Positions 1-64,000 of a stretch of 64,000 bases of DNA are shown here, one piece after another. Within the stretch, counting starts at the first letter, position 1, and each line of letters starts with the position of its first letter. Both the position numbers and the translations under genes were made by a program. Origin of the DNA: a bacterium (GTDB lineage Bacteria > UBA8248); contig OZ241875.1 of the NCBI GenBank assembly GCA_965203325.1, positions 2,528,001 through 2,592,000 of the forward strand. Reading direction: 5' to 3'. A model generated the notes under the pieces. It saw nothing but the letters and a program-made list of their open reading frames with translations. It was not told the DNA's origin and did no database searches.

Positions 1-159
1 CCTCGCGGACGCTTCCCAAGATGTCAATCAGCGCGTCCGCCGTGCGCCATCGGCTTTCGCCAATGCGCTCGAAGACCATTTTCCGGATGGAAACAGCGCT
101 GCGTCAGGCGCTTTCGCTATTCGCTAACCCTGAAAAGGGGTGCACAGGAGAAAGTTGCC

Positions 160-1902
160 ATGCCTAATGCGCTTCTTGTCAGCCCCGAGCAGCCCCCTAC
201 CTACTGGGGCGCGAACTATGCTCTCGGGATTTCGGGCGTGAAGGCGACATTTCCGCCCCTGGGTCTGCTGACCGTGGCCGCGATGTTCCCACCGGAATAC
301 GACCTGCGCGTCGTGGACATGAACGTGGCTGCCCTCGAGGATTCTGACATCGAATGGGCGGATGTGGTGTTTACCTCCACCATGATCGTTCAACGCGTCT
401 CCCTGCAAGCCGTCATCGAGCGATGCAACCGGGCCGGGGTTCCCGTAGTGGCCGGGGGGCCTCACCCCACCACGTTTCACGACGAGATCGAAGGCGTGGA
501 CCATTTTGTGCTGGATGAGGTCGAGGAGATCTTCCCTGATTTTCTGCGTGACCTGGAGAACGGTGCGGCCAAAGTCATCTACCGGGAGCCGGGAAAGCCT
601 GACGTGACGCAAACGCCCGTGCCGCGCTTCGACCTCATCGACACGGAGAACTATTACTCCATGGGCGTTCAGTTCTCCCGGGGGTGCCCGTTCGACTGCG
701 AGTTCTGCGACATCACCAAACTCTATGGCCGCGTGCCCCGGACCAAGGCGCCCGCACAGATCGTGGAGGAGTTCGAATCGCTGTATCGACTGGGCTGGCG
801 AGGTCCTGTTTTCATGGTCGACGATAATTTCATCGGCAACAAGGCGGAGGCGATGAAGCTGCTGCCGGTGGTCACCGAGTGGCAAAAGGCCCATGGATAT
901 CCGTTCTCCCTGTCCACGGAGGCGAGTCTGAATCTTGCCCGCATGGATGACCTGATGGACGAGATGATCGAGGCCGGGTTCAATACCGTGTTTTTGGGCA
1001 TCGAAACCCCCACCCCCAAGGCCTTGCTCAAGACCAAGAAACCGCAGAACGTCAACGAGCGGGAAGAAAATTTTCTCCTCAATTCCATTCGCAAAATCCA
1101 GCACAAGGGGATGCAGGTACAGGGTGGGTTCATCCTCGGCCTTGATGGTGACGATGAGAGCGTGTTCGATGCTCAAATCGATTTTATCCAGGAGGCGGGC
1201 ATTCCCGTTGCCCCGATCTTTCTGCTGACCGCTCTCAAGGGTACGGACATGTACAACCGCCTGATGTCGGAGAAGCGGCTCCTGGAGGTTTCCATCGGAA
1301 CTCACTCCATGACCCTCAACTTTCAGCCGGAGATGAATCCCCAGACCCTTATCGAGGGATATCAAAGGGTCACAGCCACCCTCTACGACGCGACCCTGGA
1401 GAATTACCTGAAGCGCTGCCTGACCTTGTTCGAGCACCAGAAGCCCGTCCCGCACCTGCTGAAACGGATGAGCAAGACTGCGATGGCCGTGGCCGTTATG
1501 AGCGTGCGCCGGGAGCTATCCGCAGAGCAAATCCCGGCCTTTACGAAATTCATCGCCAAAGTCTCCGAGGATTATCCCCGCATGCTGCCTGAGGCGATTC
1601 GCCTCGCCGCCATGGGTTACCATTTTGATATTATCAACCGCCAGCAAACCATGCTCCATGACTTCAAGGAATTTCTGGCGGCCGAATTGAAAGTGTTCAA
1701 GAAAGCGGCATCTCACCGACTCCAGAAAACGGAAGAAATCAGGAGTCGGCGGCAAGCGCTGTTCGCACAGACCGATGCGCGCTATCAATCGATACCCGAT
1801 GACTTCCGCTACCTTGGAGACGGGATCGAAGATTCTTTGGAATCCTTCCGGTCCGCCGTGGATGCGCAGGTAGAGCAAAGCGCACATTCGGCAGCGGTGT
1901 AA
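160..1902 (+). CDS. B12-binding radical SAM protein (SwfC-like)
   Basis: N-terminal cobalamin-binding-type segment (FPPLGLLTVAAM, VAGGPHPT) and CxxxCxxC motif (CPFDCEFC); adjacent to a reductase-sulfotransferase fusion. Confidence 0.85.
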   Translation: MPNALLVSPEQPPTYWGANYALGISGVKATFPPLGLLTVAAMFPPEYDLRVVDMNVAALEDSDIEWADVVFTSTMIVQRVSLQAVIERCNRAGVPVVAGGPHPTTFHDEIEGVDHFVLDEVEEIFPDFLRDLENGAAKVIYREPGKPDVTQTPVPRFDLIDTENYYSMGVQFSRGCPFDCEFCDITKLYGRVPRTKAPAQIVEEFESLYRLGWRGPVFMVDDNFIGNKAEAMKLLPVVTEWQKAHGYPFSLSTEASLNLARMDDLMDEMIEAGFNTVFLGIETPTPKALLKTKKPQNVNEREENFLLNSIRKIQHKGMQVQGGFILGLDGDDESVFDAQIDFIQEAGIPVAPIFLLTALKGTDMYNRLMSEKRLLEVSIGTHSMTLNFQPEMNPQTLIEGYQRVTATLYDATLENYLKRCLTLFEHQKPVPHLLKRMSKTAMAVAVMSVRRELSAEQIPAFTKFIAKVSEDYPRMLPEAIRLAAMGYHFDIINRQQTMLHDFKEFLAAELKVFKKAASHRLQKTEEIRSRRQALFAQTDARYQSIPDDFRYLGDGIEDSLESFRSAVDAQVEQSAHSAAV

Positions 1903-1927
1903 GTCGTATCACCGTTGAAATAGCAAG

Positions 1928-4453
1928 ATGGAAGAAAAAGGAAACATGACCGAAAAAACAGTCGCCGACACGGCAGTACCCCCGCTCGTTGGAAACTTGC
2001 CGCCGTATTGCCGAAGAGACGTCGATACCCTACGCCGATACGTTCATGCGGTGGTCAGTGAGGAAGCACCGACAGCCGCTGTATCGCCAGATGATTTCAA
2101 AAATGTATTGCTGACCGGGGCGACAGGATTCATCGGGCGTTTCTTCCTGCACGACCTCCTGCGGCAAAACGCCGAACTCATCGTGCACTGCATTGTCCGG
2201 CCCCCGGAAGCGCCCGGGCCCGAGAGCATTCGCACCGTTCTCGAGCAGGCCGACATCTGGGACGAATCCTTCGCGCCGCGCATACGCGTCATGGTCGGTG
2301 ACGTCGCCGAGTCGAGATTCGGGTTGAGCGAAACGGATTTCGATGTTCTGTGCCGGCAGATCGACGCAGTCTATCATCTTGCGGCCGATATCAATCTCTC
2401 GTCTTCTTATCTCGCCATACGCAAGGTCAATACGTTCAGCATCCGCAACGTACTCGAATTGTGCTTGCGCAATCGCTTCAAGCACTTGTTCTACGCTTCG
2501 ACCATGGGCGTGTTCCCCCAGTATTTCTGCGGCTTCGCTCATGAATTCAAGGACAGCCGCATCGACCACCAGATGCAACCCGACCTTGCGAGTATGAAGA
2601 GAATGTTCCCGCTCGGTGGTTTGCTCGGCTACCCGTGGAGCAAGCTGACATCCGAGCAGATCCTGCTGTTCGCGCAACAGGCCGGTATGCCGCTGGCGAT
2701 TTTTCGGCTGCCGCAAACCAGTCTTTCCAGCAAGGGGTATACCCAGGCGAACGATCTGGGTGTGCGGATGTTTGCTGGAGTTGTCGATAGCGAAACGCTA
2801 CCGGCAGAATACACGTTTCGATCAAGCAACGAAGCGGTCGATACGTTGAGCGAGGTTTGTACGGCCATTTCCCTGAATCCTGAACGGCGTTTCACCATCT
2901 ACCATTGCTGCAACCCGCAGTTGGACCCTTACGACCTGGAACCTGCCGATTTCGGGTTATATTGGCCCGAGGTTTCCAGCGAGTCGTTCAAACGCGCCTG
3001 TCAGGCCCGCGGTGAAAACTCGCCGCTCCATGGCTACTGGGCCGTGCTGGATCATCTGGGGAAATACTGGCTCAGCAAAGACAAGCCGACGGACAGGTTG
3101 CCCATTTGTGACCGTGCCATCCGGGAGGATTGTCCTCAACCGATTAAGTGGCCGGGCACATTGCCCACGCTCAGACGCTCAATCCAATGGGTCAAGGCTC
3201 ATCGATGTGAATGGCCATATCCCATTCCGCAAAGTCGCTTGGACTTCGACTGCCTGATTGCCCAGGCCAAGGGCTACGCTGAGGAGCAGGAGGTTCCCTT
3301 CGACTCGGCTTACCCGGCGTGGATTCGTCAAAATCTGCAACAACTGGTAGGGGCATTGAATGCGCCCGATACACGACTGATTAAAGATAAGATTCACGAC
3401 ATCGTCTTCGAACTGAGTCGTTTTTTGCGCAGCAACGCAGGGTTGGCCCGCGAACGGCGGCTGCATCCGGAGATCGAACGCGAGGAGATCACACGGCCGG
3501 TCTTTATAATCGGGATCAATCGCACCGGCACCACCTACCTGCACCGCCTGATGTCGCGCGACAATCGTTTCTGGGCGTTACGGTTATACGAGTGCATAGA
3601 ACCGGTCCTCCCGAAGGATGATTACGCCACTGTGGCGGGCACTCCCGACGACCCCCGCCGCTCGCGAACCGACGAAGCAGTGCGCTCCTCCGACATCTTC
3701 AAGGTTTTGGAGGGTGTTCATGATGTTAGTGTCGATGAACCAGAGGAGGATTTTCAGATTTTTCGAATGGCATTTTCGGCATGGGTCTATACCGCTCAGT
3801 TCCATATACCGGAATATGGCCGGTGGCTGAACGCGAACGGTTCGGAGGATGCCTATGCCTACCACCGCCGCACCATGCAGCATTTCACCTGGCAGCGCCG
3901 CCAGCGTGAGCCCGGGCACCAGGGCCAATGGCTGCTCAAGATGCCCTTTCATCTCATGGAGCTGGACTCCCTGATCAAGACCTATCCGGACGCCCTGTTC
4001 ATCCAGACCCATCGAGAACCCACCCAGTTCATGGGATCCTGTAACAGCCTCGTGGAGCGAGTACGCTCCATTTGCAGCGAGCCCCTGCCGCCGAACGAGT
4101 TTGGCGCCGAGCAGTTGGCCTTCATGAGCGGCATGCTCGATAAGGCCGTGGACTTTCGGCTGGCCCATCCCGGGCTGGAAGACCGCTGGGTTGACGTGAA
4201 CTACATTGATCTGGTCGAGAATCCGTTTGGTGTGATTCGCGGAATCTACGAACACTTCGGCTGGACACTCGGGCAGGCGGCATCCGGTACGATGGAGGAG
4301 TGGCATGAACGCCAGATCGAAAAACGGCGCACCGAGACGCGGCATCGCTACGCTCTCGAGGACTACGGCCTTACGCCCGAGGCGGTCAACGCCGCATTTG
4401 CCCGCTACCGGGACTTCATCACCAGCCGCGGGATTCGTTCCTCGGGATTTTGA
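1928..4453 (+). CDS. Thioester-reductase + sulfotransferase fusion (SwfB-like)
   Basis: VLLTGATGFIG Rossmann motif and GYPWSK (YxxxK) in the N half; PVFIIGINRTGTTYLH PAPS-binding loop and LLKMPFH in the C half. Confidence 0.85.
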   Translation: MEEKGNMTEKTVADTAVPPLVGNLPPYCRRDVDTLRRYVHAVVSEEAPTAAVSPDDFKNVLLTGATGFIGRFFLHDLLRQNAELIVHCIVRPPEAPGPESIRTVLEQADIWDESFAPRIRVMVGDVAESRFGLSETDFDVLCRQIDAVYHLAADINLSSSYLAIRKVNTFSIRNVLELCLRNRFKHLFYASTMGVFPQYFCGFAHEFKDSRIDHQMQPDLASMKRMFPLGGLLGYPWSKLTSEQILLFAQQAGMPLAIFRLPQTSLSSKGYTQANDLGVRMFAGVVDSETLPAEYTFRSSNEAVDTLSEVCTAISLNPERRFTIYHCCNPQLDPYDLEPADFGLYWPEVSSESFKRACQARGENSPLHGYWAVLDHLGKYWLSKDKPTDRLPICDRAIREDCPQPIKWPGTLPTLRRSIQWVKAHRCEWPYPIPQSRLDFDCLIAQAKGYAEEQEVPFDSAYPAWIRQNLQQLVGALNAPDTRLIKDKIHDIVFELSRFLRSNAGLARERRLHPEIEREEITRPVFIIGINRTGTTYLHRLMSRDNRFWALRLYECIEPVLPKDDYATVAGTPDDPRRSRTDEAVRSSDIFKVLEGVHDVSVDEPEEDFQIFRMAFSAWVYTAQFHIPEYGRWLNANGSEDAYAYHRRTMQHFTWQRRQREPGHQGQWLLKMPFHLMELDSLIKTYPDALFIQTHREPTQFMGSCNSLVERVRSICSEPLPPNEFGAEQLAFMSGMLDKAVDFRLAHPGLEDRWVDVNYIDLVENPFGVIRGIYEHFGWTLGQAASGTMEEWHERQIEKRRTETRHRYALEDYGLTPEAVNAAFARYRDFITSRGIRSSGF

Positions 4454-4716
4454 GGCGAGCGCGCGCAGAAACGGGAAGCATATCCTCAATCGGTAAAATC
4501 AAACCCCCATCACCCTACGACTGAACGGATACGAACGTTTACCGGCACGGACGCTACGAGATACGCGTGAGTTAGAATTCGTCCGCATCCGATTTGATTA
4601 CATATCGTAGATAACCGAACCTCGGCTGAAACTCAAAATAAACAAATACCCACAATACTTTCAGCAGACTACAAGGATTCTAAGCCCGCTGAAAACCCCC
4701 CACCCTCTGAAAACAC

Positions 4717-4869
4717 GCGAAATACCCGAAAGCCGCTGAGTGCCTGGCAGGAGACCGGGAGGAGTTGCTCGCCTTCTACGACTTCCAGGCGGGGCACTGG
4801 CAGAGCCTTCGGACGACGAACCCCATCGAGTCGACCTTCGTCACCATTCGCTTGCGAACGGCGAAGACG
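4717..4869 (+). mobile_element. IS256-family transposase fragment
   Basis: Translates to AKYPKAAECLAGDREELLAFYDFQAGHWQSLRTTNPIESTFVTIRLRT, matching the IS256 C-terminal motif. Confidence 0.75.
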
Positions 4870-6408
4870 GTCTCCGTGCCGGTACTGGACGACGCCATCG
4901 ACGAGGGCAAGGAGGTCATGCGGCTCCTGCTCTCGAACCCGAAGGGGGCGTATCTCAGGAACGTCCACAGGAAGGCGCGGGGGGTCATCACGAACGACGA
5001 CCCGCTGCAAAGGATGTGGCTCGCGCGCTTCGGCCGCGCGGCGGCGGGCCACGTCGCCGAGGCGATTGACGGACGCCTTTCGGGCGGCGGCGCTGCGGGC
5101 GTCGTGCTGGGCGGCCACAGCCTCACGGGCGGGGCGGAGCGCGATGCTCTCGAGTCGCGCCTCGCCGAGGCCCTGCTTGAGGAGAGGGAGGCCCGGCTCG
5201 GGCGCGGCGAGGAGGCGCCGGCGCCTTCGGTGCGCGAGGTCGCGATGTCCGATCTCCTCCTCGCGAGTTCGTTTCACATGGCCTCGGCGGAGAAGGTGGA
5301 CGCCGGCTCGCGCTGGTCGCTGTGGGGCCGGGGCGCGCGCTCCTCGTTCGAGGGCGCCGAGGGCGAACTCTCGCTGGATGGCGACGTGACGACGGCGACC
5401 GTGGGCTTCGACTACGAGCGGGCGCGCTGGCTGGTGGGCGTGGCGCTCTCGCGGAGTTCGGGCGACGGCTCATACAAAATGGGCGGCGCGTGCGACGCGG
5501 GCTGCGCGGGCGAGGTCGAGAGCGCCCTGACGGGTGTCTACCCCTACGCGCGCTACCGTGTGAGCGGGACGTTCTCGCTCTGGGGCGCGGTGGGCCACGG
5601 GCAGGGGGAGATGACGCTCACGCCCGGGGGGTCGTCCCCGCTGGAGGCCGACGTCGCGATGGGCATGGCGGCGGCGGGGGCGCGCGGGGTCGTTCTGCCC
5701 GCGCGCGAGGCGGGCGGGTTCGAGCTCGCGCTCCGCGCGGACGTCCTGGTGACGAACACGCGCTCGGACGCTGCGGCGGGCCTCGCGGAGACCGAAGCGC
5801 AGACGAGCCGCGTGCGCCTCGTGCTGGAGGGTTCGCGCTCGCTCAGGTTCGGCGATGCGGTGCTGACGCCCTCGCTGGAGATAGGGTTCCGGAACGATTC
5901 GGGCGACGCGGAGACGGGCGGCGGGGTGGAGGCCGGCGGCTCTGTCCGCTGGGCCTCGGGGGCCCTGACGACGGAGTTGCGCGCGCGGAGCCTGCTCTCC
6001 CACGGCGAGAGCGGTTATGAGGAATGGGGCGTGAGCGCCTCGGTGGCGTACGCTCCCGGCTCCGGGGGACGGGGCCTCACGCTGCGGGCGGGCTCCTCGT
6101 GGGGCGCCTCCACGGGCGGTGCGGAGCGGCTCTGGTCGCAGGCGGCGGGCCTGGCGCCTGCCGGTGCGTTCGAGCCGGGCGGTGCGGGCTTCGAGGCCGA
6201 GGCGGCCTGGGGCCTCGACGCCCCGCGGGGGCTGCTGACGCCCTATACGGGCGTGGCGGTCACCGGGGACGCGGAGACCTGGCGCGCGGGCGCGCGGTGG
6301 AAGCCCGGTGCGGCCACGGAGGTGAGCCTCGAGGCGAGACTCACCGAACAGGCCGGCGGCGGGAGACCCGAAGGCGGCCTCCTGCTCAAAGGCTCGAAGC
6401 GGTGGTAG
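4858..6408 (+). pseudogene. 5'-truncated Calx-beta/autotransporter gene, paralog of 29238-32603
   Basis: Near-identical to ~31055-32603; lacks the signal peptide and most of the passenger; fused in frame to the IS256 fragment; ends in W. Confidence 0.8.
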
Positions 6409-6857
6409 GGGCCGAACCGGCTGGCCGCGCGGGCCGTGGAGCGGACTTTTTCAACGGAACCTGGCACCTTGTGAAGTCAAGGCGCCAGATTCCCGGTGTT
6501 GCCTGAAGCGATCTCCGGTGCAGGCGCGGACCACAGCTCTCCTGAGTGAGTGTCAACGACGCGGGCCGATGTCCCCCACGGTCAGCGAGAATGCTGCTGA
6601 TTCACCGGGACCACCTGAATCACCTGCCACTGCCGAAGTGGTGAGGGTACAGGTCTGACTCCTTTCGGACAATACTTCATGCAACCGCCGGTTTCAGCGC
6701 GGCCATCACCCTGCCACCGAATCGTTACACCGTTAGTAACCATTCAGTCGTCGGGTAATAGCGTCCCCGACTTCAGAAGCAGTTCATTGTATATTGCAGG
6801 AAAGTTAGTTTGAACCGATGTTTTTCTGACCTATATCACCCCACGAGAGAACGGTTA

Positions 6858-8882
6858 TTGCGCCAGGCGAAGCCCTGGAGAGGAGGATGCCATGACCTGA
6901 AACCTCTTATAGCGACTCAGCGGGTTCGACCCCCGCCCGGCAAAGGCGCAGCCCGTCAGCCGGAAGCGAGTCTTGCATGGCGTGCGGCAACGCGCGTCGT
7001 GAAGCGTAGACAGCAGGTGACGAAGCGGCGGGGGAAGCCTCGAAATCGGTCAATCGATGACGCCTTCATTGTTAACCATGTGGGGGCAGCACCGGAAGCG
7101 CCGCTATCGGCGAGGCGCAACGGGTCGTCCGGGGTCGTGGGCCGGCGCAAAGTCACGGGATGGGTCGCCAGGGAACCTGGGAGATCCTGCTCCTGCCCGT
7201 GGGCAAGGACGCTGGAAAGGGGATGCCAGCATGCAAATCCAGACCCCGGCCCGTCGCCGGGCCTGTACGGCGGCGGGAGCGCCTCATGGCGGACACGAAC
7301 CCGGCAGGCGCCCGCGGAGCCGGTTGGCGAAAACAATAAGCCGAAGGACATGCAAGGGCAGGAAGTCGTAGCGCCCTGATAGTATCGCTGAAGGCGGGGA
7401 ACCGTGGCCATCGGGACCCGCTGGAGGGAAGCGGGGCGTCATCTGTACAGAGCCACTGATGGGAAACGTTGGAGGAAACCCTGAGTTCCACAAACACGTA
7501 CACGAAACAGCAGTGGATAGCCGAACAGGCGAGGGAGCATCCGGAACGGGTGTTCACGTCCCTGCACCACCTCATCGACGGCGAGTGGATGCGCGAAGCG
7601 TACCGCCGCACGCGCAAGGATGGGGCGACGGGCATTGACCGCGTGAGTGCTGCCGACTACGAGAAGGACCTGGAGGCGAATCTTGACGACCTCCTGAGCC
7701 GGATGAAGTCGGGTCGCTACTTTGCGCCGCCGGTGCGTCGGCGCTACATCCCGAAGGCGGACGGCACGAAACGACCGCTTGGCATTCCGACGTTCGAAGA
7801 CAAGGTGGCGCAACGGGCAATCCTGATGCTGCTGGAGCCGATTTACGAGACGGACTTTTTGACGTGCTCGTACGGCTTCCGGCCCGGACGGTCGGCTCAC
7901 GATGCCCTGGACGCACTTCGCACGGGCATCATCGAGCAGCGCCAACGATGGGTGATAGACGCGGATTTGAAAGCGTACTTCGACTCAATCCCGCACACCC
8001 ACCTGCGGTCATTCCTCGACCTGCGGATTAAGGACGGCGTCGTAAGGCGCATGATTGACAAATGGCTGAAAGCGGGGGTGCTCGAAGAGGGCACCGTTCA
8101 CAGGCCGGTCGCCGGTACTCCTCAAGGTGGGGTCATCTCGCCGATGCTCTCGAACATCTTCCTGCACCATGTGCTGGACGAGTGGTTCGAGGAAGTGGCG
8201 AGGCCGCGCCTGCGCGGAAACTGCCAGCTGGTGCGATACGCCGATGACTTTGTCATCGCCTGCGAAGACCGCCACAGCGGCAAGCGATTGCTTAACGTGC
8301 TGGGCAAACGTCTCGGTCGATACGGACTCACGCTCCATGGGGCCAAGACGCGCTACGTGGACTTCCGCCGGAGGCGTCCCTACGGGCGTCACTGGATGGC
8401 GTCGGCCACGACGTTCGACTTCCTCGGCTTCACCCACGCTGGGGGCGGTCGATGCAAGGCAAGGACGTCGTTCGCCAAATCACGGCGAAAGGCCGCTTCG
8501 CCCGCGCGCTGAAATCGGTGCACGAGTGGTGCAAGAGACATCGGCACCTGCCGGTCAAGGCGCAGCATGACTATCTCGTCCGGGTGATACGAGGCCACTG
8601 CGCATATTACGGTCTGACAGGGAACGGCAAGCGTCTTCGGTGGTTCCGCTACCAGGTGGCTCGCACGTGGCGGAAGTGGCTTGCGCGCCGCAGCCGCCTG
8701 CGCCGGATGAACTGGGACCGGATGAACGCGCTTCTCTTGCGATACCCCCTTCCATTTGTCTCGTACGTGCGTTCTCGGCAAAGCTCCTTGAGCGAACCTG
8801 TCAGGTGAGGAACCGAGTGCGTCAATCGCGCACGCTCGGCTCTGTGGGGGGCGGGGCGCAGCGATGCCCCCGCCTACCCGGC
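6858..8882 (+). mobile_element. Group II intron (RT resembles bacterial class E, no endonuclease domain)
   Basis: Domain V/VI at ~8808-8882 (GAGGAACCGAGTGCG...CGCACGCTCGGCTCTG; bulged A8876 seven nt from the end); 5' end TTGCG; internal RT ORF. Confidence 0.85.
7469..8808 (+). pseudogene. ltrA: Group II intron reverse transcriptase/maturase with 1-nt frameshift near 8438
   Basis: RPLGIP, GTPQGGVISP, VRYADD and FDFLGF motifs; maturase domain continues in another frame (8452-8808). Confidence 0.85.
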
Positions 8883-9062
8883 CGTCGCTTCCAGGACGAT
8901 CGCTCGAATGGATGCGCGGGCGTTGGAATCAATCCGCTTTCGGTTTGATTACAAGCAATGATTAACAGATTTTATTCGATATTGATCAAGACAGATAACA
9001 AGTATAATTTCAATAAGTTACATCGAAAACACAGGCAATGAATGCGGTACTGCATATCGAAC

Positions 9063-9154
9063 TGGCGGAGAGGGAGGGATTCGAACCCCCGGTGCAGTTG
9101 CCTGCACAACAGATTTCGAGTCTGCCGCCTTAAACCGGACTCGGCCACCTCTCC
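9063..9154 (-). tRNA. tRNA-Ser (anticodon CGA)
   Basis: GGAGAGGTGGCCGAG...GCAGA-CTCGAAA-TCTGT, long variable arm, GGTTCGAATCC, 3' CCA encoded. Confidence 0.97.
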
Positions 9155-9169
9155 GTAAGAATCGTCACG

Positions 9170-9670
9170 TCAGCGCGCGGCCTGCCTCGCCTCACGCGCG
9201 ATGCGTCGGCGCTCCTCGAAAAAGGCGCGCAGCATCGCGGCGCTCTCCTCGGCCAATACGCCCGAGGTTATCGGCACGCGGTGGTTCACGCGCGGGTCCG
9301 AGGGAATGTCGAACAACGAGCCGCAGGCCCCGCCCTTGGGGTCCGTGGCCCCGAAGACGAGCCGCGCGATCCGCGAGTTGACGACCGCGCCTGCGCACAT
9401 GGGGCACGGCTCGAGCGTGACATATAAGGTCGCGCCGTCGAGCCGCCAGATGCCGTCTGTCTGGGCGGCTTCTCTGAGCGCCAGGACTTCCGCGTGCGCG
9501 GTGGGGTCGCAGGCGGCTTCGCGCCTGTTGTAGCCACGGCCCAGCACCCGGCCCTCGCGCACCACCAGCGCGCCCACGGGCACGTCGCCCGCCTCTTCGG
9601 CCATCCCGGCCAGCGCCAGCGCCTCCGCCATCCAGCGCTCGTCTTCTCTCATCTGATCGGTTGAATACAC
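9170..9670 (-). CDS. tadA: tRNA adenosine(34) deaminase
   Basis: DPTAHAE and LYVTLEPCPMCAGA motifs. Confidence 0.93.
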   Translation of the reverse strand: MYSTDQMREDERWMAEALALAGMAEEAGDVPVGALVVREGRVLGRGYNRREAACDPTAHAEVLALREAAQTDGIWRLDGATLYVTLEPCPMCAGAVVNSRIARLVFGATDPKGGACGSLFDIPSDPRVNHRVPITSGVLAEESAAMLRAFFEERRRIAREARQAAR

Positions 9671-9843
9671 TTGTCCTTCTCCATCCGGTTGTTCTCGCGG
9701 CTCCTAAAAGACCACGAATCGAAACCGCTGGCAAGCGGGGGAGGCGTTTCCCGCGCATGAGGCATCGCTCTTGCCGGATGCGGAAAAACCTGAGAGGCTT
9801 GGGGCCTTACCCGTCACTCACACTATTTTTGAAGGATGCCCCT

Positions 9844-10599
9844 ATGCTTTGGGAAGAACTCAGCTGGCCGCAGCACAAGGAAATGGCCCAAAACGGGGCC
9901 GTGGTCGTCATCCCCTTCGCCTCGATGGAACAGCACGGGCCGCACAGCCCCGTGGTGGTGGACACGCTGCTTTGTGAGAGCGTCTGCCGCAAGGCGGTGG
10001 ATGGACTCGAGAACGTGCTGCTGACCCGCACGATGTGGACGGGCACGTCGCACCACCATTTCGAGTACCCGGGAACCATCTCCTTGCGTCTGGAAACCTA
10101 TGTCGCCCTCGTCAAAGACATCATCCGCTCCGTCGCCCATCACGGCTACAAGAAGATATTCGTCGTGAACGGCCACGGCGGTAACGTGCAGCCGCTCCAG
10201 GCCACGCTGAACGACATCGGCTACGACATCGAACTCACCATCTGGATGATCACCTACTTCCATCTGGGGAACGAAATTTCCGCGCAGATCCGGAAAACGC
10301 CCGTCGGTGGCATGGCCCACAGCGGGGAGTTCGAAACCGCCATGATGCTCCACCTGCGCCCCGACCTGGTGAACATGGACGAGGCGGTGGATCAGGTCAA
10401 CGAGAACCCCCATCCCCTGGGGACGAAGGACATGCACCACCGCGGAATGCTCTTCCGCCCCGTGGACTTCAACAGGCACCGCGCGCCCTCGGGCGTAGCG
10501 GGCATGCCCACGGCGGCCACGGCGGAGAACGGGGCGCAATACTTCGAGGCCGTATCCGCCCGCCTGCGCGGGCTGATTGAAGAACTGGCTGCGCTCTAG
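9844..10599 (+). CDS. Creatininase-family amidohydrolase
   Basis: EQHGPH, NGHGGN and HSGEFET motifs; ATG at 9844. Confidence 0.9.
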   Translation: MLWEELSWPQHKEMAQNGAVVVIPFASMEQHGPHSPVVVDTLLCESVCRKAVDGLENVLLTRTMWTGTSHHHFEYPGTISLRLETYVALVKDIIRSVAHHGYKKIFVVNGHGGNVQPLQATLNDIGYDIELTIWMITYFHLGNEISAQIRKTPVGGMAHSGEFETAMMLHLRPDLVNMDEAVDQVNENPHPLGTKDMHHRGMLFRPVDFNRHRAPSGVAGMPTAATAENGAQYFEAVSARLRGLIEELAAL

Positions 10600-10601
10600 G
10601 C

Positions 10602-11483
10602 ATGGTCCGGGTCGCAGGCGAGTCCTCCCGAACGGCCAGATACCTGAACCTGAGCCGCGCGGGGGAGAACGACCCCGTCATCATCTGCTACGAGGCCGCA
10701 GGCGACGGCACGCCGATCCTCTGCGTGCCGGGGCTGGGCGATACGGTATGGGTGTGGCGGGAGATCGTCCCCACGCTCACGAGCATGCACCGCGTGGTCG
10801 CGGTGGAGCCGAGGGGGCACGGGCGCTCCTCGAACCCGCCGGGGAAATACACGCTCGCCGAGATGGCGGGGGATATCGGGGCCGTCGCCTCCCGCCTGGG
10901 CCTGAACCGCCCCGTCCTCATCGGGCACGGTCTGGGGGCGAGGGCGGCGCTTCTGCTCGCCATCGAGCAGCCCCGCCTGCCGGGCGCGCTCATTCTCATC
11001 GCGACGGGTGCGGCGCCCGCCGCCAAGAGCGTGCGCAGGGGCGTGGCCGAGCGCATCCATCTGGCCGAGGCGGGCGACATGCAGGAGGCATACCGGAACA
11101 GAAAGAGCGAGGGCAGAGGACCCAGGGGGATGACCCCCAAAGAGCGCGCGGAGCATCACCGCCTGTTTCTGCGGGGCGACCCTTCGGGATACGCCTCGGC
11201 GGGATACGCGGAGCTTCTCGCGCCCGACCTCACCGCGCGACTCGGCGAAGTCGCCTGTCCCGTGCTCGCCCTCACCGGCGAGGAAGACCCCGAATACCAT
11301 GAGGATGCACGAACCCTCTCGGCGGGGATTCCCCGGTGCGAGTCCATTCTCATCGAGGGGGCGGGCCGCTACGCGCAACTCGACAGGCCCGAGGCCGTGC
11401 TCGCTCTCATCCATGATTTTTTCAGGAAACACCATCTTTCAGTCGCCAAATCGACGGAGGAAACCCATGAGCCGATTAATTGA
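10602..11483 (+). CDS. Alpha/beta hydrolase-fold protein (canonical nucleophile Ser absent)
   Basis: PRGHGRS motif; nucleophile elbow reads GHGLG. Confidence 0.8.
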   Translation: MVRVAGESSRTARYLNLSRAGENDPVIICYEAAGDGTPILCVPGLGDTVWVWREIVPTLTSMHRVVAVEPRGHGRSSNPPGKYTLAEMAGDIGAVASRLGLNRPVLIGHGLGARAALLLAIEQPRLPGALILIATGAAPAAKSVRRGVAERIHLAEAGDMQEAYRNRKSEGRGPRGMTPKERAEHHRLFLRGDPSGYASAGYAELLAPDLTARLGEVACPVLALTGEEDPEYHEDARTLSAGIPRCESILIEGAGRYAQLDRPEAVLALIHDFFRKHHLSVAKSTEETHEPIN

Positions 11484-12147
11484 TCTTACAGCCCCCCTGG
11501 GACATCCCGACCTTTGCGAGGTGCCGACGTTTCCGCCTGTGGAATACTGGCGGTTTCACGAACATCCCACGCACGGCCGCCAGAACAGCGCGGTCCGGAT
11601 GGCGATCCACCAGGGAACGCACCTGGACGCGCCCAGCCATTTCTTTCCCGACGGCGCCAACATCGACGAGATGCCGCTCGAGACCTTCTGCGGACGCGCC
11701 GTGAAGATCGACCTGAGGGAAACCGTGCAGGAGGCAGGCCCCATCACCCGGGCTATGATCGAAGCAAGCCCCGGCTTCGAACCCGGACGCCTGGACGGGG
11801 CCATCGCCGTCACGTGGACGGGCTGGGCGAAGGAGAAGCTCTTCACGCCCGGTTACTTCGCCACCAACCCCTACCTGGACACGGAGGCGTGCCACTTCCT
11901 GTGCGATTGCGGCATGAAGGCCCTTTGCATGGACCACGGGATCGACCCGGGCATGCAGGACGACTTCGTCGCCCACCACGAGGACTCCCCCGGCCACCGC
12001 GCCGTGCTGGGCCGGGGCGTTCCGCTCATCGAGCACGTCATCAACCTGGAAACTTTCGAGGAGAGCGAATTCGAGATGTTCGCCTTTCCGGTGAAACTCT
12101 ACAGAATCGAGGGTGCGCCCGCGCGCGTGGTCGCGCGTCTCGATTGA
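11467..12147 (+). CDS. Cyclase/kynurenine formamidase-family metal hydrolase
   Basis: HQGTHLDAPSHF motif and GAPARVVA C-terminus. Confidence 0.9.
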   Translation: MSRLIDLTAPLGHPDLCEVPTFPPVEYWRFHEHPTHGRQNSAVRMAIHQGTHLDAPSHFFPDGANIDEMPLETFCGRAVKIDLRETVQEAGPITRAMIEASPGFEPGRLDGAIAVTWTGWAKEKLFTPGYFATNPYLDTEACHFLCDCGMKALCMDHGIDPGMQDDFVAHHEDSPGHRAVLGRGVPLIEHVINLETFEESEFEMFAFPVKLYRIEGAPARVVARLD

Positions 12148-12164
12148 AAGGGAGGAACTTAAGC

Positions 12165-12557
12165 TTGCCGTTTTACCGAATATCCGAGATGGAAACGAAG
12201 TACATCGACATGGGCAAGGCGCAGACGCAAAGCGTCGCCGGAGAACTCATGAAGGCGGGCATGATCACCTATCCCGCGGACGGCGGCCCGCCGCCTCATT
12301 ACCACCCGAACGAGGAGCAGTTTCTGCTGGTGATGGAGGGAAAGGCGAACGTGATCCTGGGGGATGAGACCCGCGTCGTCGAGCCCGGCGATCTGGTGCA
12401 CATCCGCCGCAACGAGCGCCACGGCCTCCGCATCACCGAGGGGCCGTTCGCCTTCTTCACCGTGAAGAGCCCCGCAGGCGACGGTGACCTCTACCAGGAC
12501 TACAACAAGGCCGATGACGCCGAAGCGGCGCGGGAGAAACTGGAATCCACATTATAG
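12165..12557 (+). CDS. Cupin domain protein
   Basis: TTG start after GGAGG; PHYHPNEEQ...RHG; paralog of the next gene. Confidence 0.85.
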   Translation: MPFYRISEMETKYIDMGKAQTQSVAGELMKAGMITYPADGGPPPHYHPNEEQFLLVMEGKANVILGDETRVVEPGDLVHIRRNERHGLRITEGPFAFFTVKSPAGDGDLYQDYNKADDAEAAREKLESTL

Positions 12558-12586
12558 GATCACTTTTTTGACCAAGGAGATTTTGC

Positions 12587-12973
12587 ATGCCGTTTTATAA
12601 AATGGAAGACCTTCCTCAGGGGTCCTCATCGGTAGGCCCCGCCGTGAGCCACGCGACGGCGGGCGAGTTGATGAAGGTGGGCTGGGTGATCTATCCGCAG
12701 GGAGACGGCCCGCCGCCGCACTTTCATCCCAACGAGGAACAGTACATCCTGATGCTCGAGGGAAAGATGAACATGATCTGCGGCGAGGAGACGCGCGAGA
12801 TCGGCCCGGGCGAACTGGTGCACATCCCCAGAAACACGCGCCACGGCATCTACATCACCGAAGGCCCGGCGAAATTCTTCGCGGTGAAAAGCCCGGCTGG
12901 TGACGGCACGCTGGATCAGGACTACAACAAGGCGTCCGATGCCGACGAGGTGGCCGAACAGCTCAAGAACTAG
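12587..12973 (+). CDS. Cupin domain protein
   Basis: PHFHPNEEQ...IPRNTRHG. Confidence 0.88.
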   Translation: MPFYKMEDLPQGSSSVGPAVSHATAGELMKVGWVIYPQGDGPPPHFHPNEEQYILMLEGKMNMICGEETREIGPGELVHIPRNTRHGIYITEGPAKFFAVKSPAGDGTLDQDYNKASDADEVAEQLKN

Positions 12974-12989
12974 AAAGCGGAACGGGAAG

Positions 12990-13279
12990 GGGTTGTTGTA
13001 AAAGTCCCTTTTCAAGGGGGTAGAGGGAACACCCTCTCACGACTGGAAAAGCACCCCCCCTACCCCTCCTTGTCAGGGGGGTAAAGGCGATGCCCCCCGA
13101 CGAGGAGGTGGAAGAAAAGCCCCCTTGTCAGGGGGATAGGAAAAGGCGACGCTCGCCGCTGGTAAAGGGATTTTTGTTTTTTCTTGCCCCCCTGACAAGG
13201 GGGGGTAGGGGGGGTGCCTTTATCCCCTGACAAGGGGGGCGAAAGCGGTGCCTCCGGCGAGGGGCTTTTTCAACAGCCC
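12990..13279. repeat. MITE/REP-like palindromic element
   Basis: Imperfect terminal inverted repeats GGGTTGTTGTAAAAGTCCCT / AGGGGCTTTTTCAACAGCCC; four internal CCTTGTCAGGGG / CCCCTGACAAGG units. Confidence 0.65.
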
Positions 13280-13280
13280 G

Positions 13281-13311
13281 AAAAAAGCCGGTGGAACGCC
13301 CCACCGGCTTT
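13281..13311. terminator. Intrinsic terminator, probably bidirectional
   Basis: AAAAAAGCCGGTGG-N6-CCACCGGCTTT between convergent genes. Confidence 0.75.
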
Positions 13312-13321
13312 CTTTGTGTTT

Positions 13322-13855
13322 TTACTGCTGTGACTGCTGTGCCGCCTGCGCCATCCGCTGTTTCCGGAACTGCACGGCCTGGATGACGTCCTGCCAGACG
13401 AGACGCCCGAGGGGGCCCGAACTGTAGAGCGAGATGTTCACCTTCCCGTCGGGTGATAGCAGAAAGTTGGTGGCGTGGAGAAACGTCCTCGGCTTATCGC
13501 CCGCCTCGGGTGCGTAGAAAGCGCCCGTCGCTTCTGATATCCGCGCGGGGTCCAGGCTGTGGCCGACCGGAAAGTTCACCTTGCCGGCTTCGATGGACTG
13601 CAATGCTTCCTCTTCGGGGTCGGTGGACGCCGCGACGACCTTGATGCCCTCTGCTTCGAGTCTTTCTCCCGCCCGGGAGAATCCCGCCATCTGGGCGATG
13701 CAGTAGGGTCACCAATGGCTGCGGTAGAAAATGACGACGCCCCACGAGCCCAGCAAGTCGCCGGGCAGGGAGATTTTTCCGCCGCCCACCTTGGGAATAT
13801 CGAGACTCGGGAAATCATCCCCGGTGTCGAGGAACAACTGGCTCACTTTCGGCAT
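13322..13855 (-). CDS. AhpC/TSA (peroxiredoxin-like) selenoprotein, Sec at codon 49
   Basis: MPKVSQLFLDTGDDFPSL...FYRSHW-TGA-PYC; in-frame TGA at 13709-13711 replaces the first Cys of CxxC; frame continues to 13322. Confidence 0.85.
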
Positions 13856-14015
13856 GACGAACTCCACTGTTGTTCAGAAAAATGAATTCGGCTGAATCGA
13901 GTGCGCTCGATGTTACATCTCCCACAAAACAAAGAAAACCGGCCAGTTCAATCTTTGCGCAAAAAAACACCCCCTCGAAGCCTTAAGCCAAGGGGGTGCC
14001 CGAAAAAGATGCGCG

Positions 14016-14516
14016 CTAGTTTTGGGACGCCATCATCTTCTTTTGGAACTGAACCAGACCCACCACGTCCTGCCAGACGAGGCGGCCGATGGGGCCCGTG
14101 CTGTAGACGGCGACGGCCACCGTTCCGTCGGGCTTTAAGACATAACCCGTGCTGTGAATGATCTGGCGTTTTTCCTCATAGAAACACCCCGTGAGTTCGG
14201 AAATATGCTTGTTGTCCAAGCCATAGCCCACGGGGAAATTGAGTCCGCATTCCTCAATCGTTCCCTTCGCGTTCTCCTCCGTGTCCACGGAGGCTGCAAC
14301 AACCTTGACGCCTTCTTCGGCGAGCTTCGCCGATCTGTCGAAGGCCGTAAGCTGCTGCTTGCAGTACGGTCACCAGTGTCCCCGGTAGAGCAGAACCACT
14401 CCCCAGTCGCCCGCGAGGTCGCCGGGCAGGGAGATTTTTCCACCTCCTACCCGGTCCACCTCGAGGCTCGGGAAGGGATCGCCCGAGTCGATCATCTTGT
14501 CCGTCATACGTGGCAT
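14016..14516 (-). CDS. AhpC/TSA (peroxiredoxin-like) selenoprotein, Sec at codon 49
   Basis: MPRMTDKMIDSGDPFPSL...LYRGHW-TGA-PYC; TGA at 14370-14372; paralog of 13322-13855. Confidence 0.85.
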
Positions 14517-14745
14517 CAATGCGCCCTCCAGAAATGAATGAAGAAAAAACCTGAGACGAAGCGTTCCGAAACCCGACCATTTATACCCCTGCGGGAGAGA
14601 CAATTCAAACCGAATCGCACATCACACGCTCCATCGCGCCGATGATCATTGCGTTTTTCATCCCGGCGGTCTTGACAGGCCGAAGCCTCCTTTTTAGCAT
14701 AGGCCCACTTTTCAGAAGGCTCTCAATGAGCACAGGAGACCCTCG

Positions 14746-15024
14746 ATGAGCAACGCGATTTCTTGTGAATGCAAGACCATTAAGCTGCAGGGTGAATTCG
14801 AAACGGCGGCCGACGCCTGCAACACTGAGGTTCACCTGTCCGATGAGGACGCGGAGCGCTATCTCCCCCGAGATGAATCCCAGGAAAACATGGTCATCTC
14901 GAAAGATTGCCGGATTCCCCCTCTCACCAGCGTCATCCGCTACGGCGAGGGTTATTACGTGCTCAAGAAAGGCCGGGTCATGCGGGAGGGCTTCAGCAGA
15001 ACGCTTCCCGAATACAAGCAGTAA
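14746..15024 (+). CDS. Small hypothetical protein
   Basis: AGGAG RBS, 92-aa ORF co-oriented with the downstream cupin. Confidence 0.6.
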   Translation: MSNAISCECKTIKLQGEFETAADACNTEVHLSDEDAERYLPRDESQENMVISKDCRIPPLTSVIRYGEGYYVLKKGRVMREGFSRTLPEYKQ

Positions 15025-15088
15025 ATGCGCCGGCGGGTTTCGCCGACTTCCAGAAATGAATCGTCACCCAACCCCGAGGAGATGACCC

Positions 15089-15451
15089 ATGCGCGCCCAA
15101 AAATACAGTTGGGACGAGATGCCCGAGGAGGTCCTGAACGATACCCTGTCGCGGAAGATGGTGGTGGGCGAAAAAGAGATGCTTTGCTGGCTCAAGCTCA
15201 AGCCCGGCTGCGTTGTACCCCTGCACAGCCACGAACACGAGCAGATATCCCATGTTTTACAGGGTAAGCTCCGGTTCCACATCGACGATGAGACCGTGGA
15301 TATCGGGCCGGGCGAAACGCTCCTCATCCCCCCGCACGTCCCCCACTCCGTGGAAGTCGTGGGCGATGAAACGGCGATTGACTACGACATCTTCAGCCCC
15401 ATCCGAGAAGACTGGGTCGACGGGACAGATAATTATCTGAGAGACGGCTAG
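15089..15451 (+). CDS. Cupin domain protein
   Basis: PLHSHEHEQ...IPPHVPH, DIFSPIREDW. Confidence 0.9.
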   Translation: MRAQKYSWDEMPEEVLNDTLSRKMVVGEKEMLCWLKLKPGCVVPLHSHEHEQISHVLQGKLRFHIDDETVDIGPGETLLIPPHVPHSVEVVGDETAIDYDIFSPIREDWVDGTDNYLRDG

Positions 15452-15601
15452 CGGGAAATTTCCGCAGGGCGGCCAGGAGGACAAAGGGTGCAGGGCGCAG
15501 GAGTGGTTCGGACTCGCACCCGGATGCTCCCCGCCCCCGATTTGCCGCCTGGCCAGACAAACACGAATCAAAGAAAAACCCCAAAACGGCGCTTTCTCTC
15601 A

Positions 15602-15809
15602 ATCCCAAGATATTGTATCCACAATTCATCGCAACACTATATATAGAATCTACGTAAATGATTGCTTTATTTGCGCTAATGCGGTTATCCCCATCTGGAT
15701 AACCTGTGGGTAAAATCACCTTTTTAACCCAATATATTGTGCAGTTATACGAAAATATACTATATTTTGTATCAAATTTCTTGACAGACGCGAGGATTCA
15801 GCTTACATT
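15602..15809 (+). promoter_or_regulatory. Sigma70 promoter with two tandem pairs of NrdR-like boxes and four DnaA-like boxes
   Basis: Palindromic cores CAAGATATTG (15606), CTATATATAG (15637), CAATATATTG (15730), CTATATTTTG (15760); 1-mismatch DnaA boxes at 15615, 15685, 15694, 15705; TTGACA (15781)-N17-TACATT (15804). Confidence 0.7.
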
Positions 15810-15812
15810 GTC

Positions 15813-16016
15813 GGGGAAGGGTAGCAGAGCAAAGTCACTTCAGCACGAGTTCAGGTAGGCGCGTCCGCCCCTCATCTTCGCTGGAAAAGCAATTTTTGCA
15901 GGCAAGTCGTCGACGTTTTGCGTGATGATTGGCGGAAGAGTGATCCCTCCGGGCATCGCCTGCCCTTTCCTTCCAGAGGATGCCCCTATCCTACCCAGGG
16001 GCCCCCACGGGGCCCC
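15813..16016 (+). ncRNA. Candidate structured ncRNA, ~185 nt plus 3' hairpin; family not recognised
   Basis: Begins just after the -10 element; 5' GGGAAGGGTAG pairs with 3' CTATCCTACCC; several internal helices; no credible ORF. Confidence 0.6.
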
Positions 16017-16078
16017 ATAAATATGAAAAGCCGGGAAACGAGACCCTGCGCCGGACGCTTGCATGCGCCGTTCAGGAC

Positions 16079-16107
16079 AAAAAAGCCCCCCTCGCCGTGA
16101 GGGGGGC
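16079..16107 (-). terminator. Intrinsic terminator of hflKC
   Basis: GC-rich hairpin followed by a T-tract on the minus strand. Confidence 0.7.
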
Positions 16108-16126
16108 ATTCTTGTTCGTCGCGTAA

Positions 16127-17038
16127 TTACTCGGGTTTCTTCACGTCTTTGTTTACGGAGCCTTGCAGGAAGCGCAGGAAATCACTGCTTGCGGGCAGCA
16201 CGAGAGTCGTCTTGTCCTTGAGCGAGCCCTCATACACCTCCAGGCTCTTCAGGAAGGCGTAGAATTCCTCATCCTGCCCGAACGCCTGGGCGTTGATGTC
16301 GATGCTCTTGGCGTCGCCCTCGCCCTTGATAGTCTGCTCTTTCTCATACGCTTCCGCGAGGAGCACGTCGCGCTCGCGGTTGGTTTCGGCCCGTATCTTC
16401 TCGGCCTGCTCTTTTCCCTCCGAGCGGTACTGGCGGGCGATTCTCTGCCGCTCGGCCCGCATGCGTCCGTAAATGGCCTTCAGGTTCTCGGCGGGCAAAT
16501 CGGCGCGCTTCAAGCGCACGTCCATAATCTGGATGCCGTAGGCGCGCGCTTTCTTGTCGCTTTCTTCTCTGACCTTGGCCATTAACTGCGCGCGTTCTTT
16601 CGCCACGATGTCGATCAAGTCCTTACGGCCGAGCTCCAGGCGCAGTTCACTGTAGATGATGTCGTCGAGGCGGGCCTGCGCCCCGGTCTCGTTGCGCACG
16701 GTGCGCAGAAACTGCAGCGGGTCGATAATGCGCCAGCGCGAGAAGTTGTCCACCACCAGGGATTTCTTGTCCTGCGTGATGATCTCCGTCGGGTTGGAGT
16801 CGTATTCGAGCAGGCGGCGGTCGAAGAACGTGAGTTGTTCCACGAACGGCAGCCGGTAGTGGAGGCCCGCGTCCCGCAAGACACGGACGGGTTTGCCGAA
16901 CCGGGTGACGACCACTTGCCTGTCTTCACGAATCGTGAACAGAAGCGAATTGAGGGCGAATACAACTATCAGGATCAAGACGAACAAGGCGATCGTCTTT
17001 TTGGGCAATTTTCTGGCTCCGGCTTCTTCGGCGCTCAT
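16127..17038 (-). CDS. hflC: FtsH protease modulator HflC
   Basis: N-terminal TM helix, SPFH domain, RMRAERQRIARQYRSEG. Confidence 0.95.
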   Translation of the reverse strand: MSAEEAGARKLPKKTIALFVLILIVVFALNSLLFTIREDRQVVVTRFGKPVRVLRDAGLHYRLPFVEQLTFFDRRLLEYDSNPTEIITQDKKSLVVDNFSRWRIIDPLQFLRTVRNETGAQARLDDIIYSELRLELGRKDLIDIVAKERAQLMAKVREESDKKARAYGIQIMDVRLKRADLPAENLKAIYGRMRAERQRIARQYRSEGKEQAEKIRAETNRERDVLLAEAYEKEQTIKGEGDAKSIDINAQAFGQDEEFYAFLKSLEVYEGSLKDKTTLVLPASSDFLRFLQGSVNKDVKKPE

Positions 17039-18081
17039 CGTTTCGTCACTCCTTCGATTCCGTTGCCCCGAAGCGGGAGGATGGGCAGCACGCCGGATTT
17101 ACCCTGATCGAGAATAACCTTGTCCACGGTCGGCATCACCTCTTTCATCATCTCCAGGTAGAGCCGCTCGCGCGTAATGGCCGGCGCTTTTTTGTATTCC
17201 TTGAGCGTCGCCAGGAAGCGATTCGCATCGCCTCGCGCGTGGCGGATCTTGGTCTCGCGGTAGGCTTCCGATTTCCTGATGATGGCGGCCACCTTGCCCC
17301 GCGTCTCCGGTATCACCTGGTTCTGGTAGCCCTGCGCCTCGTTCACGAGGCGGTTCCTGTCCTCACGGGCGCTGGCTACGTCCTTGAAGGCGTCGATGAC
17401 TTCTTTGGGCGGCGTCACGTCCTGTAGCTGCACCGCCACCACGCGCAATCCGGTTTCGTAGCGATCCAGTATCTTCTGAAGCTCCACGAGCGTCTCTTGC
17501 TGAATCGCGCCCTTTCCGGTGGTGAGCGCTTCGTCGATGGGCTTGCTGCCCACCACCTGCCGGATGGCGGCCTCGGCCGCGTGCACCACCGTCTCCCTGG
17601 GATTGCGCACCTTGAAGAGATATTTGTCCGCCTCCACGATGAGATACTGGACAATCATGTCCACATCCACCATGTTCTCGTCTCCGGTCAGCATTCTCGA
17701 CTCGTGGGGTTTGTCCGAATATCTGGCGGGAGGACCCGGGTCGATGGTGCGGAAGCCGATCTCCACGCGCTTCACTTCCGTCACCTTCGGCGTGTAGGCG
17801 GTCTCTATCGGAAACGGCATGTGGTAGTTCAAACCCGAGGACACCACCCGTTCGATGCGCCCGAACCGGAGAACGATCCCCTGCTCGTCCGGACCCACGC
17901 TGAAAATGCCCGATGCCAGCCAGATCAGGGCCACCACCACGAAAATGGCGGCAGAGGGAAGCTTGAAATTCGGCATGCGGAACTGCGGTATCTTGATCTG
18001 CGGCGGTATGCCGCCGCCACCGCCTCCTCCTCCGCTGCCCCCTTGTCTTCTCGATTTGAACTCATCCCAATCCATTGGCAT
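17035..18081 (-). CDS. hflK: FtsH protease modulator HflK
   Basis: MLTGDENMVDV, AFKDVASARED, ITRERLYLE; stop overlaps hflC start. Confidence 0.95.
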   Translation of the reverse strand: MPMDWDEFKSRRQGGSGGGGGGGGIPPQIKIPQFRMPNFKLPSAAIFVVVALIWLASGIFSVGPDEQGIVLRFGRIERVVSSGLNYHMPFPIETAYTPKVTEVKRVEIGFRTIDPGPPARYSDKPHESRMLTGDENMVDVDMIVQYLIVEADKYLFKVRNPRETVVHAAEAAIRQVVGSKPIDEALTTGKGAIQQETLVELQKILDRYETGLRVVAVQLQDVTPPKEVIDAFKDVASAREDRNRLVNEAQGYQNQVIPETRGKVAAIIRKSEAYRETKIRHARGDANRFLATLKEYKKAPAITRERLYLEMMKEVMPTVDKVILDQGKSGVLPILPLRGNGIEGVTKR

Positions 18082-18187
18082 GAGCGTCTCTCCTATTGGC
18101 GACGTGTGATGTTTGGTCGGAAAGAGCGCGAAATGTCACCTCATCAAGCGCCCATCCGCCTCACCCTATGCGGGTTATGGATTGAAG

Positions 18188-19156
18188 TCAACCAACCCGA
18201 ATTCGTTTTTGGCGCACTTGGCGCCGGTTTTCCAGGATTTGCCTGCGCGAAGGCAGCCCGCCCTGCGCGCCGTGTTTTCTCACCGAACACGATCCGGCGC
18301 TGACGGCGAAGCGCACCGCTTCTCCAAACGCCGCACCCTCGGCCAGTTTCACTGCCAGCGCGCCGCAAAACGCATCGCCCGCGCCTGTCGTATCCACTGC
18401 CTCGACCTCGGGAGGAGGCCTCATCCAGGAGGCTCCTTCCTCATCCAGGAGAAATGCCCCTTTTTCACCCGCGGTAATGACGACCTGCGAAGGCCCCAAA
18501 TCCCGTAAAGCGCGCGACGCGCGCAGGAACTCCGCATCGGTTTCGGGTATTTCCCCGAGTCCGGCCAGATGCGCCGCCTCGGTTTCGTTGGGTGCGAGCA
18601 CGTCGGTCAGGCGGAGCAATTCATCGGGCAATTCCCCCGCCGCCGGAGCCGGGTTCAGGACGTTGCGGGCGCCGCGCCTTCTTCCTCTTTCGAATGCGGC
18701 CATGCCCGACGCGACCGGAACCTCGAGCTGCGCCAGAACGACGTCGCCGTAATCGAGAAGTCCCACCCTTCTTCTCATTCGCCCGGGCGTGAGAAGCGCG
18801 TTTGAACCGGGGGCCACGGCGATCTGGTTCTCGCCTTTCGCGTCCACCACGATCAGTGCGGCTCCCGTGCTCGCCTTGCAACGCAGTATTCCACCGGACG
18901 ATATCCCGCTCTCCGCCAGGTAGCGGCCATAGGCGTCTCCGCCCGCGTCGTTTCCCAGCATGGTGACGAAACGAACCTCGGCGCCGGCGCGGACGGCCGC
19001 CAGGGCCTGATTCGCCCCTTTGCCTCCCCAGAACTCACGCCGCTCATCCCCCATGACGGTCTCGCCGGCGGAGGGGAGCCTGTCCACGCGAACGACGATG
19101 TCGATGTTCGAACTCCCCAGCACCAAAACGGCGCTCTTTTTATTTTTCATCGTCAT
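18188..19156 (-). CDS. rbsK: Ribokinase
   Basis: GGKGANQA and DTTGAGDAF motifs. Confidence 0.9.
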   Translation of the reverse strand: MTMKNKKSAVLVLGSSNIDIVVRVDRLPSAGETVMGDERREFWGGKGANQALAAVRAGAEVRFVTMLGNDAGGDAYGRYLAESGISSGGILRCKASTGAALIVVDAKGENQIAVAPGSNALLTPGRMRRRVGLLDYGDVVLAQLEVPVASGMAAFERGRRRGARNVLNPAPAAGELPDELLRLTDVLAPNETEAAHLAGLGEIPETDAEFLRASRALRDLGPSQVVITAGEKGAFLLDEEGASWMRPPPEVEAVDTTGAGDAFCGALAVKLAEGAAFGEAVRFAVSAGSCSVRKHGAQGGLPSRRQILENRRQVRQKRIRVG

Positions 19157-20153
19157 CCCATCCGCGATACCTGCGCAGATGCGAGGTGAAAAACGCCAGA
19201 AAACCCTCCACATCCAGGTCCAGGGCCACGTCGACGGGGTTCTTGACCCGTGCGTCCCTGTATTCGCGCAAATCCACCACCGTCATTCCGCGCGCAATGC
19301 CTTTACTTGCGTCCACGTCCACGCGGCAGGGGGCGGTCTCCACCAAATCCGGCTCCATCGCGACGGCCAGCGCCAGGGGATCGTGCAGGGTGATGTCGTC
19401 GGCACCCCGCCGTTTCCGGGAGAACCGCGCGTAGACTTTGATGAGGTCTCTCAGCGCAGCGCGGAACGACCCGCCGCCCCCCAATTCATCGACGCTCATG
19501 AGCGCGCGCCTCGTCACGTCCAGACCCACCATGGTGACGGGCAGACCGGATGAGAACACCTCCTTCGCCGCCAGAGGGTCGCAATAGATGTTGAACTCGG
19601 CCGCAGGCGTTACGTTCCCGGGCATCCGGGCGGCTCCTCCCATGACCACAATCCGCTTCACGCGGGAGAAGACCCCGGGCGCGCGCCGAAGCGCCAGGGC
19701 CAGATTCGTGAGCGGCCCCAGCGTGATGATGGTCAACGCCGAACCCCGCCTTGCAGCCTCCTCGACGATTACCTCCCAGGCCGGTTTCGAACTCCCCCCG
19801 CCCAGGCGGCGCAAGCGCTTGTTGTCGTCGAACATCGCTCCCATGCCCTCGGCCCCGTGAATCATTCGTGATTCGCTCCGGTTCAGGCGGCTCCCGTCCA
19901 GGGCCAGTGAGGCGCCCGGATAAACGGGAACTTCCGGAGCGTGAGGTTCGAGATGATCGCGCAGGAACGAGACGAGCCTCCTCGCGTTCCGGTAGGCCAG
20001 ACGCGCGGAAACGTTGCCGTGCACGGTCGTCACGGCGTCATACCGGAAAAAAGGCGATGCGAAACCCATCGCCAGAGCCAGCGCGTCATCCACGCCCGGG
20101 TCGCAATCCACCAGCGCGTACCGGACCGGCGATTCGCTTTTATTTCCCGTCAT
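19140..20153 (-). CDS. Nucleoside hydrolase (IU-NH family)
   Basis: DCDPGVDDA, GPLTNLA, AEFNIYCDP and LHDP motifs. Confidence 0.92.
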   Translation of the reverse strand: MTGNKSESPVRYALVDCDPGVDDALALAMGFASPFFRYDAVTTVHGNVSARLAYRNARRLVSFLRDHLEPHAPEVPVYPGASLALDGSRLNRSESRMIHGAEGMGAMFDDNKRLRRLGGGSSKPAWEVIVEEAARRGSALTIITLGPLTNLALALRRAPGVFSRVKRIVVMGGAARMPGNVTPAAEFNIYCDPLAAKEVFSSGLPVTMVGLDVTRRALMSVDELGGGGSFRAALRDLIKVYARFSRKRRGADDITLHDPLALAVAMEPDLVETAPCRVDVDASKGIARGMTVVDLREYRDARVKNPVDVALDLDVEGFLAFFTSHLRRYRGWDDDEK

Positions 20154-20570
20154 CACACAAGGCCTCACGCGTTATTGTGAAAATTCGTATCCTATCGTAT
20201 GGACTTCAGGCTTTTTGATGCAAACAACAATGATTTGCCCGGTGATGCAATGTTTCTCACCTCTCAAGATTCGGCCGAGCAAGGCGAAACGAGAGCTTAT
20301 CATTCAATAACGATAAATATATCAATGAGTTAATCTTAACCGCCCGTTATATTTCATAATTTATATTATTGCCCCTTCTTTCACAAAATCAGATAATTCA
20401 TTAAATTTCAATATTTTAGCTGGAATTGCTCCTGCCGATAATTGACAAAGCGCCTGTTTTCATATACTTATGTCTGGTTTATAGAATTTGAGTTGCGCAG
20501 AATTACCCTTAATTACATGGTGCCGCAAATCTTTTGATCTCCACTCGAGAGGCTTCCCCATAACTTAGAA

Positions 20571-22670
20571 ATGGCCAAATCCGCATCGTCTTCCACGACA
20601 AGAAGAAGAATTGTAGCCGCAATCGACATTGGTGGCACGTTTACCGACATCGCGATTTACAATCCATCGAACGGAAAAACCGCTGTGGGCAAGTATCTCA
20701 CGACGCCCAACGATCCTTCCATCGGCGCGCTTGCGGGTCTTCGAACGCTGCTCGACGAGGAAAGCCTGCGGTTCCGTGATCTCGGTCAGGCGATTCATGC
20801 GACCACCCTCGCCACCAACGCGATTATCGAGAAAAAAGGAGCGGCCACCGGTCTTCTCGCAACGAAGGGATTCGCCGACATCTTGTTGATGGGCCGTGAA
20901 TCCAGATATGACATCTACGACCTCGTGCCGGAATTCCCGGTACCTCTGGTCTCCGGGCCTTATCGCCGCGAGTTGACCGAGCGGATTTCCGCGACCGGGG
21001 AGATCCTCCAGCCCCTCAGCACCCAGGAGGTGAAGGTAACGATTCAGGAACTCGTGGAAAAAGGGGCGAAATCCATAGCGGTCTGCCTCTTGCACTCCTA
21101 CGCCAATCCGGCCCATGAGACCGAAGTCGGCGAAGCGATAGCGCAATCGTTTCCCGATGTGAGCTTCAGCCTCTCCTCACAGGTTTGCCCGGAGATCAGG
21201 GAATACGAAAGGACTTCCACCACGGTAGCCAACGCCTACATACAGCCCATCGTCTCGAAGTATCTCGAAGATCTGGAAGTCAACCTCGAAAACGTCTCGC
21301 TCTACATCATGCTGTCGAACGGCGGCATCGCCACGGCGCAATCCGCCGGACGCAGCCCCATACGCATGTTCGAATCGGGACCTGCGGCGGGGGCGCTCTC
21401 CTCGGCCTATTTCGGGAAACTCGGCGGATTCGAGAATCTCATCGCCTTCGACATGGGCGGCACCACCGCCAAATCCTGCATCATTGAGAACGGCGAACCG
21501 CACCTGTCCGTCCAATTCGAGATTGCGCGCGTCAAGCGCTTCACCAAGGGCAGTGGAATGCCCATCCAGGTGCCGTGCATCGATCTCATCGAAGTCGGCG
21601 CCGGCGGAGGCAGCATCGCGCGAATCGACGATCTGGGGCTGCTCAAGGTCGGCCCCGAGAGCCAGGGAGCATCCCCCGGACCCGCCTGCTACGGCCTCGG
21701 CGGAGAAGAGCCCACGGTGACCGACGCCAACCTGCTTCTCGGCTACATCAATCCCGATTATTTCCTGGGCGGCGAGATGCCGGTTTTCCCCGAGGCGGCA
21801 TCCGAAGCCATTCGCACCAAAATCGCCGAGCCGATGAAGATCGAAGAGATCCAGGCGGCCTGGGGCATTCATGAACTCGTGAATGAAACGATGGCCGCCG
21901 CCGCGCGCATCAAGCTCTCGGAGCGCGGAAAAGACCCGCGCAACTTCACCCTCATGGCCACCGGCGGCGCGGGACCCGTTCACGCCTTCCGGCTTGCGCG
22001 CAAGGTGGGGCTCAAGCGCATCGTCTGCCCGCCGGGCGCGGGATTGGCTTCCAGCCTGGGGCTCCACACCGTCCCTTTCAAGGTGGACACCGTGGACAGC
22101 CAGGTGATGCCGCTCGAAGACGTGAACCTCACCAAACTGAACGACACGTTCAACCGGCGGGAAAAGCGGCTTCGCCAGGTACTCACCGACGCAGGCGTGC
22201 GGGAACGCGAAATCCGGATTCAGCGTATGGCGGACATCAGCTTCGAGGGGCAGGGCTTCCCGCTGACCATTCCCATACCGAGCGGAAAACTGACGCGAAA
22301 CCATTTTGGAGAAATCAGCGAAACCTATCGCGAACACTACGCCTCGGCTCATGGGCGCGCCATCGACGAAGTGCCGCTGCAAGTGTTCGGCTGGCGCATC
22401 TTCGGCATGGGGCCGGAACCCAACGTGCGGTTTGATTTCTCGAATCTACCCGAAACAGAAGTGAAAAACGCTTTGAAGGGCAACCGTCGCATCTACATGC
22501 CGGAAAACAAGGGATTCCGGAAGGTAAACATTTTCGACCGCTATCTGTTGAAACCGGGACAGAAGACCAAAGGGCCGGCGTTGGTGGAAGAGAAAATGAC
22601 GACGACCGTCATCGGGCCGCGCTCGAACTTCCAGGTCGATAAATTCCAGAACCTGATCATCGAACTCTAG
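20571..22670 (+). CDS. Hydantoinase/oxoprolinase subunit A
   Basis: DIGGTFTD, ESGPAAG, DMGGTT, PGPACYG. Confidence 0.92.
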   Translation: MAKSASSSTTRRRIVAAIDIGGTFTDIAIYNPSNGKTAVGKYLTTPNDPSIGALAGLRTLLDEESLRFRDLGQAIHATTLATNAIIEKKGAATGLLATKGFADILLMGRESRYDIYDLVPEFPVPLVSGPYRRELTERISATGEILQPLSTQEVKVTIQELVEKGAKSIAVCLLHSYANPAHETEVGEAIAQSFPDVSFSLSSQVCPEIREYERTSTTVANAYIQPIVSKYLEDLEVNLENVSLYIMLSNGGIATAQSAGRSPIRMFESGPAAGALSSAYFGKLGGFENLIAFDMGGTTAKSCIIENGEPHLSVQFEIARVKRFTKGSGMPIQVPCIDLIEVGAGGGSIARIDDLGLLKVGPESQGASPGPACYGLGGEEPTVTDANLLLGYINPDYFLGGEMPVFPEAASEAIRTKIAEPMKIEEIQAAWGIHELVNETMAAAARIKLSERGKDPRNFTLMATGGAGPVHAFRLARKVGLKRIVCPPGAGLASSLGLHTVPFKVDTVDSQVMPLEDVNLTKLNDTFNRREKRLRQVLTDAGVREREIRIQRMADISFEGQGFPLTIPIPSGKLTRNHFGEISETYREHYASAHGRAIDEVPLQVFGWRIFGMGPEPNVRFDFSNLPETEVKNALKGNRRIYMPENKGFRKVNIFDRYLLKPGQKTKGPALVEEKMTTTVIGPRSNFQVDKFQNLIIEL

Positions 22671-22683
22671 GAGAGATTACAAT

Positions 22684-24345
22684 ATGGCCCGCAAGGGTAT
22701 CGATTCCATTACCCTGGAAGTCCTCTGGAACCGCTTCATCGCCATCGCCGAGGAAGCGGCCACCGAGATCGTCCGCACCGCTTTTTCGACCACGATACGC
22801 GAATCGAGAAATTTCTCCGTCATCATATTGAACCCCAATGGACAGTCCATCGCCCAGGCCAGATCCACCATGCCCAGTTTCGTGGGCGCGTTGCCGATTA
22901 CGGCCAAAAAACTTCTTCAGATTTTCCCGCAGGACACGTTTGAACCCGACGATCTCATACTCACGAACGACCCGTGGATGGGAACCGGTCACCTCCAGGA
23001 TCTCACTTCGCTCACGCCGGTGTTCTACAAATCGAAGCTGGTCGCTCTCATCGGCATCACCACCCAGGTGACGGACATGGGGGGAAAACTGCGTTCCCCC
23101 GAAGTGCGCGAGATTTACGAAGAAGGCCTCCAGCTTCCGCCCTGCAAGTACATGTCGGCGGGCCAGATCAACGAGGATATCCTGAGAATCATCAGAAAGA
23201 ACGTGCGCGTGCCGAACCAGGTGGAGGGAGACATGATCTCCCACATGTCCGCCGGGAGGCTCGCCGCCCGGCGCATCGGCGAGATGCTCGAAGAATATAA
23301 GCTCGCCGACATCGAGGCGCCGGCCACCACGATCTTCCAGCGTTCCGAAAACGCCATGCGCGAGGCCATCAAGAAAGTGGAGGACGGGGAATACCGCTTC
23401 CAGGTATCCACCGACGGATATGACGAGCCGCTCGTCATCCGTGTGGAGGTCAAGGTGCGCGGCAGCAGCATTCTGGTGGACTATACGGGGTCATCCCCTC
23501 AGGTCGACCGCGGCCTGAACGCCGTTTTGAGCTACGTCTATTCCTATTCCGCCTATTCGCTCAAATGCCTGTTCTGTCCGCAGATTCCCAACAACGAGGG
23601 CAACTTCCGGCCCGTGACGGTATCGGCGCCCGAGGGCAGCATCCTGAATCCGCGTTATCCGGCTCCCGTGAACGGCCGCTCCATGGTGGGGCACTTCATT
23701 CCCTCGGCCATTTTCGGCGCGCTGTGCAAGGCGGTTCCCAATCTCGTGCAGGCGGCCAGCGGCAGCCCCACGTGGGCCATCAACGCGGCGGGCATCACCA
23801 AGGAGAGCAGGCGCTTCGCCGGCAATTTCTTTCTCCACGGAGGACAGGGCGCGACGGACAGACACGATGGGCGCGTATGTCTCGATTTCCCCTCGAACAC
23901 GTCGAACACGCCCATCGAAATCCTGGAGCATCTCGTCCCCTTGCTGGTGGAGCGAAAGGCGTCCATCAGAGACAGCGGTGGCTCGGGCAAGTACGCTGGC
24001 GGCAACGGCCAGCAGGTCATCGTGAAATCGCTCTCCGACGGACCGATTCTCCTCACCTTCATGAGCGAGCGCACACGGCATCCCGCCTACGGGCTGTTCG
24101 GCGGAAAAAACGGGCGCGTCGGCAAGGTGACCCTGAACGGCCGCCCCATCAACCCCAAGCGCCAATGGGTGATGAACCAAAGCGACAGGCTCGTGCTCGA
24201 AGTGCCGAGCGGGGGCGGTTACGGCGACCCGAAGGACCGCTCCTTCTACTCCATCGAACGCGACCTGCAGGAAGGGCTGCTCTCCGTACAAAAAGCCAGA
24301 GCCGAATACAACTACGACGGCGATTTCACCGCCGTCGACCTGTAG
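22684..24345 (+). CDS. Hydantoinase B/oxoprolinase subunit
   Basis: NDPWMGTGH, EEGLQLPP, SNTPIE, GGGYGDP. Confidence 0.92.
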   Translation: MARKGIDSITLEVLWNRFIAIAEEAATEIVRTAFSTTIRESRNFSVIILNPNGQSIAQARSTMPSFVGALPITAKKLLQIFPQDTFEPDDLILTNDPWMGTGHLQDLTSLTPVFYKSKLVALIGITTQVTDMGGKLRSPEVREIYEEGLQLPPCKYMSAGQINEDILRIIRKNVRVPNQVEGDMISHMSAGRLAARRIGEMLEEYKLADIEAPATTIFQRSENAMREAIKKVEDGEYRFQVSTDGYDEPLVIRVEVKVRGSSILVDYTGSSPQVDRGLNAVLSYVYSYSAYSLKCLFCPQIPNNEGNFRPVTVSAPEGSILNPRYPAPVNGRSMVGHFIPSAIFGALCKAVPNLVQAASGSPTWAINAAGITKESRRFAGNFFLHGGQGATDRHDGRVCLDFPSNTSNTPIEILEHLVPLLVERKASIRDSGGSGKYAGGNGQQVIVKSLSDGPILLTFMSERTRHPAYGLFGGKNGRVGKVTLNGRPINPKRQWVMNQSDRLVLEVPSGGGYGDPKDRSFYSIERDLQEGLLSVQKARAEYNYDGDFTAVDL

Positions 24346-24353
24346 TTCTCCCG

Positions 24354-25358
24354 ATGCCTTCGAAAAAACGGTGGGCCGCCGTCACCTCCACACCCGATTT
24401 GCCCATCGCCATGGCGCCCGTGAAAAGGGCGATGGCGGGCGTCGCGCCCGTTCGCGCCGTGGCGCTGCCCTTTCGGCCCCTGGACAAGGCGGAAGAGGCC
24501 GCCTTCGCCAGGAAACTGCGAGGCGCGGAAGGGATTCTTCTGCGCCCGGGCTACATCACCGCCTCTTTGCTTGACCTGCTGCCGGACCTGCGGGTCGTGG
24601 CCGTGCACGGCGCGGGCGTGGACCAGGTCGACGTGGCCGCCTGCACGGAGCGCGGCGTACTCGTCACCAACACGCCGGGGGCCAACGCGAACGCCGTGGC
24701 CGAACTGACGCTTGCGTTGATCCTTTCTCTGGCCAGACGCATTCCACAGGCGGCCTCCCGGGTGGAAGCGGAGCGGGTATGGGGCGAGGCGCGCCACACT
24801 GGGGTGGAACTCAAGGGAAAAACGCTGGGGCTCATCGGGGTCGGACAAATCGGGAGCCGGCTCGCGAAAATGGCGCTTGGGATGGGCATGAAGGTCCTCG
24901 CCCATGACCCGGGCGTCAGTAGCGAGGACATCAGGGCGCGCGGCGCAAGACCCGCGCGATTCGAGACCCTCCTGGGCCGGGCCGATTTCATCTCGCTTCA
25001 CGCGCCGCTCACGCCCGAGACCCATCACCTGATCGACAAACAAGCGATCTCGAAAATGAAAAAAGGCGCGTTTCTCATAAACGCCGCGAGGGGCCCGCTG
25101 GTGGATGAGGCGGCGCTGGCGCGCGCGCTGGGGAGCGGCAAAATCGGCGGGGCGGCCCTCGACGTGCTCGAAGGCGAACCGCCCGATCCCGAAAGCCCCA
25201 TCTTCGATGCGCCCAACCTCATCCTCACGCCGCACATGGCGGGTTCCACGCACGAGTGTCTCGAAGCCATCGCCGCGTGGGCGGGGGAGGACATCGCCCG
25301 CGTCATGAGCGGCAAGAAGCCGAAATATCCGGTGAACGAACCCGGGAAACCCGCCTGA
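24354..25358 (+). CDS. D-isomer-specific 2-hydroxyacid dehydrogenase (SerA-like)
   Basis: GLIGVGQIG, INAARG, LDVLEGEP, TPHMAG. Confidence 0.9.
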   Translation: MPSKKRWAAVTSTPDLPIAMAPVKRAMAGVAPVRAVALPFRPLDKAEEAAFARKLRGAEGILLRPGYITASLLDLLPDLRVVAVHGAGVDQVDVAACTERGVLVTNTPGANANAVAELTLALILSLARRIPQAASRVEAERVWGEARHTGVELKGKTLGLIGVGQIGSRLAKMALGMGMKVLAHDPGVSSEDIRARGARPARFETLLGRADFISLHAPLTPETHHLIDKQAISKMKKGAFLINAARGPLVDEAALARALGSGKIGGAALDVLEGEPPDPESPIFDAPNLILTPHMAGSTHECLEAIAAWAGEDIARVMSGKKPKYPVNEPGKPA

Positions 25359-25655
25359 CCCCCGTTTCGGCCGAAAACCACGTAAGTCCTTGTACATCAA
25401 ATATATAAATTACCATTTATTTATCGAAAGACACGTTCATAGTCCCGCCCTATAGACAATCGTACGACTGGATACCCATAAACACGATAAACTCCTGTAT
25501 TAAAAGCGATAATTATCATATTTTCTTTTTCACCTCCCCTTGCATTTACGTCATATTTACGCTATAACGGACGCATATTTGATGCCGGACGTATGCGATT
25601 TGATTACGGATCGTCCATATCCTCCGGCCTGTGCCACGATTTCCTGGGAGTCCCC

Positions 25656-26837
25656 ATGCCGAAAAGAAGCGAACGCAAGCTTACCAAACGCGTGGTCGAT
25701 GCGCTATCCGTCGAGACGAACGACGCCGTCTTCTGGGACCGGGAGCTGGCGGGCTTCGGAGTGCGGGTCTACGCCACGGGCCGGAAGGTCTACGTGGTGC
25801 AGTCACGGGGTCCGTGGGGTCCCAAACGCGTGGCGCTGGGCAAACACGGCGAGATGTCCACTGATGAGGCGAGGAAGACGGCGGCCGGCGTCATCGACCG
25901 CATCAAGCGGGGCGAGGAGCCCGAGCCCAAGCCGCCCGAGGCGGCGCCCACGGTGGAGGGGCTTGCCGGGCGTTTCATGCGCGACCATGCCGAAACGCAC
26001 TGCAAGCCCGACACCGTCAGACTGTACAGTTCCCTGCTCGGGAACCACATCGTTCCGGCGCTGGGCGGGACCAGGCTCGCCGATGTCGGCCGTGCGGAGG
26101 TATCGGAGTTGCACCACCGGTTGCGTGAGACGCCCGCCGTGGCCAACGCGGTGGCGGGCCTTCTCTCCAGAATGTTCAAGATGGCCGAGGCGTGGGGACT
26201 GGTTCCGCCCGGGGAGAACCCGTGCCGGGGGCTGCGCCGCTACCGGACGCGCAAGCGCGAGCGGTTCCTGACGCCAGAGGAGTTCCGCCGCCTGGGCCGG
26301 GCGCTCAGGGAGATTGAGGCCGAGGGGAATGCGTGGCCGGCCGCGGCCGCGGCGATCAGGCTCCTGGCGCTGACCGGGTGCAGGCGGGGCGAGATACTGG
26401 ATCTGAGGTGGGACGACGTGGACCGCACGACGGGTGAACTCAGGCTCCGGGACGCCAAGGCGGGCCCGCGCATGGCGCCCCTGACCAAACCCGTATCGAG
26501 GGTGCTGGAGGGGATCCCCCGCTTGTCGGACAACCCCTGGGTGATCTCTTCAAGGCATGGGAGGGGCCGCCTGGGGAACCTCTCCTACTACTGGGGGGCC
26601 GTGAGGGAGCGGGCGGGGCTTCATGATGTCCGCATTCATGACCTTCGGCACTCGTACGCCAGCCGGGCGCTGGCGCTAAACGAGAGTCTGTCCGCGATCG
26701 GCAGGCTGCTCGGACACCATCACGTGGTGAGCACGGCGCGCTACGCGCACCTGATGCGGGACGCCGAGAAGGCGGCGGCCGCCCGGGTGGGCGAGAGCAT
26801 CGGCGTCCACGTCACGAACGGGAGGATGGAGCGATGA
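25656..26837 (+). CDS. Tyrosine integrase with N-terminal arm-binding domain
   Basis: WDRELAGFGVRV; TGCRRGE, HDLRHS, LLGH, RY catalytic set. Confidence 0.93.
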   Translation: MPKRSERKLTKRVVDALSVETNDAVFWDRELAGFGVRVYATGRKVYVVQSRGPWGPKRVALGKHGEMSTDEARKTAAGVIDRIKRGEEPEPKPPEAAPTVEGLAGRFMRDHAETHCKPDTVRLYSSLLGNHIVPALGGTRLADVGRAEVSELHHRLRETPAVANAVAGLLSRMFKMAEAWGLVPPGENPCRGLRRYRTRKRERFLTPEEFRRLGRALREIEAEGNAWPAAAAAIRLLALTGCRRGEILDLRWDDVDRTTGELRLRDAKAGPRMAPLTKPVSRVLEGIPRLSDNPWVISSRHGRGRLGNLSYYWGAVRERAGLHDVRIHDLRHSYASRALALNESLSAIGRLLGHHHVVSTARYAHLMRDAEKAAAARVGESIGVHVTNGRMER

Positions 26838-28000
26838 CGAAGCCCGCCATGAAAACGCTATCGAACCGGCTGGTGAGGAAACTCACTGTCGAGAAGGACA
26901 CTGTTTTCTGGGACCGCGATCTGACCGGCTTCGGGGTCCGGGTCTATCCCACCGGCTCAAAAGTCTACATCGCCCAGGCGCGGGGTCCCGAGGGCCCCAA
27001 ACGCGTGGCGGTGGGCCGCCACGGCGTTATCCATGCGGAGGAGGCCAGGAAGCGCGCGGCGCTCGTCATCGCGCGCATCAAGGCGGGCGAGGAACCTGTG
27101 CCCGAGCCGATGAAGCCGGCCTGCGGTCCCACGGTGGCCGGGCTGGCGAGGCGCTATCTCGAAGAATACGTTTCCGTGCGGTGCAAGCCGCGCACCGTGA
27201 AGACGCTCCGCTCCGTGGTCGGCAGGAACATCGTCCCGGCGCTGGGCGCAATGCCGATATCCGCGGTCGAGCGCAAACACGTGGCGGAACTCCACGGGCG
27301 GCTGAGCGCCACGCCCGCGTCGGCGAACCATGCCGTCCGGGCGCTGTCCGCGATGTACCGCCTCGCAGGTGAATGGGGTCTCGTGCCCGAGGGCATGAAC
27401 CCGTGCCGCGCCATCGCCGAATACCCGGTCGGCCGGCGGGAGCGCTTCCTCACCGAGGCGGAATTCGACCGACTGGGACGCGCACTCGACAAAGTCGAGA
27501 CGGAGGGCGGCGCGTCCGCGTCAGCCGTGGCCGCCATCCGTCTCCTGATGCTGACCGGGTGCCGGAAGTCGGAAATCCTCACGCTGCGCTGGGAGGAGGT
27601 GACGCTCGATCAGGCGGAACTGCGGCTCACCGACTCCAAGACGGGCGCACGCGTCGTTTCGCTCTCGGAGCCCGCGGTGAAACTCCTCGCGGGTCTGCCG
27701 CGCACCCCCGGGGATCCCTGGGTCATTCCCGGTAGGAAGCCGGGAACGCACCTGCGGAAGCTCGACGACGCCTGGCAGGCCGTCCGCTCGCGTGCGGGGC
27801 TCGCCGACATGCGCCTCCATGACCTGCGCCATTCGTTCGCATCGCGCGCTCTCGCGCTCGGCGAGGGACTTTCTGTGATAGGCAAACTCCTTGGCCACGC
27901 CAGGATCGAGACCACCTCGCGCTACGCCCATCTCGCGCGCGATTCGGTGCGCGAATCAGCCGAGCGGGTCGCCGAGAGCATCGCCGAAGACATGCTGTAG
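26834..28000 (+). CDS. Second tyrosine integrase, paralog of the first
   Basis: TGCRKSE, SKTG, HDLRHS, LLGH, RY; ATGA overlap with the upstream integrase. Confidence 0.93.
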   Translation: MTKPAMKTLSNRLVRKLTVEKDTVFWDRDLTGFGVRVYPTGSKVYIAQARGPEGPKRVAVGRHGVIHAEEARKRAALVIARIKAGEEPVPEPMKPACGPTVAGLARRYLEEYVSVRCKPRTVKTLRSVVGRNIVPALGAMPISAVERKHVAELHGRLSATPASANHAVRALSAMYRLAGEWGLVPEGMNPCRAIAEYPVGRRERFLTEAEFDRLGRALDKVETEGGASASAVAAIRLLMLTGCRKSEILTLRWEEVTLDQAELRLTDSKTGARVVSLSEPAVKLLAGLPRTPGDPWVIPGRKPGTHLRKLDDAWQAVRSRAGLADMRLHDLRHSFASRALALGEGLSVIGKLLGHARIETTSRYAHLARDSVRESAERVAESIAEDML

Positions 28001-28112
28001 GCCACCGGGCGCAACTCCCGGGAAACCCGGCCGATGATAAGCGGTTTTCCTGTATCTCAATCCCCGGCCCCGAACGGGTCTTCTCCATCGCGTTGTCTCA
28101 CGTTTTTTGTCA

Positions 28113-28185
28113 TACCCCTACGCGCGCTACCGTGTGAGCGGGACGTTCTCGCTCTGGGGCGCGGTGGGCCACGGGCAGGGGGAGA
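28113..28185 (+). repeat. 73-bp fragment of the autotransporter beta-domain gene
   Basis: Identical to 5539-5611; near-identical to ~31734-31806. Confidence 0.85.
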
Positions 28186-28417
28186 CGTCGATGAACGCGC
28201 GGGGGAGAACCACCTGAACACGCGGGAGGCGGCCGCCTGGCTCGGCCTCTCGCCCAAGACGCTGGAGCGCTACCGCGTGAGCGGAGAGGGACCGGATTTT
28301 CTTCGCACCGGATACCGGGTGCGCTACCTGCTCGAAGACCTCGAGAAGTGGGCCTCCGCCCGGAGGTGGACTTCCACGTCCGAGGAGAGAGCCGCCCGGA
28401 GGAGGAAGAGGCGGTAG
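28180..28417 (+). pseudogene. 3' part of excisionase-like HTH gene (copy of 58803-59040)
   Basis: HLNTREAAAWLGLSPKTLERYRVSGEGP; N-terminal domains missing. Confidence 0.8.
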
Positions 28418-28504
28418 AGGGATATTCGGGAGAAGACGGGCGTCCTGCACGCGGCGGACCTCCCGGGAACCAGGGACATGCTCACGACGAAACGCCGGAT
28501 GGCC

Positions 28505-28809
28505 TCACAGGCCGTAGCGCAGCCTCGCCATCGCGGCCACGGCCGCCGAGTGCCCCCCTCGTAGATATCCCCCAGGTACGCCGCTATCCCGGCGTCGGTC
28601 TCGGGGTTTCCCGAGCGCTCGAATCCCCTGAGCGCCGTCTCGTACACTCGCCGCGTGTTCTCAGACATCGACGCCTTCGCCAGGTCGGCGGCCGCACGGG
28701 CCGGTCGGGCCGGCCTCCTCGTCAAAGCGATGTCCTGCGTCGGGTCGGATGGTCTTGCCCCCGTCGTCATGGCGAGAAGCCAACCTTCCAGATCGGCGAC
28801 CGTGTCCAT
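28505..28809 (-). pseudogene. Internally deleted copy of the Cre-like recombinase at 57841-58773
   Basis: 5' and 3' ends of the gene joined at CGCGATGGCG (675-bp deletion) plus one G lost from a G-run. Confidence 0.85.
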
Positions 28810-28920
28810 TGCCTAGGGCCGCCCGAGCGCCTCCTTGATTGCCAAGTATGGACGACGACGGGGAATTTCCATAAAAAAAGCCGTTTCGCAAACGAATACC
28901 GGCGAAACGGCGGGTTTCTG

Positions 28921-29127
28921 GAGTCCGATAATTGCCATTATCGGAAAACATAACACCTCTGAAAGCCATGTCAAGCGCGATTTCGGGGTCCCCGGAGGGG
29001 TTTCGGGCGCCTTTTTGCGTCTTTTTTCGCTCATGTTTCGCTCATTTGCGGCCCGAATGCGCCCCGAAACGGGTTTTTCGGCGGAAAACAAGGCTTCTGG
29101 GGGCCAATAATGGCAATTAGCGGACAC
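28921..29127. promoter_or_regulatory. Candidate invertible promoter, cassette 1
   Basis: GAGTCCGATAA-TTGCCA-TTATCGGAAAA (28921-28948) and GGGGCCAATAA-TGGCAA-TTAGCGGACAC (29100-29127); spacers are reverse complements; minus-strand TTGACA-N16-TATGTT inside (28974-28947). Confidence 0.75.
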
Positions 29128-29237
29128 CAGCCCGGGTTCGAGGTGGGCGCATACCGCAGGAACATGTGTCTCGCGGAAAGACTCACTACCGGCTGCGTCA
29201 GCTTGAACCCGAAATCACGGAACAGGGGGCATTCCAA

Positions 29238-32200
29238 ATGAAGAACATTGCACGGATTTCGATGCTGCCGGCGGCGGCGTTCTGCAGCGCGGCCCGGCGG
29301 CGTGAAGTGCGCCCCGCCGGAGTGCGCGAGCCGGCTTCTCCGACGGGATCATACCAGCGGTCTGACCCGCGTCCCGGGCGCTTCCGCGCCCGCCTCTTCG
29401 GTCTCCTCCCCGTCCTTGCGTTGCTGGTAGGCGCCCTGTTCCTCCTCACCGCCGCGCCGGTCGAGGCACAGACCAAGACCTTCTCCATCACCGAGAGAGC
29501 CCGCGCTGCGGAGGGTGCCAGCGCCTCCCTGACTATCACCCTGAGCGAGGACGCGCCAAGCGCCGGGGTCGCGTTCACGGTCACCGCCGGATTCGGCGGT
29601 TCGTCGACCGCAGAGGCGGCGGACGTGATGTCCATCGACTCGCCGGTGACAATTCCCAGCGGCACCAGGAGCCTGAGTATCGCAATTCCCCTGACCGACG
29701 ACGACATGGATGAGGACGAGGAGACTTTCACTGTCACTATCGCCACTACGGCCGAGGGCTGGATGAAGGAAGGGGATGGCAAGGATACTGCCGTGGTCTC
29801 CATCGACGACGACGACAACGCCGGAGTCAACCTCATCGGTGTCAGTACCATCAGTAACGATAAGGGCCCAAAGATCGGGCATCTCAACGTGTACCAAAAC
29901 ACTCCGGCGACCTACCAAGTGGTGCTGACCAGCCGGCCGGTTGCGGATGTGACCATCAATGTGTCTGCGACGATGTGGAACAGTGTGTCCCCGGCGTCGC
30001 ACACCTTCGCCGCGAGTTCCGCGAATGACTGGAGGGAGCCGAAGGAGTTCACCGTAACTGCCGGTAGTCGCATCGGTAGTGCGCTCATCCTTCACACCGT
30101 GACAACTAGCGACCCCAACTACGGCACTCTTCAGTACAGCGACTGGTCTCACACTTCCAACAAACTACTACTGGACATCCGACCGCCCTTGCCGATGCCG
30201 ACTCGCCTGACGCTGCGCGCCGATCGCCTGCCGGCCGAGGGCGAAGGGGCAGTGACGGTGACGGCGACGCTGGACAATCCAGCGCCCTGGAGCGGCACGA
30301 CGGTCAGGCTCACCCTCTCGGGCACAGCCGCTGGTGAAGGAACCGACTACACGCTGTCGTCGACCACGATCAGCATCGGTGCAGCCCAGACGACCGGGAC
30401 GACGACCATCACGGTCACCGACGACAGCGCGGACGACGACGACGAGACCATCGTGCTGGAGGCGAGCAGCGGTAACCCGGAGCTGACTTCAAACAAGCTG
30501 ACGCTGACCATTGAGGACAACGACCAGACGGCGCAGCAGCAGCGCACGGAGCCGCTGACGGCGGCGTTCGAGCGGGCGCCGGCGGCGCATGACGGCACGG
30601 AGACGTTCCGGTTCAACGTGCGCTTCAGCGAGGCGCTGGGCGAGACCGCGAACGCCCCAGAGGTCGCCTCGTTCGCCGTGCGGGGCGGCAAGGTGAAGCG
30701 CGTGCGAAAGGTGGAGTCCGGCCTGTGGCGGGTGCGCATCGCGCCGAAGTCGTGGAAGGACGTGACGGTGACGCTGGCGGGCGGCCGCGCCTGCGATGAG
30801 GCGGGCGCGGTGTGCACGGCCGACGGGAGGTCCGTGTCGAACACGTCGACGATGACCATCGGCGGCCCGGTGCGGATCCGGGTCGAGGGCGCCCGGGCGA
30901 AGGAAGGCAGGGACGCATCGCTCGACTTCGCGGTGACGCTCAACCGCGCGGCGGCGCACGAGGTCTCGGTGGACTATGAGACCGCCGACGAGACGGCGAC
31001 GGCGGGGGCCGACTACACGGCGGTCTCCGGCACGCTGACCTTCGCGGCCGGCGAGACGGCGAAGACGGTCTCGGTCCCTGTGCTCGACGACGCCATCGAC
31101 GAGGGCAAGGAGGTCATGCGGCTCCTGCTCTCGAACCCGCAGGGGGCGTTCCTGCGAGGCGTGCACACCAAGGCGCGGGGGGTCATCCGCAACGACGACC
31201 CGCTGCAAAGGATGTGGCTCGCGCGCTTCGGGCGCGCGGCGGCGGGCCACGTCGCCGAGGCGATTGAAGGACGCCTTTCGGACGCCGCCGCGGGCGTCGT
31301 GCTGGGCGGCCACAGCCTCTCAGGCGGGCCGGAGCGCGAGGCCATCGAGTCGCGCCTCGCCGAGGCCCTCCTCAAGGAGAGGGAGGTCCGGCTCGGGCGC
31401 GGCGGGGAGGCGCCGGCGCCTTCGGTGCGCGAGGTCGCGATGTCCGACCTCCTCCTCGCGAGTTCGTTTCATATGGCCTCGGCGGAGAAGGTGGACGCCG
31501 GCTCGCGCTGGTCGCTGTGGGGCCGGGGCGCGCGCTCCTCGTTCGAGGGCGTCGAGGGTGATCTCTCGCTGGAGGGCGACGTGACGACGGCGACCGTGGG
31601 CTTCGACTACGAGCGGGCGCGCTGGCTGGTGGGCGTGGCGCTCTCGCGAAGCGCGGGCGACGGCTCGTACAAGGCGGGCGGCGCGTGCGATACGGGCTGC
31701 GCGGGCGAGGTGGAGAGCACGCTTACGGGTGTCTACCCCTACGCGCGCTACCGTGTGAGCGGGACGTTCTCGCTCTGGGGCGCTGTGGGCCACGGGCAGG
31801 GGGAGATGACGCTCACGCCCGGGGGGTCGTCCCCGGTGGAGGCCGACGTCGCGATGGGCATGGCGGCGGCCGGGGCGCGCGGGGTCGTTCTGCCCGCGCG
31901 CGAGGCGGGCGGGTTCGAGCTCGCGCTCCGCGCGGACGTCCTGGTGACGAACACGCGCTCGGACGCTGCGGCGGGCCTGGCGGAGACCGAGGCGCAGACG
32001 AGCCGCGTGCGCCTCGTGCTGGAGGGTTCGCGCTCGCTCCGGTTGGGCGAAGGCCTGCTGACGCCCTCTCTGGAGATAGGGTTCCGGAACGATTCGGGCG
32101 ACGCGGAGACGGGCGGCGGGGTGGAGGCCGGCGGCTCGGTCCGCTGGACCTCGGGGGCCCTGACGACGCAGGTGCGCGCGCGCGGCCTGCTCTCCCACGG

Positions 32201-32603
32201 CGAGGGCGGTTATGAGGAATGGGGCGTGAGCGCCTCGGTGGCGTACGCTCCGGGCTCCGGGGGACGGGGTCTCACGCTTCGGGCGGGCTCCTCGTGGGGC
32301 GCCTCCACGAGCGGTGCGGAGCGGCTCTGGTCGCAGGCGGCGGGCCTGGCGCCTGCCGGTGCGTTCGAGCCGGGCGCCGCGGGCTTCGAGGCCGAGGCGG
32401 CCTGGGGCCTGGACGCCCCCCGGGGACTCCTGACGCCCTATACGGGCGTGGCGGTTTCGGGGAACGCGGAGACCTGGCGCGCGGGCGCGCGCTGGAAGCC
32501 CGGGGCGGCCACGGAGGTGAGCCTCGAGGCGAGCCTCACCGAACAGGCGGGCGGCGGGAGACCCGAAGGCGGCCTCCTGCTCAGAGGCTCGAAGCGGTGG
32601 TAG
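29238..32603 (+). CDS. Calx-beta repeat autotransporter/adhesin
   Basis: Extended signal peptide ending APVEAQ, repeated Calx-beta-like motifs (DDDMDEDEETFTV, GADYTAVSGTLTF), C-terminal beta-barrel ending in W. Confidence 0.85.
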   Translation: MKNIARISMLPAAAFCSAARRREVRPAGVREPASPTGSYQRSDPRPGRFRARLFGLLPVLALLVGALFLLTAAPVEAQTKTFSITERARAAEGASASLTITLSEDAPSAGVAFTVTAGFGGSSTAEAADVMSIDSPVTIPSGTRSLSIAIPLTDDDMDEDEETFTVTIATTAEGWMKEGDGKDTAVVSIDDDDNAGVNLIGVSTISNDKGPKIGHLNVYQNTPATYQVVLTSRPVADVTINVSATMWNSVSPASHTFAASSANDWREPKEFTVTAGSRIGSALILHTVTTSDPNYGTLQYSDWSHTSNKLLLDIRPPLPMPTRLTLRADRLPAEGEGAVTVTATLDNPAPWSGTTVRLTLSGTAAGEGTDYTLSSTTISIGAAQTTGTTTITVTDDSADDDDETIVLEASSGNPELTSNKLTLTIEDNDQTAQQQRTEPLTAAFERAPAAHDGTETFRFNVRFSEALGETANAPEVASFAVRGGKVKRVRKVESGLWRVRIAPKSWKDVTVTLAGGRACDEAGAVCTADGRSVSNTSTMTIGGPVRIRVEGARAKEGRDASLDFAVTLNRAAAHEVSVDYETADETATAGADYTAVSGTLTFAAGETAKTVSVPVLDDAIDEGKEVMRLLLSNPQGAFLRGVHTKARGVIRNDDPLQRMWLARFGRAAAGHVAEAIEGRLSDAAAGVVLGGHSLSGGPEREAIESRLAEALLKEREVRLGRGGEAPAPSVREVAMSDLLLASSFHMASAEKVDAGSRWSLWGRGARSSFEGVEGDLSLEGDVTTATVGFDYERARWLVGVALSRSAGDGSYKAGGACDTGCAGEVESTLTGVYPYARYRVSGTFSLWGAVGHGQGEMTLTPGGSSPVEADVAMGMAAAGARGVVLPAREAGGFELALRADVLVTNTRSDAAAGLAETEAQTSRVRLVLEGSRSLRLGEGLLTPSLEIGFRNDSGDAETGGGVEAGGSVRWTSGALTTQVRARGLLSHGEGGYEEWGVSASVAYAPGSGGRGLTLRAGSSWGASTSGAERLWSQAAGLAPAGAFEPGAAGFEAEAAWGLDAPRGLLTPYTGVAVSGNAETWRAGARWKPGAATEVSLEASLTEQAGGGRPEGGLLLRGSKRW

Positions 32604-33022
32604 GGGCGGACCCGGGGGTAGCGCAGGCCGTCCCTCCCGGCCCGCTTCACCGCGGTCCCCCTCCCGGCGGGAGGGGGACCGCATCCCGCTCTCCCGCGTG
32701 GTTTCAGGCAGTGGGGGGTTTCCAGCAGGGGTGAAATCTTTGTAGTTTCTTGAAACTATTGTGAGTAATGGTTTTTGGAGGTTTCTTTCGGAATTCGATT
32801 TCCGCAATCCGTAATCAACTCGGCAGCGGATGAATTATAACTCCTGCGTAGCTCGGAGATCCTCTGTCGGAGCACCCTCCAAAATTCGGCTCGTGTCGGC
32901 TTAGTTGCGGTCATGATCCGTCACTCTGCAACGTTGGTTCAGAAACCACTGGTCCACGCCCAGATGAAATGCCAGCCTTGCTGACTTGTTTCATCAGCCT
33001 GTTGGACCCTTACGTGATAATA

Positions 33023-34123
33023 CTATAATCGATTAGGTTTCGGTGCTGCAAAAAACCAGAGAATTTTGTCGAAATAGTCGTGAAAGGCAAAAAGCCAATA
33101 TTCAGAACGGACAAAATGATGAAACCTAGACAATGCCTCGTGGCTGTCAAAGAATGACGTAATCACACCTTTTCCAAATCCATCCACTTTGATCTGTTCA
33201 ATTTCTTGAAGTTCACATCCGATCTTGTTGCAAATCCAACTGATAGATTCATCAGAAATTTTATTTTTATCAGATAATTCTTTTAGCTTTCGCCCGCAAA
33301 TTCCTTCTTTGATATCGAAATACAGCCAAAGGCATTCCTCTGGCGGTATCTGTTCATTTTGTGAAATCAATCCATCTAATCGATCGAAGTGCCGGTATCC
33401 ATGATACGCTGCCATCTCCTTGAATAGATGATATGGTATGTAGTTCTCCAACTCTCTTCCAACAGTAGTAATTCCTATCCCGATGAAACAACTTTGACCG
33501 GATATATTTCCGCAATTCCTTTTTCTATATATAGAAATCACCTTATTCGCCGTAGCCGATTTCTTGCCATTAGGTGCCAGGCTGTCATGATCGACGACGC
33601 AGACTACAACCCTCTGCTTATCTATTTCCTGCTCAAAAATACTAGCTATGCTCGAACCGCCACCATGTATTGGATCGAATTCATAGGAAGGAACGTGGGA
33701 AAGCTTTTTCGTTTCACATAGTATTTGCTTGTAAAGCTGGATATCCGAATCGCTATCCTCAACCACAAAACTCGTACACGTGGATAAATATTTACCGTTG
33801 AGCAGCGCCCTATGACCGATGACAAAAGTTTTCTTTCCATCGAAGGAAACCGACCCATCGCCCAGCACTACATTCACGTACACACGAGCTACGCGCAACA
33901 TATCCCCTCGAACTGCATACTTTTCATGAATTGAAGTAAGGTACGTCTTATCTCGCTGTGACAAGTGAAGATTCTCAACCGCCCATTTACATAGTTCTCT
34001 ACGCGATATAAAGAAATGTCTACCGGAGCGATCAGATTCGATAAGCTGCGCAAACACATCCTCTAGTTCACCGTTTTCGGTGTCCGAAAGTTCCTCAACA
34101 GTGCTTTGCAAACGAAAAATCAT
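33023..34123 (-). CDS. Hypothetical protein with TOPRIM-like motifs
   Basis: FVVED, HGGG, VVDHD and RELENY pattern; coupled to the upstream ATPase. Confidence 0.6.
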   Translation of the reverse strand: MIFRLQSTVEELSDTENGELEDVFAQLIESDRSGRHFFISRRELCKWAVENLHLSQRDKTYLTSIHEKYAVRGDMLRVARVYVNVVLGDGSVSFDGKKTFVIGHRALLNGKYLSTCTSFVVEDSDSDIQLYKQILCETKKLSHVPSYEFDPIHGGGSSIASIFEQEIDKQRVVVCVVDHDSLAPNGKKSATANKVISIYRKRNCGNISGQSCFIGIGITTVGRELENYIPYHLFKEMAAYHGYRHFDRLDGLISQNEQIPPEECLWLYFDIKEGICGRKLKELSDKNKISDESISWICNKIGCELQEIEQIKVDGFGKGVITSFFDSHEALSRFHHFVRSEYWLFAFHDYFDKILWFFAAPKPNRL

Positions 34124-35724
34124 TAGTCAGAATAATTGAAAAAACCAAATGGCCAATCGGTCAACGCGCCCGTATCATCAAATCTCGCTAGCGAAACCAC
34201 CGTAGGTGAACTTAAATCGTCCTGAGCCGAAAATATGACAATCTGGATTTCACTCGAACTAACCTTACCTTCCTCAACGAGTTCACCCAACCGATGGATC
34301 AATGCCTCGCTATGTGTTTCAATTACTAGTCTTATTCCCGGTTGGGTATCACCATCCACAATTGTTCGGTTTGCAGCAACAAACACATCTGCTAGCTTAG
34401 CCTGATGGGCTGGGTGCAAGTGTAACTCGGGTTGTTCAATCGCAAGTGTTTGCAAACTTGACCGTCGCTGCCGAGGCATTCTTGATATAGGACTTCGGTG
34501 CTGAGCCCACCATATCATCCCAAGTACGGGCAATATTTGGGACACGCCGTATCCAGTGTCGGTCACATTTACGGACCTTTTATCTGAAAGCACTTGGACA
34601 CTGATGTGGCCAGAGGTTTCATGCACCTTAACGCCATACCCAAATATTCCCTCTACCCACTTTGAGAATCTTTCGAGTTCTCTCGGTGCCAAAGACGCTA
34701 GAAACATGGGAAAGTTTGCCCCGTTCGGGGCAATCTCTGAGACTTCGAGCTCTTGTTTGCGGTAGAAACGCTCGCTCGCCGCCCTAACAGGCTCTAAGTA
34801 CCCCACGTTTAGGAAATATTCAGTCAATTGGTCCTCAAGAATCTCCAATACTGAAAACACACGTGCCAAGCGTTGAATGGAGAATACTTGAGTTTTAAAT
34901 TTACTTTTCTTTTTGGACAAAAGATGTTGATAAATCTTCTTGAAAGTCACAGTACTGGATGTATCTTGTAATTTGCTTATTGTCGATGAATCGAAGCGAT
35001 TTTCTGAAAGAACTCTCCTTGCTTCCCTCAGTAATGTTCTATTACTCAATGCTCTGTTTGCCTGATTGCTGAAGGCATTTACCAATACCTCAGCAAGAAC
35101 ACCAGCAGGTCTTAACAGCCTGTTCGCTCCCCCTTCCTTTTCCATCGTCTTCGATATGAAACGTGGTGGAGAAAAGAGATTTCTATTGATCCTTATCAGG
35201 TTATATGTATTTGGAAGGAAGTCAGCATGAGCACCGTTAATAATAATCTTGCCGTCGGATCCTTGATGTGATCGAAAATTAAAATGAATGTCTATATCTT
35301 CATCCGGAATCTTTACTTCTATGCTGTTCAAAACAGTCGTATCTTCTATTGCGCCAATCAAATAACGTATGGCAACACACTCTACCTGAACAACCCCTCG
35401 ATGTTGGTAGTATTCATCGTGATAATATAAATTCGCACGATTTAAGCCACGCACGTCAGATATTGTAAACCGGAATGCGGCTTGGCGTTCGTTTTCATTT
35501 TCTCCGACGGCCACATTTATGTCACCAAAATCAACCAAATCACCATACCAGAGAATAGGAGCACTACTTCGTGTTTCTAGTGACTGGCGAATGAGAGGGA
35601 GTGAACGCAAGAAGGTACTTTTCCCTGCGCTGTTTCTTCCCACCAGAACCGTAATTGGGCGCAATTCAATTTCAGGGAAATCCCGTATGCGTCTTATGTT
35701 CTCAATTGCATACGCTAGTTTCAT
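34123..35724 (-). CDS. ABC-type ATPase (AAA_15/AAA_21, DUF3696-like)
   Basis: GRNSAGKS, GYGVSQILP, IEQPELHLHP, IETHSE, WPFGFF. Confidence 0.88.
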   Translation of the reverse strand: MKLAYAIENIRRIRDFPEIELRPITVLVGRNSAGKSTFLRSLPLIRQSLETRSSAPILWYGDLVDFGDINVAVGENENERQAAFRFTISDVRGLNRANLYYHDEYYQHRGVVQVECVAIRYLIGAIEDTTVLNSIEVKIPDEDIDIHFNFRSHQGSDGKIIINGAHADFLPNTYNLIRINRNLFSPPRFISKTMEKEGGANRLLRPAGVLAEVLVNAFSNQANRALSNRTLLREARRVLSENRFDSSTISKLQDTSSTVTFKKIYQHLLSKKKSKFKTQVFSIQRLARVFSVLEILEDQLTEYFLNVGYLEPVRAASERFYRKQELEVSEIAPNGANFPMFLASLAPRELERFSKWVEGIFGYGVKVHETSGHISVQVLSDKRSVNVTDTGYGVSQILPVLGMIWWAQHRSPISRMPRQRRSSLQTLAIEQPELHLHPAHQAKLADVFVAANRTIVDGDTQPGIRLVIETHSEALIHRLGELVEEGKVSSSEIQIVIFSAQDDLSSPTVVSLARFDDTGALTDWPFGFFNYSD

Positions 35725-36378
35725 TTTCTTGCCCTTATAGTGCTGCTACCCAAAACTGAGAACGTTGCGCTTGTTCGTACATAAGCAGCTCATTTGACCT
35801 TTCGTGCACATAGCATTCGAATCTCTTGCGCACCACCGAGAGATTGTTCCTAACGGGATAATGGCATCGGCGCTGAATCTTGATTAATGTTATCTCACCT
35901 GCGTTGACTGATAAAGGTCCCTCGTTGCTGCAAGCAGTTCCGACCCCCAGTGTTGCGGGAGACCTAAAAGTCATCGGCAAGCATGTGGTGAGAGACAACT
36001 TCTTAGTGAATTCCAAAACTATTCCATTATGAATTTTCCTGTGTGCTACCCGAGGTGGCCAATCAATTTCCGTATGCTTGCTAGTGATCGGTGAAAGCTA
36101 TACTGATGAAAGGGCTTCCTTGATAGATGCAAAAATCCTTCTGTGTACTATGGCCGTGTCAGCGCCGCTACGCAATTATCTCTTGACTACCTTATCACGC
36201 ATGCAGGATCCCGTACCGCATTGGAAGTTCGCTCGCCTTAAGTATATTTCTGCTACCGGAAATAGAACCATCATATTCTCGGCTATGCACGTCTCGCTCC
36301 CGGTGTACGTGCTGGACCCCTCATTGCTAATCAGGCCCGGCCAATCGAAGCCCTTCAATAGCGAGGGAAAACCACTCT

Positions 36379-39300
36379 TTAGTCTTCCCTTTTTTTACGC
36401 TGCAGCAATACAGCGTCCGCATGATGTTTGTACACGAACGGCATGTCATTCGTAAGTATGTTGTCCAACCATAGTGAATCCTCACAGTCGGTAAGTAGAT
36501 ACGGGTCTCCGGCTTCGAGGATTGCAACCAATAAACTCCAGCGTCGGTCTGGAGTAGCCATTGGGAAAGCCGCGAGAAGAGCGGCGACATTGGTTTCCCG
36601 TCGATGACGCTCAAGTGCCGCGAGCGCAGCATGCTTGACTTCGATGGCGCTGTCTTGCTCGGCGAGCCTGCCGACTGCATCCGAGATCGCTGATGTAGGC
36701 AGCCAGCCGGCAAGTTCTGCAGCTATCTTGCGTTCGGACACCAAGCCACTCATCCGCTCAACCAAGAGTTGCGAAACAACGCCAGAATCAAGCCGTCGCA
36801 ATGCCCGACCCACGGCCGGGCGAAAGGATTTCCGTTCGATGGAGACTGCAGCATCGACAAGCCGCCTCGCTGCGGACTCCGGCGCGATTCGTACGAGCAG
36901 CTTACATAACTCCCACTCAATTTTTGGGTGGAATTGGAACGCAAGCTCGATCGCCTCGACAGCTCGCATAACATCGAACTTTGCCAAACCCTCAATGGCC
37001 TTAAGCGGCTGCATTGTAGAGAAAGAACGAGCAGCAAACGCTTTGTCGAGAATTTGTTCCCTCAACGCAGCGTCACCCCCTTCGACAGCAATGTCATAGG
37101 GGCCGTCGCGCAATTCCTGTCCACGCCGACAACGTTTAACAGCTGTATCGATACTTAGCTTTCTAGTTGCAGGATTGTCATACAAGGCAGCAATTATCAG
37201 ATCCTCAAGATCATTTTGCTTCAAAGGGATCTCACTCTTCAAACAGTTCGCCAGTAAATTTGCTCCCTGGTTTCCCATACGGATCAGTACTTGCAGGCCA
37301 CATTTTGAATTCTCTTTAGTGTAGAGCAGGGAATGAGCAAGCTGTGCGAAATCATCCGAGGTATCACCAAGCGCTTGAAGTGTGGTGCAAGAAATTGCGG
37401 CAACTAGTCCCTCCTTATCAGCTTGCTTCAAGACAGAACGCACAGGTGGAATCAGATCCGCATCATCACTGAGCCAAGCAATCACCAGCGCGGTTAGCAG
37501 CAAATCCTCCGATGATTTCTCACTTTGAAGTGTTTCAAGCGTCTGCTCCGTGAGCGCTTTTGACATCGGACCTCGGTGAGCTCGAAGCTGAGCAAGATCG
37601 GGCGATACTATTTCCAAACCACTGTTATTCAGTATTTCGACCAAAGCCGTATCGGCGCCCAATGAAGCGAGTGCGGTCATCGACTGGCAGAACTCCTGAT
37701 AAAAGTGTGATTTTAAATTCTCGTCAGCATCTTGCGGCACGGGTCGGGACGCGATAGCCGTAAGCCTATTCACGATACCGTCATCGGCACGTACAGCGGC
37801 CCAATTCATACCGCCATGGCGAACCCAAAAATGCTCGGACTCCAGTTCGCGCTTGATCAGGGTGGCGATGCCATCGCCTCCCATGAGAATGAGGACACGT
37901 CGTGCATTTTCGAGGATGGTGTCGCGGGTATTACTGTTTGTGTGTAAGCGGTTGCAAGCAGCCGCTACGATCATGTTTTCCAATTCCCCGCCCGCTTCGG
38001 CTTCGAGAATGGTCAATAGCTCTAGGCGGGTAATGCGCCCAAGGAAGTCCAGCGGATGGTAGAGCCAGAGTTGGTCTCCTCCGAGTGCTCCTTGAGGATG
38101 CGTACGAAAATCATTCTCCAATGTGCGCAATATGAAACGAAGCATTGTGCCGTCCACCTCGTCTGGCCGCTCCCAGAAAAGATCTACTATGAATCGGAGT
38201 TTTGGGGGATCCGTTTCGGCGAGCTCAAGAATACGTCGGCGGGTCAGTTCCGGTTGGGCGCGCAGCAGAATCGGAAGCCAATGATTGCGAAAAACATAGA
38301 GTTCTGCATCGTCAACCTCGACAAGCCGGTCGATGGCTGCTGGCGGGTCAAGGACCGATAGGGCTGTGAGTGCCGCGCTGCTAGTGAAATCTTCGGAGCT
38401 TGACAGGTGGCGGTTCACAAAATCCAGTTTATCTCTATCTGCAAAGCGCGCGATGCAATACAGCAAGCAACGCGGCTTGTTGGCTGAAACTTTGGTCATC
38501 AATGCATACCCTGCCTCCTTCCAAATAGAAGGTGCATCTGGGTGTTCCAGCGCATTCAATAAGAATCCGAATTCAGAAAACTTTTCCTTTTTCGCATCTG
38601 CTGACAGGATACGGTCACGGAGCCATCCCGGGTCCAACTCAATTCCGGCACGTAGAGCTGTAAAACTGGTTTGATAATCACTATGCCTTGAGACATCTTT
38701 TTTCTCTTCCAATGCGTAAAGACGCTGCTGGTGGAGTTCCCAAACGCGGTCAAGATATTCTGTACTGGGCACTGCCGTAAGCATTTTTAAAGCGACGTTT
38801 TGCAAGTCATAGGAAGATTCGCTCAACAGAGAATCGATGGCTTCCTTCAACTCGCAATTTTCCTGCTGCATGAGGGATGTAAAAGCCTTACCGATGAACC
38901 CGAGCCAGTAGTCTCCGTCCGAGCCCATGGTGATTTCATTTAGTCGTTCTAAGAGAATCGGCACCACGCGCTGACCGAGAGTTGGCAGGAGATGAACATA
39001 CAGCGTCTCACCGTAGCTCCCGTATTCGCTTCTGTCCTCCATTCGCGCGATAAGCCGGCTAAGCATCCGGGAGTTCTGTTCGTCTTCCGCAAGTAACCAC
39101 AGCACATCCATGGGCACATAGTCGAGCCGGCTCGGTGCGCGTTGATCCTGTTTTCCGCGTTGGCTCGCGAGAATCTCCCCGAGAGCGTCGTCTGACAGTT
39201 CCCCGCGGTCGAATTGTTGTACCAACGACTTTGCGACCGCCCAATTCAGGAGACGGTCATGCGCGAACGCTACCTCGCCACTCTTCGTGCTTCGAAACCA

Positions 39301-40917
39301 GCCAGTGGCTACAAGTCGCGCAACGGCTTCTTCCTCGGTTAGGCCAATCTCGGGCCACTCCGGCCGTAAAAGAGGATAGAGCTTCCCTGCGAGAACATGA
39401 GCGGCAAGTGCTATCACGACTCCTTCGTCGCCGTGCCTGCCATTCGCTGCGATCCTCTGCCAAAACCGATCGAATATCTCATATTCGCTACGCGGAGCGC
39501 TTTGCACTGAACTATATGGGAGTTCAAGGAAAAGACCGGCAAGAATAGGCCTGCGCAGGAGTATCTTCAGATCTGACGGAAGTTCGGCCCAATTCCGACT
39601 GGTCCTTTTCAAGAGTGAATCAAGTTCCTGGATCGAAAAATCACCAACAGTATATTCGCAAACTGCATCGCTGTCGGTTACAGCAAGCGCCCGTGCCACT
39701 GTGGTCGGAACGGTCAATACCAGGCGAATGCCCCAATCAGTCCAATCTTGGCGGACAAGACCCCTGGCGAGATCGATGTCCTGAACGTCGTCGAGTGCGA
39801 CGACCAGCCCAGAAGTCGCCTTATGTGGCTCCAGTTCACGGAGGAAATTCGACACGGCACGGAGCGACTTTTCGGATGTTTCGCCAAGGCCTTGCTGCCA
39901 AAAATCCTGTGATGCTTGGTTCAGCAGGTCTTTACGAGTTTGGGCAGCACGTACCAAAGTGACGAAATTACGCTGCTGCCCAAGTGCTTCCAGCAATCGT
40001 CCCAACTGCCAAGTCTTGCCAACGCCACTTTCTCCCGCAATGAGCAATACAGGTTTTCCTGCGGGCCATTCGGGAACAGCTCGTACGTCTCGATCAGGCT
40101 GGTACTTAAGTCCGGCAAGACGGCGGCAAGTCAATTCACTCATGGTTTCAGGCAAAATTGCCAACCTATGCAGCCGGTCCGGGTTGAGGCCGACATCCCG
40201 GAATATGGCATCTATGGCAGAAGCGTCGAGCCGTGTTTCACCCTTGCTTAGCTTTTCAAACAGTACGCCGACCAGACGCTCCCGAATCCCACGTTCATCC
40301 CCGAGGTCGGGCGCGTAGCACCGCAAGAGCCTCTCAATTGCTGCCTCGTGCGCGCTACCACTGACGCAAAACTCCATTTCAAAACAAGACAATAGATGGA
40401 AGGTGGCAGCGCGATTCCCGACGGCCGACTGAGGAGTCCCGCGCCTTGTTACGTTGTTGATGCGATCGAAAAACTCGCGGTTGGTCGCAACAATGTCAGG
40501 GCTAATTTTTTTCTTTTCGTCATTATCAAGGTCATCAGGACCGTCAGCCGCCTTCACATCGGCAAGGAACGCCTTGAAGGTATCTAATTTGCCGGATCGG
40601 CCGTCAGTTACGAAACGGTAACGCGAATTCACCGGAAACGATGGCGGTATTGCCTTTTGGAGGTCGCACAGGACAGCTTCCATGTCGGAGAGAGACCACG
40701 TGCCGTCTGCACGGGTCTTGTATTGCTCTACAATATAAATGCCTGATGCCTCCGCACGGGCATCGCCGCCATTGCGAGGCTCCAATACCAAACATGCGTC
40801 ATCAACTACCTGACCGTCCAATTTACCCTTCAAGGTAACGCTGGACAGCCAGCCAATATGGTGAATTATCTGATAGAGAAAGCCATTGATCGCGGCTGGG
40901 CCACCAACTTGAGTCAT
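36379..40917 (-). CDS. Large STAND-like NTPase with N-terminal PD-(D/E)xK-like domain and HEAT-like C-terminus
   Basis: GFLYQ...GGD...EQYK; Walker A GESGVGKT; Walker B VVALDD; FAHD; long helical tail. Confidence 0.75.
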   Translation of the reverse strand: MTQVGGPAAINGFLYQIIHHIGWLSSVTLKGKLDGQVVDDACLVLEPRNGGDARAEASGIYIVEQYKTRADGTWSLSDMEAVLCDLQKAIPPSFPVNSRYRFVTDGRSGKLDTFKAFLADVKAADGPDDLDNDEKKKISPDIVATNREFFDRINNVTRRGTPQSAVGNRAATFHLLSCFEMEFCVSGSAHEAAIERLLRCYAPDLGDERGIRERLVGVLFEKLSKGETRLDASAIDAIFRDVGLNPDRLHRLAILPETMSELTCRRLAGLKYQPDRDVRAVPEWPAGKPVLLIAGESGVGKTWQLGRLLEALGQQRNFVTLVRAAQTRKDLLNQASQDFWQQGLGETSEKSLRAVSNFLRELEPHKATSGLVVALDDVQDIDLARGLVRQDWTDWGIRLVLTVPTTVARALAVTDSDAVCEYTVGDFSIQELDSLLKRTSRNWAELPSDLKILLRRPILAGLFLELPYSSVQSAPRSEYEIFDRFWQRIAANGRHGDEGVVIALAAHVLAGKLYPLLRPEWPEIGLTEEEAVARLVATGWFRSTKSGEVAFAHDRLLNWAVAKSLVQQFDRGELSDDALGEILASQRGKQDQRAPSRLDYVPMDVLWLLAEDEQNSRMLSRLIARMEDRSEYGSYGETLYVHLLPTLGQRVVPILLERLNEITMGSDGDYWLGFIGKAFTSLMQQENCELKEAIDSLLSESSYDLQNVALKMLTAVPSTEYLDRVWELHQQRLYALEEKKDVSRHSDYQTSFTALRAGIELDPGWLRDRILSADAKKEKFSEFGFLLNALEHPDAPSIWKEAGYALMTKVSANKPRCLLYCIARFADRDKLDFVNRHLSSSEDFTSSAALTALSVLDPPAAIDRLVEVDDAELYVFRNHWLPILLRAQPELTRRRILELAETDPPKLRFIVDLFWERPDEVDGTMLRFILRTLENDFRTHPQGALGGDQLWLYHPLDFLGRITRLELLTILEAEAGGELENMIVAAACNRLHTNSNTRDTILENARRVLILMGGDGIATLIKRELESEHFWVRHGGMNWAAVRADDGIVNRLTAIASRPVPQDADENLKSHFYQEFCQSMTALASLGADTALVEILNNSGLEIVSPDLAQLRAHRGPMSKALTEQTLETLQSEKSSEDLLLTALVIAWLSDDADLIPPVRSVLKQADKEGLVAAISCTTLQALGDTSDDFAQLAHSLLYTKENSKCGLQVLIRMGNQGANLLANCLKSEIPLKQNDLEDLIIAALYDNPATRKLSIDTAVKRCRRGQELRDGPYDIAVEGGDAALREQILDKAFAARSFSTMQPLKAIEGLAKFDVMRAVEAIELAFQFHPKIEWELCKLLVRIAPESAARRLVDAAVSIERKSFRPAVGRALRRLDSGVVSQLLVERMSGLVSERKIAAELAGWLPTSAISDAVGRLAEQDSAIEVKHAALAALERHRRETNVAALLAAFPMATPDRRWSLLVAILEAGDPYLLTDCEDSLWLDNILTNDMPFVYKHHADAVLLQRKKRED

Positions 40918-41818
40918 ATTTTCTCTTCGGGTTAATCTTCAAATGTATACATGAAGAATCGGAATTCCCTAGTTTAATGCCTTGAATTAACTCAACACCT
41001 TCTGCTGCTTAGAGCCATTAATATGTATTGTAACAGAAGAGGGGTCGCCAGACTCCTGTTGTGCATCTTGCCCGGGCGCCACCTATCCATCTTTTTATGA
41101 ACTTAATCTGGGCCGATCCACCGCGTCGTCCGTCTTCAGAACAGTTAGGGATTTTCAACAGTAATGAAATCTCATTATCCCGTTGATTTCATTGAAATAT
41201 GTTGAATATCCGTAATCTCGCTCGGGGTTCGCCTTTCGCAGAGCGCAATTAAAACGGAAACGAGGAGAATCAAACCCCCGGGCATCTCGGCGCGGGTCTG
41301 TCGGAGTCCTCCCAAACCTGGCTTACAACGGCTTGAGCACAGCCAGTCACCAGCGATCCACAGTCTTGGTTCAGCAGCCACCGCTCCGCGCACCATGATA
41401 GCGCCTGATTCGTCGCCAGCGGTCTGGCAACCGCCACACAGCCCGTTTAAAATCTTTGGGACCAAGGTGCCAGAGATAGAGCTCCAGCGGTTCGGGTTAT
41501 AGCGCCTTGGATGGATTCGAGGATAGTCGTTCGTATCTCTCGGTTAATTGTTGAGACGCAGAAGAAATTACATTAAGGTTGATCAGGGCTTCAATCAAAG
41601 GCACCGGGATTACCGGAAAACGCTCACCCTTCCAGACGCGCCCTGTATGATGGACATGAAGCGTTTCAACGACATGCAGGCCGATGTATTGTCTGAGCTT
41701 TGGCGCATATACCTGGATACCGACAAGTCTTGAAGTGCGGAAACCGCTTGATTCTTTCTCAAAGAGTGTTTTTGACTGCGCTTTCCCGGCCGGATGAAAA
41801 TGAGACGAAGAGATACCG

Positions 41819-43063
41819 ATGCTGACGCTGAGCAGGCTGAAATCCCCAAAAGTTCTTATAGTTTTGCTGATTGTTTTTCTTATTTGCTTGTTGGCCGCTT
41901 TTGCGGGCGTGATGATCACTGTAAAACCGGTGTGGGCCTTCAGACTCTTTGGAATATCCGACAAGTTCAGAATTCTGAACTTTCTGGGCGTCGCTATGGG
42001 CGGCATCCTGCTCGCCATCCAGGCCGTACTATCCTACAAACGCGCCAAGGCGATGGAGGATGCTGCGAATGCGCAGGCCGGAGCTACTGCGGAGCAAGCA
42101 AAAGCCAACCAGAACACCGAGAAGGGACTGCGGCAGGAACGCCTGAGAAACGCCATCGAGCATCTGGGGCACCATTCGGACTCCGTGCGCCTTGGCGGGG
42201 CCTATGAACTCTTCCATCTGGCGCAAGATACCGACGACCTTCGCCAAACCGTTCTGGATATTCTCTGCGCCTATATACGCCGCACGACGGGCGAAGACGA
42301 GTATCGGGAACAACACAAGTCGAAACCCTCTGAGGAAATTCAAGGTTTGCTGACTTTGCTTTTCGTGCAGGAGCATGAAGTCTTCAAAGGTCTTCACATC
42401 AACTTGCAGGGGAGTTGGCTGAATGGAGCGGATCTAGGGGGAGCACACCTTGCAGAGGCCAATCTGGCTGGTGCGCATATGCGAGCGACTGATCTTGGAG
42501 ATTCATATCTCCAAGGTTCGAATCTAAATGGAGCACAGATGCAAGCGATTGATCTCAGTAGATCCTGCTTGCAAAGTTCTACGGTGGCGAGAACACAGAT
42601 GCAAGGCGCTTATCTGCTGGGAACACGGATGCAATGCGCTTACCTATCAGAGACGCAAATGCAAGGGGCTTATCTTTGCAGGACCGAAATGCAGGGGACT
42701 CTCTTTGCCAAGGTGCATATGCAAGGAGCCGGAAATTCGGTATGGGATATCGATATGTCTTTTCCAGAGCGCATCAAGGAGGCTATCGGGAAGGAAACCG
42801 ATTTTTCCGAGGTCATATTGCGTGGTGGGTTAAGTCAGGAAAACGTGGATTTTCTTGCCAAGGGATTGTCCGATGTGAGAAAGGATTGTCCCGATACGGG
42901 CGTATCCTATTGTGGGGATGCGCAGATGTTACGCGAGATGCTCGAGCCGCACATTGACAAGCCGACTGATTGGAATCTGAGGGAAGGTATGGAGGTTTAT
43001 ACCGGATCTTATACAAAGGAAGAAGCCGAAGTATGGATTGCCGTGTACGATAGGGTTTCATAG
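41819..43063 (+). CDS. Membrane-anchored pentapeptide-repeat protein
   Basis: Two TM helices, VRLGGAYEL, repeated LQGSW/LNGAD/MQGAY pentapeptides. Confidence 0.88.
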   Translation: MLTLSRLKSPKVLIVLLIVFLICLLAAFAGVMITVKPVWAFRLFGISDKFRILNFLGVAMGGILLAIQAVLSYKRAKAMEDAANAQAGATAEQAKANQNTEKGLRQERLRNAIEHLGHHSDSVRLGGAYELFHLAQDTDDLRQTVLDILCAYIRRTTGEDEYREQHKSKPSEEIQGLLTLLFVQEHEVFKGLHINLQGSWLNGADLGGAHLAEANLAGAHMRATDLGDSYLQGSNLNGAQMQAIDLSRSCLQSSTVARTQMQGAYLLGTRMQCAYLSETQMQGAYLCRTEMQGTLFAKVHMQGAGNSVWDIDMSFPERIKEAIGKETDFSEVILRGGLSQENVDFLAKGLSDVRKDCPDTGVSYCGDAQMLREMLEPHIDKPTDWNLREGMEVYTGSYTKEEAEVWIAVYDRVS

Positions 43064-43324
43064 CGGGCATCGACGGGGAATAAAAAAGCCGGAAATGAAC
43101 ACGGATCATACCGACGCTGAGCTAGTTAAAGAGTGGCTGTGATTTCTTGCTCAACCTTCACGATTCCACTGGGCGTTTTACGTTAATGGGCAAAATGACT
43201 GAGAATATCCTGGTTTCAAAGGCAATTACATACAAATGCCAAAGTCCGTTGACGCTAGTACCGGCTTGATTTGGGCTGCGCCTCGCTTATCCAATCTAAA
43301 GCTGCAGAGAAGAAGGCGCGATCA

Positions 43325-44188
43325 ATGACGACCCATGATGAAGGTATACAAGCGAAACTCGACGCAGCGCGTCGCACATTAGATGTTCTACGCGCCGAGG
43401 TTCGGACGTTTGCCCAAACACAGCGCGATAAAGTAGAGGTGATCCAAACTGGAGAGAAGTCCTGGAGTCCTAGACTTACGGATAAATTCGATGCGCCTCC
43501 GACAAAATGGTCCATCTTGATAGGAGAGATAGCTTATCATCTCAGATCGTTGCTTGATCATTTGGTTTATAAACTTGTTTGTGAAAACGGTGGAAATCCG
43601 ACCAAACAAAACGAATTCCCCATCGTTTGGGAAATAGACAAAGTTATCCATAAAGTAATCTATTCAGAAAAAGGTTCTGAATACGTGAAGAAAGGACGTG
43701 AATATATAGACAAGAAAGCACTTAAAGGGGTCGATGAACAGAAAAAGGCCAAAATTTTATTGAACCAGGGGTTTATCGCTCATGTAGGTGAGTATGGTTC
43801 CTACGATCTCAACGCCAATCCATTTGAGTTTAGTCATTTGGCATACCTTTGTAATGTGGATAAACACAGACATTTAGTTTCGGTTGAACCCAAACTAGGT
43901 GGTCTTACAGACGATTATCGTGTCCGTCAGGATGAGACTATAAAAAAGGGTGAACTTCCACCAAGGCTTTGCAACACTGATTTCGAAATAGATGTCTGCT
44001 TTCGTTTTGAACAAGACGATGATCGACCATCCGATTTGGCCGGGTCGGTTGACGATGTTCTGACGGATATCATTTTGGCTGTTGAACATACGATTTGCTA
44101 CATATCGGGTAGTTCATCTCGGCCGTTCGCCGATCTTGCCAACGACGAAAAATATCAACTGCGCCGCAGAGACCAGATAATGCCGTAG
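43325..44188 (+). CDS. Hypothetical protein, possibly HEPN-like
   Basis: Long low-GC ORF; HLRSLLDHL and NVDKHR motifs. Confidence 0.6.
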   Translation: MTTHDEGIQAKLDAARRTLDVLRAEVRTFAQTQRDKVEVIQTGEKSWSPRLTDKFDAPPTKWSILIGEIAYHLRSLLDHLVYKLVCENGGNPTKQNEFPIVWEIDKVIHKVIYSEKGSEYVKKGREYIDKKALKGVDEQKKAKILLNQGFIAHVGEYGSYDLNANPFEFSHLAYLCNVDKHRHLVSVEPKLGGLTDDYRVRQDETIKKGELPPRLCNTDFEIDVCFRFEQDDDRPSDLAGSVDDVLTDIILAVEHTICYISGSSSRPFADLANDEKYQLRRRDQIMP

Positions 44189-44753
44189 TGATACTGAAAA
44201 CTGTTGTCAGATATTGCGGTAGGGTCCTCAAGCGATGAATGAAAGGAAATGGCTGGAGGAATCTCGTGAACATGACGGGCCTTGATAATCATTTTAGAAA
44301 CCAGGCAAAAACGGACCGGAATTTCAATGATTTTTTCATGGGCCCGGGATCTTGTTTCCCTGCGCCACGCGACTCTTGGTTTCGAGTTCACGCATTGTCG
44401 TCCGCAGAGTTCGATCGATTGGACTATTCAAGCTCCGGTTTCGCTGTTTTTTGCTGGCATTTGCGGCGCAACTTCGATGTTACGGCTGATTTCGCGCCCA
44501 AGTTCGGCCCTCTTGAGTCGAGGGCTATGGCAATGTTTGACGCCTAGGCCATATCCCGGGAGCGGAGGAGGAATCGTGTGTGGGTCTTGGCGGCGGACAT
44601 TCCTTTGACGTTGTGCAGGTCGTTGCGATCATTGTAGCATGTGGTGGCAGGAGGTGCAGACTAAATTTGTAATCTTGCGGGTGTGCCCTTCCGTGACACG
44701 CGGAATCCTGGATTGGCGGGATAATCTCAGGTTGTCCGTTCTCTTCCCGAGAG

Positions 44754-45200
44754 GTGAGTGAGATGAAGAACGTTCTTGATGACGTGACCGACGAAAAGGT
44801 CGACGCCCAGCATATCAGTCGGCGGGTCAACGACTGGATACAGCGCGTGAAGAACCTCTACACCGAAATTGGCGAGTGGCTGCCGGACGGCTGGACCGCG
44901 CAGGAGGGAGAGTCGGTGTGCATGCACGAAGAAATGATGCGCAGGTTCAATGTGGCGTCAAGGCAGATTCCAACGCTCCTGCTCGTCAATGGTTCGGGGA
45001 ACAGCGCACGGCTCGAACCGCGCGGACTTTGGATCATCGGCGCGAATGGCCGGATTGATATGAAGTTTGGGAGCCGTCACTACCTCATCGTTGACGTGGC
45101 CGGCAGTTTTGAAACGCCGGATTGGCAGGTTTCGGACGCCGAACTGCGGCTCGACCGGGAAGCCCTGACGGAAAGCTGGCTCAAGCGGACACTATCGTGA
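44754..45200 (+). CDS. Hypothetical protein
   Basis: GAGG RBS; stop overlaps the GTG start of the next gene. Confidence 0.7.
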   Translation: MSEMKNVLDDVTDEKVDAQHISRRVNDWIQRVKNLYTEIGEWLPDGWTAQEGESVCMHEEMMRRFNVASRQIPTLLLVNGSGNSARLEPRGLWIIGANGRIDMKFGSRHYLIVDVAGSFETPDWQVSDAELRLDREALTESWLKRTLS

Positions 45201-45658
45201 AAGACCTTGAGGCCATCGCCGCAGTGTATGAGCAAATAGACAATTTTCTGGAAAGCTGCCGGGATACGGCAGGTGGGACTGGCGAGCGTGACGAGCAAAT
45301 CGCGCTAAAGCAACGAATCAACGATCAGGCGTATTTCGTGCTGGCCTGGGGACAACTCGAGGCGGAAATAGAGGAGGCATGTCGGCAGGCAATTCGCCGT
45401 GGGCAGGAACACGGAGACTGGAAGTACCGTCGGGCGTGGTCGCTATACAACCCAGAAGACCGAAGGCTGTCGGGTTTGAGTTTAGAGGACCGATTGACGC
45501 TAGTCCTCGAAAAAGGCACGGAGTACTGGAAACAGGCGATGCAACATTATAATGTTCGTAACCAGATCGCTCATGGTGCTCTGCGGTCGGAAAGAATCGA
45601 CGTATCGAGTATCATCCAGGACTTCTATCGCATTCAATCATCACTGACACGTTCGTAA
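45197..45658 (+). CDS. HEPN-domain protein
   Basis: Helical ~153 aa; RNQIAH (Rx4H) near the C-terminus. Confidence 0.7.
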   Translation: MKDLEAIAAVYEQIDNFLESCRDTAGGTGERDEQIALKQRINDQAYFVLAWGQLEAEIEEACRQAIRRGQEHGDWKYRRAWSLYNPEDRRLSGLSLEDRLTLVLEKGTEYWKQAMQHYNVRNQIAHGALRSERIDVSSIIQDFYRIQSSLTRS

Positions 45659-45801
45659 CTTTCTATTTTGACCGATTTTGCCTTGAAAAGTTCATCCTTT
45701 TTCGTCTCGAACCCGAACTTTTAAAGTTGTCTTTTCATCGACTACATCACCATTCTAATCTGAAACTTACCCGCATCACCCGCAAAAATTTTGAAGCCAA
45801 C

Positions 45802-46107
45802 TCAATCCCGCCCCGATTTGCCCGGCAATTCCGGCGCGACCTCGGAGATATTTTTGCTGATTTGCTCGATCTCTGCCTCGCGTCCAGCCCTCTCCATGTC
45901 GCGAATGATGGCCTGCGCGGTGAACATGGTTGAGCGCAACAAGTGGATTTCCGCTTCGGTTCGGGGCCATTCGCGGCGCTCCAAGGCTTCCATCACGAAC
46001 TCTACCACCAGTCGGTTGGGCGACATTTCGCGCTTTTCGGCCTCATTTTCAATTCGTTTCCACTGTTCGGGCGTGACTCTGATGTTCTTCTGTATCGTCT
46101 GAACCAT
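45802..46107 (-). CDS. Ribbon-helix-helix-like DNA-binding protein
   Basis: QKNIRVTPEQWKRIENEAEKREMSPNRLV pattern. Confidence 0.6.
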   Translation of the reverse strand: MVQTIQKNIRVTPEQWKRIENEAEKREMSPNRLVVEFVMEALERREWPRTEAEIHLLRSTMFTAQAIIRDMERAGREAEIEQISKNISEVAPELPGKSGRD

Positions 46108-46238
46108 CCGTTTCACCGCTCCTTTCGTGAAGATTTTCAGCCGTTCCGGTCGCAAAACGACCGCAAAATTCTCATTTCCTGCACCAAACACACCCGTATC
46201 GAGCCCAAAAACCATGCCCATGACGTCGTTTCATGAAC

Positions 46239-46395
46239 TACCATATTGGTAGCTATCATAACGCAGCGCGTGCCCGTGTACTACCAATCTGGTATCCCGC
46301 AGGAAGTCCCCGTATTACATCGTATTACAATGAGCATGCGCCCTTTTTAAGTGCAGAAATTTCAAAGAGATAGCGTAATACCAGATTGGTATTAC
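46239..46395. promoter_or_regulatory. Three TACCA-N3-TGGTA palindromes
   Basis: At 46239, 46282 and 46379, upstream of the RHH gene. Confidence 0.6.
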
Positions 46396-46785
46396 TTGTT
46401 TCGGCATGACAGAAGCCCGCGGGGGGATGAACTATAAAAGCAGGGAGCAGGAGATCGCAGTCATTCGCAGCCCACGCGACACCAGCATCAGCGATGCGTC
46501 CGGTGTGAAACCCGAAGCGCCGAAGGGCGTCAGATTGCCGGATTCGTGAGAACGAGAGATGGGGGAACTTGCGCCGGAGAGAATGGCGAGCGGAAGCCGC
46601 CGTGGCACTTGAGCGGACAGAGCGAGGGGCAAGAGGGATTAGAGTGCTGAACCTTGCGCCTGGATTCACGAGCGGCAGGCGAACAGGGCGCTGCAGCTCG
46701 CGCTTTTAATCACAAGCAGACGAACGACACGGGAAGCAACGGGCCGCGCCGCCGGGGTGGCGACGCGACCCGTTGAGCGTTCACG

Positions 46786-47745
46786 TCAGGCGGCGATTCT
46801 CTTCACGGGGATGCCCAGGGTGCGGGCCTTGTCGACGAGGTTATCGGTGATGCCCGAACCCGGGAACGCGATCACGCCCTTGGGGAGGAGTGAGAGCAGC
46901 TCGTCGTTGCGGCGGAAGGGAGCCGCCCTGCCGTGGGCGTCCCAGTCGGGCTTGCAGACGATCTGGTGGACGCCGTTCCGCTCGGCCCATCCCGCCGCGA
47001 CCTTCTCCGCGCCGGGGCCGCCGCCGTGGACGAGGACGACGTCGGCGTACTTGGCTTTCAGCTTGTCGAGCTGGCCGATGATCTTGCCGGCGTCGGTGGC
47101 TTCCTTGCCTCCCGCGACGGCGACGAGGGTTCCCTGGGGGAGGTGGGCCGTGTTCTCGCGGTCCTTTTTCGCGCGCTGGAAGTCACGCGCCTCGATCACC
47201 GCCGACGTGAGCTTGCCGGTCTGCGAGACGTGCGAGCCTCGCCTCGGACGCCAGACCTCGCCGGTCTCGACGCGGTAGGCCTCTGCGGCCGTGTCGCGCA
47301 GCCCCTCGAAGGCGTCGCGGCGGGCGGTGAGATTCTCGGCGCGGTCGGTGGCGAGTTCGAGTTCGCGGGAGCGGATCTCCGATCCGTCCTGCTCGCGCTG
47401 GAGTTCACGGATGCCGGGGATGAGCTTGTCGGCGGCGCGGTCGAGCCGCTGTGTCTGGGCGTCGAGGGTGTTGACGAAGCCCCAGAGGAGGTTTCTTCGC
47501 TCGTCGGCCAGCTGCGTGCCGTCGGGTGCTGCCTCGGCGAGCAGGTGGAATGCCTTGAGGACGGCGGCGGTGGACTCCGCCTCGCCCCAGACGGGCCGGT
47601 TGTCGAACTCGTCCGGTCCCGGGGTCGCGCCGAAAAGCTGGGCCTGTTCGCAGACCATGGCGGTGAAGGATTCGTTCTGCGCTTCGATGTTGTCGACCTC
47701 GTGCATGATCATCTCCTTGTGGTCGTGTGTCGCGGTGGCAGTCAT
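46786..47745 (-). CDS. DUF2493 (SLOG-like) domain protein
   Basis: LVHGGGPGAE, PDWDAHGRAAPFRRN, AFPGSG. Confidence 0.85.
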   Translation of the reverse strand: MTATATHDHKEMIMHEVDNIEAQNESFTAMVCEQAQLFGATPGPDEFDNRPVWGEAESTAAVLKAFHLLAEAAPDGTQLADERRNLLWGFVNTLDAQTQRLDRAADKLIPGIRELQREQDGSEIRSRELELATDRAENLTARRDAFEGLRDTAAEAYRVETGEVWRPRRGSHVSQTGKLTSAVIEARDFQRAKKDRENTAHLPQGTLVAVAGGKEATDAGKIIGQLDKLKAKYADVVLVHGGGPGAEKVAAGWAERNGVHQIVCKPDWDAHGRAAPFRRNDELLSLLPKGVIAFPGSGITDNLVDKARTLGIPVKRIAA

Positions 47746-47766
47746 CGTTCACTCCTTTCGTTGCCC

Positions 47767-48141
47767 TCAAGCGAGGGGATGGTTGAATTCGGGAAGAGCG
47801 TAGCCACGCTCGTTGCGCCCCACTTCTTTCGGCATCTCGTCGAGATACCCGGCGGCCCACTCGGCGGCGCGCGCGAGGACGTCGCCGTGACACGGGAGGG
47901 GATGGCAGTGGCAGCCGAGTTCGCAGCCTTGCAGGTCGGCGAGTTCGTAGAGGTCCTGCTCCTCGCGCCGGATTCTTTCCCAGAGCCATCGCCGGTATTT
48001 TTCGATCACCTCGTCGCGCTCGCCGTCCTGGCCGATGCGGAAGGGGTTTCCCCACTTCGTCCTGCGGTCGATCCTGACCAGCAAGCCGCCGCCGAACTGG
48101 GGAGCAACGTAGTCGTTCAGGTTCACCACGGTGGTTTCCAT
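47767..48141 (-). CDS. DUF4326 domain protein
   Basis: IDRRTKWGNPF...LGCHCHPLPCHGDVL. Confidence 0.88.
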   Translation of the reverse strand: METTVVNLNDYVAPQFGGGLLVRIDRRTKWGNPFRIGQDGERDEVIEKYRRWLWERIRREEQDLYELADLQGCELGCHCHPLPCHGDVLARAAEWAAGYLDEMPKEVGRNERGYALPEFNHPLA

Positions 48142-48177
48142 GCCTTTCTCCTTTCCAGAGAGTTAACGGATGCGCTT

Positions 48178-48371
48178 CTTAGCGCCCCATTTTCAGCACG
48201 TAAGGGCATCGGGTTTTCGATGCCCGTAGGCGAGCGAATCAAGGGCTTGTCATTTTCCGGGGGGTTCCCGAAAAACACGGTTCATCGTTTTTTGGGGGGC
48301 ACCGGCAAATGATGGCCGCTTGCGGCCACCCTTTATTCGCTCGGCGTTCGTGCTAAAATGAGGACGCTAAG
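48178..48371. promoter_or_regulatory. Large imperfect hairpin, possibly an Frpo/ssi-like single-strand promoter
   Basis: Nested pairings CTTAGCG/CGCTAAG, AGCACG/CGTGCT, GAGCGAAT/ATTCGCTC, TCATTT/AAATGA. Confidence 0.5.
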
Positions 48372-48751
48372 AGAGAGAGGGTAGTACCGCCACCGGGACA
48401 CAAGAGCCTCTGGTGTTTCACGATGAAGGCGAAGCTCATCGGGAAACAATCTCTCATGCTGCGGAAAGGGTCATTTCGGGCCGTCTTTTCCGGCCCGAAA
48501 TTCCGCAGCGGGGGGTGGACCGAGCCACTATCCAGGGGATGCGGTGATTGCAGGAGCATGCCGATCTTCCGGGAACACGGTTCATCGTTCACGGAACCGG
48601 AGATTTACCGGGTGTTCCCGGTAGAGGAGAGAGTCGGCAGGGCGGGAAAAGGCGTGAGAGACAGGAGAGGATGTTCGGGGCATAGCGGACTTCCTCGAGA
48701 TCCGGAGCAAAATGAAAGGGCTGACGCCGAAGCGCCAGCCCCTTGAAGCGC

Positions 48752-49204
48752 TCAAAATGGAATTTCTTCGCCCACAACGCCGGCGGGCACCGCCACGTCC
48801 GCCGTCTCGGCGTGCGCGCCGTTTCCGTTACCGTTGCCATTGCCGTTCCCGTTCGCCTTGTCGAGGAACTGGACGCGCCCGCCCGGGGCGATGAGGATCT
48901 CGGTCGAGAAGCGATCCGAGTCTTCCCCGTCCTTCTTCCAGCGGCGGGTCTGGAGCTTGCCCGCGACGTAGATCAGGCGGCCCTTCTTCGCGTGCTTTTC
49001 GAACATATCCACCAGCCCGGGCTGGAAGGTGACGACCCGGTGCCACTCGGTCTTGTCCACCCGCTCGCCGGACTGCTTATCGATGTAGCCCTCATCCGTC
49101 GCGATGGACAGGTTCGCGACGCGCCCCCCGCTCGTGAGATGGTTGATGGTGACGTCGGCGCCGAGACGCCCGATCAGTTCCGCTCTGTTGAGTCCGAATG
49201 CCAT
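48752..49204 (-). CDS. ssb: Single-stranded DNA-binding protein
   Basis: LNRAELIGRLG, KTEWHRVV, GKLQTRRW, C-terminal EEIPF. Confidence 0.95.
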   Translation of the reverse strand: MAFGLNRAELIGRLGADVTINHLTSGGRVANLSIATDEGYIDKQSGERVDKTEWHRVVTFQPGLVDMFEKHAKKGRLIYVAGKLQTRRWKKDGEDSDRFSTEILIAPGGRVQFLDKANGNGNGNGNGNGAHAETADVAVPAGVVGEEIPF

Positions 49205-49281
49205 GATAATTCTCCTTCGTGGTGTGAGTGTGAAAAAGTGTTGGGAGGGAGAGAGCCTCTCTCTCCACCCCCCGGTTCGCC

Positions 49282-49428
49282 CTACACGCTACAAAACTCC
49301 TCCTCGCCCCCCGTCTCCGGGTGGAGCGCCTCGGCGCGCAGCTTGCGGATCGTGTACGCGTCGAGTCCGAGTTCTGCGAGCAGTTCGTCCGTGGTGGGAA
49401 CATCGACGTCGTAGTCGTTCTCGTACAT
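49282..49428 (-). CDS. Small acidic protein, 48 aa (below the ORF-track cutoff)
   Basis: GGAGG RBS, then MYENDYDVDVPTTDELLAELGLDAYTIRKLRAEALHPETGGEEEFCSV. Confidence 0.5.
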   Translation of the reverse strand: MYENDYDVDVPTTDELLAELGLDAYTIRKLRAEALHPETGGEEEFCSV

Positions 49429-50122
49429 GGCCAAGCCTCCTCTGGGGTTGTCCCCGGCGGCGGGAGTTGGAGACCGTCTCCCTCTCCCCTGCCGGGCCTT
49501 TGCCCGGCTCCCCGCTTCGCTCCACCTCTGCCAGGGGGATCACGTCGGGTGAGGACCGCCCACAGAGCGTGAGCGGCCTCCGTCCCGACCGGGTAGTCCC
49601 GGAGGCGGAACGGGAGCGGGAACCAGGCGAGCACGCCCCTGGTACGGGGTTCGGATGGATGAGGGATGGGCGAACGGAGACGTATCGAGTGGGGTGGGAT
49701 CGGGGCGGCGGCGTTCCTGTCACCGCCGGTGAGGTTTATCGTCGGTGATCTCGTGCCGCAGACCGGGGTGTCGGTGTTGATGCTGCCGGAGCCGGCTGCC
49801 GGGTTAGCTCCGCGCCGCCTGGCGGGTCGGGATTGTGCTCGGCGCCTTCGTCACCGGCGGCAGGACTGCTCTGCCAGGTTGCGCCCGCCCCGTGTGGTCG
49901 TATCCGGACTCGCGGCCAGGCCCCCGCCCGCCGTCCTGCGCGGCGCGCCGGGGTCCGGTTGGCGGCGCAGCGGGGTGGCAATCTCTCCGCCCCCGGCGGG
50001 AAGGAACCCGGCCGGCTTCCGGCCGGCTGCGCAGCAGGGCGGTGTCAAGCCCTCCCTCCCCGGTCGGGTCCGACTCCCGCCGACGGTTGGCCGGCTGCAC
50101 GTGCAGGCGCGGCCGCCGAGGC

Positions 50123-50932
50123 TCACCCCCAGGCAGCGAGGCTGGACATGACGGGCTCATCCACCACGATCTCGACCTGATCCCGGGAGAGCTTCTCGAA
50201 GGCGAGGCACATGGCGACCTCCTCCCATGAGTCGAGAGGTCCGTGCTCCTCTCCCGTGGCGAGTTCTATCACGGTGTAGCGCGGCGGGTAGACGGGCAGG
50301 CCCTTGTGCTCTCCCGATGAGTGATACGATCGGCGCGCGCAGGGAGTACATCTCACCCCTGCATCCGCATGGGCGCCGCAGTCCACGCAAAGCGACCGTG
50401 CCCGCCTGTCGTGATAGCGTTTCCTGCTCGCGGCGTTCTTGCGCGGACGGCGTTTATCTTCTTTTGCGGCGCACGAAGCGCACGTCGAAGCCTCATCGAC
50501 GACTTCCGCACCGCACCTGCCGCAAAGCCCTTTCGCTCTCCTGGCGGCGTAGAGCTTCCGTTCTTCAGCGCGCCTCGCCTCCCGGCAGGGTTCGCAGACG
50601 GCGCCAGCCTCGACGGGCTCGCGTCCGCAGCGCGGGCACAAGCCGGCCTCCACCCGCTCGCGCCTGCGCTTCCTCGCCCTCTCGCGCGCCATGCGGCGGC
50701 GGCTCTCGGGGCAGCGGCCGCCATATGGGGCTCCCCCCGCTCGGGCTTCGGCGTATCGGGCGCGTCGGGTCTCCCGGTCCCTCTCGAGGCAGGGTTCGCA
50801 CAGACTGCGCCCCGGCGCGGGAGGAATCTTTCCGCACCGGGGGCACATGCCCCGCGCGCGTCGGTCGGCGGTGCGTTTGCGGTGGCGCTCGCGCTCATAC
50901 GCGCGGGCCTTTTCCAGGTCCTTGTAGGGCAT
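50123..50932 (-). CDS. Basic protein with four CxxC...CxxC zinc-finger-like units
   Basis: CPRC/CEPC, CPRC/CEPC, CGRC/CASC, CVDC/CTPC separated by Arg-rich helices; GGAGG upstream. Confidence 0.75.
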   Translation of the reverse strand: MPYKDLEKARAYERERHRKRTADRRARGMCPRCGKIPPAPGRSLCEPCLERDRETRRARYAEARAGGAPYGGRCPESRRRMARERARKRRRERVEAGLCPRCGREPVEAGAVCEPCREARRAEERKLYAARRAKGLCGRCGAEVVDEASTCASCAAKEDKRRPRKNAASRKRYHDRRARSLCVDCGAHADAGVRCTPCARRSYHSSGEHKGLPVYPPRYTVIELATGEEHGPLDSWEEVAMCLAFEKLSRDQVEIVVDEPVMSSLAAWG

Positions 50933-51026
50933 CCCGCCTCCCTCCCCGGGGTGGATGGAATCCGTGCGGCCGGCGCCTGGCCGGCAAGACGTCTTGCGGG
51001 CGGAAGTCCTCCCCGGGGGGACTTCC

Positions 51027-51323
51027 TCACCGGGTGAGCATCCGGGCCCACACGAGGTGCTCGCCCCACAGCTGCAGGCCGCTGCCGGGGACCCGGATCC
51101 CCGTGCAGACGATGAGTTCGTCCCGTGCGGGACGCATCTCGCGTACGGCTTTCCGCGAGGCCGTAGCTCTCTTCTTCTTGCGCCTCCCGCTCTCCCTGTC
51201 GGGCACGGGCCTGATGTCGCCATCGGCGGACTTGTAGCGTTTCACTTCGTAGCGCTCGTCCTCGAGGCCTCGGCCGAACAGGTGGGTGAGGAAAGTACTC
51301 GCTTCGGGTCCGGGTTTCCGCAT
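51027..51323 (-). CDS. Hypothetical protein
   Basis: AAGGAGG RBS; co-oriented with neighbours. Confidence 0.45.
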   Translation of the reverse strand: MRKPGPEASTFLTHLFGRGLEDERYEVKRYKSADGDIRPVPDRESGRRKKKRATASRKAVREMRPARDELIVCTGIRVPGSGLQLWGEHLVWARMLTR

Positions 51324-51512
51324 CGCGCGCCTCCTTGGGTGGGTGGATGATGGCGGCGGAGGCGAGCCTCGAACGCGAGAAGACTCCCTCCCGGCTCCCC
51401 TTCGCCGCCCCCTCCCGGCCGGACTCCGCCTCCCGGTGGCGCAGAGCCACCACCGGCGGGAAAGACGGCGGTCCGTTCGTTCAGGGTGGTCTTCGTTCGG
51501 TTTGGGGGCCTT

Positions 51513-51854
51513 CTAGGGGAAGGGGATGTCCGGGTCCTGGCCGAACAGCTCTTGTTCCTCCAGTTCGCGGCGCCAGGCGTAGCGTCCCGTCCGGGCGGAC
51601 CACTCGAAGTCCTCTTCTTTCCCGTCGGGCAGTTCGTAGCGAGCGAAGGCGGACCAGTCCCCGTGGCGGAACCCCCGCCACAGGGCGCAGGAGAGAGCCG
51701 TGAGGAGGCACCAGAGGGCCGCACAGGCCCAGACGGCCCCCAGGGGGCGGAGGCCGATGCCTGCCGTGAGAGAGAGGATTGTGTCGAGGAGGGCCAGGCC
51801 AAGTCCCGCGAGTACGAGGACCCTCGCGCGGCGGGACGGTTTCCGGTTACTCAT
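51513..51854 (-). CDS. Small membrane protein
   Basis: GGAGG RBS, two hydrophobic helices. Confidence 0.6.
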   Translation of the reverse strand: MSNRKPSRRARVLVLAGLGLALLDTILSLTAGIGLRPLGAVWACAALWCLLTALSCALWRGFRHGDWSAFARYELPDGKEEDFEWSARTGRYAWRRELEEQELFGQDPDIPFP

Positions 51855-52479
51855 GGGTCGCGCCTCCGGTGTTGCGGGTGAGAGGAATGCGGGGGCGCCC
51901 GGCCTCTCCGGCCCGGCTACCGCGCCCCCTCACGGCCAGGCTCCGCCTCTCGCCGGCGCGGGGCCTGGGGGAGGCGCGCGATGAACGCCCCGGCGCCCGG
52001 GCGCTGGAAACCGGATATCGAAAACCCTTGCAAACGGGCGGTTTTTCAGTTTATTTCCGTGCGGTGCGGACTACCGTATGCACCCGGGATGAGCAAACGG
52101 GACGAAAGGGGAGACGCGCATGGAGAAGAACGCCGGAAGTGGTTCGATCATGCCCCAGGCGGAGCGCCGGAGTATTGCCGCGATCAGGCTGTCCGGGCCG
52201 GCCGGAAGAGGGTGATGGCGCAATGATCCGGCAGGCACGCCCCGGGATGCGCAGGGGTTTGATTCCCCTCGTTTTCGTTATGATTGCTTTCTGCGGAAGG
52301 TGGATTCCGGACGAGACCCGGGGGAAACGAATGCTTCTCGATGATATCAACGGGATCAGGAGATTTTACAGCCGCCGGAAACCCCCCACCGTCTCTAAAC
52401 ACGCGGAAGAGCGGGATGTATACCCCCTCCTGCCCGGCTCCTCGAACGGGGAAAGCGCACCGGAGATACCGGGCATATG

Positions 52480-52601
52480 AGCGAAGCGGGGCCGCCCGTT
52501 GTTCCCCCTCCCGGCCCGAGGACTCGAAAATCCGGCAAAAGGAGTGGTACGGCTTGCCCTCTCACGAGGGAAGCAACCAACGGGCAGCCCCCTTTTTCGC
52601 T
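52480..52601 (-). repeat. Conserved structured element 3' of lipoprotein gene, copy 1
   Basis: Homologous to 54921-55039; paired ends enclosing two hairpins. Confidence 0.7.
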
Positions 52602-52602
52602 G

Positions 52603-54750
52603 CTACTCCTGCCTGTTCGCGGCGAAGCCGCCGACCATCCGGCCCTCGTGGCCGTATTCCGCGGAGAATTGCCCGGTCACGGCCCCCGGAACGCCGCCCT
52701 CGTCGGGATTCCGGAATTTTCCGTTCCACTCCCCGCCGGCCTCGGCCGTATCCCCGCCGATGGTCCACTTCGTCTTGCGGGGCGGCAGGGCATCGAGGAA
52801 GGTTCCTAAACCCGGAACAGTGACCGCCGCGCCGACGCCGTCGCCCAGAATGTCACCATTGTCATAGATGCCCTGTTCCATCAGCTCGACGGACCAGTCC
52901 CGGGCCTCGCCGTCAGCGCCGACCTTGAACTGGTCGAGGGCGCCCGTGACCGTGCTCTCGTGGAAGTCGGCCTCCAGCACCGCCCGCGCGGTGAAGCGGC
53001 CGGACTCGTTGGCGCCGCCGGTGGTGCTGCTCGTAAGGGCGTAGAGGCCGGCCGCGCTGCCGCTGTAGCTCGCGGTCCCGCCCACGGACCTCAAGTCATT
53101 ACGCGTCTCCGCGCCATAATTTCCCCCACCTATTGCGCTTGCAATGTAGTCCCCCTCGGCCGGCTTGTAGAGCCACCAGCCGTAATAGCTGTAATGGGCC
53201 AGCGGCGCCGTCACCCGGGCGCCCGGGTCGTCGGGCTTGAAGGTCCACGCGGCGGCGGTGTGGTTGAACACATTGGCCGCACTCAGAAGGCCAAGCGTGA
53301 ATCCGGCGGTGACATCAGAAGCTCCTAGAGCGTCGGTGGGGTTGGGTTTGACGTCGAGGCGGACGGCGCAGGTGTTGCCGGCGGTGGGCGTGCAGCTGTA
53401 GGTGCCGGGCACCCCGTGGAAGCTGCCGTCGATCTTCACGGCGATGTGGTTCTCCGGCAGTTCGAACTTCTTGAACCCGGCGCGCTGGTCGAAGCTCGGG
53501 CTCTCAATCTTGTCCCGGTTCCGATCGAGTGCCACGATCGTGGAAGGCAGCACCCCGCCGGTCAGGTCATACACCTCATCGAGGGGAAGGCCCTGCTCGC
53601 GCTCTTCTTCGCGCGTGTAGACGTAGGCTTCCGCCGTGCCGCCGTCGGCGAATTCGTGCGTGTACCGCTTGCCCTCCCAGCCGCGGTTGCCGGGAACCAT
53701 GGTCTCCTTGTCTTCCGAAAGGGATTGTGGGGAACCATGGGTGGCGTCCGCCCCGGTGGTGGTTACTCCGGCGATGCGCAACGCGAAAGTGTTCCTGCCT
53801 ATTATTGCGATGCTGACATCTCCGGCCCTTGCCTGGGGCTTCAGGTCGATCCCCGCATACAGCTTCGCAGCCTCTGCCACCATCTCCGCATCCGCGGCCT
53901 TCTGCTCGTCTTCCATGGCCTTATCGAAGGCGGCTTGCGCCGTTTGGATCGGCGCCGCCGCATTGTCCGCCTCTCGCACATACGTAGCCTTTTCCGCGTC
54001 GGTCAGGTCCGCGCCATCCGCAATCGCGTCGTTCAGAGCGGTGAGGGCACTGTCGGCGGCGTCGAGCTGCGCCTGCGTTGGCGTCGAACCGAAAAGCGCC
54101 TCGAGGGCCGCCTGGAGCGCCGTGGAAGCATCCGACAGCGCCGTCCTCTGGTTCATCCGGCGCGTCGCGGTGTCGATACCGCCCTGCGCACCATCTACGG
54201 CAGCCACGGCGTCGTCGAGTTGCGTCATGTACATGGCCTTGTCTTCATCGCTCACGTCGTCCGCATCTTCCAATGCCTGCCTGAGAGCGCGGATGGCTTC
54301 GTTGGCGGCGTCAACCATCTCCTGCGTCGACAGGTCGGACGTGTCGATCATGCCGGCCGCGGCCGCCAGAGCCGTTTTCTGCGCATCGGCCCGAGCCATC
54401 GTCGCGAGCGCCGCCACGCGGGCATCGACCGCCGCCTGAAGCATCTCGCCCGCCGTGGCGGTAACGTCGTCCTTCACCGCATCGTAAGCCGCCTGGGCGG
54501 CTTCCGCCGTGGCGGCCGCCGCGATGTTCGCGAGCGCCGCATTAATCGCGACCTGTGCGGGCGTCAAGCATTCACCACCCACATATTGATTGCCCGCGGC
54601 CGTGCACGTCTCCTCCGGTGTCGGCATCGGGGGCGGTTCCTCAACTGCAGCCGTCCCGCCGCCGCCGCCGCAGCCGGCCAGCGCGATGGCGAACACGGCC
54701 GCCAGCGCGAAGGCGTAGAGCCTGGTTATCGGTTTCTCTTTGAACGTCAT
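52603..54750 (-). CDS. Surface lipoprotein with TbpB-like C-terminal barrel
   Basis: Lipobox LAGC-GGGGG, Ala-rich helical stalk, GTASYSGSAAG...MVGGFAA. Confidence 0.8.
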   Translation of the reverse strand: MTFKEKPITRLYAFALAAVFAIALAGCGGGGGTAAVEEPPPMPTPEETCTAAGNQYVGGECLTPAQVAINAALANIAAAATAEAAQAAYDAVKDDVTATAGEMLQAAVDARVAALATMARADAQKTALAAAAGMIDTSDLSTQEMVDAANEAIRALRQALEDADDVSDEDKAMYMTQLDDAVAAVDGAQGGIDTATRRMNQRTALSDASTALQAALEALFGSTPTQAQLDAADSALTALNDAIADGADLTDAEKATYVREADNAAAPIQTAQAAFDKAMEDEQKAADAEMVAEAAKLYAGIDLKPQARAGDVSIAIIGRNTFALRIAGVTTTGADATHGSPQSLSEDKETMVPGNRGWEGKRYTHEFADGGTAEAYVYTREEEREQGLPLDEVYDLTGGVLPSTIVALDRNRDKIESPSFDQRAGFKKFELPENHIAVKIDGSFHGVPGTYSCTPTAGNTCAVRLDVKPNPTDALGASDVTAGFTLGLLSAANVFNHTAAAWTFKPDDPGARVTAPLAHYSYYGWWLYKPAEGDYIASAIGGGNYGAETRNDLRSVGGTASYSGSAAGLYALTSSTTGGANESGRFTARAVLEADFHESTVTGALDQFKVGADGEARDWSVELMEQGIYDNGDILGDGVGAAVTVPGLGTFLDALPPRKTKWTIGGDTAEAGGEWNGKFRNPDEGGVPGAVTGQFSAEYGHEGRMVGGFAANRQE

Positions 54751-54920
54751 TTAGCGAGTCCTCCTGAATACATGGAAAAAGGAATTCGGCCTGGCCAGAG
54801 AAAGGGCCGACACCCCTCAAAGGGCTGCTTTGAGGGGTTGAAAGAACCCCTGAAGATGGGAATTGCTGCGACACGATCCCCGAGGTGCAGGCCGAGTCGG
54901 GGTGCCGGCTGCTTTCATGA

Positions 54921-55039
54921 AGCGAAAACAGGGGCTGCCCGTTGTTCCCCCTCCCGGCTCGAGGACTCAAACTCACAACCGGGAGGGGTACAGTTTGCTC
55001 TCACGAGGGAAGCAACCAACGGACAACCCCCTTTTCGCT
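54921..55039 (-). repeat. Conserved structured element 3' of lipoprotein gene, copy 2
   Basis: Homologous to 52480-52601. Confidence 0.7.
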
Positions 55040-55116
55040 CTGCTTGAGATTTGCTGCCCGCCCAAGGCCCCGGGGCCGTGAAGCCCCGGAAGCCTGAGGC
55101 GTCGTGCGCTTCGCTC

Positions 55117-57291
55117 CTACTGCTGCTTGTTCACGCCGAAGGCGCCGACCATCTTCCCGGACGAGCCGTACTCGGTGTAGAACGTGCCGGTCCCGACCTT
55201 CGGAACCCCGCTGGCGTCCGTTTCGGTGGCAGCGGTGTCGTAGAGCGTTCCCGCCCACCAGCCGGAGGCGGCAGCGGCCGTCCCGCCGATGGTCCAGACC
55301 GTATCGTCGAGCGCAGCGCGGCCAATGACACCCGAGGGGCCAACGTCAGCTTCCTTCAGCTCGACCGACCAATCCCGGTCCATGCCATCGGCGCCCTTGA
55401 ACATGTCGATGGTGCCAGTGATCTTGTTGTCGCTGAAGTCGGCGTTAAGCGTCGCCCGCGCGGTGAAGTGGCCGGCGTCGTTCGTGCCGCCGGTCGAACT
55501 CGAGAGAGCGTACTTGCCGGCCGCGCCGCCCATGTAGGTCGCCGTGCCCTGCAAGTTGTCGAGATCGGCGGCGGCCGGGACGGCGCCCTTGTTGTCCACG
55601 AATGCGCTCGCGGTGAAGGTGTTGCCGTCCTCGGACTTGTGGATCCACCAGCCGTAGGAGGCGTAGATGGCGTCCGGCATGCCCATGACCCTGGCGTTCG
55701 GGTCGGCCGGCTTGAAGGTCCAGGTGCCGCCGGTAGCGCCGGTCCCAGTCTGAGTGAACGCATTGTCGCCATCGGCTGTCTCGCCGAGTCGGAACCCGTT
55801 TGCGGCTAGCCGGACTGCGCAGGTGCTGGCGGTCCCAGCCACGCAGTAGAAGTTGCCGGGCACCCCGTGGTAGCTGCCGGGAATGATCACCCGCTCCCTA
55901 TTCTCCGGCAATGGGTACTCCTTCGTCCCGGCAGTCAGGTCGAAGCCCGGGATGGCGACGTTCGACGTAGGATAACGAGTCGGATTGGTGGTTTGGTCGA
56001 GCGCAAGTTCACCGTCGGCTAACAGGTACTCGAACTCGTCGCTGGTATCGGCCGCGCCGAACTTCTTGCCCTGCGTCGGCTCGCCGACGTTCGAGTAGAC
56101 CATCGCCTCGTAGGTGCCGTCGCCATCGGGCTCGGCCGTGTACCTCTTGCCTGCCCAGCCATGGAGCTTGGCGACCATCGTCTTCTTGTCTTCCGACAGG
56201 GGGACGGCTGCTGTGTGCGCGGTGTCGCTGCCGTCGCCGATGCTCACCATGATGAGCGTGTCGACGAGGGATTGGCCGGGGACGCCGTTGGCGGGGTCGT
56301 CGGCAGTGTTGGCCACGTTGTAAGAGGCGGTCCGGTCATCGACGGCGAAGGTGCTTCCTTCGCGGATGTCACCCTTCGGCTCGCTGATCCCCGCATACAG
56401 CTTCGCGGCCGTGGCGGCCATGGCTGCGGCCTCTTGCATGGCGGCCATATTGTCGGCATCGTCCTTGGCGTCTTTCGCCGTCTGGATCGGCGCCGCCGCG
56501 TTGTTGGCCTCACGCTGATACGGAGCCTTCTCATCGTCGGTCAGGTCCCCGCCGCCCGCAATCGCGTCGTTCAGAGCCATGAGGGCACTGTTGGCGGCGT
56601 CGAGCTGCGCCTGCGTTGGCGTCGAACCGGAAAGCGCCGCGAGGGCCGCCTGCAATCTCATGGAAGCGCCAGACAATGCATCCATCTGGTTCATCCGGCG
56701 CGTCGCGGTGTCGATACCGCCCTGCGCCATGTTCACGGCAGCCACGGCGTCGTCGAGCTGCGACATGTACATGGCCTTGTCGGCATCGCTCACGTCGTCC
56801 GCGTCGGCCAGCGCCCCTCGAAGCCCTTCGATGGCCATGCGTGCGGCGTCAACCGCTGCCTGCGTCGACAGGTCGGACGTGTCGATCATGCCGGCCGCGT
56901 CCGCCAGAGCCATTTTCTGCGCGTCCACGCGGGCCGCCATCTCGATGGCCATGATCCGGGCATTGACCGCCGCCTGAAGCATCTCGCCCGCCGTGGCGGT
57001 AACGTCGTCCTTCACCGCATCGTAAGCCGCCTGGGCGTCTTCCGCCGTGGTGGCCGCCGCGATGTTCGCGAGCGCCGTGTTAATCGTGACCTGTGCGGGC
57101 GTCAAGCATTCACCATTCACATATTGATTGCCCGCGGCCGTGCACATCTCCTCCGGTGTCGGCATCGGGGGCGGTTCCTCTTCAACTGCAGCCGTCCCGC
57201 CGCCGCCGCCGCAACCCGCCAGCGTCAGCGCGAAGACCGCCGCCAGCGCGAAAGCGTAAAACCTGTTAATATACTTGTCTTTGAACATCAT
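55117..57291 (-). CDS. Surface lipoprotein with TbpB-like C-terminal barrel (paralog)
   Basis: Lipobox LAGC-GGGGG; GTATYMGGAAG...KMVGAFGV; N-terminal ~280 aa very similar to 52603-54750. Confidence 0.8.
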   Translation of the reverse strand: MMFKDKYINRFYAFALAAVFALTLAGCGGGGGTAAVEEEPPPMPTPEEMCTAAGNQYVNGECLTPAQVTINTALANIAAATTAEDAQAAYDAVKDDVTATAGEMLQAAVNARIMAIEMAARVDAQKMALADAAGMIDTSDLSTQAAVDAARMAIEGLRGALADADDVSDADKAMYMSQLDDAVAAVNMAQGGIDTATRRMNQMDALSGASMRLQAALAALSGSTPTQAQLDAANSALMALNDAIAGGGDLTDDEKAPYQREANNAAAPIQTAKDAKDDADNMAAMQEAAAMAATAAKLYAGISEPKGDIREGSTFAVDDRTASYNVANTADDPANGVPGQSLVDTLIMVSIGDGSDTAHTAAVPLSEDKKTMVAKLHGWAGKRYTAEPDGDGTYEAMVYSNVGEPTQGKKFGAADTSDEFEYLLADGELALDQTTNPTRYPTSNVAIPGFDLTAGTKEYPLPENRERVIIPGSYHGVPGNFYCVAGTASTCAVRLAANGFRLGETADGDNAFTQTGTGATGGTWTFKPADPNARVMGMPDAIYASYGWWIHKSEDGNTFTASAFVDNKGAVPAAADLDNLQGTATYMGGAAGKYALSSSTGGTNDAGHFTARATLNADFSDNKITGTIDMFKGADGMDRDWSVELKEADVGPSGVIGRAALDDTVWTIGGTAAAASGWWAGTLYDTAATETDASGVPKVGTGTFYTEYGSSGKMVGAFGVNKQQ

Positions 57292-57522
57292 TTAGTGAGT
57301 CCTCCTGAATACACAGTAGAAAAAGGGATTTTCCGTGAATTTCCGGCTTTCTCCGATTAACCTCCTTTCGTCAGCTTTTTTTTCGGGCCTTCACAAACTG
57401 GTGATTCGCATTTTGGGCCGCCTGAAACGCGGCGGACTTGAACCCTTTCATGCTCCGGGCCGGTAGTGAGTCTTTCCGCGAGAGGCGGATTCCTTCGGTA
57501 TGCGTCCACCTTTCCCGGCCTG

Positions 57523-57738
57523 GCCGCCGTTAATTGATGTTATCGGACTCCAGAAACCCCGTTTTCCGCCGAAAAACCCGTTTCGGGGCGCATTCGGGCC
57601 GCACATGAGCGAAACATGAGCGAAAATAGACGCAAAACGGCGCCCGAAACCCCTCTGGAGACGCCGGAATTGCGCTTGACATGGCCGTGAGAGGTGTTAT
57701 ATTTTCTGATAACATCAATTATCGGACTCCAGAAACCC
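57523..57738. promoter_or_regulatory. Candidate invertible promoter, cassette 2
   Basis: GCCGCCGTTAA-TTGATG-TTATCGGACTC (57523-57550) and TTTTCTGATAA-CATCAA-TTATCGGACTC (57702-57729); spacers are reverse complements; TTGACA (57676)-N16-TATATT (57698) with TGn extension. Confidence 0.8.
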
Positions 57739-57840
57739 GCCGTTTCGCCGGTATTCCCCTGCGAAACGGCTTTTTTTGTGGAAATTCCCCGCCGTCGTCT
57801 ATACTTGGTAATCGAGGAGGCGCTCGATCGGCCTCAGGGA

Positions 57841-58773
57841 ATGGAAACGGCCGCCGACCCGGAACAGAACATCGCTTTGACGAGGAGGCCGGCCCGACCG
57901 GCCCGTGCGGCCGCCTACCTGGCGAAGGCGTCGATGTCTGAGAACACGCGGCGAGTGTACGAGACGGCGCTCAGGAGGTTCGAGCGCTCGGGAAACCCCG
58001 AGACCGACGCCGGGATAGCGGCGTACCTGGGGGATCTCTACGAGGGGGGGCACTCGGCGGCCGTGGCCGCGATGGCGGTCGCGGCGCTTCGCTTCCGGGC
58101 GAAGCTGAACGACCGGCCCTCCCCGGTGGGGGCGGCCTCGGAGCGGGTGCTGGCCGGCTTCAGGCGCCTGGCCGCAGAGCGCGGCCGCGGCCAGGTGGCG
58201 GGGGTGCGCTGGGAGCAGGCGGACCGCGCGGCGGCGCTGGCCGAGGGGACGGGGACACTGGCCGGTCTGCGAGACGCGGCGATCGTGGCGGTGGCGAGCG
58301 ACGCCCTGCTCCGGGTGTCGGAGGTCGAGGCGCTCGACGTCGAGGACGTGGACCTGGACGAGCAGACGGTGCTGATCCGCCGCTCGAAGACCGACCAGGA
58401 GGCCGAGGGCGTCGTGCAGTTTCTGGGCGAGCCGACGGTGGCGCGCGTCCGGGCCTGGCTGGCGCGCGCGGGTCTCGGGGAGGGAGCGCTCTTCCGGGGC
58501 GTGTACAAGGGGGGACGACTTCGGCCCGGGCGCCTGACGGAGAGGAGCATCCGGAGCATCATCGCGCGGTGGGGGAAGGCCGCGGGCGTGGAGGGGCGCA
58601 TCAGCGGGCACAGCCTGCGCGTGGGGGGCGCGCAGAGCCTGGCCACGGCGGGGGCGTCGCTGGTCGAGATGCAGATTGCCGGGCGCTGGCAGTCGCCGGT
58701 CATGCCGGGGCGCTACGCGCAGGGACAACTCGCGAAACAGGGCGCGATGGCGAGGCTGCGCTACGGGCGGTGA
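57841..58773 (+). CDS. Cre-like tyrosine recombinase
   Basis: LLRVSE, RRSKTDQ, SGHSLRVG, GRW, GRYA give a complete R-K-H-R-W-Y set; no arm-binding domain; start codon uncertain. Confidence 0.9.
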   Translation: METAADPEQNIALTRRPARPARAAAYLAKASMSENTRRVYETALRRFERSGNPETDAGIAAYLGDLYEGGHSAAVAAMAVAALRFRAKLNDRPSPVGAASERVLAGFRRLAAERGRGQVAGVRWEQADRAAALAEGTGTLAGLRDAAIVAVASDALLRVSEVEALDVEDVDLDEQTVLIRRSKTDQEAEGVVQFLGEPTVARVRAWLARAGLGEGALFRGVYKGGRLRPGRLTERSIRSIIARWGKAAGVEGRISGHSLRVGGAQSLATAGASLVEMQIAGRWQSPVMPGRYAQGQLAKQGAMARLRYGR

Positions 58774-58802
58774 AGTCCGTCCGTCTTCTCCCGAATATCT
58801 CC

Positions 58803-59522
58803 CTACCGCCTCTTCTTTCTCCGGGCGGCTCTCTCCTCGGACGTGGAAGTCCACCTCCGGGCGGAGGCCCACTTCTCGAGGTCTTCGAGCAGGTAGCGCA
58901 CCCGGTATCCGATGCGAAGAAAATCCGGCCCCTCGCCGCTCACGCGGTAGCGCTCCAGCGTCTTGGGCGAGAGGCCGAGCCAGGCGGCCGCCTCCCGCGT
59001 GTTCAGGTGGTTCACCTCCGCGAGTTCATCGACGTCTCCCGCGGCCCCGGGTTCCCCGGCGGCGTCCCACGTCCCGTCGAACGGGTCGGGCAAGTCCGCG
59101 AGCCTCTCGCGTATGGCGCGGACCTCCTCTCCCGTCGCGTTGGCCGCCATCCAGGCGCGCACCCGGTCGAAGGTCTTGAGATACGGCGAGGCGCCCCGGC
59201 GCAGCCTCCCCACGAAGGAGGGATTCCCCACGGTCTCCTCGCCCAGGATCGAGACCTTGGTCCCGCTCACCGCGAGAAACGCCTCGACCTCGGCCCGCAG
59301 GAGCGGTCTCAGGGGCGGGTACCCCATGAACGCGAGCACCCGGTCCGCCGTGTCGACCCGAAGGGGCCGCCCCCGGGCGTACAGTCCCACGAAGCCGGGA
59401 ATCCCCAGCGCGCCCACCCCGAAGCGCCTCGCGCTCATCCCTCGGCGCGCGCGCCAGAGCGCAATGCTCCGGCGCAGCCGCTCGTCCAGCGGGGTGCCGG
59501 TATCGTCGTCGAACGCGGTCAT
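58803..59522 (-). CDS. DNA-binding protein: two Cro-like repeats plus C-terminal excisionase-like HTH
   Basis: Repeated G(M/T)S..(F/L)G....G.P.FV..L..G motif; LNTREAAAWLGLSPKTL. Confidence 0.75.
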   Translation of the reverse strand: MTAFDDDTGTPLDERLRRSIALWRARRGMSARRFGVGALGIPGFVGLYARGRPLRVDTADRVLAFMGYPPLRPLLRAEVEAFLAVSGTKVSILGEETVGNPSFVGRLRRGASPYLKTFDRVRAWMAANATGEEVRAIRERLADLPDPFDGTWDAAGEPGAAGDVDELAEVNHLNTREAAAWLGLSPKTLERYRVSGEGPDFLRIGYRVRYLLEDLEKWASARRWTSTSEERAARRKKRR

Positions 59523-59759
59523 GGCGCGCGAACATAAGGAAAGTGCGAGCGCCCGTTCAATCGTTGTTTCTAGCGCGGAAGGTACACCCGGGAAGAGTCC
59601 GCGCCTGCGTCGGTGCGCGGATCGCTCATCGGTTCAGCCTGAAATCAAGGGGGTTTTCCCGAAAACGAGGGTCGCCGGAGAACGTGCAGCGAGACGCTGC
59701 GGAAAAAAAGGAAGGACGCCGCCCCCCGGGCGAGAGCTCGAAAGCCTCTTTCGTTCACG

Positions 59760-59885
59760 CCGCGGCGCTCTGTTTCGCGAGTCGTCCCTGCGCATGACCG
59801 GCGATTGGCGGCGCCCGGCGAGTTGCATCTCGACCGGAGAAGCCCCTGCCATGGCAAGGCGCTGCGCGCTGCCCGTCCGCAGGGC
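59760..59885 (-). pseudogene. Degenerate third remnant of the recombinase C-terminus
   Basis: LRTGSAQRLAMAGASPVEMQLAGRRQSPVM vs LRVGGAQSLATAGASLVEMQIAGRWQSPVM. Confidence 0.75.
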
Positions 59886-60880
59886 GAAACGGCGCCGATT
59901 CCCTTGTTTCATTCGTTTTTATCGCATCGTATGCTGATGTTCCGGGTCGTCCGCCAAATACAATACGGCCAAGCCGAAATAGGCGGACATTCCTTCGTGG
60001 ATTGTATGCCAACGGCCCGGATTCTGGAGGAAATAAAAAATATTCGGCCGGGTAGGCGGGGCGCAGCAATGCCTCCGCCTACCCGGCCTGCCACCCCATC
60101 GTAATCGTTCAACCAAGCCGTGACGGATTAGGTCTCAGAGCTAAACAGAGACGAGTTGACGGTAACCTCTACGAGAAGAAAGTCGATGTCGGAATGCTAT
60201 CCATGAACCGAAATTGCCCAAATATTCTGCGGACTTGGGTGGTACCGAAGAATGAGGCCGGACCAGCTACGTTCAGACAGCCACCGAACTACCGCTATTT
60301 GGGTGCTTCCATCACGGCTTGGATGAACACTTACGAGCGCTCACGGACGCTCGCCCGCCGTGATGCGCTGGAGTTTGAATGAGTCCGCTTTCGGCTTGAT
60401 TACGGGTTGGGGAAGGCGAATTCCGGCAGATATGGACGAGACATATATCCGACATGATATCAATAGGTTATACGGATTCCATCGCCGATGAGAACGGCCC
60501 GGAATATCCGATGAGGCTAATTTATCGAAAAACCCCGTCAATTTATCGATATTTATCGAATTTTTCACATATTATTTTTCACATTTTTCGGGTTCTGCGC
60601 CTCGCCGGAGCGACCACCCGGATCCTTCGATCCGCGCCGCCGCCTGAAAAACCCCAGGGGGCCATCTTGGGAAACTCGATGACGGCCCGTGCGGCCGTCC
60701 GCGCGCGGGCCTTCACGGCGCCCGCATCGAAGGCAAGCGGCATCCCGCCGCCATCATGGGACGGGATGCCCGAAAAGTCGAATTTCGAGTGAAGCCGCCC
60801 CGGCCCGCAGATTTCTCCGGGGGCGCCCGGCTTGTTCCGCTCCCCGGCGGAGGGGCGGTTCCCGCTTCCTGCGGGGAGCG

Positions 60881-62203
60881 TCAGCGCACGATTGTCCCGG
60901 CGACATCCGGCTTTCGTATCTCGAGGCGATCCTTCATGCAGATGTCATGGGCGGCGTTGACGAACACGTGGGTGCCTTTGGTCAGATCATGAACCGATGC
61001 GTGCTCGCCCTCCTTCGGGTAGTAGCCCGTGCCGCCGCCGCTGGCGCGGCCCTGGGGGCCGTAGCAGATCGCCGGAATCCCGGCGCGGGTCAGCGGTGCG
61101 GTGTCGGCGTACCAGCCGTCCCAGGTGATCTCGGGGCGTTCGCCCCAGACGAGGTCGTGCGAGGCGGAGATGCTGCGCACGACGTATTCCTCGGGCGATA
61201 TTTCGGCCGCGTGCGCCGTCTGGATGACCTGTAGCTCGATCTCCATGGCGGGGTCCTTATCCCGCAACTGCCGGATCACTTGGCCCACTTCGGCGATGAT
61301 ATCGCCGTGCATCTGGCCTGGCATGATCCCGACTTCCAGATAGAGCCGGCAGAAGCACGGCAGCTTGCTCGCCCGGAAGGGATGCCCTCCTTCGATGGCG
61401 ATGATGTTGACGTTTCCGGCCGGCTCCCCCTTGTAGCGGGTCCTGCCCAGGTAGTCCTCGCCCCAGCTCTTGAGGGCGGGTATGGCGTTCAGCATCTTCT
61501 CGATGGCGTCTTCGCCGGGCTTGATCTGCACCGTGGAGCCGCCGCGGCTGTAGGTGGCGGCCGGGTTGCCCCGGGTCATGAGTTCCATGAACACGTATCC
61601 GCCCGAGGACACCGAAATCCGGTTGGATGTCGGCTCGGGTATGACCACCATGTCGGCGGTGATGCCGTTGTTGACCATGAAGCGGGCGCCGATTCCGCAG
61701 CCCCGGTAGCGGGCGCCCTGGTAACGCCCCACCGGCGTGTGGCAAGTCTCGCCGACGACGCCGGCGATCATCAGGTTGCCGCGCAGCTTTGCCTTGGAGC
61801 GGGCCATGGCCTCCACGGCGAGGATGGCCGACGCGTGACCGCTCTTCATGTTGTAGGTGCCCATGCCGTAGATCCACTCGCCCTCGCGCCAGGATTTCGG
61901 CTGGTACCCCGGCCCGAGATCGCGGATGCCCTCCTCGTCGCCGCCGTAGGTCGTGTCCAGGTGGCCGCAGTACATCAGGGTGGGGCCGTCACCCGTTCCA
62001 TCGAGCTGGCCGTAGACGTTGTACCGATCCGGCTCGACCTCCTGCATCCAGGTCCGCAGGCCCGCCGCCCGGAAGCGGTCGGCGAGATATTCGGCGAGCG
62101 CCTTCTCGCCGCCCTCGGGGCTCGGGATGTCGACCATCTCCATGGTCAACTGGGCGATAGCTTCCTCGTCGACGTATGCCAGTGCGTCTTCGACCATGCT
62201 CAT
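60881..62203 (-). CDS. M20 family metallopeptidase/amidohydrolase (ArgE/DapE-like)
   Basis: MYCGHLDT, IYGMGTYNMKSG, VVGE, IPEP. Confidence 0.88.
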   Translation of the reverse strand: MSMVEDALAYVDEEAIAQLTMEMVDIPSPEGGEKALAEYLADRFRAAGLRTWMQEVEPDRYNVYGQLDGTGDGPTLMYCGHLDTTYGGDEEGIRDLGPGYQPKSWREGEWIYGMGTYNMKSGHASAILAVEAMARSKAKLRGNLMIAGVVGETCHTPVGRYQGARYRGCGIGARFMVNNGITADMVVIPEPTSNRISVSSGGYVFMELMTRGNPAATYSRGGSTVQIKPGEDAIEKMLNAIPALKSWGEDYLGRTRYKGEPAGNVNIIAIEGGHPFRASKLPCFCRLYLEVGIMPGQMHGDIIAEVGQVIRQLRDKDPAMEIELQVIQTAHAAEISPEEYVVRSISASHDLVWGERPEITWDGWYADTAPLTRAGIPAICYGPQGRASGGGTGYYPKEGEHASVHDLTKGTHVFVNAAHDICMKDRLEIRKPDVAGTIVR

Positions 62204-62304
62204 CGTTCGTCCCTCCTCGGTTCGCGCGATCCATGGCTACACGGACGCCTCGGCCTCTCGTGGCGGGCGCCCCGATGGCTATATGCCAGGAAACAATTGT
62301 CAGA

Positions 62305-63024
62305 CTACATGCCAAGGTACATCTGGCGAATGTTCGGGTCAAGCAAAAGCTCCGCCGAGTCTCCCTCGCGACGGTTCCGGCCCATGTCCAGCACGTATCC
62401 CCGGTCGGAATTCTCCAGGGCCTTGGCCGAGTTCTGCTCCACGACCAGGATGGATACGCCGTCGCGGTGAATCCGTTCGATGCTCTCGAAGATGGTTTCC
62501 ATCACCGTGGGCGCAAGCCCGATCGTCGGCTCATCCAGCAGGATGAGGGTCGGCCTGGTGACCATGGCCATCCCGAAGCTGAGCATTTGCCGCTGGCCGC
62601 CGCTCAGGGTCCGGGCCTTGCTGCGCTCCTTTTCCTTCAGGACGGGGAACAGGCCGAATACCCCTTCGCGAGAGCGGCGCCGCTCCTCGGTGTCGGTCAC
62701 CGTCCAGGCGCCGAGGTTGAGATGCTCGCTCACCGTCATCTGGGGAAAGATGTTGCGCCCCTGGGGGCAATACGCGACCCCGTGCTGGATGATCAGGTGC
62801 GGCTCGATACCGGTGATGTCCTCTCCCTCGAGAACGACCTTTCCGTCCGTCGGCTTCAGGTATCCCAGGATGGTCAGCAGAACGGTCGACTTGCCGGCGC
62901 CGTTCGGCCCGATGAGGGCGATCGTCTCGCCGCGGCCGACTTCGAGCGAGACGCCGTGCAGGATTTGCTTCTTGCCGTAGCCCGAGACGATTCCCTCGAC
63001 TTTGAGCAGCGTATCCCCGGCCAT
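62305..63024 (-). CDS. livF: Branched-chain amino acid ABC transporter ATPase (LivF-like)
   Basis: GPNGAGKS, LSGGQRQML, LDEPTIGLAP, VEQN. Confidence 0.9.
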   Translation of the reverse strand: MAGDTLLKVEGIVSGYGKKQILHGVSLEVGRGETIALIGPNGAGKSTVLLTILGYLKPTDGKVVLEGEDITGIEPHLIIQHGVAYCPQGRNIFPQMTVSEHLNLGAWTVTDTEERRRSREGVFGLFPVLKEKERSKARTLSGGQRQMLSFGMAMVTRPTLILLDEPTIGLAPTVMETIFESIERIHRDGVSILVVEQNSAKALENSDRGYVLDMGRNRREGDSAELLLDPNIRQMYLGM

Positions 63025-63027
63025 GGC

Positions 63028-63735
63028 TCAAGCCCCGAAATAAGCGGTGAGTACCGCCTCGTCCCGCCGGACTTCGTCCGGCGTACCTTCGGCTATCTTC
63101 TCACCCATGCTCAGAACGACGACGCGTTCGCAGTTGTTCATGATCACGTCCATGTTGTGTTCGATGATCAGAAAGGTCCTGCCTTCCTCATTCAGATGAT
63201 GGATCAGCTCCAGCAATTTCTTCTGCATCATGGGACTGACGCCGGCGGCCGGCTCGTCGAGCAGGATCAGCCCCGGATCGAGCATCAGGACCTGGATGAT
63301 GGAGAGCAGGCGCTGCTGGCCGAAGGAGAGGTCGCTCGCGTATTCGTCCTGTAAGTCGGACAGGCCGACGAACTCGAGAAGTTCATGGGCCCTGTCGCTC
63401 GCGGTGGTGTTTCGCGTCGGCAGGGTGGCGTTCTCCAGCAGGGTCATCTTGGGGAAGATGCGCGTCACCTGGAACGTGCGGCCGATTCCCTTGCGGGCGA
63501 TCTGGTAGGGCGGCAGACCCGTCACGTTCTCTCCGCGATAGAGAATGCGCCCGCCGTCGAGCGGCAGATATCCCACGATGGTATTGAACAGGGTCGTCTT
63601 GCCGGAGCCGTTGGGACCGATCAGGCCGACGATCTCGCCCTCTCCGACGGAAAAACCGCAGCCGGCGAGCGCATGGACGCCACCGAAGCTTTTCCGGACG
63701 TCGTGGATCTCGAGGATCGGACTATCGGCGGTCAT
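63028..63735 (-). CDS. livG: Branched-chain amino acid ABC transporter ATPase (LivG-like)
   Basis: GPNGSGKT, RTFQ, LSFGQQR, LDEPAAG, IEHNM. Confidence 0.9.
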   Translation of the reverse strand: MTADSPILEIHDVRKSFGGVHALAGCGFSVGEGEIVGLIGPNGSGKTTLFNTIVGYLPLDGGRILYRGENVTGLPPYQIARKGIGRTFQVTRIFPKMTLLENATLPTRNTTASDRAHELLEFVGLSDLQDEYASDLSFGQQRLLSIIQVLMLDPGLILLDEPAAGVSPMMQKKLLELIHHLNEEGRTFLIIEHNMDVIMNNCERVVVLSMGEKIAEGTPDEVRRDEAVLTAYFGA

Positions 63736-63796
63736 GCTCCTCCCCCCGGGTGGCTCGAACAGTGTCCCGTGGTGCTGCGGGTTTTCGCCTCCATCG

Positions 63797-64000
63797 TCAG
63801 ATCCACCTCGTTTTCGGCAGGATCCCCATCTCCTTGAGGCGGACCAGGATGCCGTCGGGCATCCAGATAACCAGGCAGACCATAACGAGACCGAAGATGG
63901 TGATGTTGGCCTGTCCGAGGTGCAGCCAGACGTAGTCGCTGATGAGCTGGAGCGTGAAGGCGCCGATCACCGCACCGAGAACGGTTCCCAGCCCACCGAA
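63797..64000 (-). CDS. livM: ABC permease (LivM-like), C-terminal part cut by the window edge
   Basis: FGGLGTVLGAVIGA...WMPDGIL, stop at 63797-63799. Confidence 0.8.
   Translation of the reverse strand, partial: FGGLGTVLGAVIGAFTLQLISDYVWLHLGQANITIFGLVMVCLVIWMPDGILVRLKEMGILPKTRWI

Follow-up and report, generated by a model that had tools for sequence, protein, structure and literature searches.

The E. coli nrdAB promoter carries tandem NrdR boxes together with DnaA boxes, and is the obvious point of reference for the locus described here. Clusters of DnaA boxes are also known outside oriC, as in E. coli datA and DARS and in Bacillus subtilis. RsaE and RoxS, finally, are base-pairing small RNAs that mask Shine-Dalgarno sequences with C/U-rich loops. 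In PMC13584703, the NrdR box is described as having six highly conserved positions (C4, A6, A8, T9, T11 and G13), and NrdR as requiring two boxes 15-16 bp apart. The same paper reports two NrdR box pairs 113 bp apart in the Listeria monocytogenes nrdAB operator, and 14-bp linkers in Thermotoga maritima nrdJ. In recent NrdR papers, NrdR figures as a repressor specific to ribonucleotide reductase (RNR) genes; the one other target that has been proposed, topA, is called questionable. Within the text they exposed, full-text literature searches returned no RNA gene under NrdR control.

The host of the present locus is an uncultured genus of sponge-associated Nitrospinota. Its source genome (G000) is a single contig of 4.39 Mb with 60% G+C, and the window, i.e., the whole 64,000-nucleotide stretch of DNA that was analyzed, is G000:C1:2,528,001-2,592,000. 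Coordinates up to 64,000 refer to the window and larger ones to the genome. The locus occupies a 675-bp gap between a convergent cupin-domain gene and hflC, and is a new, genus-restricted non-coding RNA gene behind an RNR-type NrdR/DnaA operator array. The elements that surround the RNA are listed below; box scores come from a matrix trained on this locus and its orthologs and so are circular for these boxes, including that of box D (24.1), the highest in the genome.

15089-15451, plus strand: cupin-domain gene (Cupin_2, E 1.2e-17)
15603-15618, unstranded: NrdR box A, TCCCAAGATATTGTAT, of the distal pair, with the six defining positions; matrix score 17.6; kept in the genus alignment
15615-15623, plus strand: DnaA box GTATCCACA, one mismatch, overlapping NrdR box A; GTATCCACAA is kept in most genus rows
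15634-15649, unstranded: NrdR box B, ACACTATATATAGAAT, 31 bp from A (15-bp linker), with the six positions; score 23.7
15685-15693, plus strand: DnaA box TTATCCCCA, one mismatch; not conserved as a box in many relatives
15694-15713, minus strand: two head-to-tail DnaA boxes (TCTGGATAA and TGTGGGTAA on the plus strand) in the module GGATAACCTGTGGGTAA; kept in all genus rows covering it
15727-15742, unstranded: NrdR box C, ACCCAATATATTGTGC, of the proximal pair, with the six positions; score 21.3
15757-15772, unstranded: NrdR box D, ATACTATATTTTGTAT, 30 bp from C (14-bp linker), with the six positions; score 24.1
15781-15809, plus strand: sigma-70-type promoter TTGACA-17-TACATT (TTGACA at 15781-15786, 17-nt spacer, TACATT at 15804-15809)
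16085-16107, unstranded: bidirectional intrinsic terminator common to hflC, where a longer, read-through version of the RNA may end (one RNA contig, from run X8, reaches ~16081)
16127-17038, minus strand: hflC (Band_7)

Elsewhere in the window there is a match to domains D1-D4 of group II introns (6927-7144, plus strand, 120.8 bits) and an 89-nt tRNA (9066-9154, minus strand). Upstream of hflK/hflC and on the same strand are genes for a pfkB-family kinase and an inosine-uridine nucleoside hydrolase (18188-20168, minus strand; nucleoside salvage).

An earlier note, made from the letters of this DNA alone, had described two tandem pairs of NrdR-like palindromes with start-to-start spacings of 31 and 30 bp, and these are present as stated. 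In the register xxxCxAxATxTxGxxx, C4, A6, A8, T9, T11 and G13 are present in all four boxes, and the A-B and C-D pairs start 124 bp apart. The 15-bp linker between A and B is within the 15-16 bp class; the 14-bp linker between C and D is outside the main class, though this is the length reported for T. maritima nrdJ. When the whole genome was scanned with the matrix for pairs in which both boxes score at least 9 at a spacing of 16-70 bp, three were found against 0.74 expected: two at the locus and one at 3,229,855 and 3,229,886. A literature-style pattern that does not depend on the matrix, CWANATNTWG-N(19-23)-CWANATNTWG, also gave three pairs in G000 and none with the reversed-pattern control; in the phylum as a whole 33 of 51 genomes had matches, the reversed control giving zero in every genome. 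The NrdR box array, its conservation and its non-random occurrence at this locus are thus real and not due to chance. G000 does have nrdR: its single ATP-cone match (497,985-498,236) falls in a 162-aa frame.

How does this array compare with known NrdR operators? Like the promoters of E. coli nrdAB and of the organism's own nrdJ, it has 16-bp boxes in pairs about three helical turns apart with DnaA boxes upstream. Like that of Listeria nrdAB it has two pairs (here 124 bp apart), and like that of Thermotoga nrdJ it has one 14-bp linker. Unlike all of these, which control RNR genes or operons, its product is a non-coding RNA. The earlier note had accordingly called the promoter an orphan, and rightly so: the boxes are not in an RNR-operon promoter, the only Ribonuc_red_lgC gene of the genome being nrdJ at 3.73 Mb (3,732,240-3,734,984), 1.19 Mb away. 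A further difference is that the proximal pair lies upstream of the -35 hexamer, box D ending 8 bp before it.

NrdR box pairs were also seen at other sites. The third pair of G000 (G000:C1:3229855-3230174, outside the window) has its boxes 31 bp apart and precedes a 73-codon ORF with a strong Shine-Dalgarno sequence, which is followed by a 679-codon EF-G-like gene; the pair there is kept in 23/23 genus genomes. Another genome, G038, has five box pairs in total, one with TTATCCACA between its two boxes, and in its locus L129:1500-2792 two pairs ~270 bp apart precede an N6/N4 DNA methylase gene. In G015, contig C18 contains nine copies of a near-identical 43-bp word matching the box-pair pattern; such a pattern suggests the end of a repeated or mobile element more than it does an operator.

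The four one-mismatch DnaA boxes of the earlier note (15615-15623, 15685-15693, 15694-15702 and 15705-15713) were all recovered. Four in 300 bp is the genome maximum (there are 544 such boxes genome-wide) compared to an expectation of 0.037 per 300 bp; the next densest 300-bp clusters, with three boxes each, are the nrdJ promoter and the region upstream of dnaA. Between two and four TTATCCACA-like 9-mers (at most one mismatch) are found in the 22 genus rows that cover the array, and none in the contig-truncated G002 row. The array is AT-rich. That the locus might simply be oriC, a possibility that the earlier note had referred to GC skew, was rejected: the cumulative skew minimum (~2.30 Mb) and dnaA (2,315,030-2,315,944) are ~229 kb from the locus (2,543,600). 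Like datA, DARS and the B. subtilis clusters, the locus has its DnaA boxes away from oriC, in a gap free of genes and at no great distance from the origin; here, in contrast to those clusters, the boxes are combined with NrdR operators and a promoter.

The near-consensus promoter was confirmed, matching at 10 of 12 positions, and its TTGACA is at the conserved place in 19 of 23 genus genomes. It uses the same -35 and -10 words as the promoter of nrdJ, the only RNR gene in G000 (class II; a 1205-codon open frame on the minus strand with a GTG start at 3,734,984; no NRDD match, indicative of NrdD, was found in this genome). The region upstream of nrdJ contains a perfect TTATCCACA, the module GGATAACGTGTGGGTAA, NrdR-like boxes, TTGACAGACG and TACATT, a layout that is kept in the aligned upstream regions of 22 genus genomes, the divergent G015 row excepted. 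The locus and nrdJ promoters thus both carry TTGACAGACG, TACATT, a GGATAAC.TGTGGGTAA module and NrdR boxes; GGATAAC.TGTGGGTAA occurs at these two places only in the genome, and the relaxed form of GGATAACGTGTGGGTAA likewise occurs in only two places. Because this promoter kit is common to both, we view the locus as repeating the regulatory architecture of nrdJ in a more elaborate form. The arrangement is not identical: the C/D pair is upstream of the -35 and not over the promoter, whereas the NrdR boxes of nrdJ overlap the -10. In the nrdJ leader (G000:C1:3735020-3735050) there is a further genus-conserved NrdR-like box (ATACTAAATATG...), 33 bp past the one that overlaps the -10. A promoter-like site on the minus strand of the locus (15787-15759) was discarded, being the mere reverse of conserved plus-strand elements and having no RNA contig on its product.

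What lies downstream of the promoter is a conserved, structured RNA with the following features.

15813-16017, plus strand: non-coding RNA of ~205 nt, supported by RNA contigs, consensus fold and segment conservation; conservation stops at 16017
15819-15824 with 15986-15991: helix P1
15858-15860 with 15867-15869: helix P2
15875-15882 with 15931-15939: helix P3
15951-15962 with 15974-15985: helix P4
15963-15973, plus strand: CU-rich loop of P4, CCCUUUCCUUC, the proposed pairing seed; 10 of 11 columns invariant in 17 species
15998-16006 with 16009-16016: helix P5

The consensus fold has 40 pairs in seven helices, and 97.3% of the cells are paired versus 43-56% when the partners are slid. Much of the structure that the earlier note had drawn by eye reappears in it: it contains CATCTTCGCT/GGCGGAAGAGTG as a helix, GGGCATC/GATGCCC as a hairpin, and the closing stem, which is however shorter than proposed (15819-15824/15986-15991 in place of 15814-15824/15986-15996). 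A motif said to recur at 15824 and 15898 does occur twice in G000 but its first copy is not conserved among species, and it is probably no feature. Folded as a single sequence the RNA has a z-score of -2.23, with 3 of 200 shuffles folding equally well. The homologs that the earlier note had recommended collecting were found, and compensatory change among them is modest: it affects 4 of the 40 pairs (10 cells), all in central helices, as counted on a structure derived from the same sequences. P1, P4 and P5 barely vary and hence say little about covariation either way; in one species (G019) a C-G pair of hairpin P5 is changed to U-A.

Conservation is uneven along the RNA. In 17 species the mean pairwise identity is 0.73 for the 5' part (15814-15944) and 0.93 for the 3' domain (15945-16017), in which 59 of 73 columns are invariant. 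For the same species, the values are 0.51 and 0.57 for the flanking spacers, 0.90 and 0.71 for the coding ends of the cupin gene and hflC, and 0.83 for the array. The invariant single strands are CU-rich, namely the P4 loop CCCUUUCCUUC and the junction UCCCUCC. An Rfam search (Rfam 15), also suggested in the earlier note, matched no family either at the gathering score or with E allowed to reach 10; what it listed was terminator-like and miRNA noise. The 6S RNA family (RF00013) was specifically rejected: even with E up to 10 its model does not match the locus, and the canonical member is elsewhere in the genome (G000 3,212,560-3,212,742, 80.6 bits). The RNA is single-copy, and a REP-like repeat was also rejected as the double palindrome of P5 is unique in the genome. 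No U-tail follows P5, AUAAAUAU being found instead; a U-tailed terminator is 70 nt further on. The RNA thus resembles RsaE and RoxS in having its own promoter, stable hairpins and conserved CU-rich single strands but has no sequence relation to them, and its 3' hairpin, unlike theirs, is without a U-tail.

The RNA is expressed. The earlier note had called for transcript data, and RNA-library contigs cover the predicted transcript in each of four sponge metatranscriptome runs, which come from four studies. These contigs (157-226 nt) extend from ~15812-15847 to ~15991-15997, or on to ~16040 or ~16081.

X1 contig, 187 nt: ~15812 to 15997
X2 contig, 216 nt: ~15827 to 16040
X8 contig 1, 157 nt, depth 269: ends near 15994, running into adapter-like letters
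X8 contig 2, 226 nt, depth 94: reaches ~16081
X9 contig, 168 nt: ~15828 to 15995

The left border is at most a few bases away from the start that the -10 hexamer predicts. No contig fell on 15456-15811, which includes the box array, in any of the four runs, so that the locus has a built-in silent stretch. In X8 one RNA contig reached a depth of 269 as against 4-57 for contigs of the flanking genes, these depths being whole-contig means. The right borders cluster just before P5, an all-G/C hairpin, and may mark a true 3' end or reflect a cDNA or assembly effect. Metatranscriptome contigs carry neither strand nor true RNA ends.

In the genomes searched, the array and the RNA are both confined to the genus but do not have the same distribution within it. 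BLAST found the region in all 22 genus relatives and in none of 38 other genomes. A covariance model of the 3' core (R1) gave strong matches (E <=1.2e-9) in 18 of 51 phylum genomes, one per genome and all at the locus; these 18 all belong to the genus and all served as training sequences, and beyond the genus no match was better than E 0.012. Scanning species genomes for exact motifs yielded 16 hits, each at one of the same genus loci; of 48 pattern hits in a metagenome scan two were true homologs, the other 46 being without the hairpin partner and the boxes. At nine hflC loci from four other genera there was neither an NrdR box nor a DnaA cluster. Within the genus, the box array is kept in 23/23 genomes, whereas R1 finds nothing in G001, G006, G008 and G015 and only a match of E = 0.7 at the G009 locus. 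The first four of these genomes retain the array with neither the canonical -35 nor the RNA core. Shortened RNAs also occur: that of G019, about 90 nt long, has promoter and P4 stem in common with the full-length form, and G009 and G008 have other shortened forms. The CU-rich stretches persist in the shortened variants of all three.

Since the array is found without canonical promoter or RNA core in 4 of 23 genomes, the RNA is not the sole reason that the boxes are kept, and the array may have a role without it. This persistence is the main complication. Could the conserved entity be chiefly the DNA, an origin-proximal DnaA/NrdR hub with a titration or regulatory function like that of datA, DARS or the Bacillus clusters, and the RNA a lineage-specific add-on or by-product? 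The presence of the array in every genus genome, with the canonical -35 missing in four and the RNA core in four to five, fits such a hub, as does the case of G001, which has all four six-position boxes but only ~70 nt left before the hflC terminator. So do the DnaA boxes, whose cluster is the densest in the genome and exceeds the three boxes upstream of dnaA itself, and the location of the locus 155-281 kb from dnaA in five of the six complete genomes (155, 187, 217, 281 and 718 kb in those other than G000, the 718 kb being in G020). However, in species that have the RNA, its 3' domain exceeds the array in conservation (0.93 versus 0.83), and the RNA is transcribed, and the closeness to dnaA may merely reflect the common gene order of a single genus. 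On this evidence we think it unlikely that the DNA is the main object of conservation, and favor an RNA gene with an operator array.

The lack of strand information in the contigs leaves room for the abundant RNA to be the minus strand, i.e., a processed 3' tail of hflKC read-through transcripts to which the plus-strand promoter would be irrelevant; the end of hflC is only 110 nt away and the terminator is bidirectional. This is most improbable, because an uninterrupted bridge from hflC to the RNA across 16040-16113 is absent in all four runs and coverage there is zero in three of them, and because the left border of the contigs (~15812-15831) is 3-20 nt past the conserved -10, a position with no minus-strand end mark.

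The earlier note had seen no protein gene downstream of the promoter, and our search for a conserved reading frame bears this out. The best candidate, which runs through the 3' domain and would specify a proline-rich peptide (...PGIACPFLPEDAPIPPRGPHGAP), is open in 15 of 17 species, so the transcript might be thought a small-protein mRNA or a dual-function RNA. Its third positions are indeed slightly more variable (7/24) than its first (2/24) or second (5/24). Nevertheless, 17 of 24 third positions never vary, unlike those of the neighbor genes in the same species (variable third positions: hflC 13/16, cupin gene 8/16), a pattern that implies constraint on the nucleotides themselves. Moreover, the start codon differs between clades and none of the starts is preceded by a Shine-Dalgarno sequence; in G021 and G018 the frame is broken by a 2-nt insertion, while G020, G013 and G010 have one extra nucleotide in the P5 loop that shifts its C-terminus; and three RNA contigs stop at ~15991-15997, inside the frame. 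A coding function consequently has very little to recommend it. Equally hard to credit is the idea of an nrdJ promoter duplicate in decay, which has lost its gene and makes a neutral transcript: the common promoter kit and the shortening or loss of the RNA body in several species would fit this, but 59 of 73 invariant 3'-domain columns in 17 species, next to spacers that are ~50% identical, do not, and apart from short words the RNA does not resemble the nrdJ leader.

None of the four refuting outcomes that the earlier note had named (a known RNA family, no transcript, no covarying homologs, oriC) was obtained, and its interpretation is supported in part. We consider it probable, therefore, that the locus is an NrdR/DnaA-controlled riboregulator gene specifying an RNA of ~200 nt with CU-rich loops. 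The control by NrdR and DnaA and the action in trans, which the earlier note had also envisaged, are what we infer, with good motive, from the layout. The dNTP sensor of the cell would thus probably also control an RNA regulator. When dATP is plentiful, NrdR would sit on the box pairs and hold the promoter down; upon dNTP shortage, or a change in DnaA occupancy, the RNA would be made together with the reductase. It would then act in trans, its invariant 3' domain offering CU-rich, anti-Shine-Dalgarno-like single strands that could pair with the ribosome-binding regions of target mRNAs. Masking of ribosome-binding sites is proposed because the invariant single strands are CU-rich.

A second RNA of this general type is present elsewhere in the phylum. 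In Nitrospinota family f4, a conserved structured RNA of ~300 nt with a long closing helix is found downstream of a TTGACA promoter that has a tandem NrdR pair. It is found in five of the seven genomes of the family, far from their RNR genes (loci L124:1589-1880, L126:1580-1885 and L153-L157), and has no Rfam match. In an alignment of five sequences (A2), 19 of 98 predicted pairs show compensatory change. The two RNAs are alike in being standalone structured RNAs behind a tandem NrdR pair and TTGACA; they have no sequence similarity (the f4 RNA matched in 0/23 genus genomes), and that of f4 is larger and has far stronger covariation.

If such RNAs are real members of the NrdR regulon, then they would pass on the state of dNTP supply and of replication to other pathways at the post-transcriptional level, a link for which we found no description in the portions of the literature that the searches covered. 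That the operator array is kept without the RNA in some species raises a separate question: do NrdR/DnaA sites serve as chromosomal sinks? A more far-reaching reading combines these points into a two-layer checkpoint, in which an origin-proximal NrdR and DnaA hub gates a riboregulator that masks ribosome-binding sites, with pyrG as candidate target. The RNA would then be the first RNA output of the NrdR regulon, and the placing of standalone structured RNAs under NrdR a phylum-wide habit of Nitrospinota. We put this forward tentatively, as a somewhat doubtful composite.

Targets were sought by predicted pairing. An exact-complement word search gave many hits, none of them decisive. When the P4 loop was scanned for duplexes against 11,661 start regions, called crudely and with a mean energy of -16.7 kcal/mol (sd 4.7), pyrG (CTP synthase) was fourth at -35.2, a rank within chance as about one gene at this energy is expected. 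At the pyrG site (G000:C1:3418275-3418340) the GTG start and the end of the upstream gene overlap; of the biologically plausible matches to the CU-rich loop, this site is the best. When each species' own loop was paired with its own pyrG region, 15 of 17 species reached -28 kcal/mol or better, the weaker two being G014 and G020; a C-to-U change in the G002 loop faces a G-to-A change in the mRNA, making one possible compensatory pair. Conservation of this site is to be expected in any case because the stretch encodes the end of the upstream gene plus a Shine-Dalgarno sequence. We accordingly list pyrG, on the strength of predicted pairing, as a candidate target, a lead and not a result. The nrdJ leader was rejected as a target: its -47.3 kcal/mol in G000 is only in the top ~2-3% of a 1,500-region background, and the pairing is not conserved in relatives. 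Other top duplexes involved genes resembling those for diadenylate cyclase (1,921,642) and lysozyme (1,636,430).

Follow-up and report, generated by a model that had tools for sequence, protein, structure and literature searches.

In Escherichia coli, fimS is a short invertible promoter segment for a surface structure, adjoined by the genes of the tyrosine recombinases FimB and FimE; it is found at one locus, has 9-bp repeats, depends on IHF and Lrp, and is acted on by direction-biased enzymes. In Bacteroides, the serine invertase Mpi acts on capsule promoters at sites with one common core, and Tsr tyrosine recombinases are also present. The loxP site of Cre has a 13-8-13 layout with a 6-bp exchange region. 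Recombination requires identity of the core, and spacer variants have been engineered into orthogonal lox sets, as described in the excerpted texts of two studies (PMC10850332, PMC11260471). Mismatches in the spacer reduce Cre cross-reaction (excerpt of PMC10850332). For the six RecV switches of C. difficile (flgB, cwpV, cmrRST and others) a ‘spacer code’ has been proposed (PMC12282940, Cell Rep 2025). In the excerpted text of that paper the spacers are identical within a switch and different between switches, a difference proposed to avoid recombination with the wrong repeat (PMC12282940). By term search, a survey of invertons across bacteria mentions neither spacers nor Nitrospinota (PMC11602134). 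Our literature search found no description of a covarying core in Bacteroides invertons, of the cassette family reported here, or of phase variation in sponge-associated Nitrospinota.

We analysed a window of 64,000 nucleotides from a Nitrospinota genome (GCA_965203325.1, contig OZ241875.1, positions 2,528,001 to 2,592,000) that contains two promoter switches, cassettes A and B. Cassette B is probably a member of a multi-copy invertible-promoter family run by Cre-like tyrosine recombinases, and one that has lost its own enzyme. The switch itself is real, and its mechanism is the one already known for Cre-like enzymes. Similar to RecV, as that system appears in the excerpted account, a tyrosine recombinase would serve several invertible promoter or regulatory segments in trans, with two binding motifs around a 6-bp spacer. 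RecV, however, is one enzyme for six unrelated switches, whereas here there are 16 homologous cassettes in one genome, most with a recombinase gene or its remnant and six with an intact gene. Also unlike RecV, the spacers are not all unique (8 types for 16 cassettes), the Cre-like enzyme belongs to another phylum, and the evidence is comparative (59 cassettes, 23 spacers), not experimental. The resemblance to Cre/loxP lies in a 34-bp site with palindromic arms around an asymmetric core and in retention of the catalytic Trp position. In contrast to engineered lox variants this is a natural system, one that would invert chromosomal promoters where Cre resolves plasmid dimers, and our tools show no relation of its arm sequences to loxP. 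Like fimS, the unit is a short invertible promoter segment for a surface protein with a tyrosine recombinase gene adjoining; unlike fimS, it is present in many copies with lox-like 34-bp sites and a variable crossover core. The spacers vary, unlike Mpi sites, which have one core and no spacer diversity. The family is otherwise similar to Bacteroides invertons, as excerpted, in the many invertible promoters per genome, the alternative surface structures and the recombinases apparently shared in trans (PMC10403206, PMC8748976).

Anatomy of cassettes A and B

Cassettes A and B are homologous 199-bp invertible-promoter units which, with their flanks, form an inverted repeat of 351 nt at 87% identity (Table 1). 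In both, the two recombination sites lie in inverted orientation with their starts 179 bp apart, and the stretch from spacer start to spacer end measures 185 bp (28932 to 29116 in B). Each spacer is the reverse complement of its own partner, and the A and B spacers differ at three of six positions. An earlier note on this DNA had described the 185-bp length, the common promoter, the two spacer pairs and the three differing positions, and these proved correct in every checked detail. The 20-bp site with its outer 7 bp on each side makes a 34-bp lox-like site; the outer arm bases are conserved in the alignment of 59 sequences, so each site extends over 34 bp. Three of the four half-sites have a common 14-bp arm in this alignment, and the fourth overlaps the -10 box. 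We had considered the flank TTCTGGAGT as a direct repeat with attP/attB-like asymmetry, a candidate dropped after the 59-sequence alignment. A relaxed site pattern gave 7 matches in the window where 2.18 are expected, the four real sites having 0-2 mismatches. Chance is excluded by these few mismatches and by the 179-bp pairing, which is found 16 times genome-wide.

Table 1. Features at cassettes A and B, with positions in the window
Feature	Position	Strand	Details
B HTH_17 (excisionase-like) gene	28034..28417	plus	PF12728 E 8e-08; 5' part replaced by foreign sequence
Autotransporter-like C-terminal domain fragment (93 bp) fused before the B HTH remnant	28113..28205	plus	90% identical to 5539-5631 and 31734-31826
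B tyrosine recombinase remnant	28505..28809	minus	first ~70-80 codons joined to last ~10 at a short repeat
B predicted intrinsic terminator, just outside left site	28873..28911	minus	10-bp G+C-rich stem then U7; -32.8 kcal/mol, z -4.7
B left recombination site	28925..28944		CCGATAA-TTGCCA-TTATCGG; spacer TTGCCA 28932-28937; 7-bp arms; aligned with 58 homologues
B predicted promoter	28974..28947	minus	TTGACA-16-TATGTT, TG before -10; sigma-70-like consensus; leftward, away from cargo
B right recombination site	29104..29123		CCAATAA-TGGCAA-TTAGCGG; spacer TGGCAA 29111-29116
Leader between B right site and cargo start	29124..29237	plus	first ~70 nt conserved among cassettes (blastn to query position 319-341)
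B cargo, 1121-aa surface protein	29238..32603	plus	Pfam Calx-beta E 3.5e-29; autotransporter-like C-terminal beta domain
A cargo, 724-aa lipoprotein	55117..57291	minus	signal peptide ending in LAGC
A cargo-side recombination site	57527..57546		CCGTTAA-TTGATG-TTATCGG; spacer 57534-57539
A predicted promoter	57676..57703	plus	TTGACA-16-TATATT; sigma-70-like consensus; toward recombinase side, away from cargo
A recombinase-side recombination site	57706..57725		CTGATAA-CATCAA-TTATCGG; spacer 57713-57718
A predicted terminator, between switch and recombinase gene	57739..57777	plus	-33.4 kcal/mol, z -5.9
A Cre-like tyrosine recombinase, intact, 310 aa	57841..58773	plus	PF00589 E 8.6e-19; Cre chains E 4e-13
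A full-length HTH_17 gene	58803..59522	minus	longest frame 239 aa; HTH at residues 173-222

A single sigma-70-like match is present in each cassette, against 0.2-0.3 expected from shuffles, and the -35 hexamer, identical between A and B, is kept in 59/59 cassettes. Both predicted promoters face away from the cargo, in agreement with the cargo-OFF orientation that had been assigned to the two cassettes. Neither terminator fold was equalled in stability by any of 200 shuffles, and a comparable hairpin with a T-run lies outside 14 of the 16 cassettes of this genome and 29 of the 59 overall. With a predicted terminator just outside the switch, the off orientation appears to be a dead end. The idea that the ‘off’ promoter drives the recombinase gene as a feedback loop was dropped because a strong predicted terminator stands between the two. 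The switching unit would thus be a 159-bp segment between two inverted lox-like sites that carries one outward-facing promoter. In the assembled orientation of A and B this promoter would fire into the outside terminator, leaving the cargo off, and after inversion it would fire through the conserved leader into the surface-protein gene, autotransporter-like with Calx-beta at B and a lipoprotein at A. An Rfam search of positions 28600-29500 gave no match, and the fold of the B leader was no better than that of shuffles.

The intact recombinase belongs to cassette A. Its best solved relatives are Cre chains, at low identity and with the N-terminal domain only partly aligned. The alignment with Cre retains the catalytic Arg, Lys, His-x-x-Arg, Trp and Tyr positions, following the Cre numbering of these residues, and the motifs that hold them are LLRVSE, RSKT, HSLRVG, GRWQS and GRYAQ. 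The catalytic domain is gone from the cassette B remnant: its tblastn match spans residues 5-70 only, and a Pfam search of the remnant found no match. The HTH_17 protein of cassette A has a weak Xis match, and the truncated HTH gene of cassette B also adjoins two phage-type integrases.

The C-terminus of the B cargo falls with autotransporter beta-domains in 29 of its 30 nearest ESM Atlas clusters (top score 0.97). Its last 400 residues gave no Pfam match even at E 10, PF03797 included, and a PDB profile search with them was empty. The AlphaFold model is all-beta, but its mean pLDDT of 43 is too poor for structure search. The A cargo has weak matches to Slam-dependent lipoproteins and to the TbpB barrel, and a paralogue of it adjoins at 52603-54750.

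The cassette family and its recombinases

The genome of the window is one 4.39-Mb contig of 60.4% G+C with 16 cassettes whose sites are 179 bp apart, and a looser search of this genome found no cassettes beyond these. By blastn with cassette B, 13 loci are collinear with it, and three (c2078, c2672 and c3869) have an interior that runs opposite to both flanks, with switch points that fall inside the two sites. Inversion of the interior alone, with breakpoints in the sites, is what site-specific inversion leaves. Both orientations occur among paralogues and species (3/16 here and 7/59 overall), not within one locus; four of 16 public runs, all short assembled contigs, showed neither strand-change joints nor any piece that reaches across the switch. 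Flipping in living cells is inferred. The cargo is of two classes, one of giant proteins with fn3, cadherin-like and Calx-beta domains, as at B, and one of 620-1070-residue proteins in which no Pfam domains are found, as at A. The spacer type tracks cargo class and lineage.

Of 40 other genomes covered by a whole-genome search, 12 have the cassette, 11 of these being among the 22 of the same genus. The spacer dataset holds 59 cassettes with both sites from 12 genomes. Excluded from it were two partial copies (G002:C151:1-72 and G011:C28:19795-19924) and five duplicates (L015, L028, L037, L038 and L039), and two further loci were set aside, L027 as a weak match that has no sites and L055 as cut by a contig end. 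The interior is inverted in seven of the 59, and 52 are ‘off’, regardless of spacer. The collinear counterpart of cassette A in genome G012, L048, keeps the spacer TTGATG and has the same orientation. For cassette B, the cargo passenger domain has no counterpart in the 22 other genomes of the genus, where matches to the cargo are limited to the conserved first ~270 bp and the Calx-beta stretch. A second G012 cassette, L052, which has spacer TTGCCA and lies 5.7 kb from the counterpart of A in the other orientation, might be the positional counterpart of B; its flanks match c3869 and c4230 better than B. A 20-mer of the cassette interior was found in 43 stretches of a genome collection, 39 of them from the same Nitrospinota assemblies. 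The four stretches from other phyla have no sites, a count close to the chance expectation, and no sites accompany the four metagenome matches of this 20-mer.

The earlier note had assumed one recombinase; this genome instead has six intact paralogues (c0705, c1308, c1412, c1827, c2078 and A) that are 77-96% identical. The same note held that the recombinase of B is deleted and that an enzyme would be needed in trans, and here the family agrees with it. An identical deletion junction is present in seven cassettes (B, c1029, c3371, c3869, c1262, c1996 and c4230), which implies that the deletion happened once, before the seven copies spread. One of these, c3869, is inverted, as is c2672, where not even a recombinase remnant is present. 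At least one inversion has therefore taken place in a cassette without its own enzyme, and this implies action in trans. For cassette B, the enzyme would accordingly have to come from another cassette, one with any of the six intact paralogues. Cassettes A and c1308 have the same spacer, TTGATG, yet the most divergent enzymes (78% identity), so the spacer type is not tied to the recombinase paralogue, a pattern to be expected of an enzyme that ignores the core.

Matched spacers within a cassette

Spacer matching within a cassette had been proposed to be maintained, as opposed to random pairing across homologs. Tabulation of spacer pairs, orientation and cargo for the 59 cassettes (58 matched, 7 inverted, two cargo classes) bears this out. 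In 58 of 59 cassettes the two spacers are perfect reverse complements of each other, and 23 distinct hexamers are in use. Random re-pairing of left and right spacers gave 3.35 ± 1.75 matches and never more than 12 in 10000 shuffles. When the two spacers are treated as a helix in the 59-row alignment, 99.7% of cells are complementary, and all six pairs change on both sides with no one-sided changes. For the two arm helices the complementary share is no more than 84.3% and 78.6%; shifting the partner by 1-3 columns yields 21-56%. The need for identity is thus confined to the 6-bp core, which identifies the core as the strand-exchange region of a Cre-like tyrosine recombinase. As strand exchange would run across these 6 bp, both ends would have to match, and a change at one end would be copied to the other.

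The core is also where the unit changes fastest. At spacer positions 3-6 we counted 15, 20, 8 and 12 parsimony steps, compared with a mean of 2.76 and a maximum of 15 for the 201 other columns, on a tree built without the spacer columns that is short and noisy, so that the step counts are rough. Taken as one character, the spacer type changes 41 times. Nucleotide diversity is 0.3-0.55 at positions 3-6 and 0.095 for the interior. The alphabet is mostly TT-R-H-Y-R: positions 1-2 are T in 54/59 cassettes, position 5 is always a pyrimidine, position 6 is always a purine, and none of the 59 cassettes has a palindromic spacer.

The sole mismatched cassette is c3371, with TTGCCA on the left and TTGCCG on the right. 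Its interior is 100% identical to that of c1029, which has TTGCCG at both ends, and the two are 98-100% identical on either side of the left site. This near-identity on both sides points to a fresh point change at one end and rules out that c3371 is a site-specific recombinant of B-like and c1029-like cassettes. Compared with the TTGCCG group, cassette B has this G-to-A change in both of its spacers. From their sequences, c1029, c3371 and B look like the before, during and after of one concerted spacer change. The likely route is repair of a recombination heteroduplex in the core. Such repair is in line with Cre experiments in which products of mismatched lox spacers were restored to one parental sequence (excerpt of PMC10850332). 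Flank mosaicism is also present among class I cassettes, and it is not assignable to site-specific exchange.

Sharing of spacers between cassettes

Cassettes A and B differ at three of six spacer positions. If mismatched spacers act here as they do for Cre, FLP and RecV, A x B recombination should be blocked, and with it any inversion or deletion of the intervening 28 kb. The earlier note went further and regarded the spacers as private to each cassette, which does not hold across the genome. The TTGATG of A is also found in c1308, 1.28 Mb away, and c3371 has the TTGCCA of B at its left end. The 16 cassettes of this genome draw on 8 spacer types, so there is not one spacer per switch. TTGACG is used four times, TTGCCG three times, and TTGATG, TTGCTG and TTGCCA twice each, with c3371 counted by its left site. 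Of the 120 cassette pairs, 12 have one and the same spacer; a single base separates the spacers in 49 pairs, two bases in 43 and three in 16, the most different group, to which A and B belong. A single-base mismatch can leave ~10% cross-reaction for Cre (excerpt of PMC10850332). Insulation between cassettes would be partial, and genome-wide there is no private code. Identical spacers and a freely working enzyme would make megabase inversions or deletions possible between the cassettes concerned; with 12 shared-spacer pairs in 120, either synapsis is restricted to nearby sites by something else or the cost is borne. Sharing is rarer in other genomes. G012 has 13 spacer types for 16 cassettes with 3/120 pairs identical, nearly one spacer for each, and in the ten genomes besides G000 and G012 (seven with at least two cassettes and three with one) the spacers are unique, with 0/35 pairs identical.

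How the spacers came to differ can be read in more than one way. Under neutral drift the core would be unread by the enzyme, the need for identity together with heteroduplex repair would keep the two ends alike, and insulation would be a by-product; we regard this as a serious possibility that falls somewhat short of probable. Spacer sharing within genomes (15/275 pairs, 5.5%) is not below that between genomes (55/1436, 3.8%), and a comparison over the 12 genomes gave no signal of within-genome avoidance of shared spacers, a comparison confounded by orthology and recent duplicates. Drift is also consistent with recent duplicates that retain their spacer, such as c1029 and c3371 with their identical interiors and the four TTGACG cassettes, with spacer types that follow cargo class and lineage, and with their independence of the recombinase paralogue, as in the A and c1308 enzymes. 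Spacers are likewise retained in orthologues, CTGTTA in G002, G010 and G011 and TTGATG in A and L048. What drift fits less well is that the spacer columns change as often as unconstrained flanks, though two sites must change together, and that the within-genome pairs of ten genomes and nearly all of those in G012 differ. Close same-genome paralogues (L029/L040, L046/L054 and L063/L034) also speak against it: their cargo flanks are 87-93% identical and their spacers differ at 2-3 of six positions. As sequences, pairs of this type hint at fast spacer divergence without being decisive.

A further reading takes the 6-bp core as an evolvable address label under diversifying selection. New spacers would be copied from end to end by heteroduplex repair, with c3371 as an intermediate, and would be favoured because they keep a few near-identical Cre-like enzymes from recombining different cassettes. 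We hold this selective reading only tentatively and consider it on the whole unlikely; spacer privacy, and selection for spacer diversity, would go beyond what these data support. It is improbable that the spacer variants mainly set the flipping rate, through melting ease or cleavage-site preference, giving each gene its own on/off frequency with insulation secondary. The restricted alphabet does suggest that core chemistry matters, RecV spacer length is linked to inversion frequency (excerpt of PMC12282940), and Bacteroides invertons have differential inversion rates (excerpt of PMC10403206). Rate tuning, however, leaves the covariation of the ends beyond the identity requirement unexplained, and the predominance of the ‘off’ orientation, 52/59, holds whatever the spacer. 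That cassette B is a dead relic, frozen off after losing its recombinase and part of its HTH gene and with matched spacers merely inherited, is very improbable: the deleted catalytic domain, the 5'-truncated HTH gene beside an autotransporter fragment and two phage-type integrases, and the want of a passenger counterpart in the 22 genus genomes, hence of an orientation comparison, would fit it, but the sites, the predicted promoter and the 1121-codon cargo frame are all intact, the G-to-A spacer change is present at both ends and so concerted, most likely after the deletion given that seven cassettes have one junction, and recombinase-less c3869 and c2672 lie in the other orientation.

As a probable member of a trans-served promoter family, cassette B bears on a ‘spacer code’ that so far rests on six C. 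difficile sites and engineered lox variants. Added here are a clean natural covariation record of the crossover core, an apparent intermediate caught in c3371, and recombinase-less copies that seem to be served in trans. The 59 homologous switches, with nearly constant arms, 23 spacer variants and recombinase-less copies apparently still flipping, form a natural test set. With one enzyme and short substrates, three questions become testable: how many differences are needed for insulation, how the two ends change in concert, and what sharing costs. Judging from these genomes, uncultured Nitrospinota from sponge metagenomes may have two classes of surface protein under phase variation, autotransporter-like adhesins with fn3, cadherin-like and Calx-beta domains and lipoproteins, which would bear on how they handle host or phage recognition. 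If the address-label reading is true, one enzyme family would run at least 16 independent surface-antigen switches without scrambling the chromosome, and the genus would offer, for one Cre-like recombinase, a natural collection of 23 or more functional heterospecific sites.

Neighbours of cassette B and relatives of its cargo

The immediate left neighbours of the truncated HTH gene of cassette B, the copy with a remnant recombinase, are two tandem phage-type integrases of 414 and 388 aa, each of which carries Arm-DNA-bind_3, SAM-like and catalytic domains. The loss of the 5' part of the HTH gene may be the work of a mobile element. Directly after the cargo gene of cassette B, at 33000-36000, the G+C content falls to 0.39-0.44 compared with about 0.6-0.76 in the surrounding sequence, and this stretch is possibly a foreign insert. 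The 3' part of the same cargo gene shares 89-94% identity with a 547-codon frame elsewhere in the window. This frame has no switch cassette upstream, and its start gives a weak match to a Mutator transposase; it probably represents an orphan C-terminal fragment of the autotransporter-like kind. The window also contains a 38-nt inverted repeat (13047-13221) that is rich in C and G runs and 92% complementary.

Features near the cassettes and in related loci (window positions unless a contig is named)
Feature	Location	Orientation	Basis or remark
Tandem phage-type integrases (two)	25593-28000		domain matches
547-codon frame	4765-6408		repeat comparison within window
Two long frames	33023-34123; 34123-35724	minus strand	inside low-G+C stretch
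Cargo of cassette A, paralogous gene pair	52603-54750; 55117-57291	tandem	repeat comparison
Recombinase-like fragment	59758-59888	inverted	resembles recombinase residues 257-304
Cassette c3371 (L012)	G000:C1:3371526-3371724		spacers TTGCCA and TTGCCG
Cassettes L052 and L048	G012:C2:2391164-2397367		related species

Cargo and recombinase fragments at cassette A

The two cargo genes of cassette A share stretches of 73-95% identity, and the first of them, at 55117-57291, weakly matches Slam-dependent surface lipoproteins as well as the TbpB barrel. As the cargo is a tandem pair of paralogues, it may form a two-gene operon under control of the switch. The recombinase-like fragment lies past the HTH gene of cassette A; comparable fragments were found near cassettes c1996 and c4230 of the same genome.

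Spacers in c3371 and in a related species

Only one of the 59 cassettes, c3371, has unmatched spacers. It is nearly identical to c1029, of which it is a recent duplicate, and could be either a locked switch or an intermediate in spacer change. In the related species G012, L048 is the collinear counterpart of cassette A and carries the spacer TTGATG, while L052, 5.7 kb away, carries TTGCCA and is in the 'on' orientation, with its promoter facing the cargo. The two lie in tandem and are not convergent. The occurrence of both spacers in tandem cassettes 5.7 kb apart suggests that the spacer pair of cassettes A and B may be old, and that the arrangement in which 28 kb separates them may be the product of rearrangement.

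Follow-up and report, generated by a model that had tools for sequence, protein, structure and literature searches.

Within the window, that is, the whole 64,000-nucleotide stretch of DNA analysed here, one locus very probably constitutes a promoter inversion switch (inverton) for genes of surface or secreted proteins. Core sites, a promoter motif, both orientations of the segment among paralogs and relatives, and the retention of the catalytic residues in the recombinase were all found in silico. According to the mechanism we propose, a Cre-family recombinase would pair the two core sites and exchange strands within their 6-bp spacers; because these spacers are asymmetric and lie in inverted orientation, the ~179-bp segment between them would flip. 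The locus comprises the following features:

57459-57522: conserved leader block on the cargo side, outside the invertible segment, at the left edge of the shared module
57523-57550, plus strand: site 1 (arm 57523-57533, spacer 57534-57539, arm 57540-57550)
57540-57712: invertible inner segment between the spacers, inverted in paralogs and relatives
57605-57626, plus strand: tandem 11-nt repeat inside the segment, from the cassette alignment
57676-57703, plus strand: predicted promoter, TTGACA-16-TATATT with TG before the -10 box, now facing the recombinase side
57702-57729, plus strand: site 2 (arm 57702-57712, spacer 57713-57718, arm 57719-57729)
57739-57777, plus strand: terminator-like hairpin (57739-57770) with T7 (57771-57777), between site 2 and the recombinase start
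57841-58773, plus strand: intact gene of a Cre-like tyrosine recombinase, 310 aa (Pfam Phage_integrase)

An earlier note on this DNA had described two palindromic 11-6-11 sites with reverse-complement 6-bp spacers bounding the segment. The spacers are indeed exact reverse complements, and the division into 11-nt arms and a 6-bp spacer also held, whereas the arms proved to be imperfect palindromes (7/11) around a TAA-N6-TTA core. A repeat search recovered the site pair as inverted repeat I4 (28 nt, 82% complementary) and the outer-right arm as a direct repeat (57540-57571 and 57719-57750); the strongly conserved half-site measures ~7 bp. Allowing at most one mismatch, the core pattern matched eight times in the window (four sites, both strands) compared with 1.37 expected, a number reached in 0/100 shuffles, and all of these matches fall within the two cassettes that the window contains. 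An integron was rejected because the cargo genes neither contain further core sites nor have any between them.

The promoter motif scan called the sigma-70-like promoter in the segment at 11/12 consensus positions (two promoter-like sites found, against an expectation of 0.2 from shuffles). Its -35 block is the same in 15/15 aligned cassettes. A promoter motif facing an intact Cre-like recombinase gene, as claimed in the earlier note, was confirmed. On the cargo strand, the same scan returned no promoter-like site within 57200-57900, nor, apart from this promoter, one on either strand of that interval. As no sigma-70-like promoter for the lipoprotein genes is found in this interval, the present orientation is predicted to be OFF: the promoter would fire toward the recombinase side, and the transcript would probably end at the hairpin and T7. 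After inversion, the -10 box would lie beside site 1 and transcription would start in or near the arm, giving a transcript that runs through the conserved leader and expresses the lipoprotein gene or genes (ON). The promoter and the start and termination of transcription are in each case predictions from motifs and folding, and the ON/OFF effect on the cargo is likewise a predicted one.

Aligning 15 cassettes yielded a mean column identity of 87% for the arms and inner segment, and the spacer is the sole hypervariable part of the otherwise near-invariant cassettes. One or two copies of the 11-nt repeat result in a 168- or 179-bp spacing between the sites, and the repeat itself may be a binding site. 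On the cargo side, the homologous sequence shared with cassettes of the other family begins at 57459-57471. The leader was rejected as a structured RNA, as its consensus structure contained no conserved fold (7 pairs with essentially no covariation), and an Rfam search of 57200-57900 gave no match.

The protein encoded at 57841-58773 is the likely catalyst of inversion. It matched Phage_integrase (PF00589) over residues 140-294 with 68.9 bits (cut-off 27.1; E 6e-19), and its best solved relatives were Cre chains (4e-13), with Cre accounting for the top 16 PDB sequences and the engineered Tre for the 17th (4e-13 to 1.5e-10). The match to Cre spans residues 91-306, leaving the N-terminal 90 residues of the recombinase unmatched. 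The catalytic residues of Cre are R, K, H, R, W and the nucleophilic Y, and the recombinase retains every one of these columns; when aligned with Cre chain 7rhz_B, it also retains the LLRxxE, RxKT, GHSxRVG, GxW and final Y columns.

The earlier note had further regarded the locus as a self-regulating latch, in which the promoter drives its own recombinase; the OFF orientation would then make recombinase and the ON orientation would not, so that orientation feeds back on switching. This was not supported by the folding analysis and appears rather doubtful. At our locus, the hairpin at 57739-57770, which alone folds at -20.0 kcal/mol (z -4.8) and is directly followed by T7, separates the promoter from the recombinase gene; the 83-nt stretch 57708-57790 as a whole folds at -31.8 kcal/mol (z -5.87). 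Sequence differences between the hairpins made an alignment-based consensus fold of the terminator region unsuitable, and per-sequence folds were used instead. In these, the T-run is present in 29/29 cassettes and is adjoined by a hairpin of comparable strength in 17/29. Beyond the T-run follows a stretch that is conserved throughout the aligned cassettes and has a TATACT-like box at its end. This suggests that the recombinase may have a weak promoter of its own, not called by the promoter scan, which argues against the latch, as does the finding that 10/16 cassettes in the genome are without a working recombinase gene to regulate. Four points nevertheless agree with a latch: the promoter points at the recombinase in 13/16 cassettes, the scan placed no canonical promoter between T-run and start codon, the hairpin is weak in 12/29 cassettes including two with intact recombinases (L057 and L058), and a dependence of recombinase expression on the orientation of the switch has been put forward before, for fimE.

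Searching the genome for homologous cassettes identified 16, two of them within the window. Spacer pairs are exact reverse complements in 15/16, with eight different spacers in use, and the one mismatched pair belongs to the cassette at genome position 3371718. In three of the 16 (genome positions 2078219, 2672522 and 3869705), the inner segment is flipped exactly at the spacers and the promoter faces the cargo; the inner arms of these copies are exact swapped reverse complements of the unflipped ones. Together with flipped cassettes in relatives, this supported the claim that the promoter, once flipped, would face the lipoprotein genes. Since flipped and unflipped copies have common spacer classes in both cargo families, at least two separate flip events are implied. 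The flips among paralogs could be old events, and the presence of 13/16 cassettes in one state also fits rare switching.

The recombinase gene is intact in only 6/16 cassettes, and one identical 684-bp deletion that removes the catalytic domain is common to seven, including the flipped cassette at 3869705. Both the small number of intact genes and the presence of the deletion in a flipped cassette point to recombinases that most likely act in trans on all switches. The shared deletion could, however, owe its spread to gene conversion subsequent to a flip, and this makes the argument weaker. The second cassette of the window (copy B) is one of those with a deletion, and its spacer pair is unlike that of copy A, yet an exact reverse complement:

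28324-28809, minus strand: recombinase remnant of copy B, in which the 684-bp internal deletion removes the catalytic domain and a G-run is one base shorter
28921-29127, minus strand: copy B cassette (site 1 at 29100-29127, site 2 at 28921-28948), whose promoter points at the remnant of the recombinase
29238-32603, plus strand: copy B cargo, a secreted protein of 1121 aa with Calx-beta repeats (Pfam Calx-beta, 3.2e-29, three stretches)

To what extent the pairing of spacers is kept became apparent from the relatives. The closest relative genome (G012) contains 15 cassettes, with 15/15 spacer pairs matched and 1/15 flipped, and the pairs are also exact at seven further loci from other genomes. 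Altogether, 37/38 cassettes carry matched pairs drawn from 17 distinct spacers, in agreement with the earlier expectation that homologous cassettes should possess reverse-complement spacers. A flipped segment occurs in L016 and in L045/L082; the latter is the flipped G012 cassette, and its recombinase matches only query residues 24-69. Cargo flanks are 79-95% identical to those of G012 over partial lengths, and, as they are too divergent for ortholog calls, the comparison provides no case of the same locus in two states. Scanning metagenomes for the invariant promoter block gave one match, L068, in which no site pair was found.

The 24 sequencing runs listed were all in the form of Logan contigs, and four (X1, X2, X3 and X5) were compared over 56900-58300 as short pieces, the longest listed being 291 nt. 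The sole opposite-strand joint, 57545/57708, was seen in one contig each of X1 (5 mismatches and 1 gap) and X2 (4 mismatches and 1 gap). This mismatch pattern is characteristic of the paralog at 2078219, whose segment the assembly shows in the flipped state; the joint therefore says nothing on the window locus and was rejected as an inversion there.

A frozen relic, in which the cassettes flipped in the past and the window locus no longer switches, would agree with these short-contig runs, which showed no flipped reads for the window locus, as well as with the decay of many recombinase genes and the mismatched spacer pair already present in cassette 3371718. At the window locus, in contrast, the recombinase is intact with all catalytic-column residues kept, the spacer pair is perfect and the promoter invariant. 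In addition, matching in 37 of the 38 cassettes despite 17 spacers would be hard to keep without ongoing recombination or selection, and we consider a relic unlikely. Exceedingly improbable, in turn, is inversion by general homologous recombination instead of by the recombinase: the repeats are inverted as this would need, but their common inverted stretch comprises only ~28 nt at 82%, the breakpoints lie at the spacers, the spacers covary as expected of the crossover region of a tyrosine recombinase, and every lineage among the relatives compared has a linked recombinase gene.

The promoter switch forms one end of a larger shared module, which also includes a convergent gene and an inverted fragment of a recombinase:

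58803-59522, minus strand: convergent gene of a 239-aa HTH_17 protein whose C-terminus is RdfS/excisionase-like (Pfam, PDB)
59758-59883, minus strand: inverted fragment of a recombinase C-terminus (repeats I1 and I2), which together with 58614-58752 brackets the HTH gene

This module of 2.65 kb (~57459-60110) is multi-copy and stands in front of two unrelated cargo families, and MAGs bearing the labels of other phyla contain relatives of the recombinase with 72-78% identity. Such a distribution could also be expected if the sites served a mobile element as attachment sites or as its ends and inversion were a side effect without a regulatory function. However, the inverted sites enclose the promoter segment only and not the recombinase gene, no third site was found at the far end of the module, and the cargo points away from site 1 in every case, its distance belonging to a fixed class, so that a mobile element is a highly improbable explanation. 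The HTH protein had been put forward as a possible directionality factor. While it carries a helix-turn-helix domain of the excisionase type, winged-helix or MerR-like (Pfam HTH_17, 33.3 bits, cut-off 27, E 5.9e-8), its C-terminus is RdfS-like (PDB RdfS, 9.4e-9, residues 172-223) and 11 near-full copies of the gene with 92-100% identity are present in the genome, it is absent from 5/16 cassettes here, including two with intact recombinases, and from all 44 related loci outside G012, some of which are short. Co-occurrence thus argues against an obligatory role in directionality, and the proposal was not supported.

At our locus, the genes that the flipped promoter would face are two tandem lipoprotein genes:

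55117-57291, minus strand: cargo gene 1, lipoprotein of 724 aa whose signal peptide ends in L-A-G-C (ORF list), with a candidate TbpB-like beta-barrel at the C-terminus
52603-54750, minus strand: cargo gene 2, tandem paralogous lipoprotein of 715 aa (ORF list), 53% identical to cargo gene 1 over its full length

The lipobox rule is established knowledge, and in the lipoprotein the lipobox signal peptide is followed by a G-run. Pfam searches with the lipoproteins returned nothing above cut-off; matches to TbpB_B_D were sub-threshold (E 0.024 for cargo gene 1, and 0.098), and ESM features placed residues 430-724 of cargo gene 1 near TbpB_B_D-bearing clusters (0.92-0.94). The Slam translocon (SlipAM, PF04575), on which a TbpB-like surface lipoprotein would depend, matched once in the genome above cut-off (1776843-1777712, 95.5 bits) and in 0/14 control genomes. 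In 16/16 cassettes, a large gene with a signal peptide diverges from site 1, encoding Calx-beta proteins in nine cases and lipoproteins in seven, two families unrelated to each other. Two families of variable proteins, surface or secreted, are predicted to be under the control of the 16 paralogous switches. With most switches predicted to be OFF, this arrangement looks like coat variation, possibly aimed at host phagocytosis or phages.

Promoter-inversion phase variation is well studied in gut bacteria and pathogens. A full-text literature search on promoter inversion in sponge symbionts found nothing; the matches listed concerned Bacteroides and a phage system. In the main text of an inverton survey, a term search gave no mention of sponges or Nitrospinota (PMC11602134).

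How the switches are kept apart may lie in their spacers, which by analogy with lox sites would prevent them from recombining with each other. As a tentative proposal, which we hold to be possible though not the likelier outcome, they might form an orthogonal lox set, in which a few common Cre-like recombinases run 15-16 independent switches and the module moves between cargo genes and between sponge-symbiont phyla. Spacers would then remain matched inside each switch and diversify from one switch to the next, a switch would flip alone without the recombinase scrambling the chromosome, and uncultured symbionts would gain a combinatorial surface-coat repertoire. The 17 naturally matched spacer pairs and the one natural mismatch also amount to a natural experiment on Cre-like spacer specificity, and the spacer set could serve in building orthogonal recombination sites.

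The earlier note had not recognised this architecture as one already described. This was not borne out, as invertible promoters beside a tyrosine recombinase gene are known from the fim switch, from Bacteroides and from C. difficile; the system found here is of a known kind and takes a new, multi-copy form, in a lineage that bears the label Nitrospinota. In Cre/loxP, two inverted arms flank an asymmetric spacer, spacer identity between partners is required, and inverted sites lead to inversion. The sites described here likewise consist of inverted arms around an asymmetric spacer, and among solved proteins Cre comes closest to the recombinase. In contrast to the 13-8-13 layout of loxP, the spacer has 6 bp and the conserved half-site ~7 bp; the match to Cre covers residues 91-306 only, and the natural role would be gene switching instead of plasmid or prophage resolution.

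FimS has short inverted repeats and the adjacent tyrosine recombinases FimB and FimE. Chu and Blomfield (in 2007) are said to have described orientational control, in which expression of a recombinase (fimE) is coupled to switch orientation. According to the abstract of PMC2845655, the E. coli fim switch is an invertible promoter element for a surface structure. Our locus resembles it in its short invertible promoter segment, short inverted repeats, adjacent tyrosine recombinase and putative surface-protein cargo, and differs in having only one recombinase gene, which is Cre-like and whose transcription leads away from the switch, lox/dif-like sites with a 6-bp asymmetric spacer, and 16 paralogous switches per genome instead of one.

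In Bacteroides, Tsr-type tyrosine recombinases reportedly lie beside invertible promoters of outer-surface protein genes at several loci (ascribed to Weinacht and colleagues, 2004). Several loci per genome, each with a recombinase gene and an invertible promoter for outer-surface protein genes, are a common feature of both systems. Phylum and recombinase lineage are different, however, and unlike in Bacteroides, the switches described here agree in their arms and inner segment, vary chiefly in the spacer, and have in most cases lost their own recombinase. RecV of C. difficile serves several sites. It is a tyrosine recombinase that inverts switches lying elsewhere in the genome, acting in trans, according to the abstracts of PMC7446863 and PMC5386303. 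A single recombinase acting in trans would be the likeness to our switches, for which this mode of action is deduced from the cassettes; while the RecV switches have unrelated repeats, those described here are copies of one duplicated module.

Two recombination sites bounding an invertible promoter had been proposed in the earlier note, and both were found exactly at its positions. The 6-bp spacer of one (57534-57539) is the exact reverse complement of the other's (57713-57718). A repeat search recovered the sites of this cassette (copy A) as an inverted repeat (28 nt, 82%), and a perfect 20-nt direct repeat at 57540 and 57719 comprises the right arm plus nine more bases. A strong promoter-like site facing the recombinase gene was likewise present, as claimed. 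A promoter scan of 57200-57900 called two sites against 0.2 expected, the second reusing the same -35, and detected no promoter-like site on the cargo strand of this interval. The core pattern of the sites occurs eight times in the window (four sites, both strands) versus 1.37 expected, a count reached in 0 of 100 shuffles, and all four sites fall within two cassettes, copy A and copy B.

Features of the window
57523-57550: site 1 (cargo side), spacer 57534-57539, TAA-N6-TTA core, 11-nt imperfectly palindromic arms
57702-57729: site 2 (recombinase side), spacer 57713-57718, TAA-N6-TTA core, 11-nt imperfectly palindromic arms
57676-57703, +: promoter-like site TTGACA-16-TATATT with TG extension, 11/12 consensus matches
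57739-57770: G+C-rich hairpin, 10+2 bp, followed by T7, 29 nt past the predicted start region
57841-58773: recombinase, 310 aa, Pfam Phage_integrase (6e-19)
Convergent to the recombinase gene: HTH protein, 239 aa, Pfam HTH_17 domain
28324-29240, -: copy B cassette (switch at 28921-29127) with its own matched spacer pair, different from that of copy A
29238-32603: copy B cargo, secreted Calx-beta protein, 1121 aa
33023-35724, -: gene pair, 533-aa AAA_15/AAA_21 ATPase (7e-22) and 366-aa protein without Pfam match
36379-40917, -: ORF, 1512 aa

The genome, a single contig of 4.39 Mb with 60.4% G+C, holds 16 cassettes by blastn, and the duplicated module spans 2.65 kb (about 57459-60110). The earlier note had asked whether homologous cassettes lack reverse-complement spacer pairs; 15 of the 16 pairs are exact, with eight different spacers in use. 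The promoter points toward the recombinase side in 13 cassettes, and the other three (2078219, 2672522 and 3869705) carry an inner segment inverted precisely from one spacer to the other. The inner arms of these flipped copies equal the unflipped ones after swapping and reverse complementation, and their recombinase-proximal site forms a long palindrome, as inversion of copy A would yield. Flipped and unflipped copies have spacer classes in common, and the flipped ones belong to both cargo families; this single genome therefore preserves traces of two or more separate inversions. In the closest relative (G012), all 15 cassettes have exactly matched spacers, with the promoter toward the recombinase in 14 and toward the cargo in one. 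The observation of the earlier note is confirmed, and this comparison among cassettes is the deciding evidence for it.

The strict site-pair pattern was present in 15 of 53 recombinase-related loci, eight from the G012 isolate and seven from other genomes; with each cassette counted once, spacers are exact in 37/38 and 17 distinct spacers occur. In an alignment of 15 cassettes, mean column identity of the inner segment is 87% and the -35 block is invariant; variation peaks at the final three positions of the spacer. A looser repeat search also recovered similar pairs upstream of less closely related recombinases in loci L006, L007, L009, L013, L015 and L027-L029 (the last three labelled Latescibacterota), which have a CCGATAA half-site in common and central bases that vary by locus. 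The sole genome cassette with unequal spacers (one mismatch) lies at 3371718 (L065:603-810). On the left it is like the cassette at 1029704 and on the right like copy B, so that it looks like a hybrid from exchange inside the conserved inner segment; it is predicted to be locked.

Mechanistically, a Cre-type enzyme would pair both sites and exchange strands within the spacer, and since the asymmetric spacers are in inverted orientation, the segment would flip. The hairpin and T7 beyond the promoter lead us to read the state in the window as cargo OFF, with the promoter pointing at the recombinase and largely insulated. In the flipped state the cargo would be ON via the conserved leader 57459-57522, in which no conserved fold and no Rfam match were detected. 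Copy A is very probably an inverton. In short Logan contigs of four sequencing runs (X1, X2, X3 and X5), no flipped form was attributable to the copy A locus. The only opposite-strand joint, 57545/57708, occurred in one contig each of X1 (depth 13.3; 5 mismatches and 1 gap) and X2 (depth 27.1; 4 mismatches and 1 gap); it was rejected as a flip of copy A itself, because this mismatch pattern is that of paralog 2078219. That paralog is already flipped in the assembly, and exactly 5 mismatches and 1 gap separate it from 57708-57799. At 57854-57864, in the N-terminal part of the recombinase, 37 additional letters are present in contigs of X2, X3 and X5, and copy B has a similar stretch at this point; an N-terminal indel thus distinguishes paralogs.

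The earlier note further supposed a latch, in which the switch promoter in its present orientation drives its own recombinase gene. Between the T-run and the start codon of that gene the scan called no canonical promoter, and 12 of 29 cassettes have only a weak hairpin, as such a latch would allow. However, a terminator-like hairpin with T7 stands between promoter and gene (fold of 57708-57790, -31.8 kcal/mol, z -5.87; hairpin alone, -20.0 kcal/mol, z -4.8). A comparably strong hairpin adjoins the T-run in 17/29 cassettes, and all 29 conserve the T-run together with the block that follows. Moreover, ten of the genome's 16 cassettes have no working recombinase gene to regulate. Weakened and in part contradicted by this, the latch may still hold but is the less likely reading.

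The best solved relatives of the recombinase are Cre chains (4e-13, residues 91-306 only), and the columns of Cre's catalytic residues (R, K, H, R, W, Y) are retained throughout. A full-length gene is kept in only 6/16 cassettes. One identical 684-bp deletion, which removes the catalytic domain and joins two copies of a 9-nt repeat (58069-58077 and 58743-58751), is common to seven cassettes, including copy B and the flipped 3869705. The flipped G012 cassette (L045/L082) holds only a recombinase fragment matching query residues 24-69, and its spacer class is that of unflipped copy B. If these copies inherited the deletion from a common ancestor, a recombinase encoded by another cassette was required to flip them; recombinases probably act in trans, although gene conversion could blur this deletion-based case. 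The deletion length is a multiple of three and leaves a possible N-terminal mini-ORF in copies with an intact G-run.

The HTH protein, suggested as a directionality factor, has the recombination directionality factor RdfS as its best PDB match (9.4e-9), yet its gene is missing from 5/16 genome cassettes, two of these with intact recombinases, and occurs in only 5/53 related loci, each of them belonging to the G012 isolate. It is no constant partner of the cassettes, which counts against an obligatory role as directionality factor. The gene is flanked by the recombinase 3' end (58614-58752) and an inverted, frame-broken copy of that end (59758-59883), forming inverted repeats (107 nt at 77% and 36 nt at 86% complementary) within the shared module. 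Nearby, a repeat of about 300 bp (60101-60403) with 29-nt terminal inverted repeats (60099-60127 and 60308-60336) and four other genome copies looks like a MITE, and a stretch of roughly 50 bp (60519-60567) recurs as a dispersed repeat at about 25 other genome positions. The gene pair at 33023-35724 looks defence-like.

A gene of one of two cargo types diverges from site 1 in 16/16 cassettes (nine Calx-beta family, seven lipoproteins), and these proteins have conserved C-terminal and variable N-terminal parts. Copy A carries a tandem pair of lipoproteins with L-A-G-C lipoboxes, whose C-termini gave only sub-threshold Pfam TbpB_B_D hits and, by language-model features, TbpB_B_D-bearing neighbours at 0.92-0.94. 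One Slam homologue (SlipAM, PF04575; genome 1776843-1777712, -) scored above cut-off (95.5 bits). Together, these neighbours and the Slam homologue make surface exposure of the lipoproteins likely, and, with seven TbpB-like lipoprotein loci, the homologue hints that this lineage, labelled Nitrospinota, has a Slam-type pathway for surface lipoproteins.

Cassette DNA was present in 14/41 genomes searched, source genome included, and in 12/22 others of the same genus. Recombinase relatives (41-78% identity) occur in MAGs labelled Binatia, Entotheonella, Tectimicrobiota, Dehalococcoidia, Poribacteria, Latescibacterota and others, many of which are presumably sponge symbionts. Sponge metagenomes are among the runs in which this DNA occurs; in sponge run X3, 30/30 bins were covered and 24/82 contigs matched at >=99% identity. 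A metagenome scan gave a single, unrelated-looking hit.

The architecture had seemed undescribed, but invertible promoters beside tyrosine recombinase genes are a known kind (fim, RecV, Bacteroides). Those of Bacteroides were reportedly described by Weinacht in 2004. The fim switch likewise has an invertible promoter adjoining tyrosine recombinase genes (PMC2845655), in C. difficile the tyrosine recombinase RecV inverts switches (PMC7446863, PMC5386303), and large surveys of invertible promoters exist. Our literature search turned up no publication about such switches in sponge symbionts, nor did the main text of one inverton survey (PMC11602134) mention them. The unusual aspect is how the family is built: a 2.65-kb module in duplicated form, near-invariant arms and promoter with hypervariable yet matched spacers, and widespread loss of the cis recombinase.
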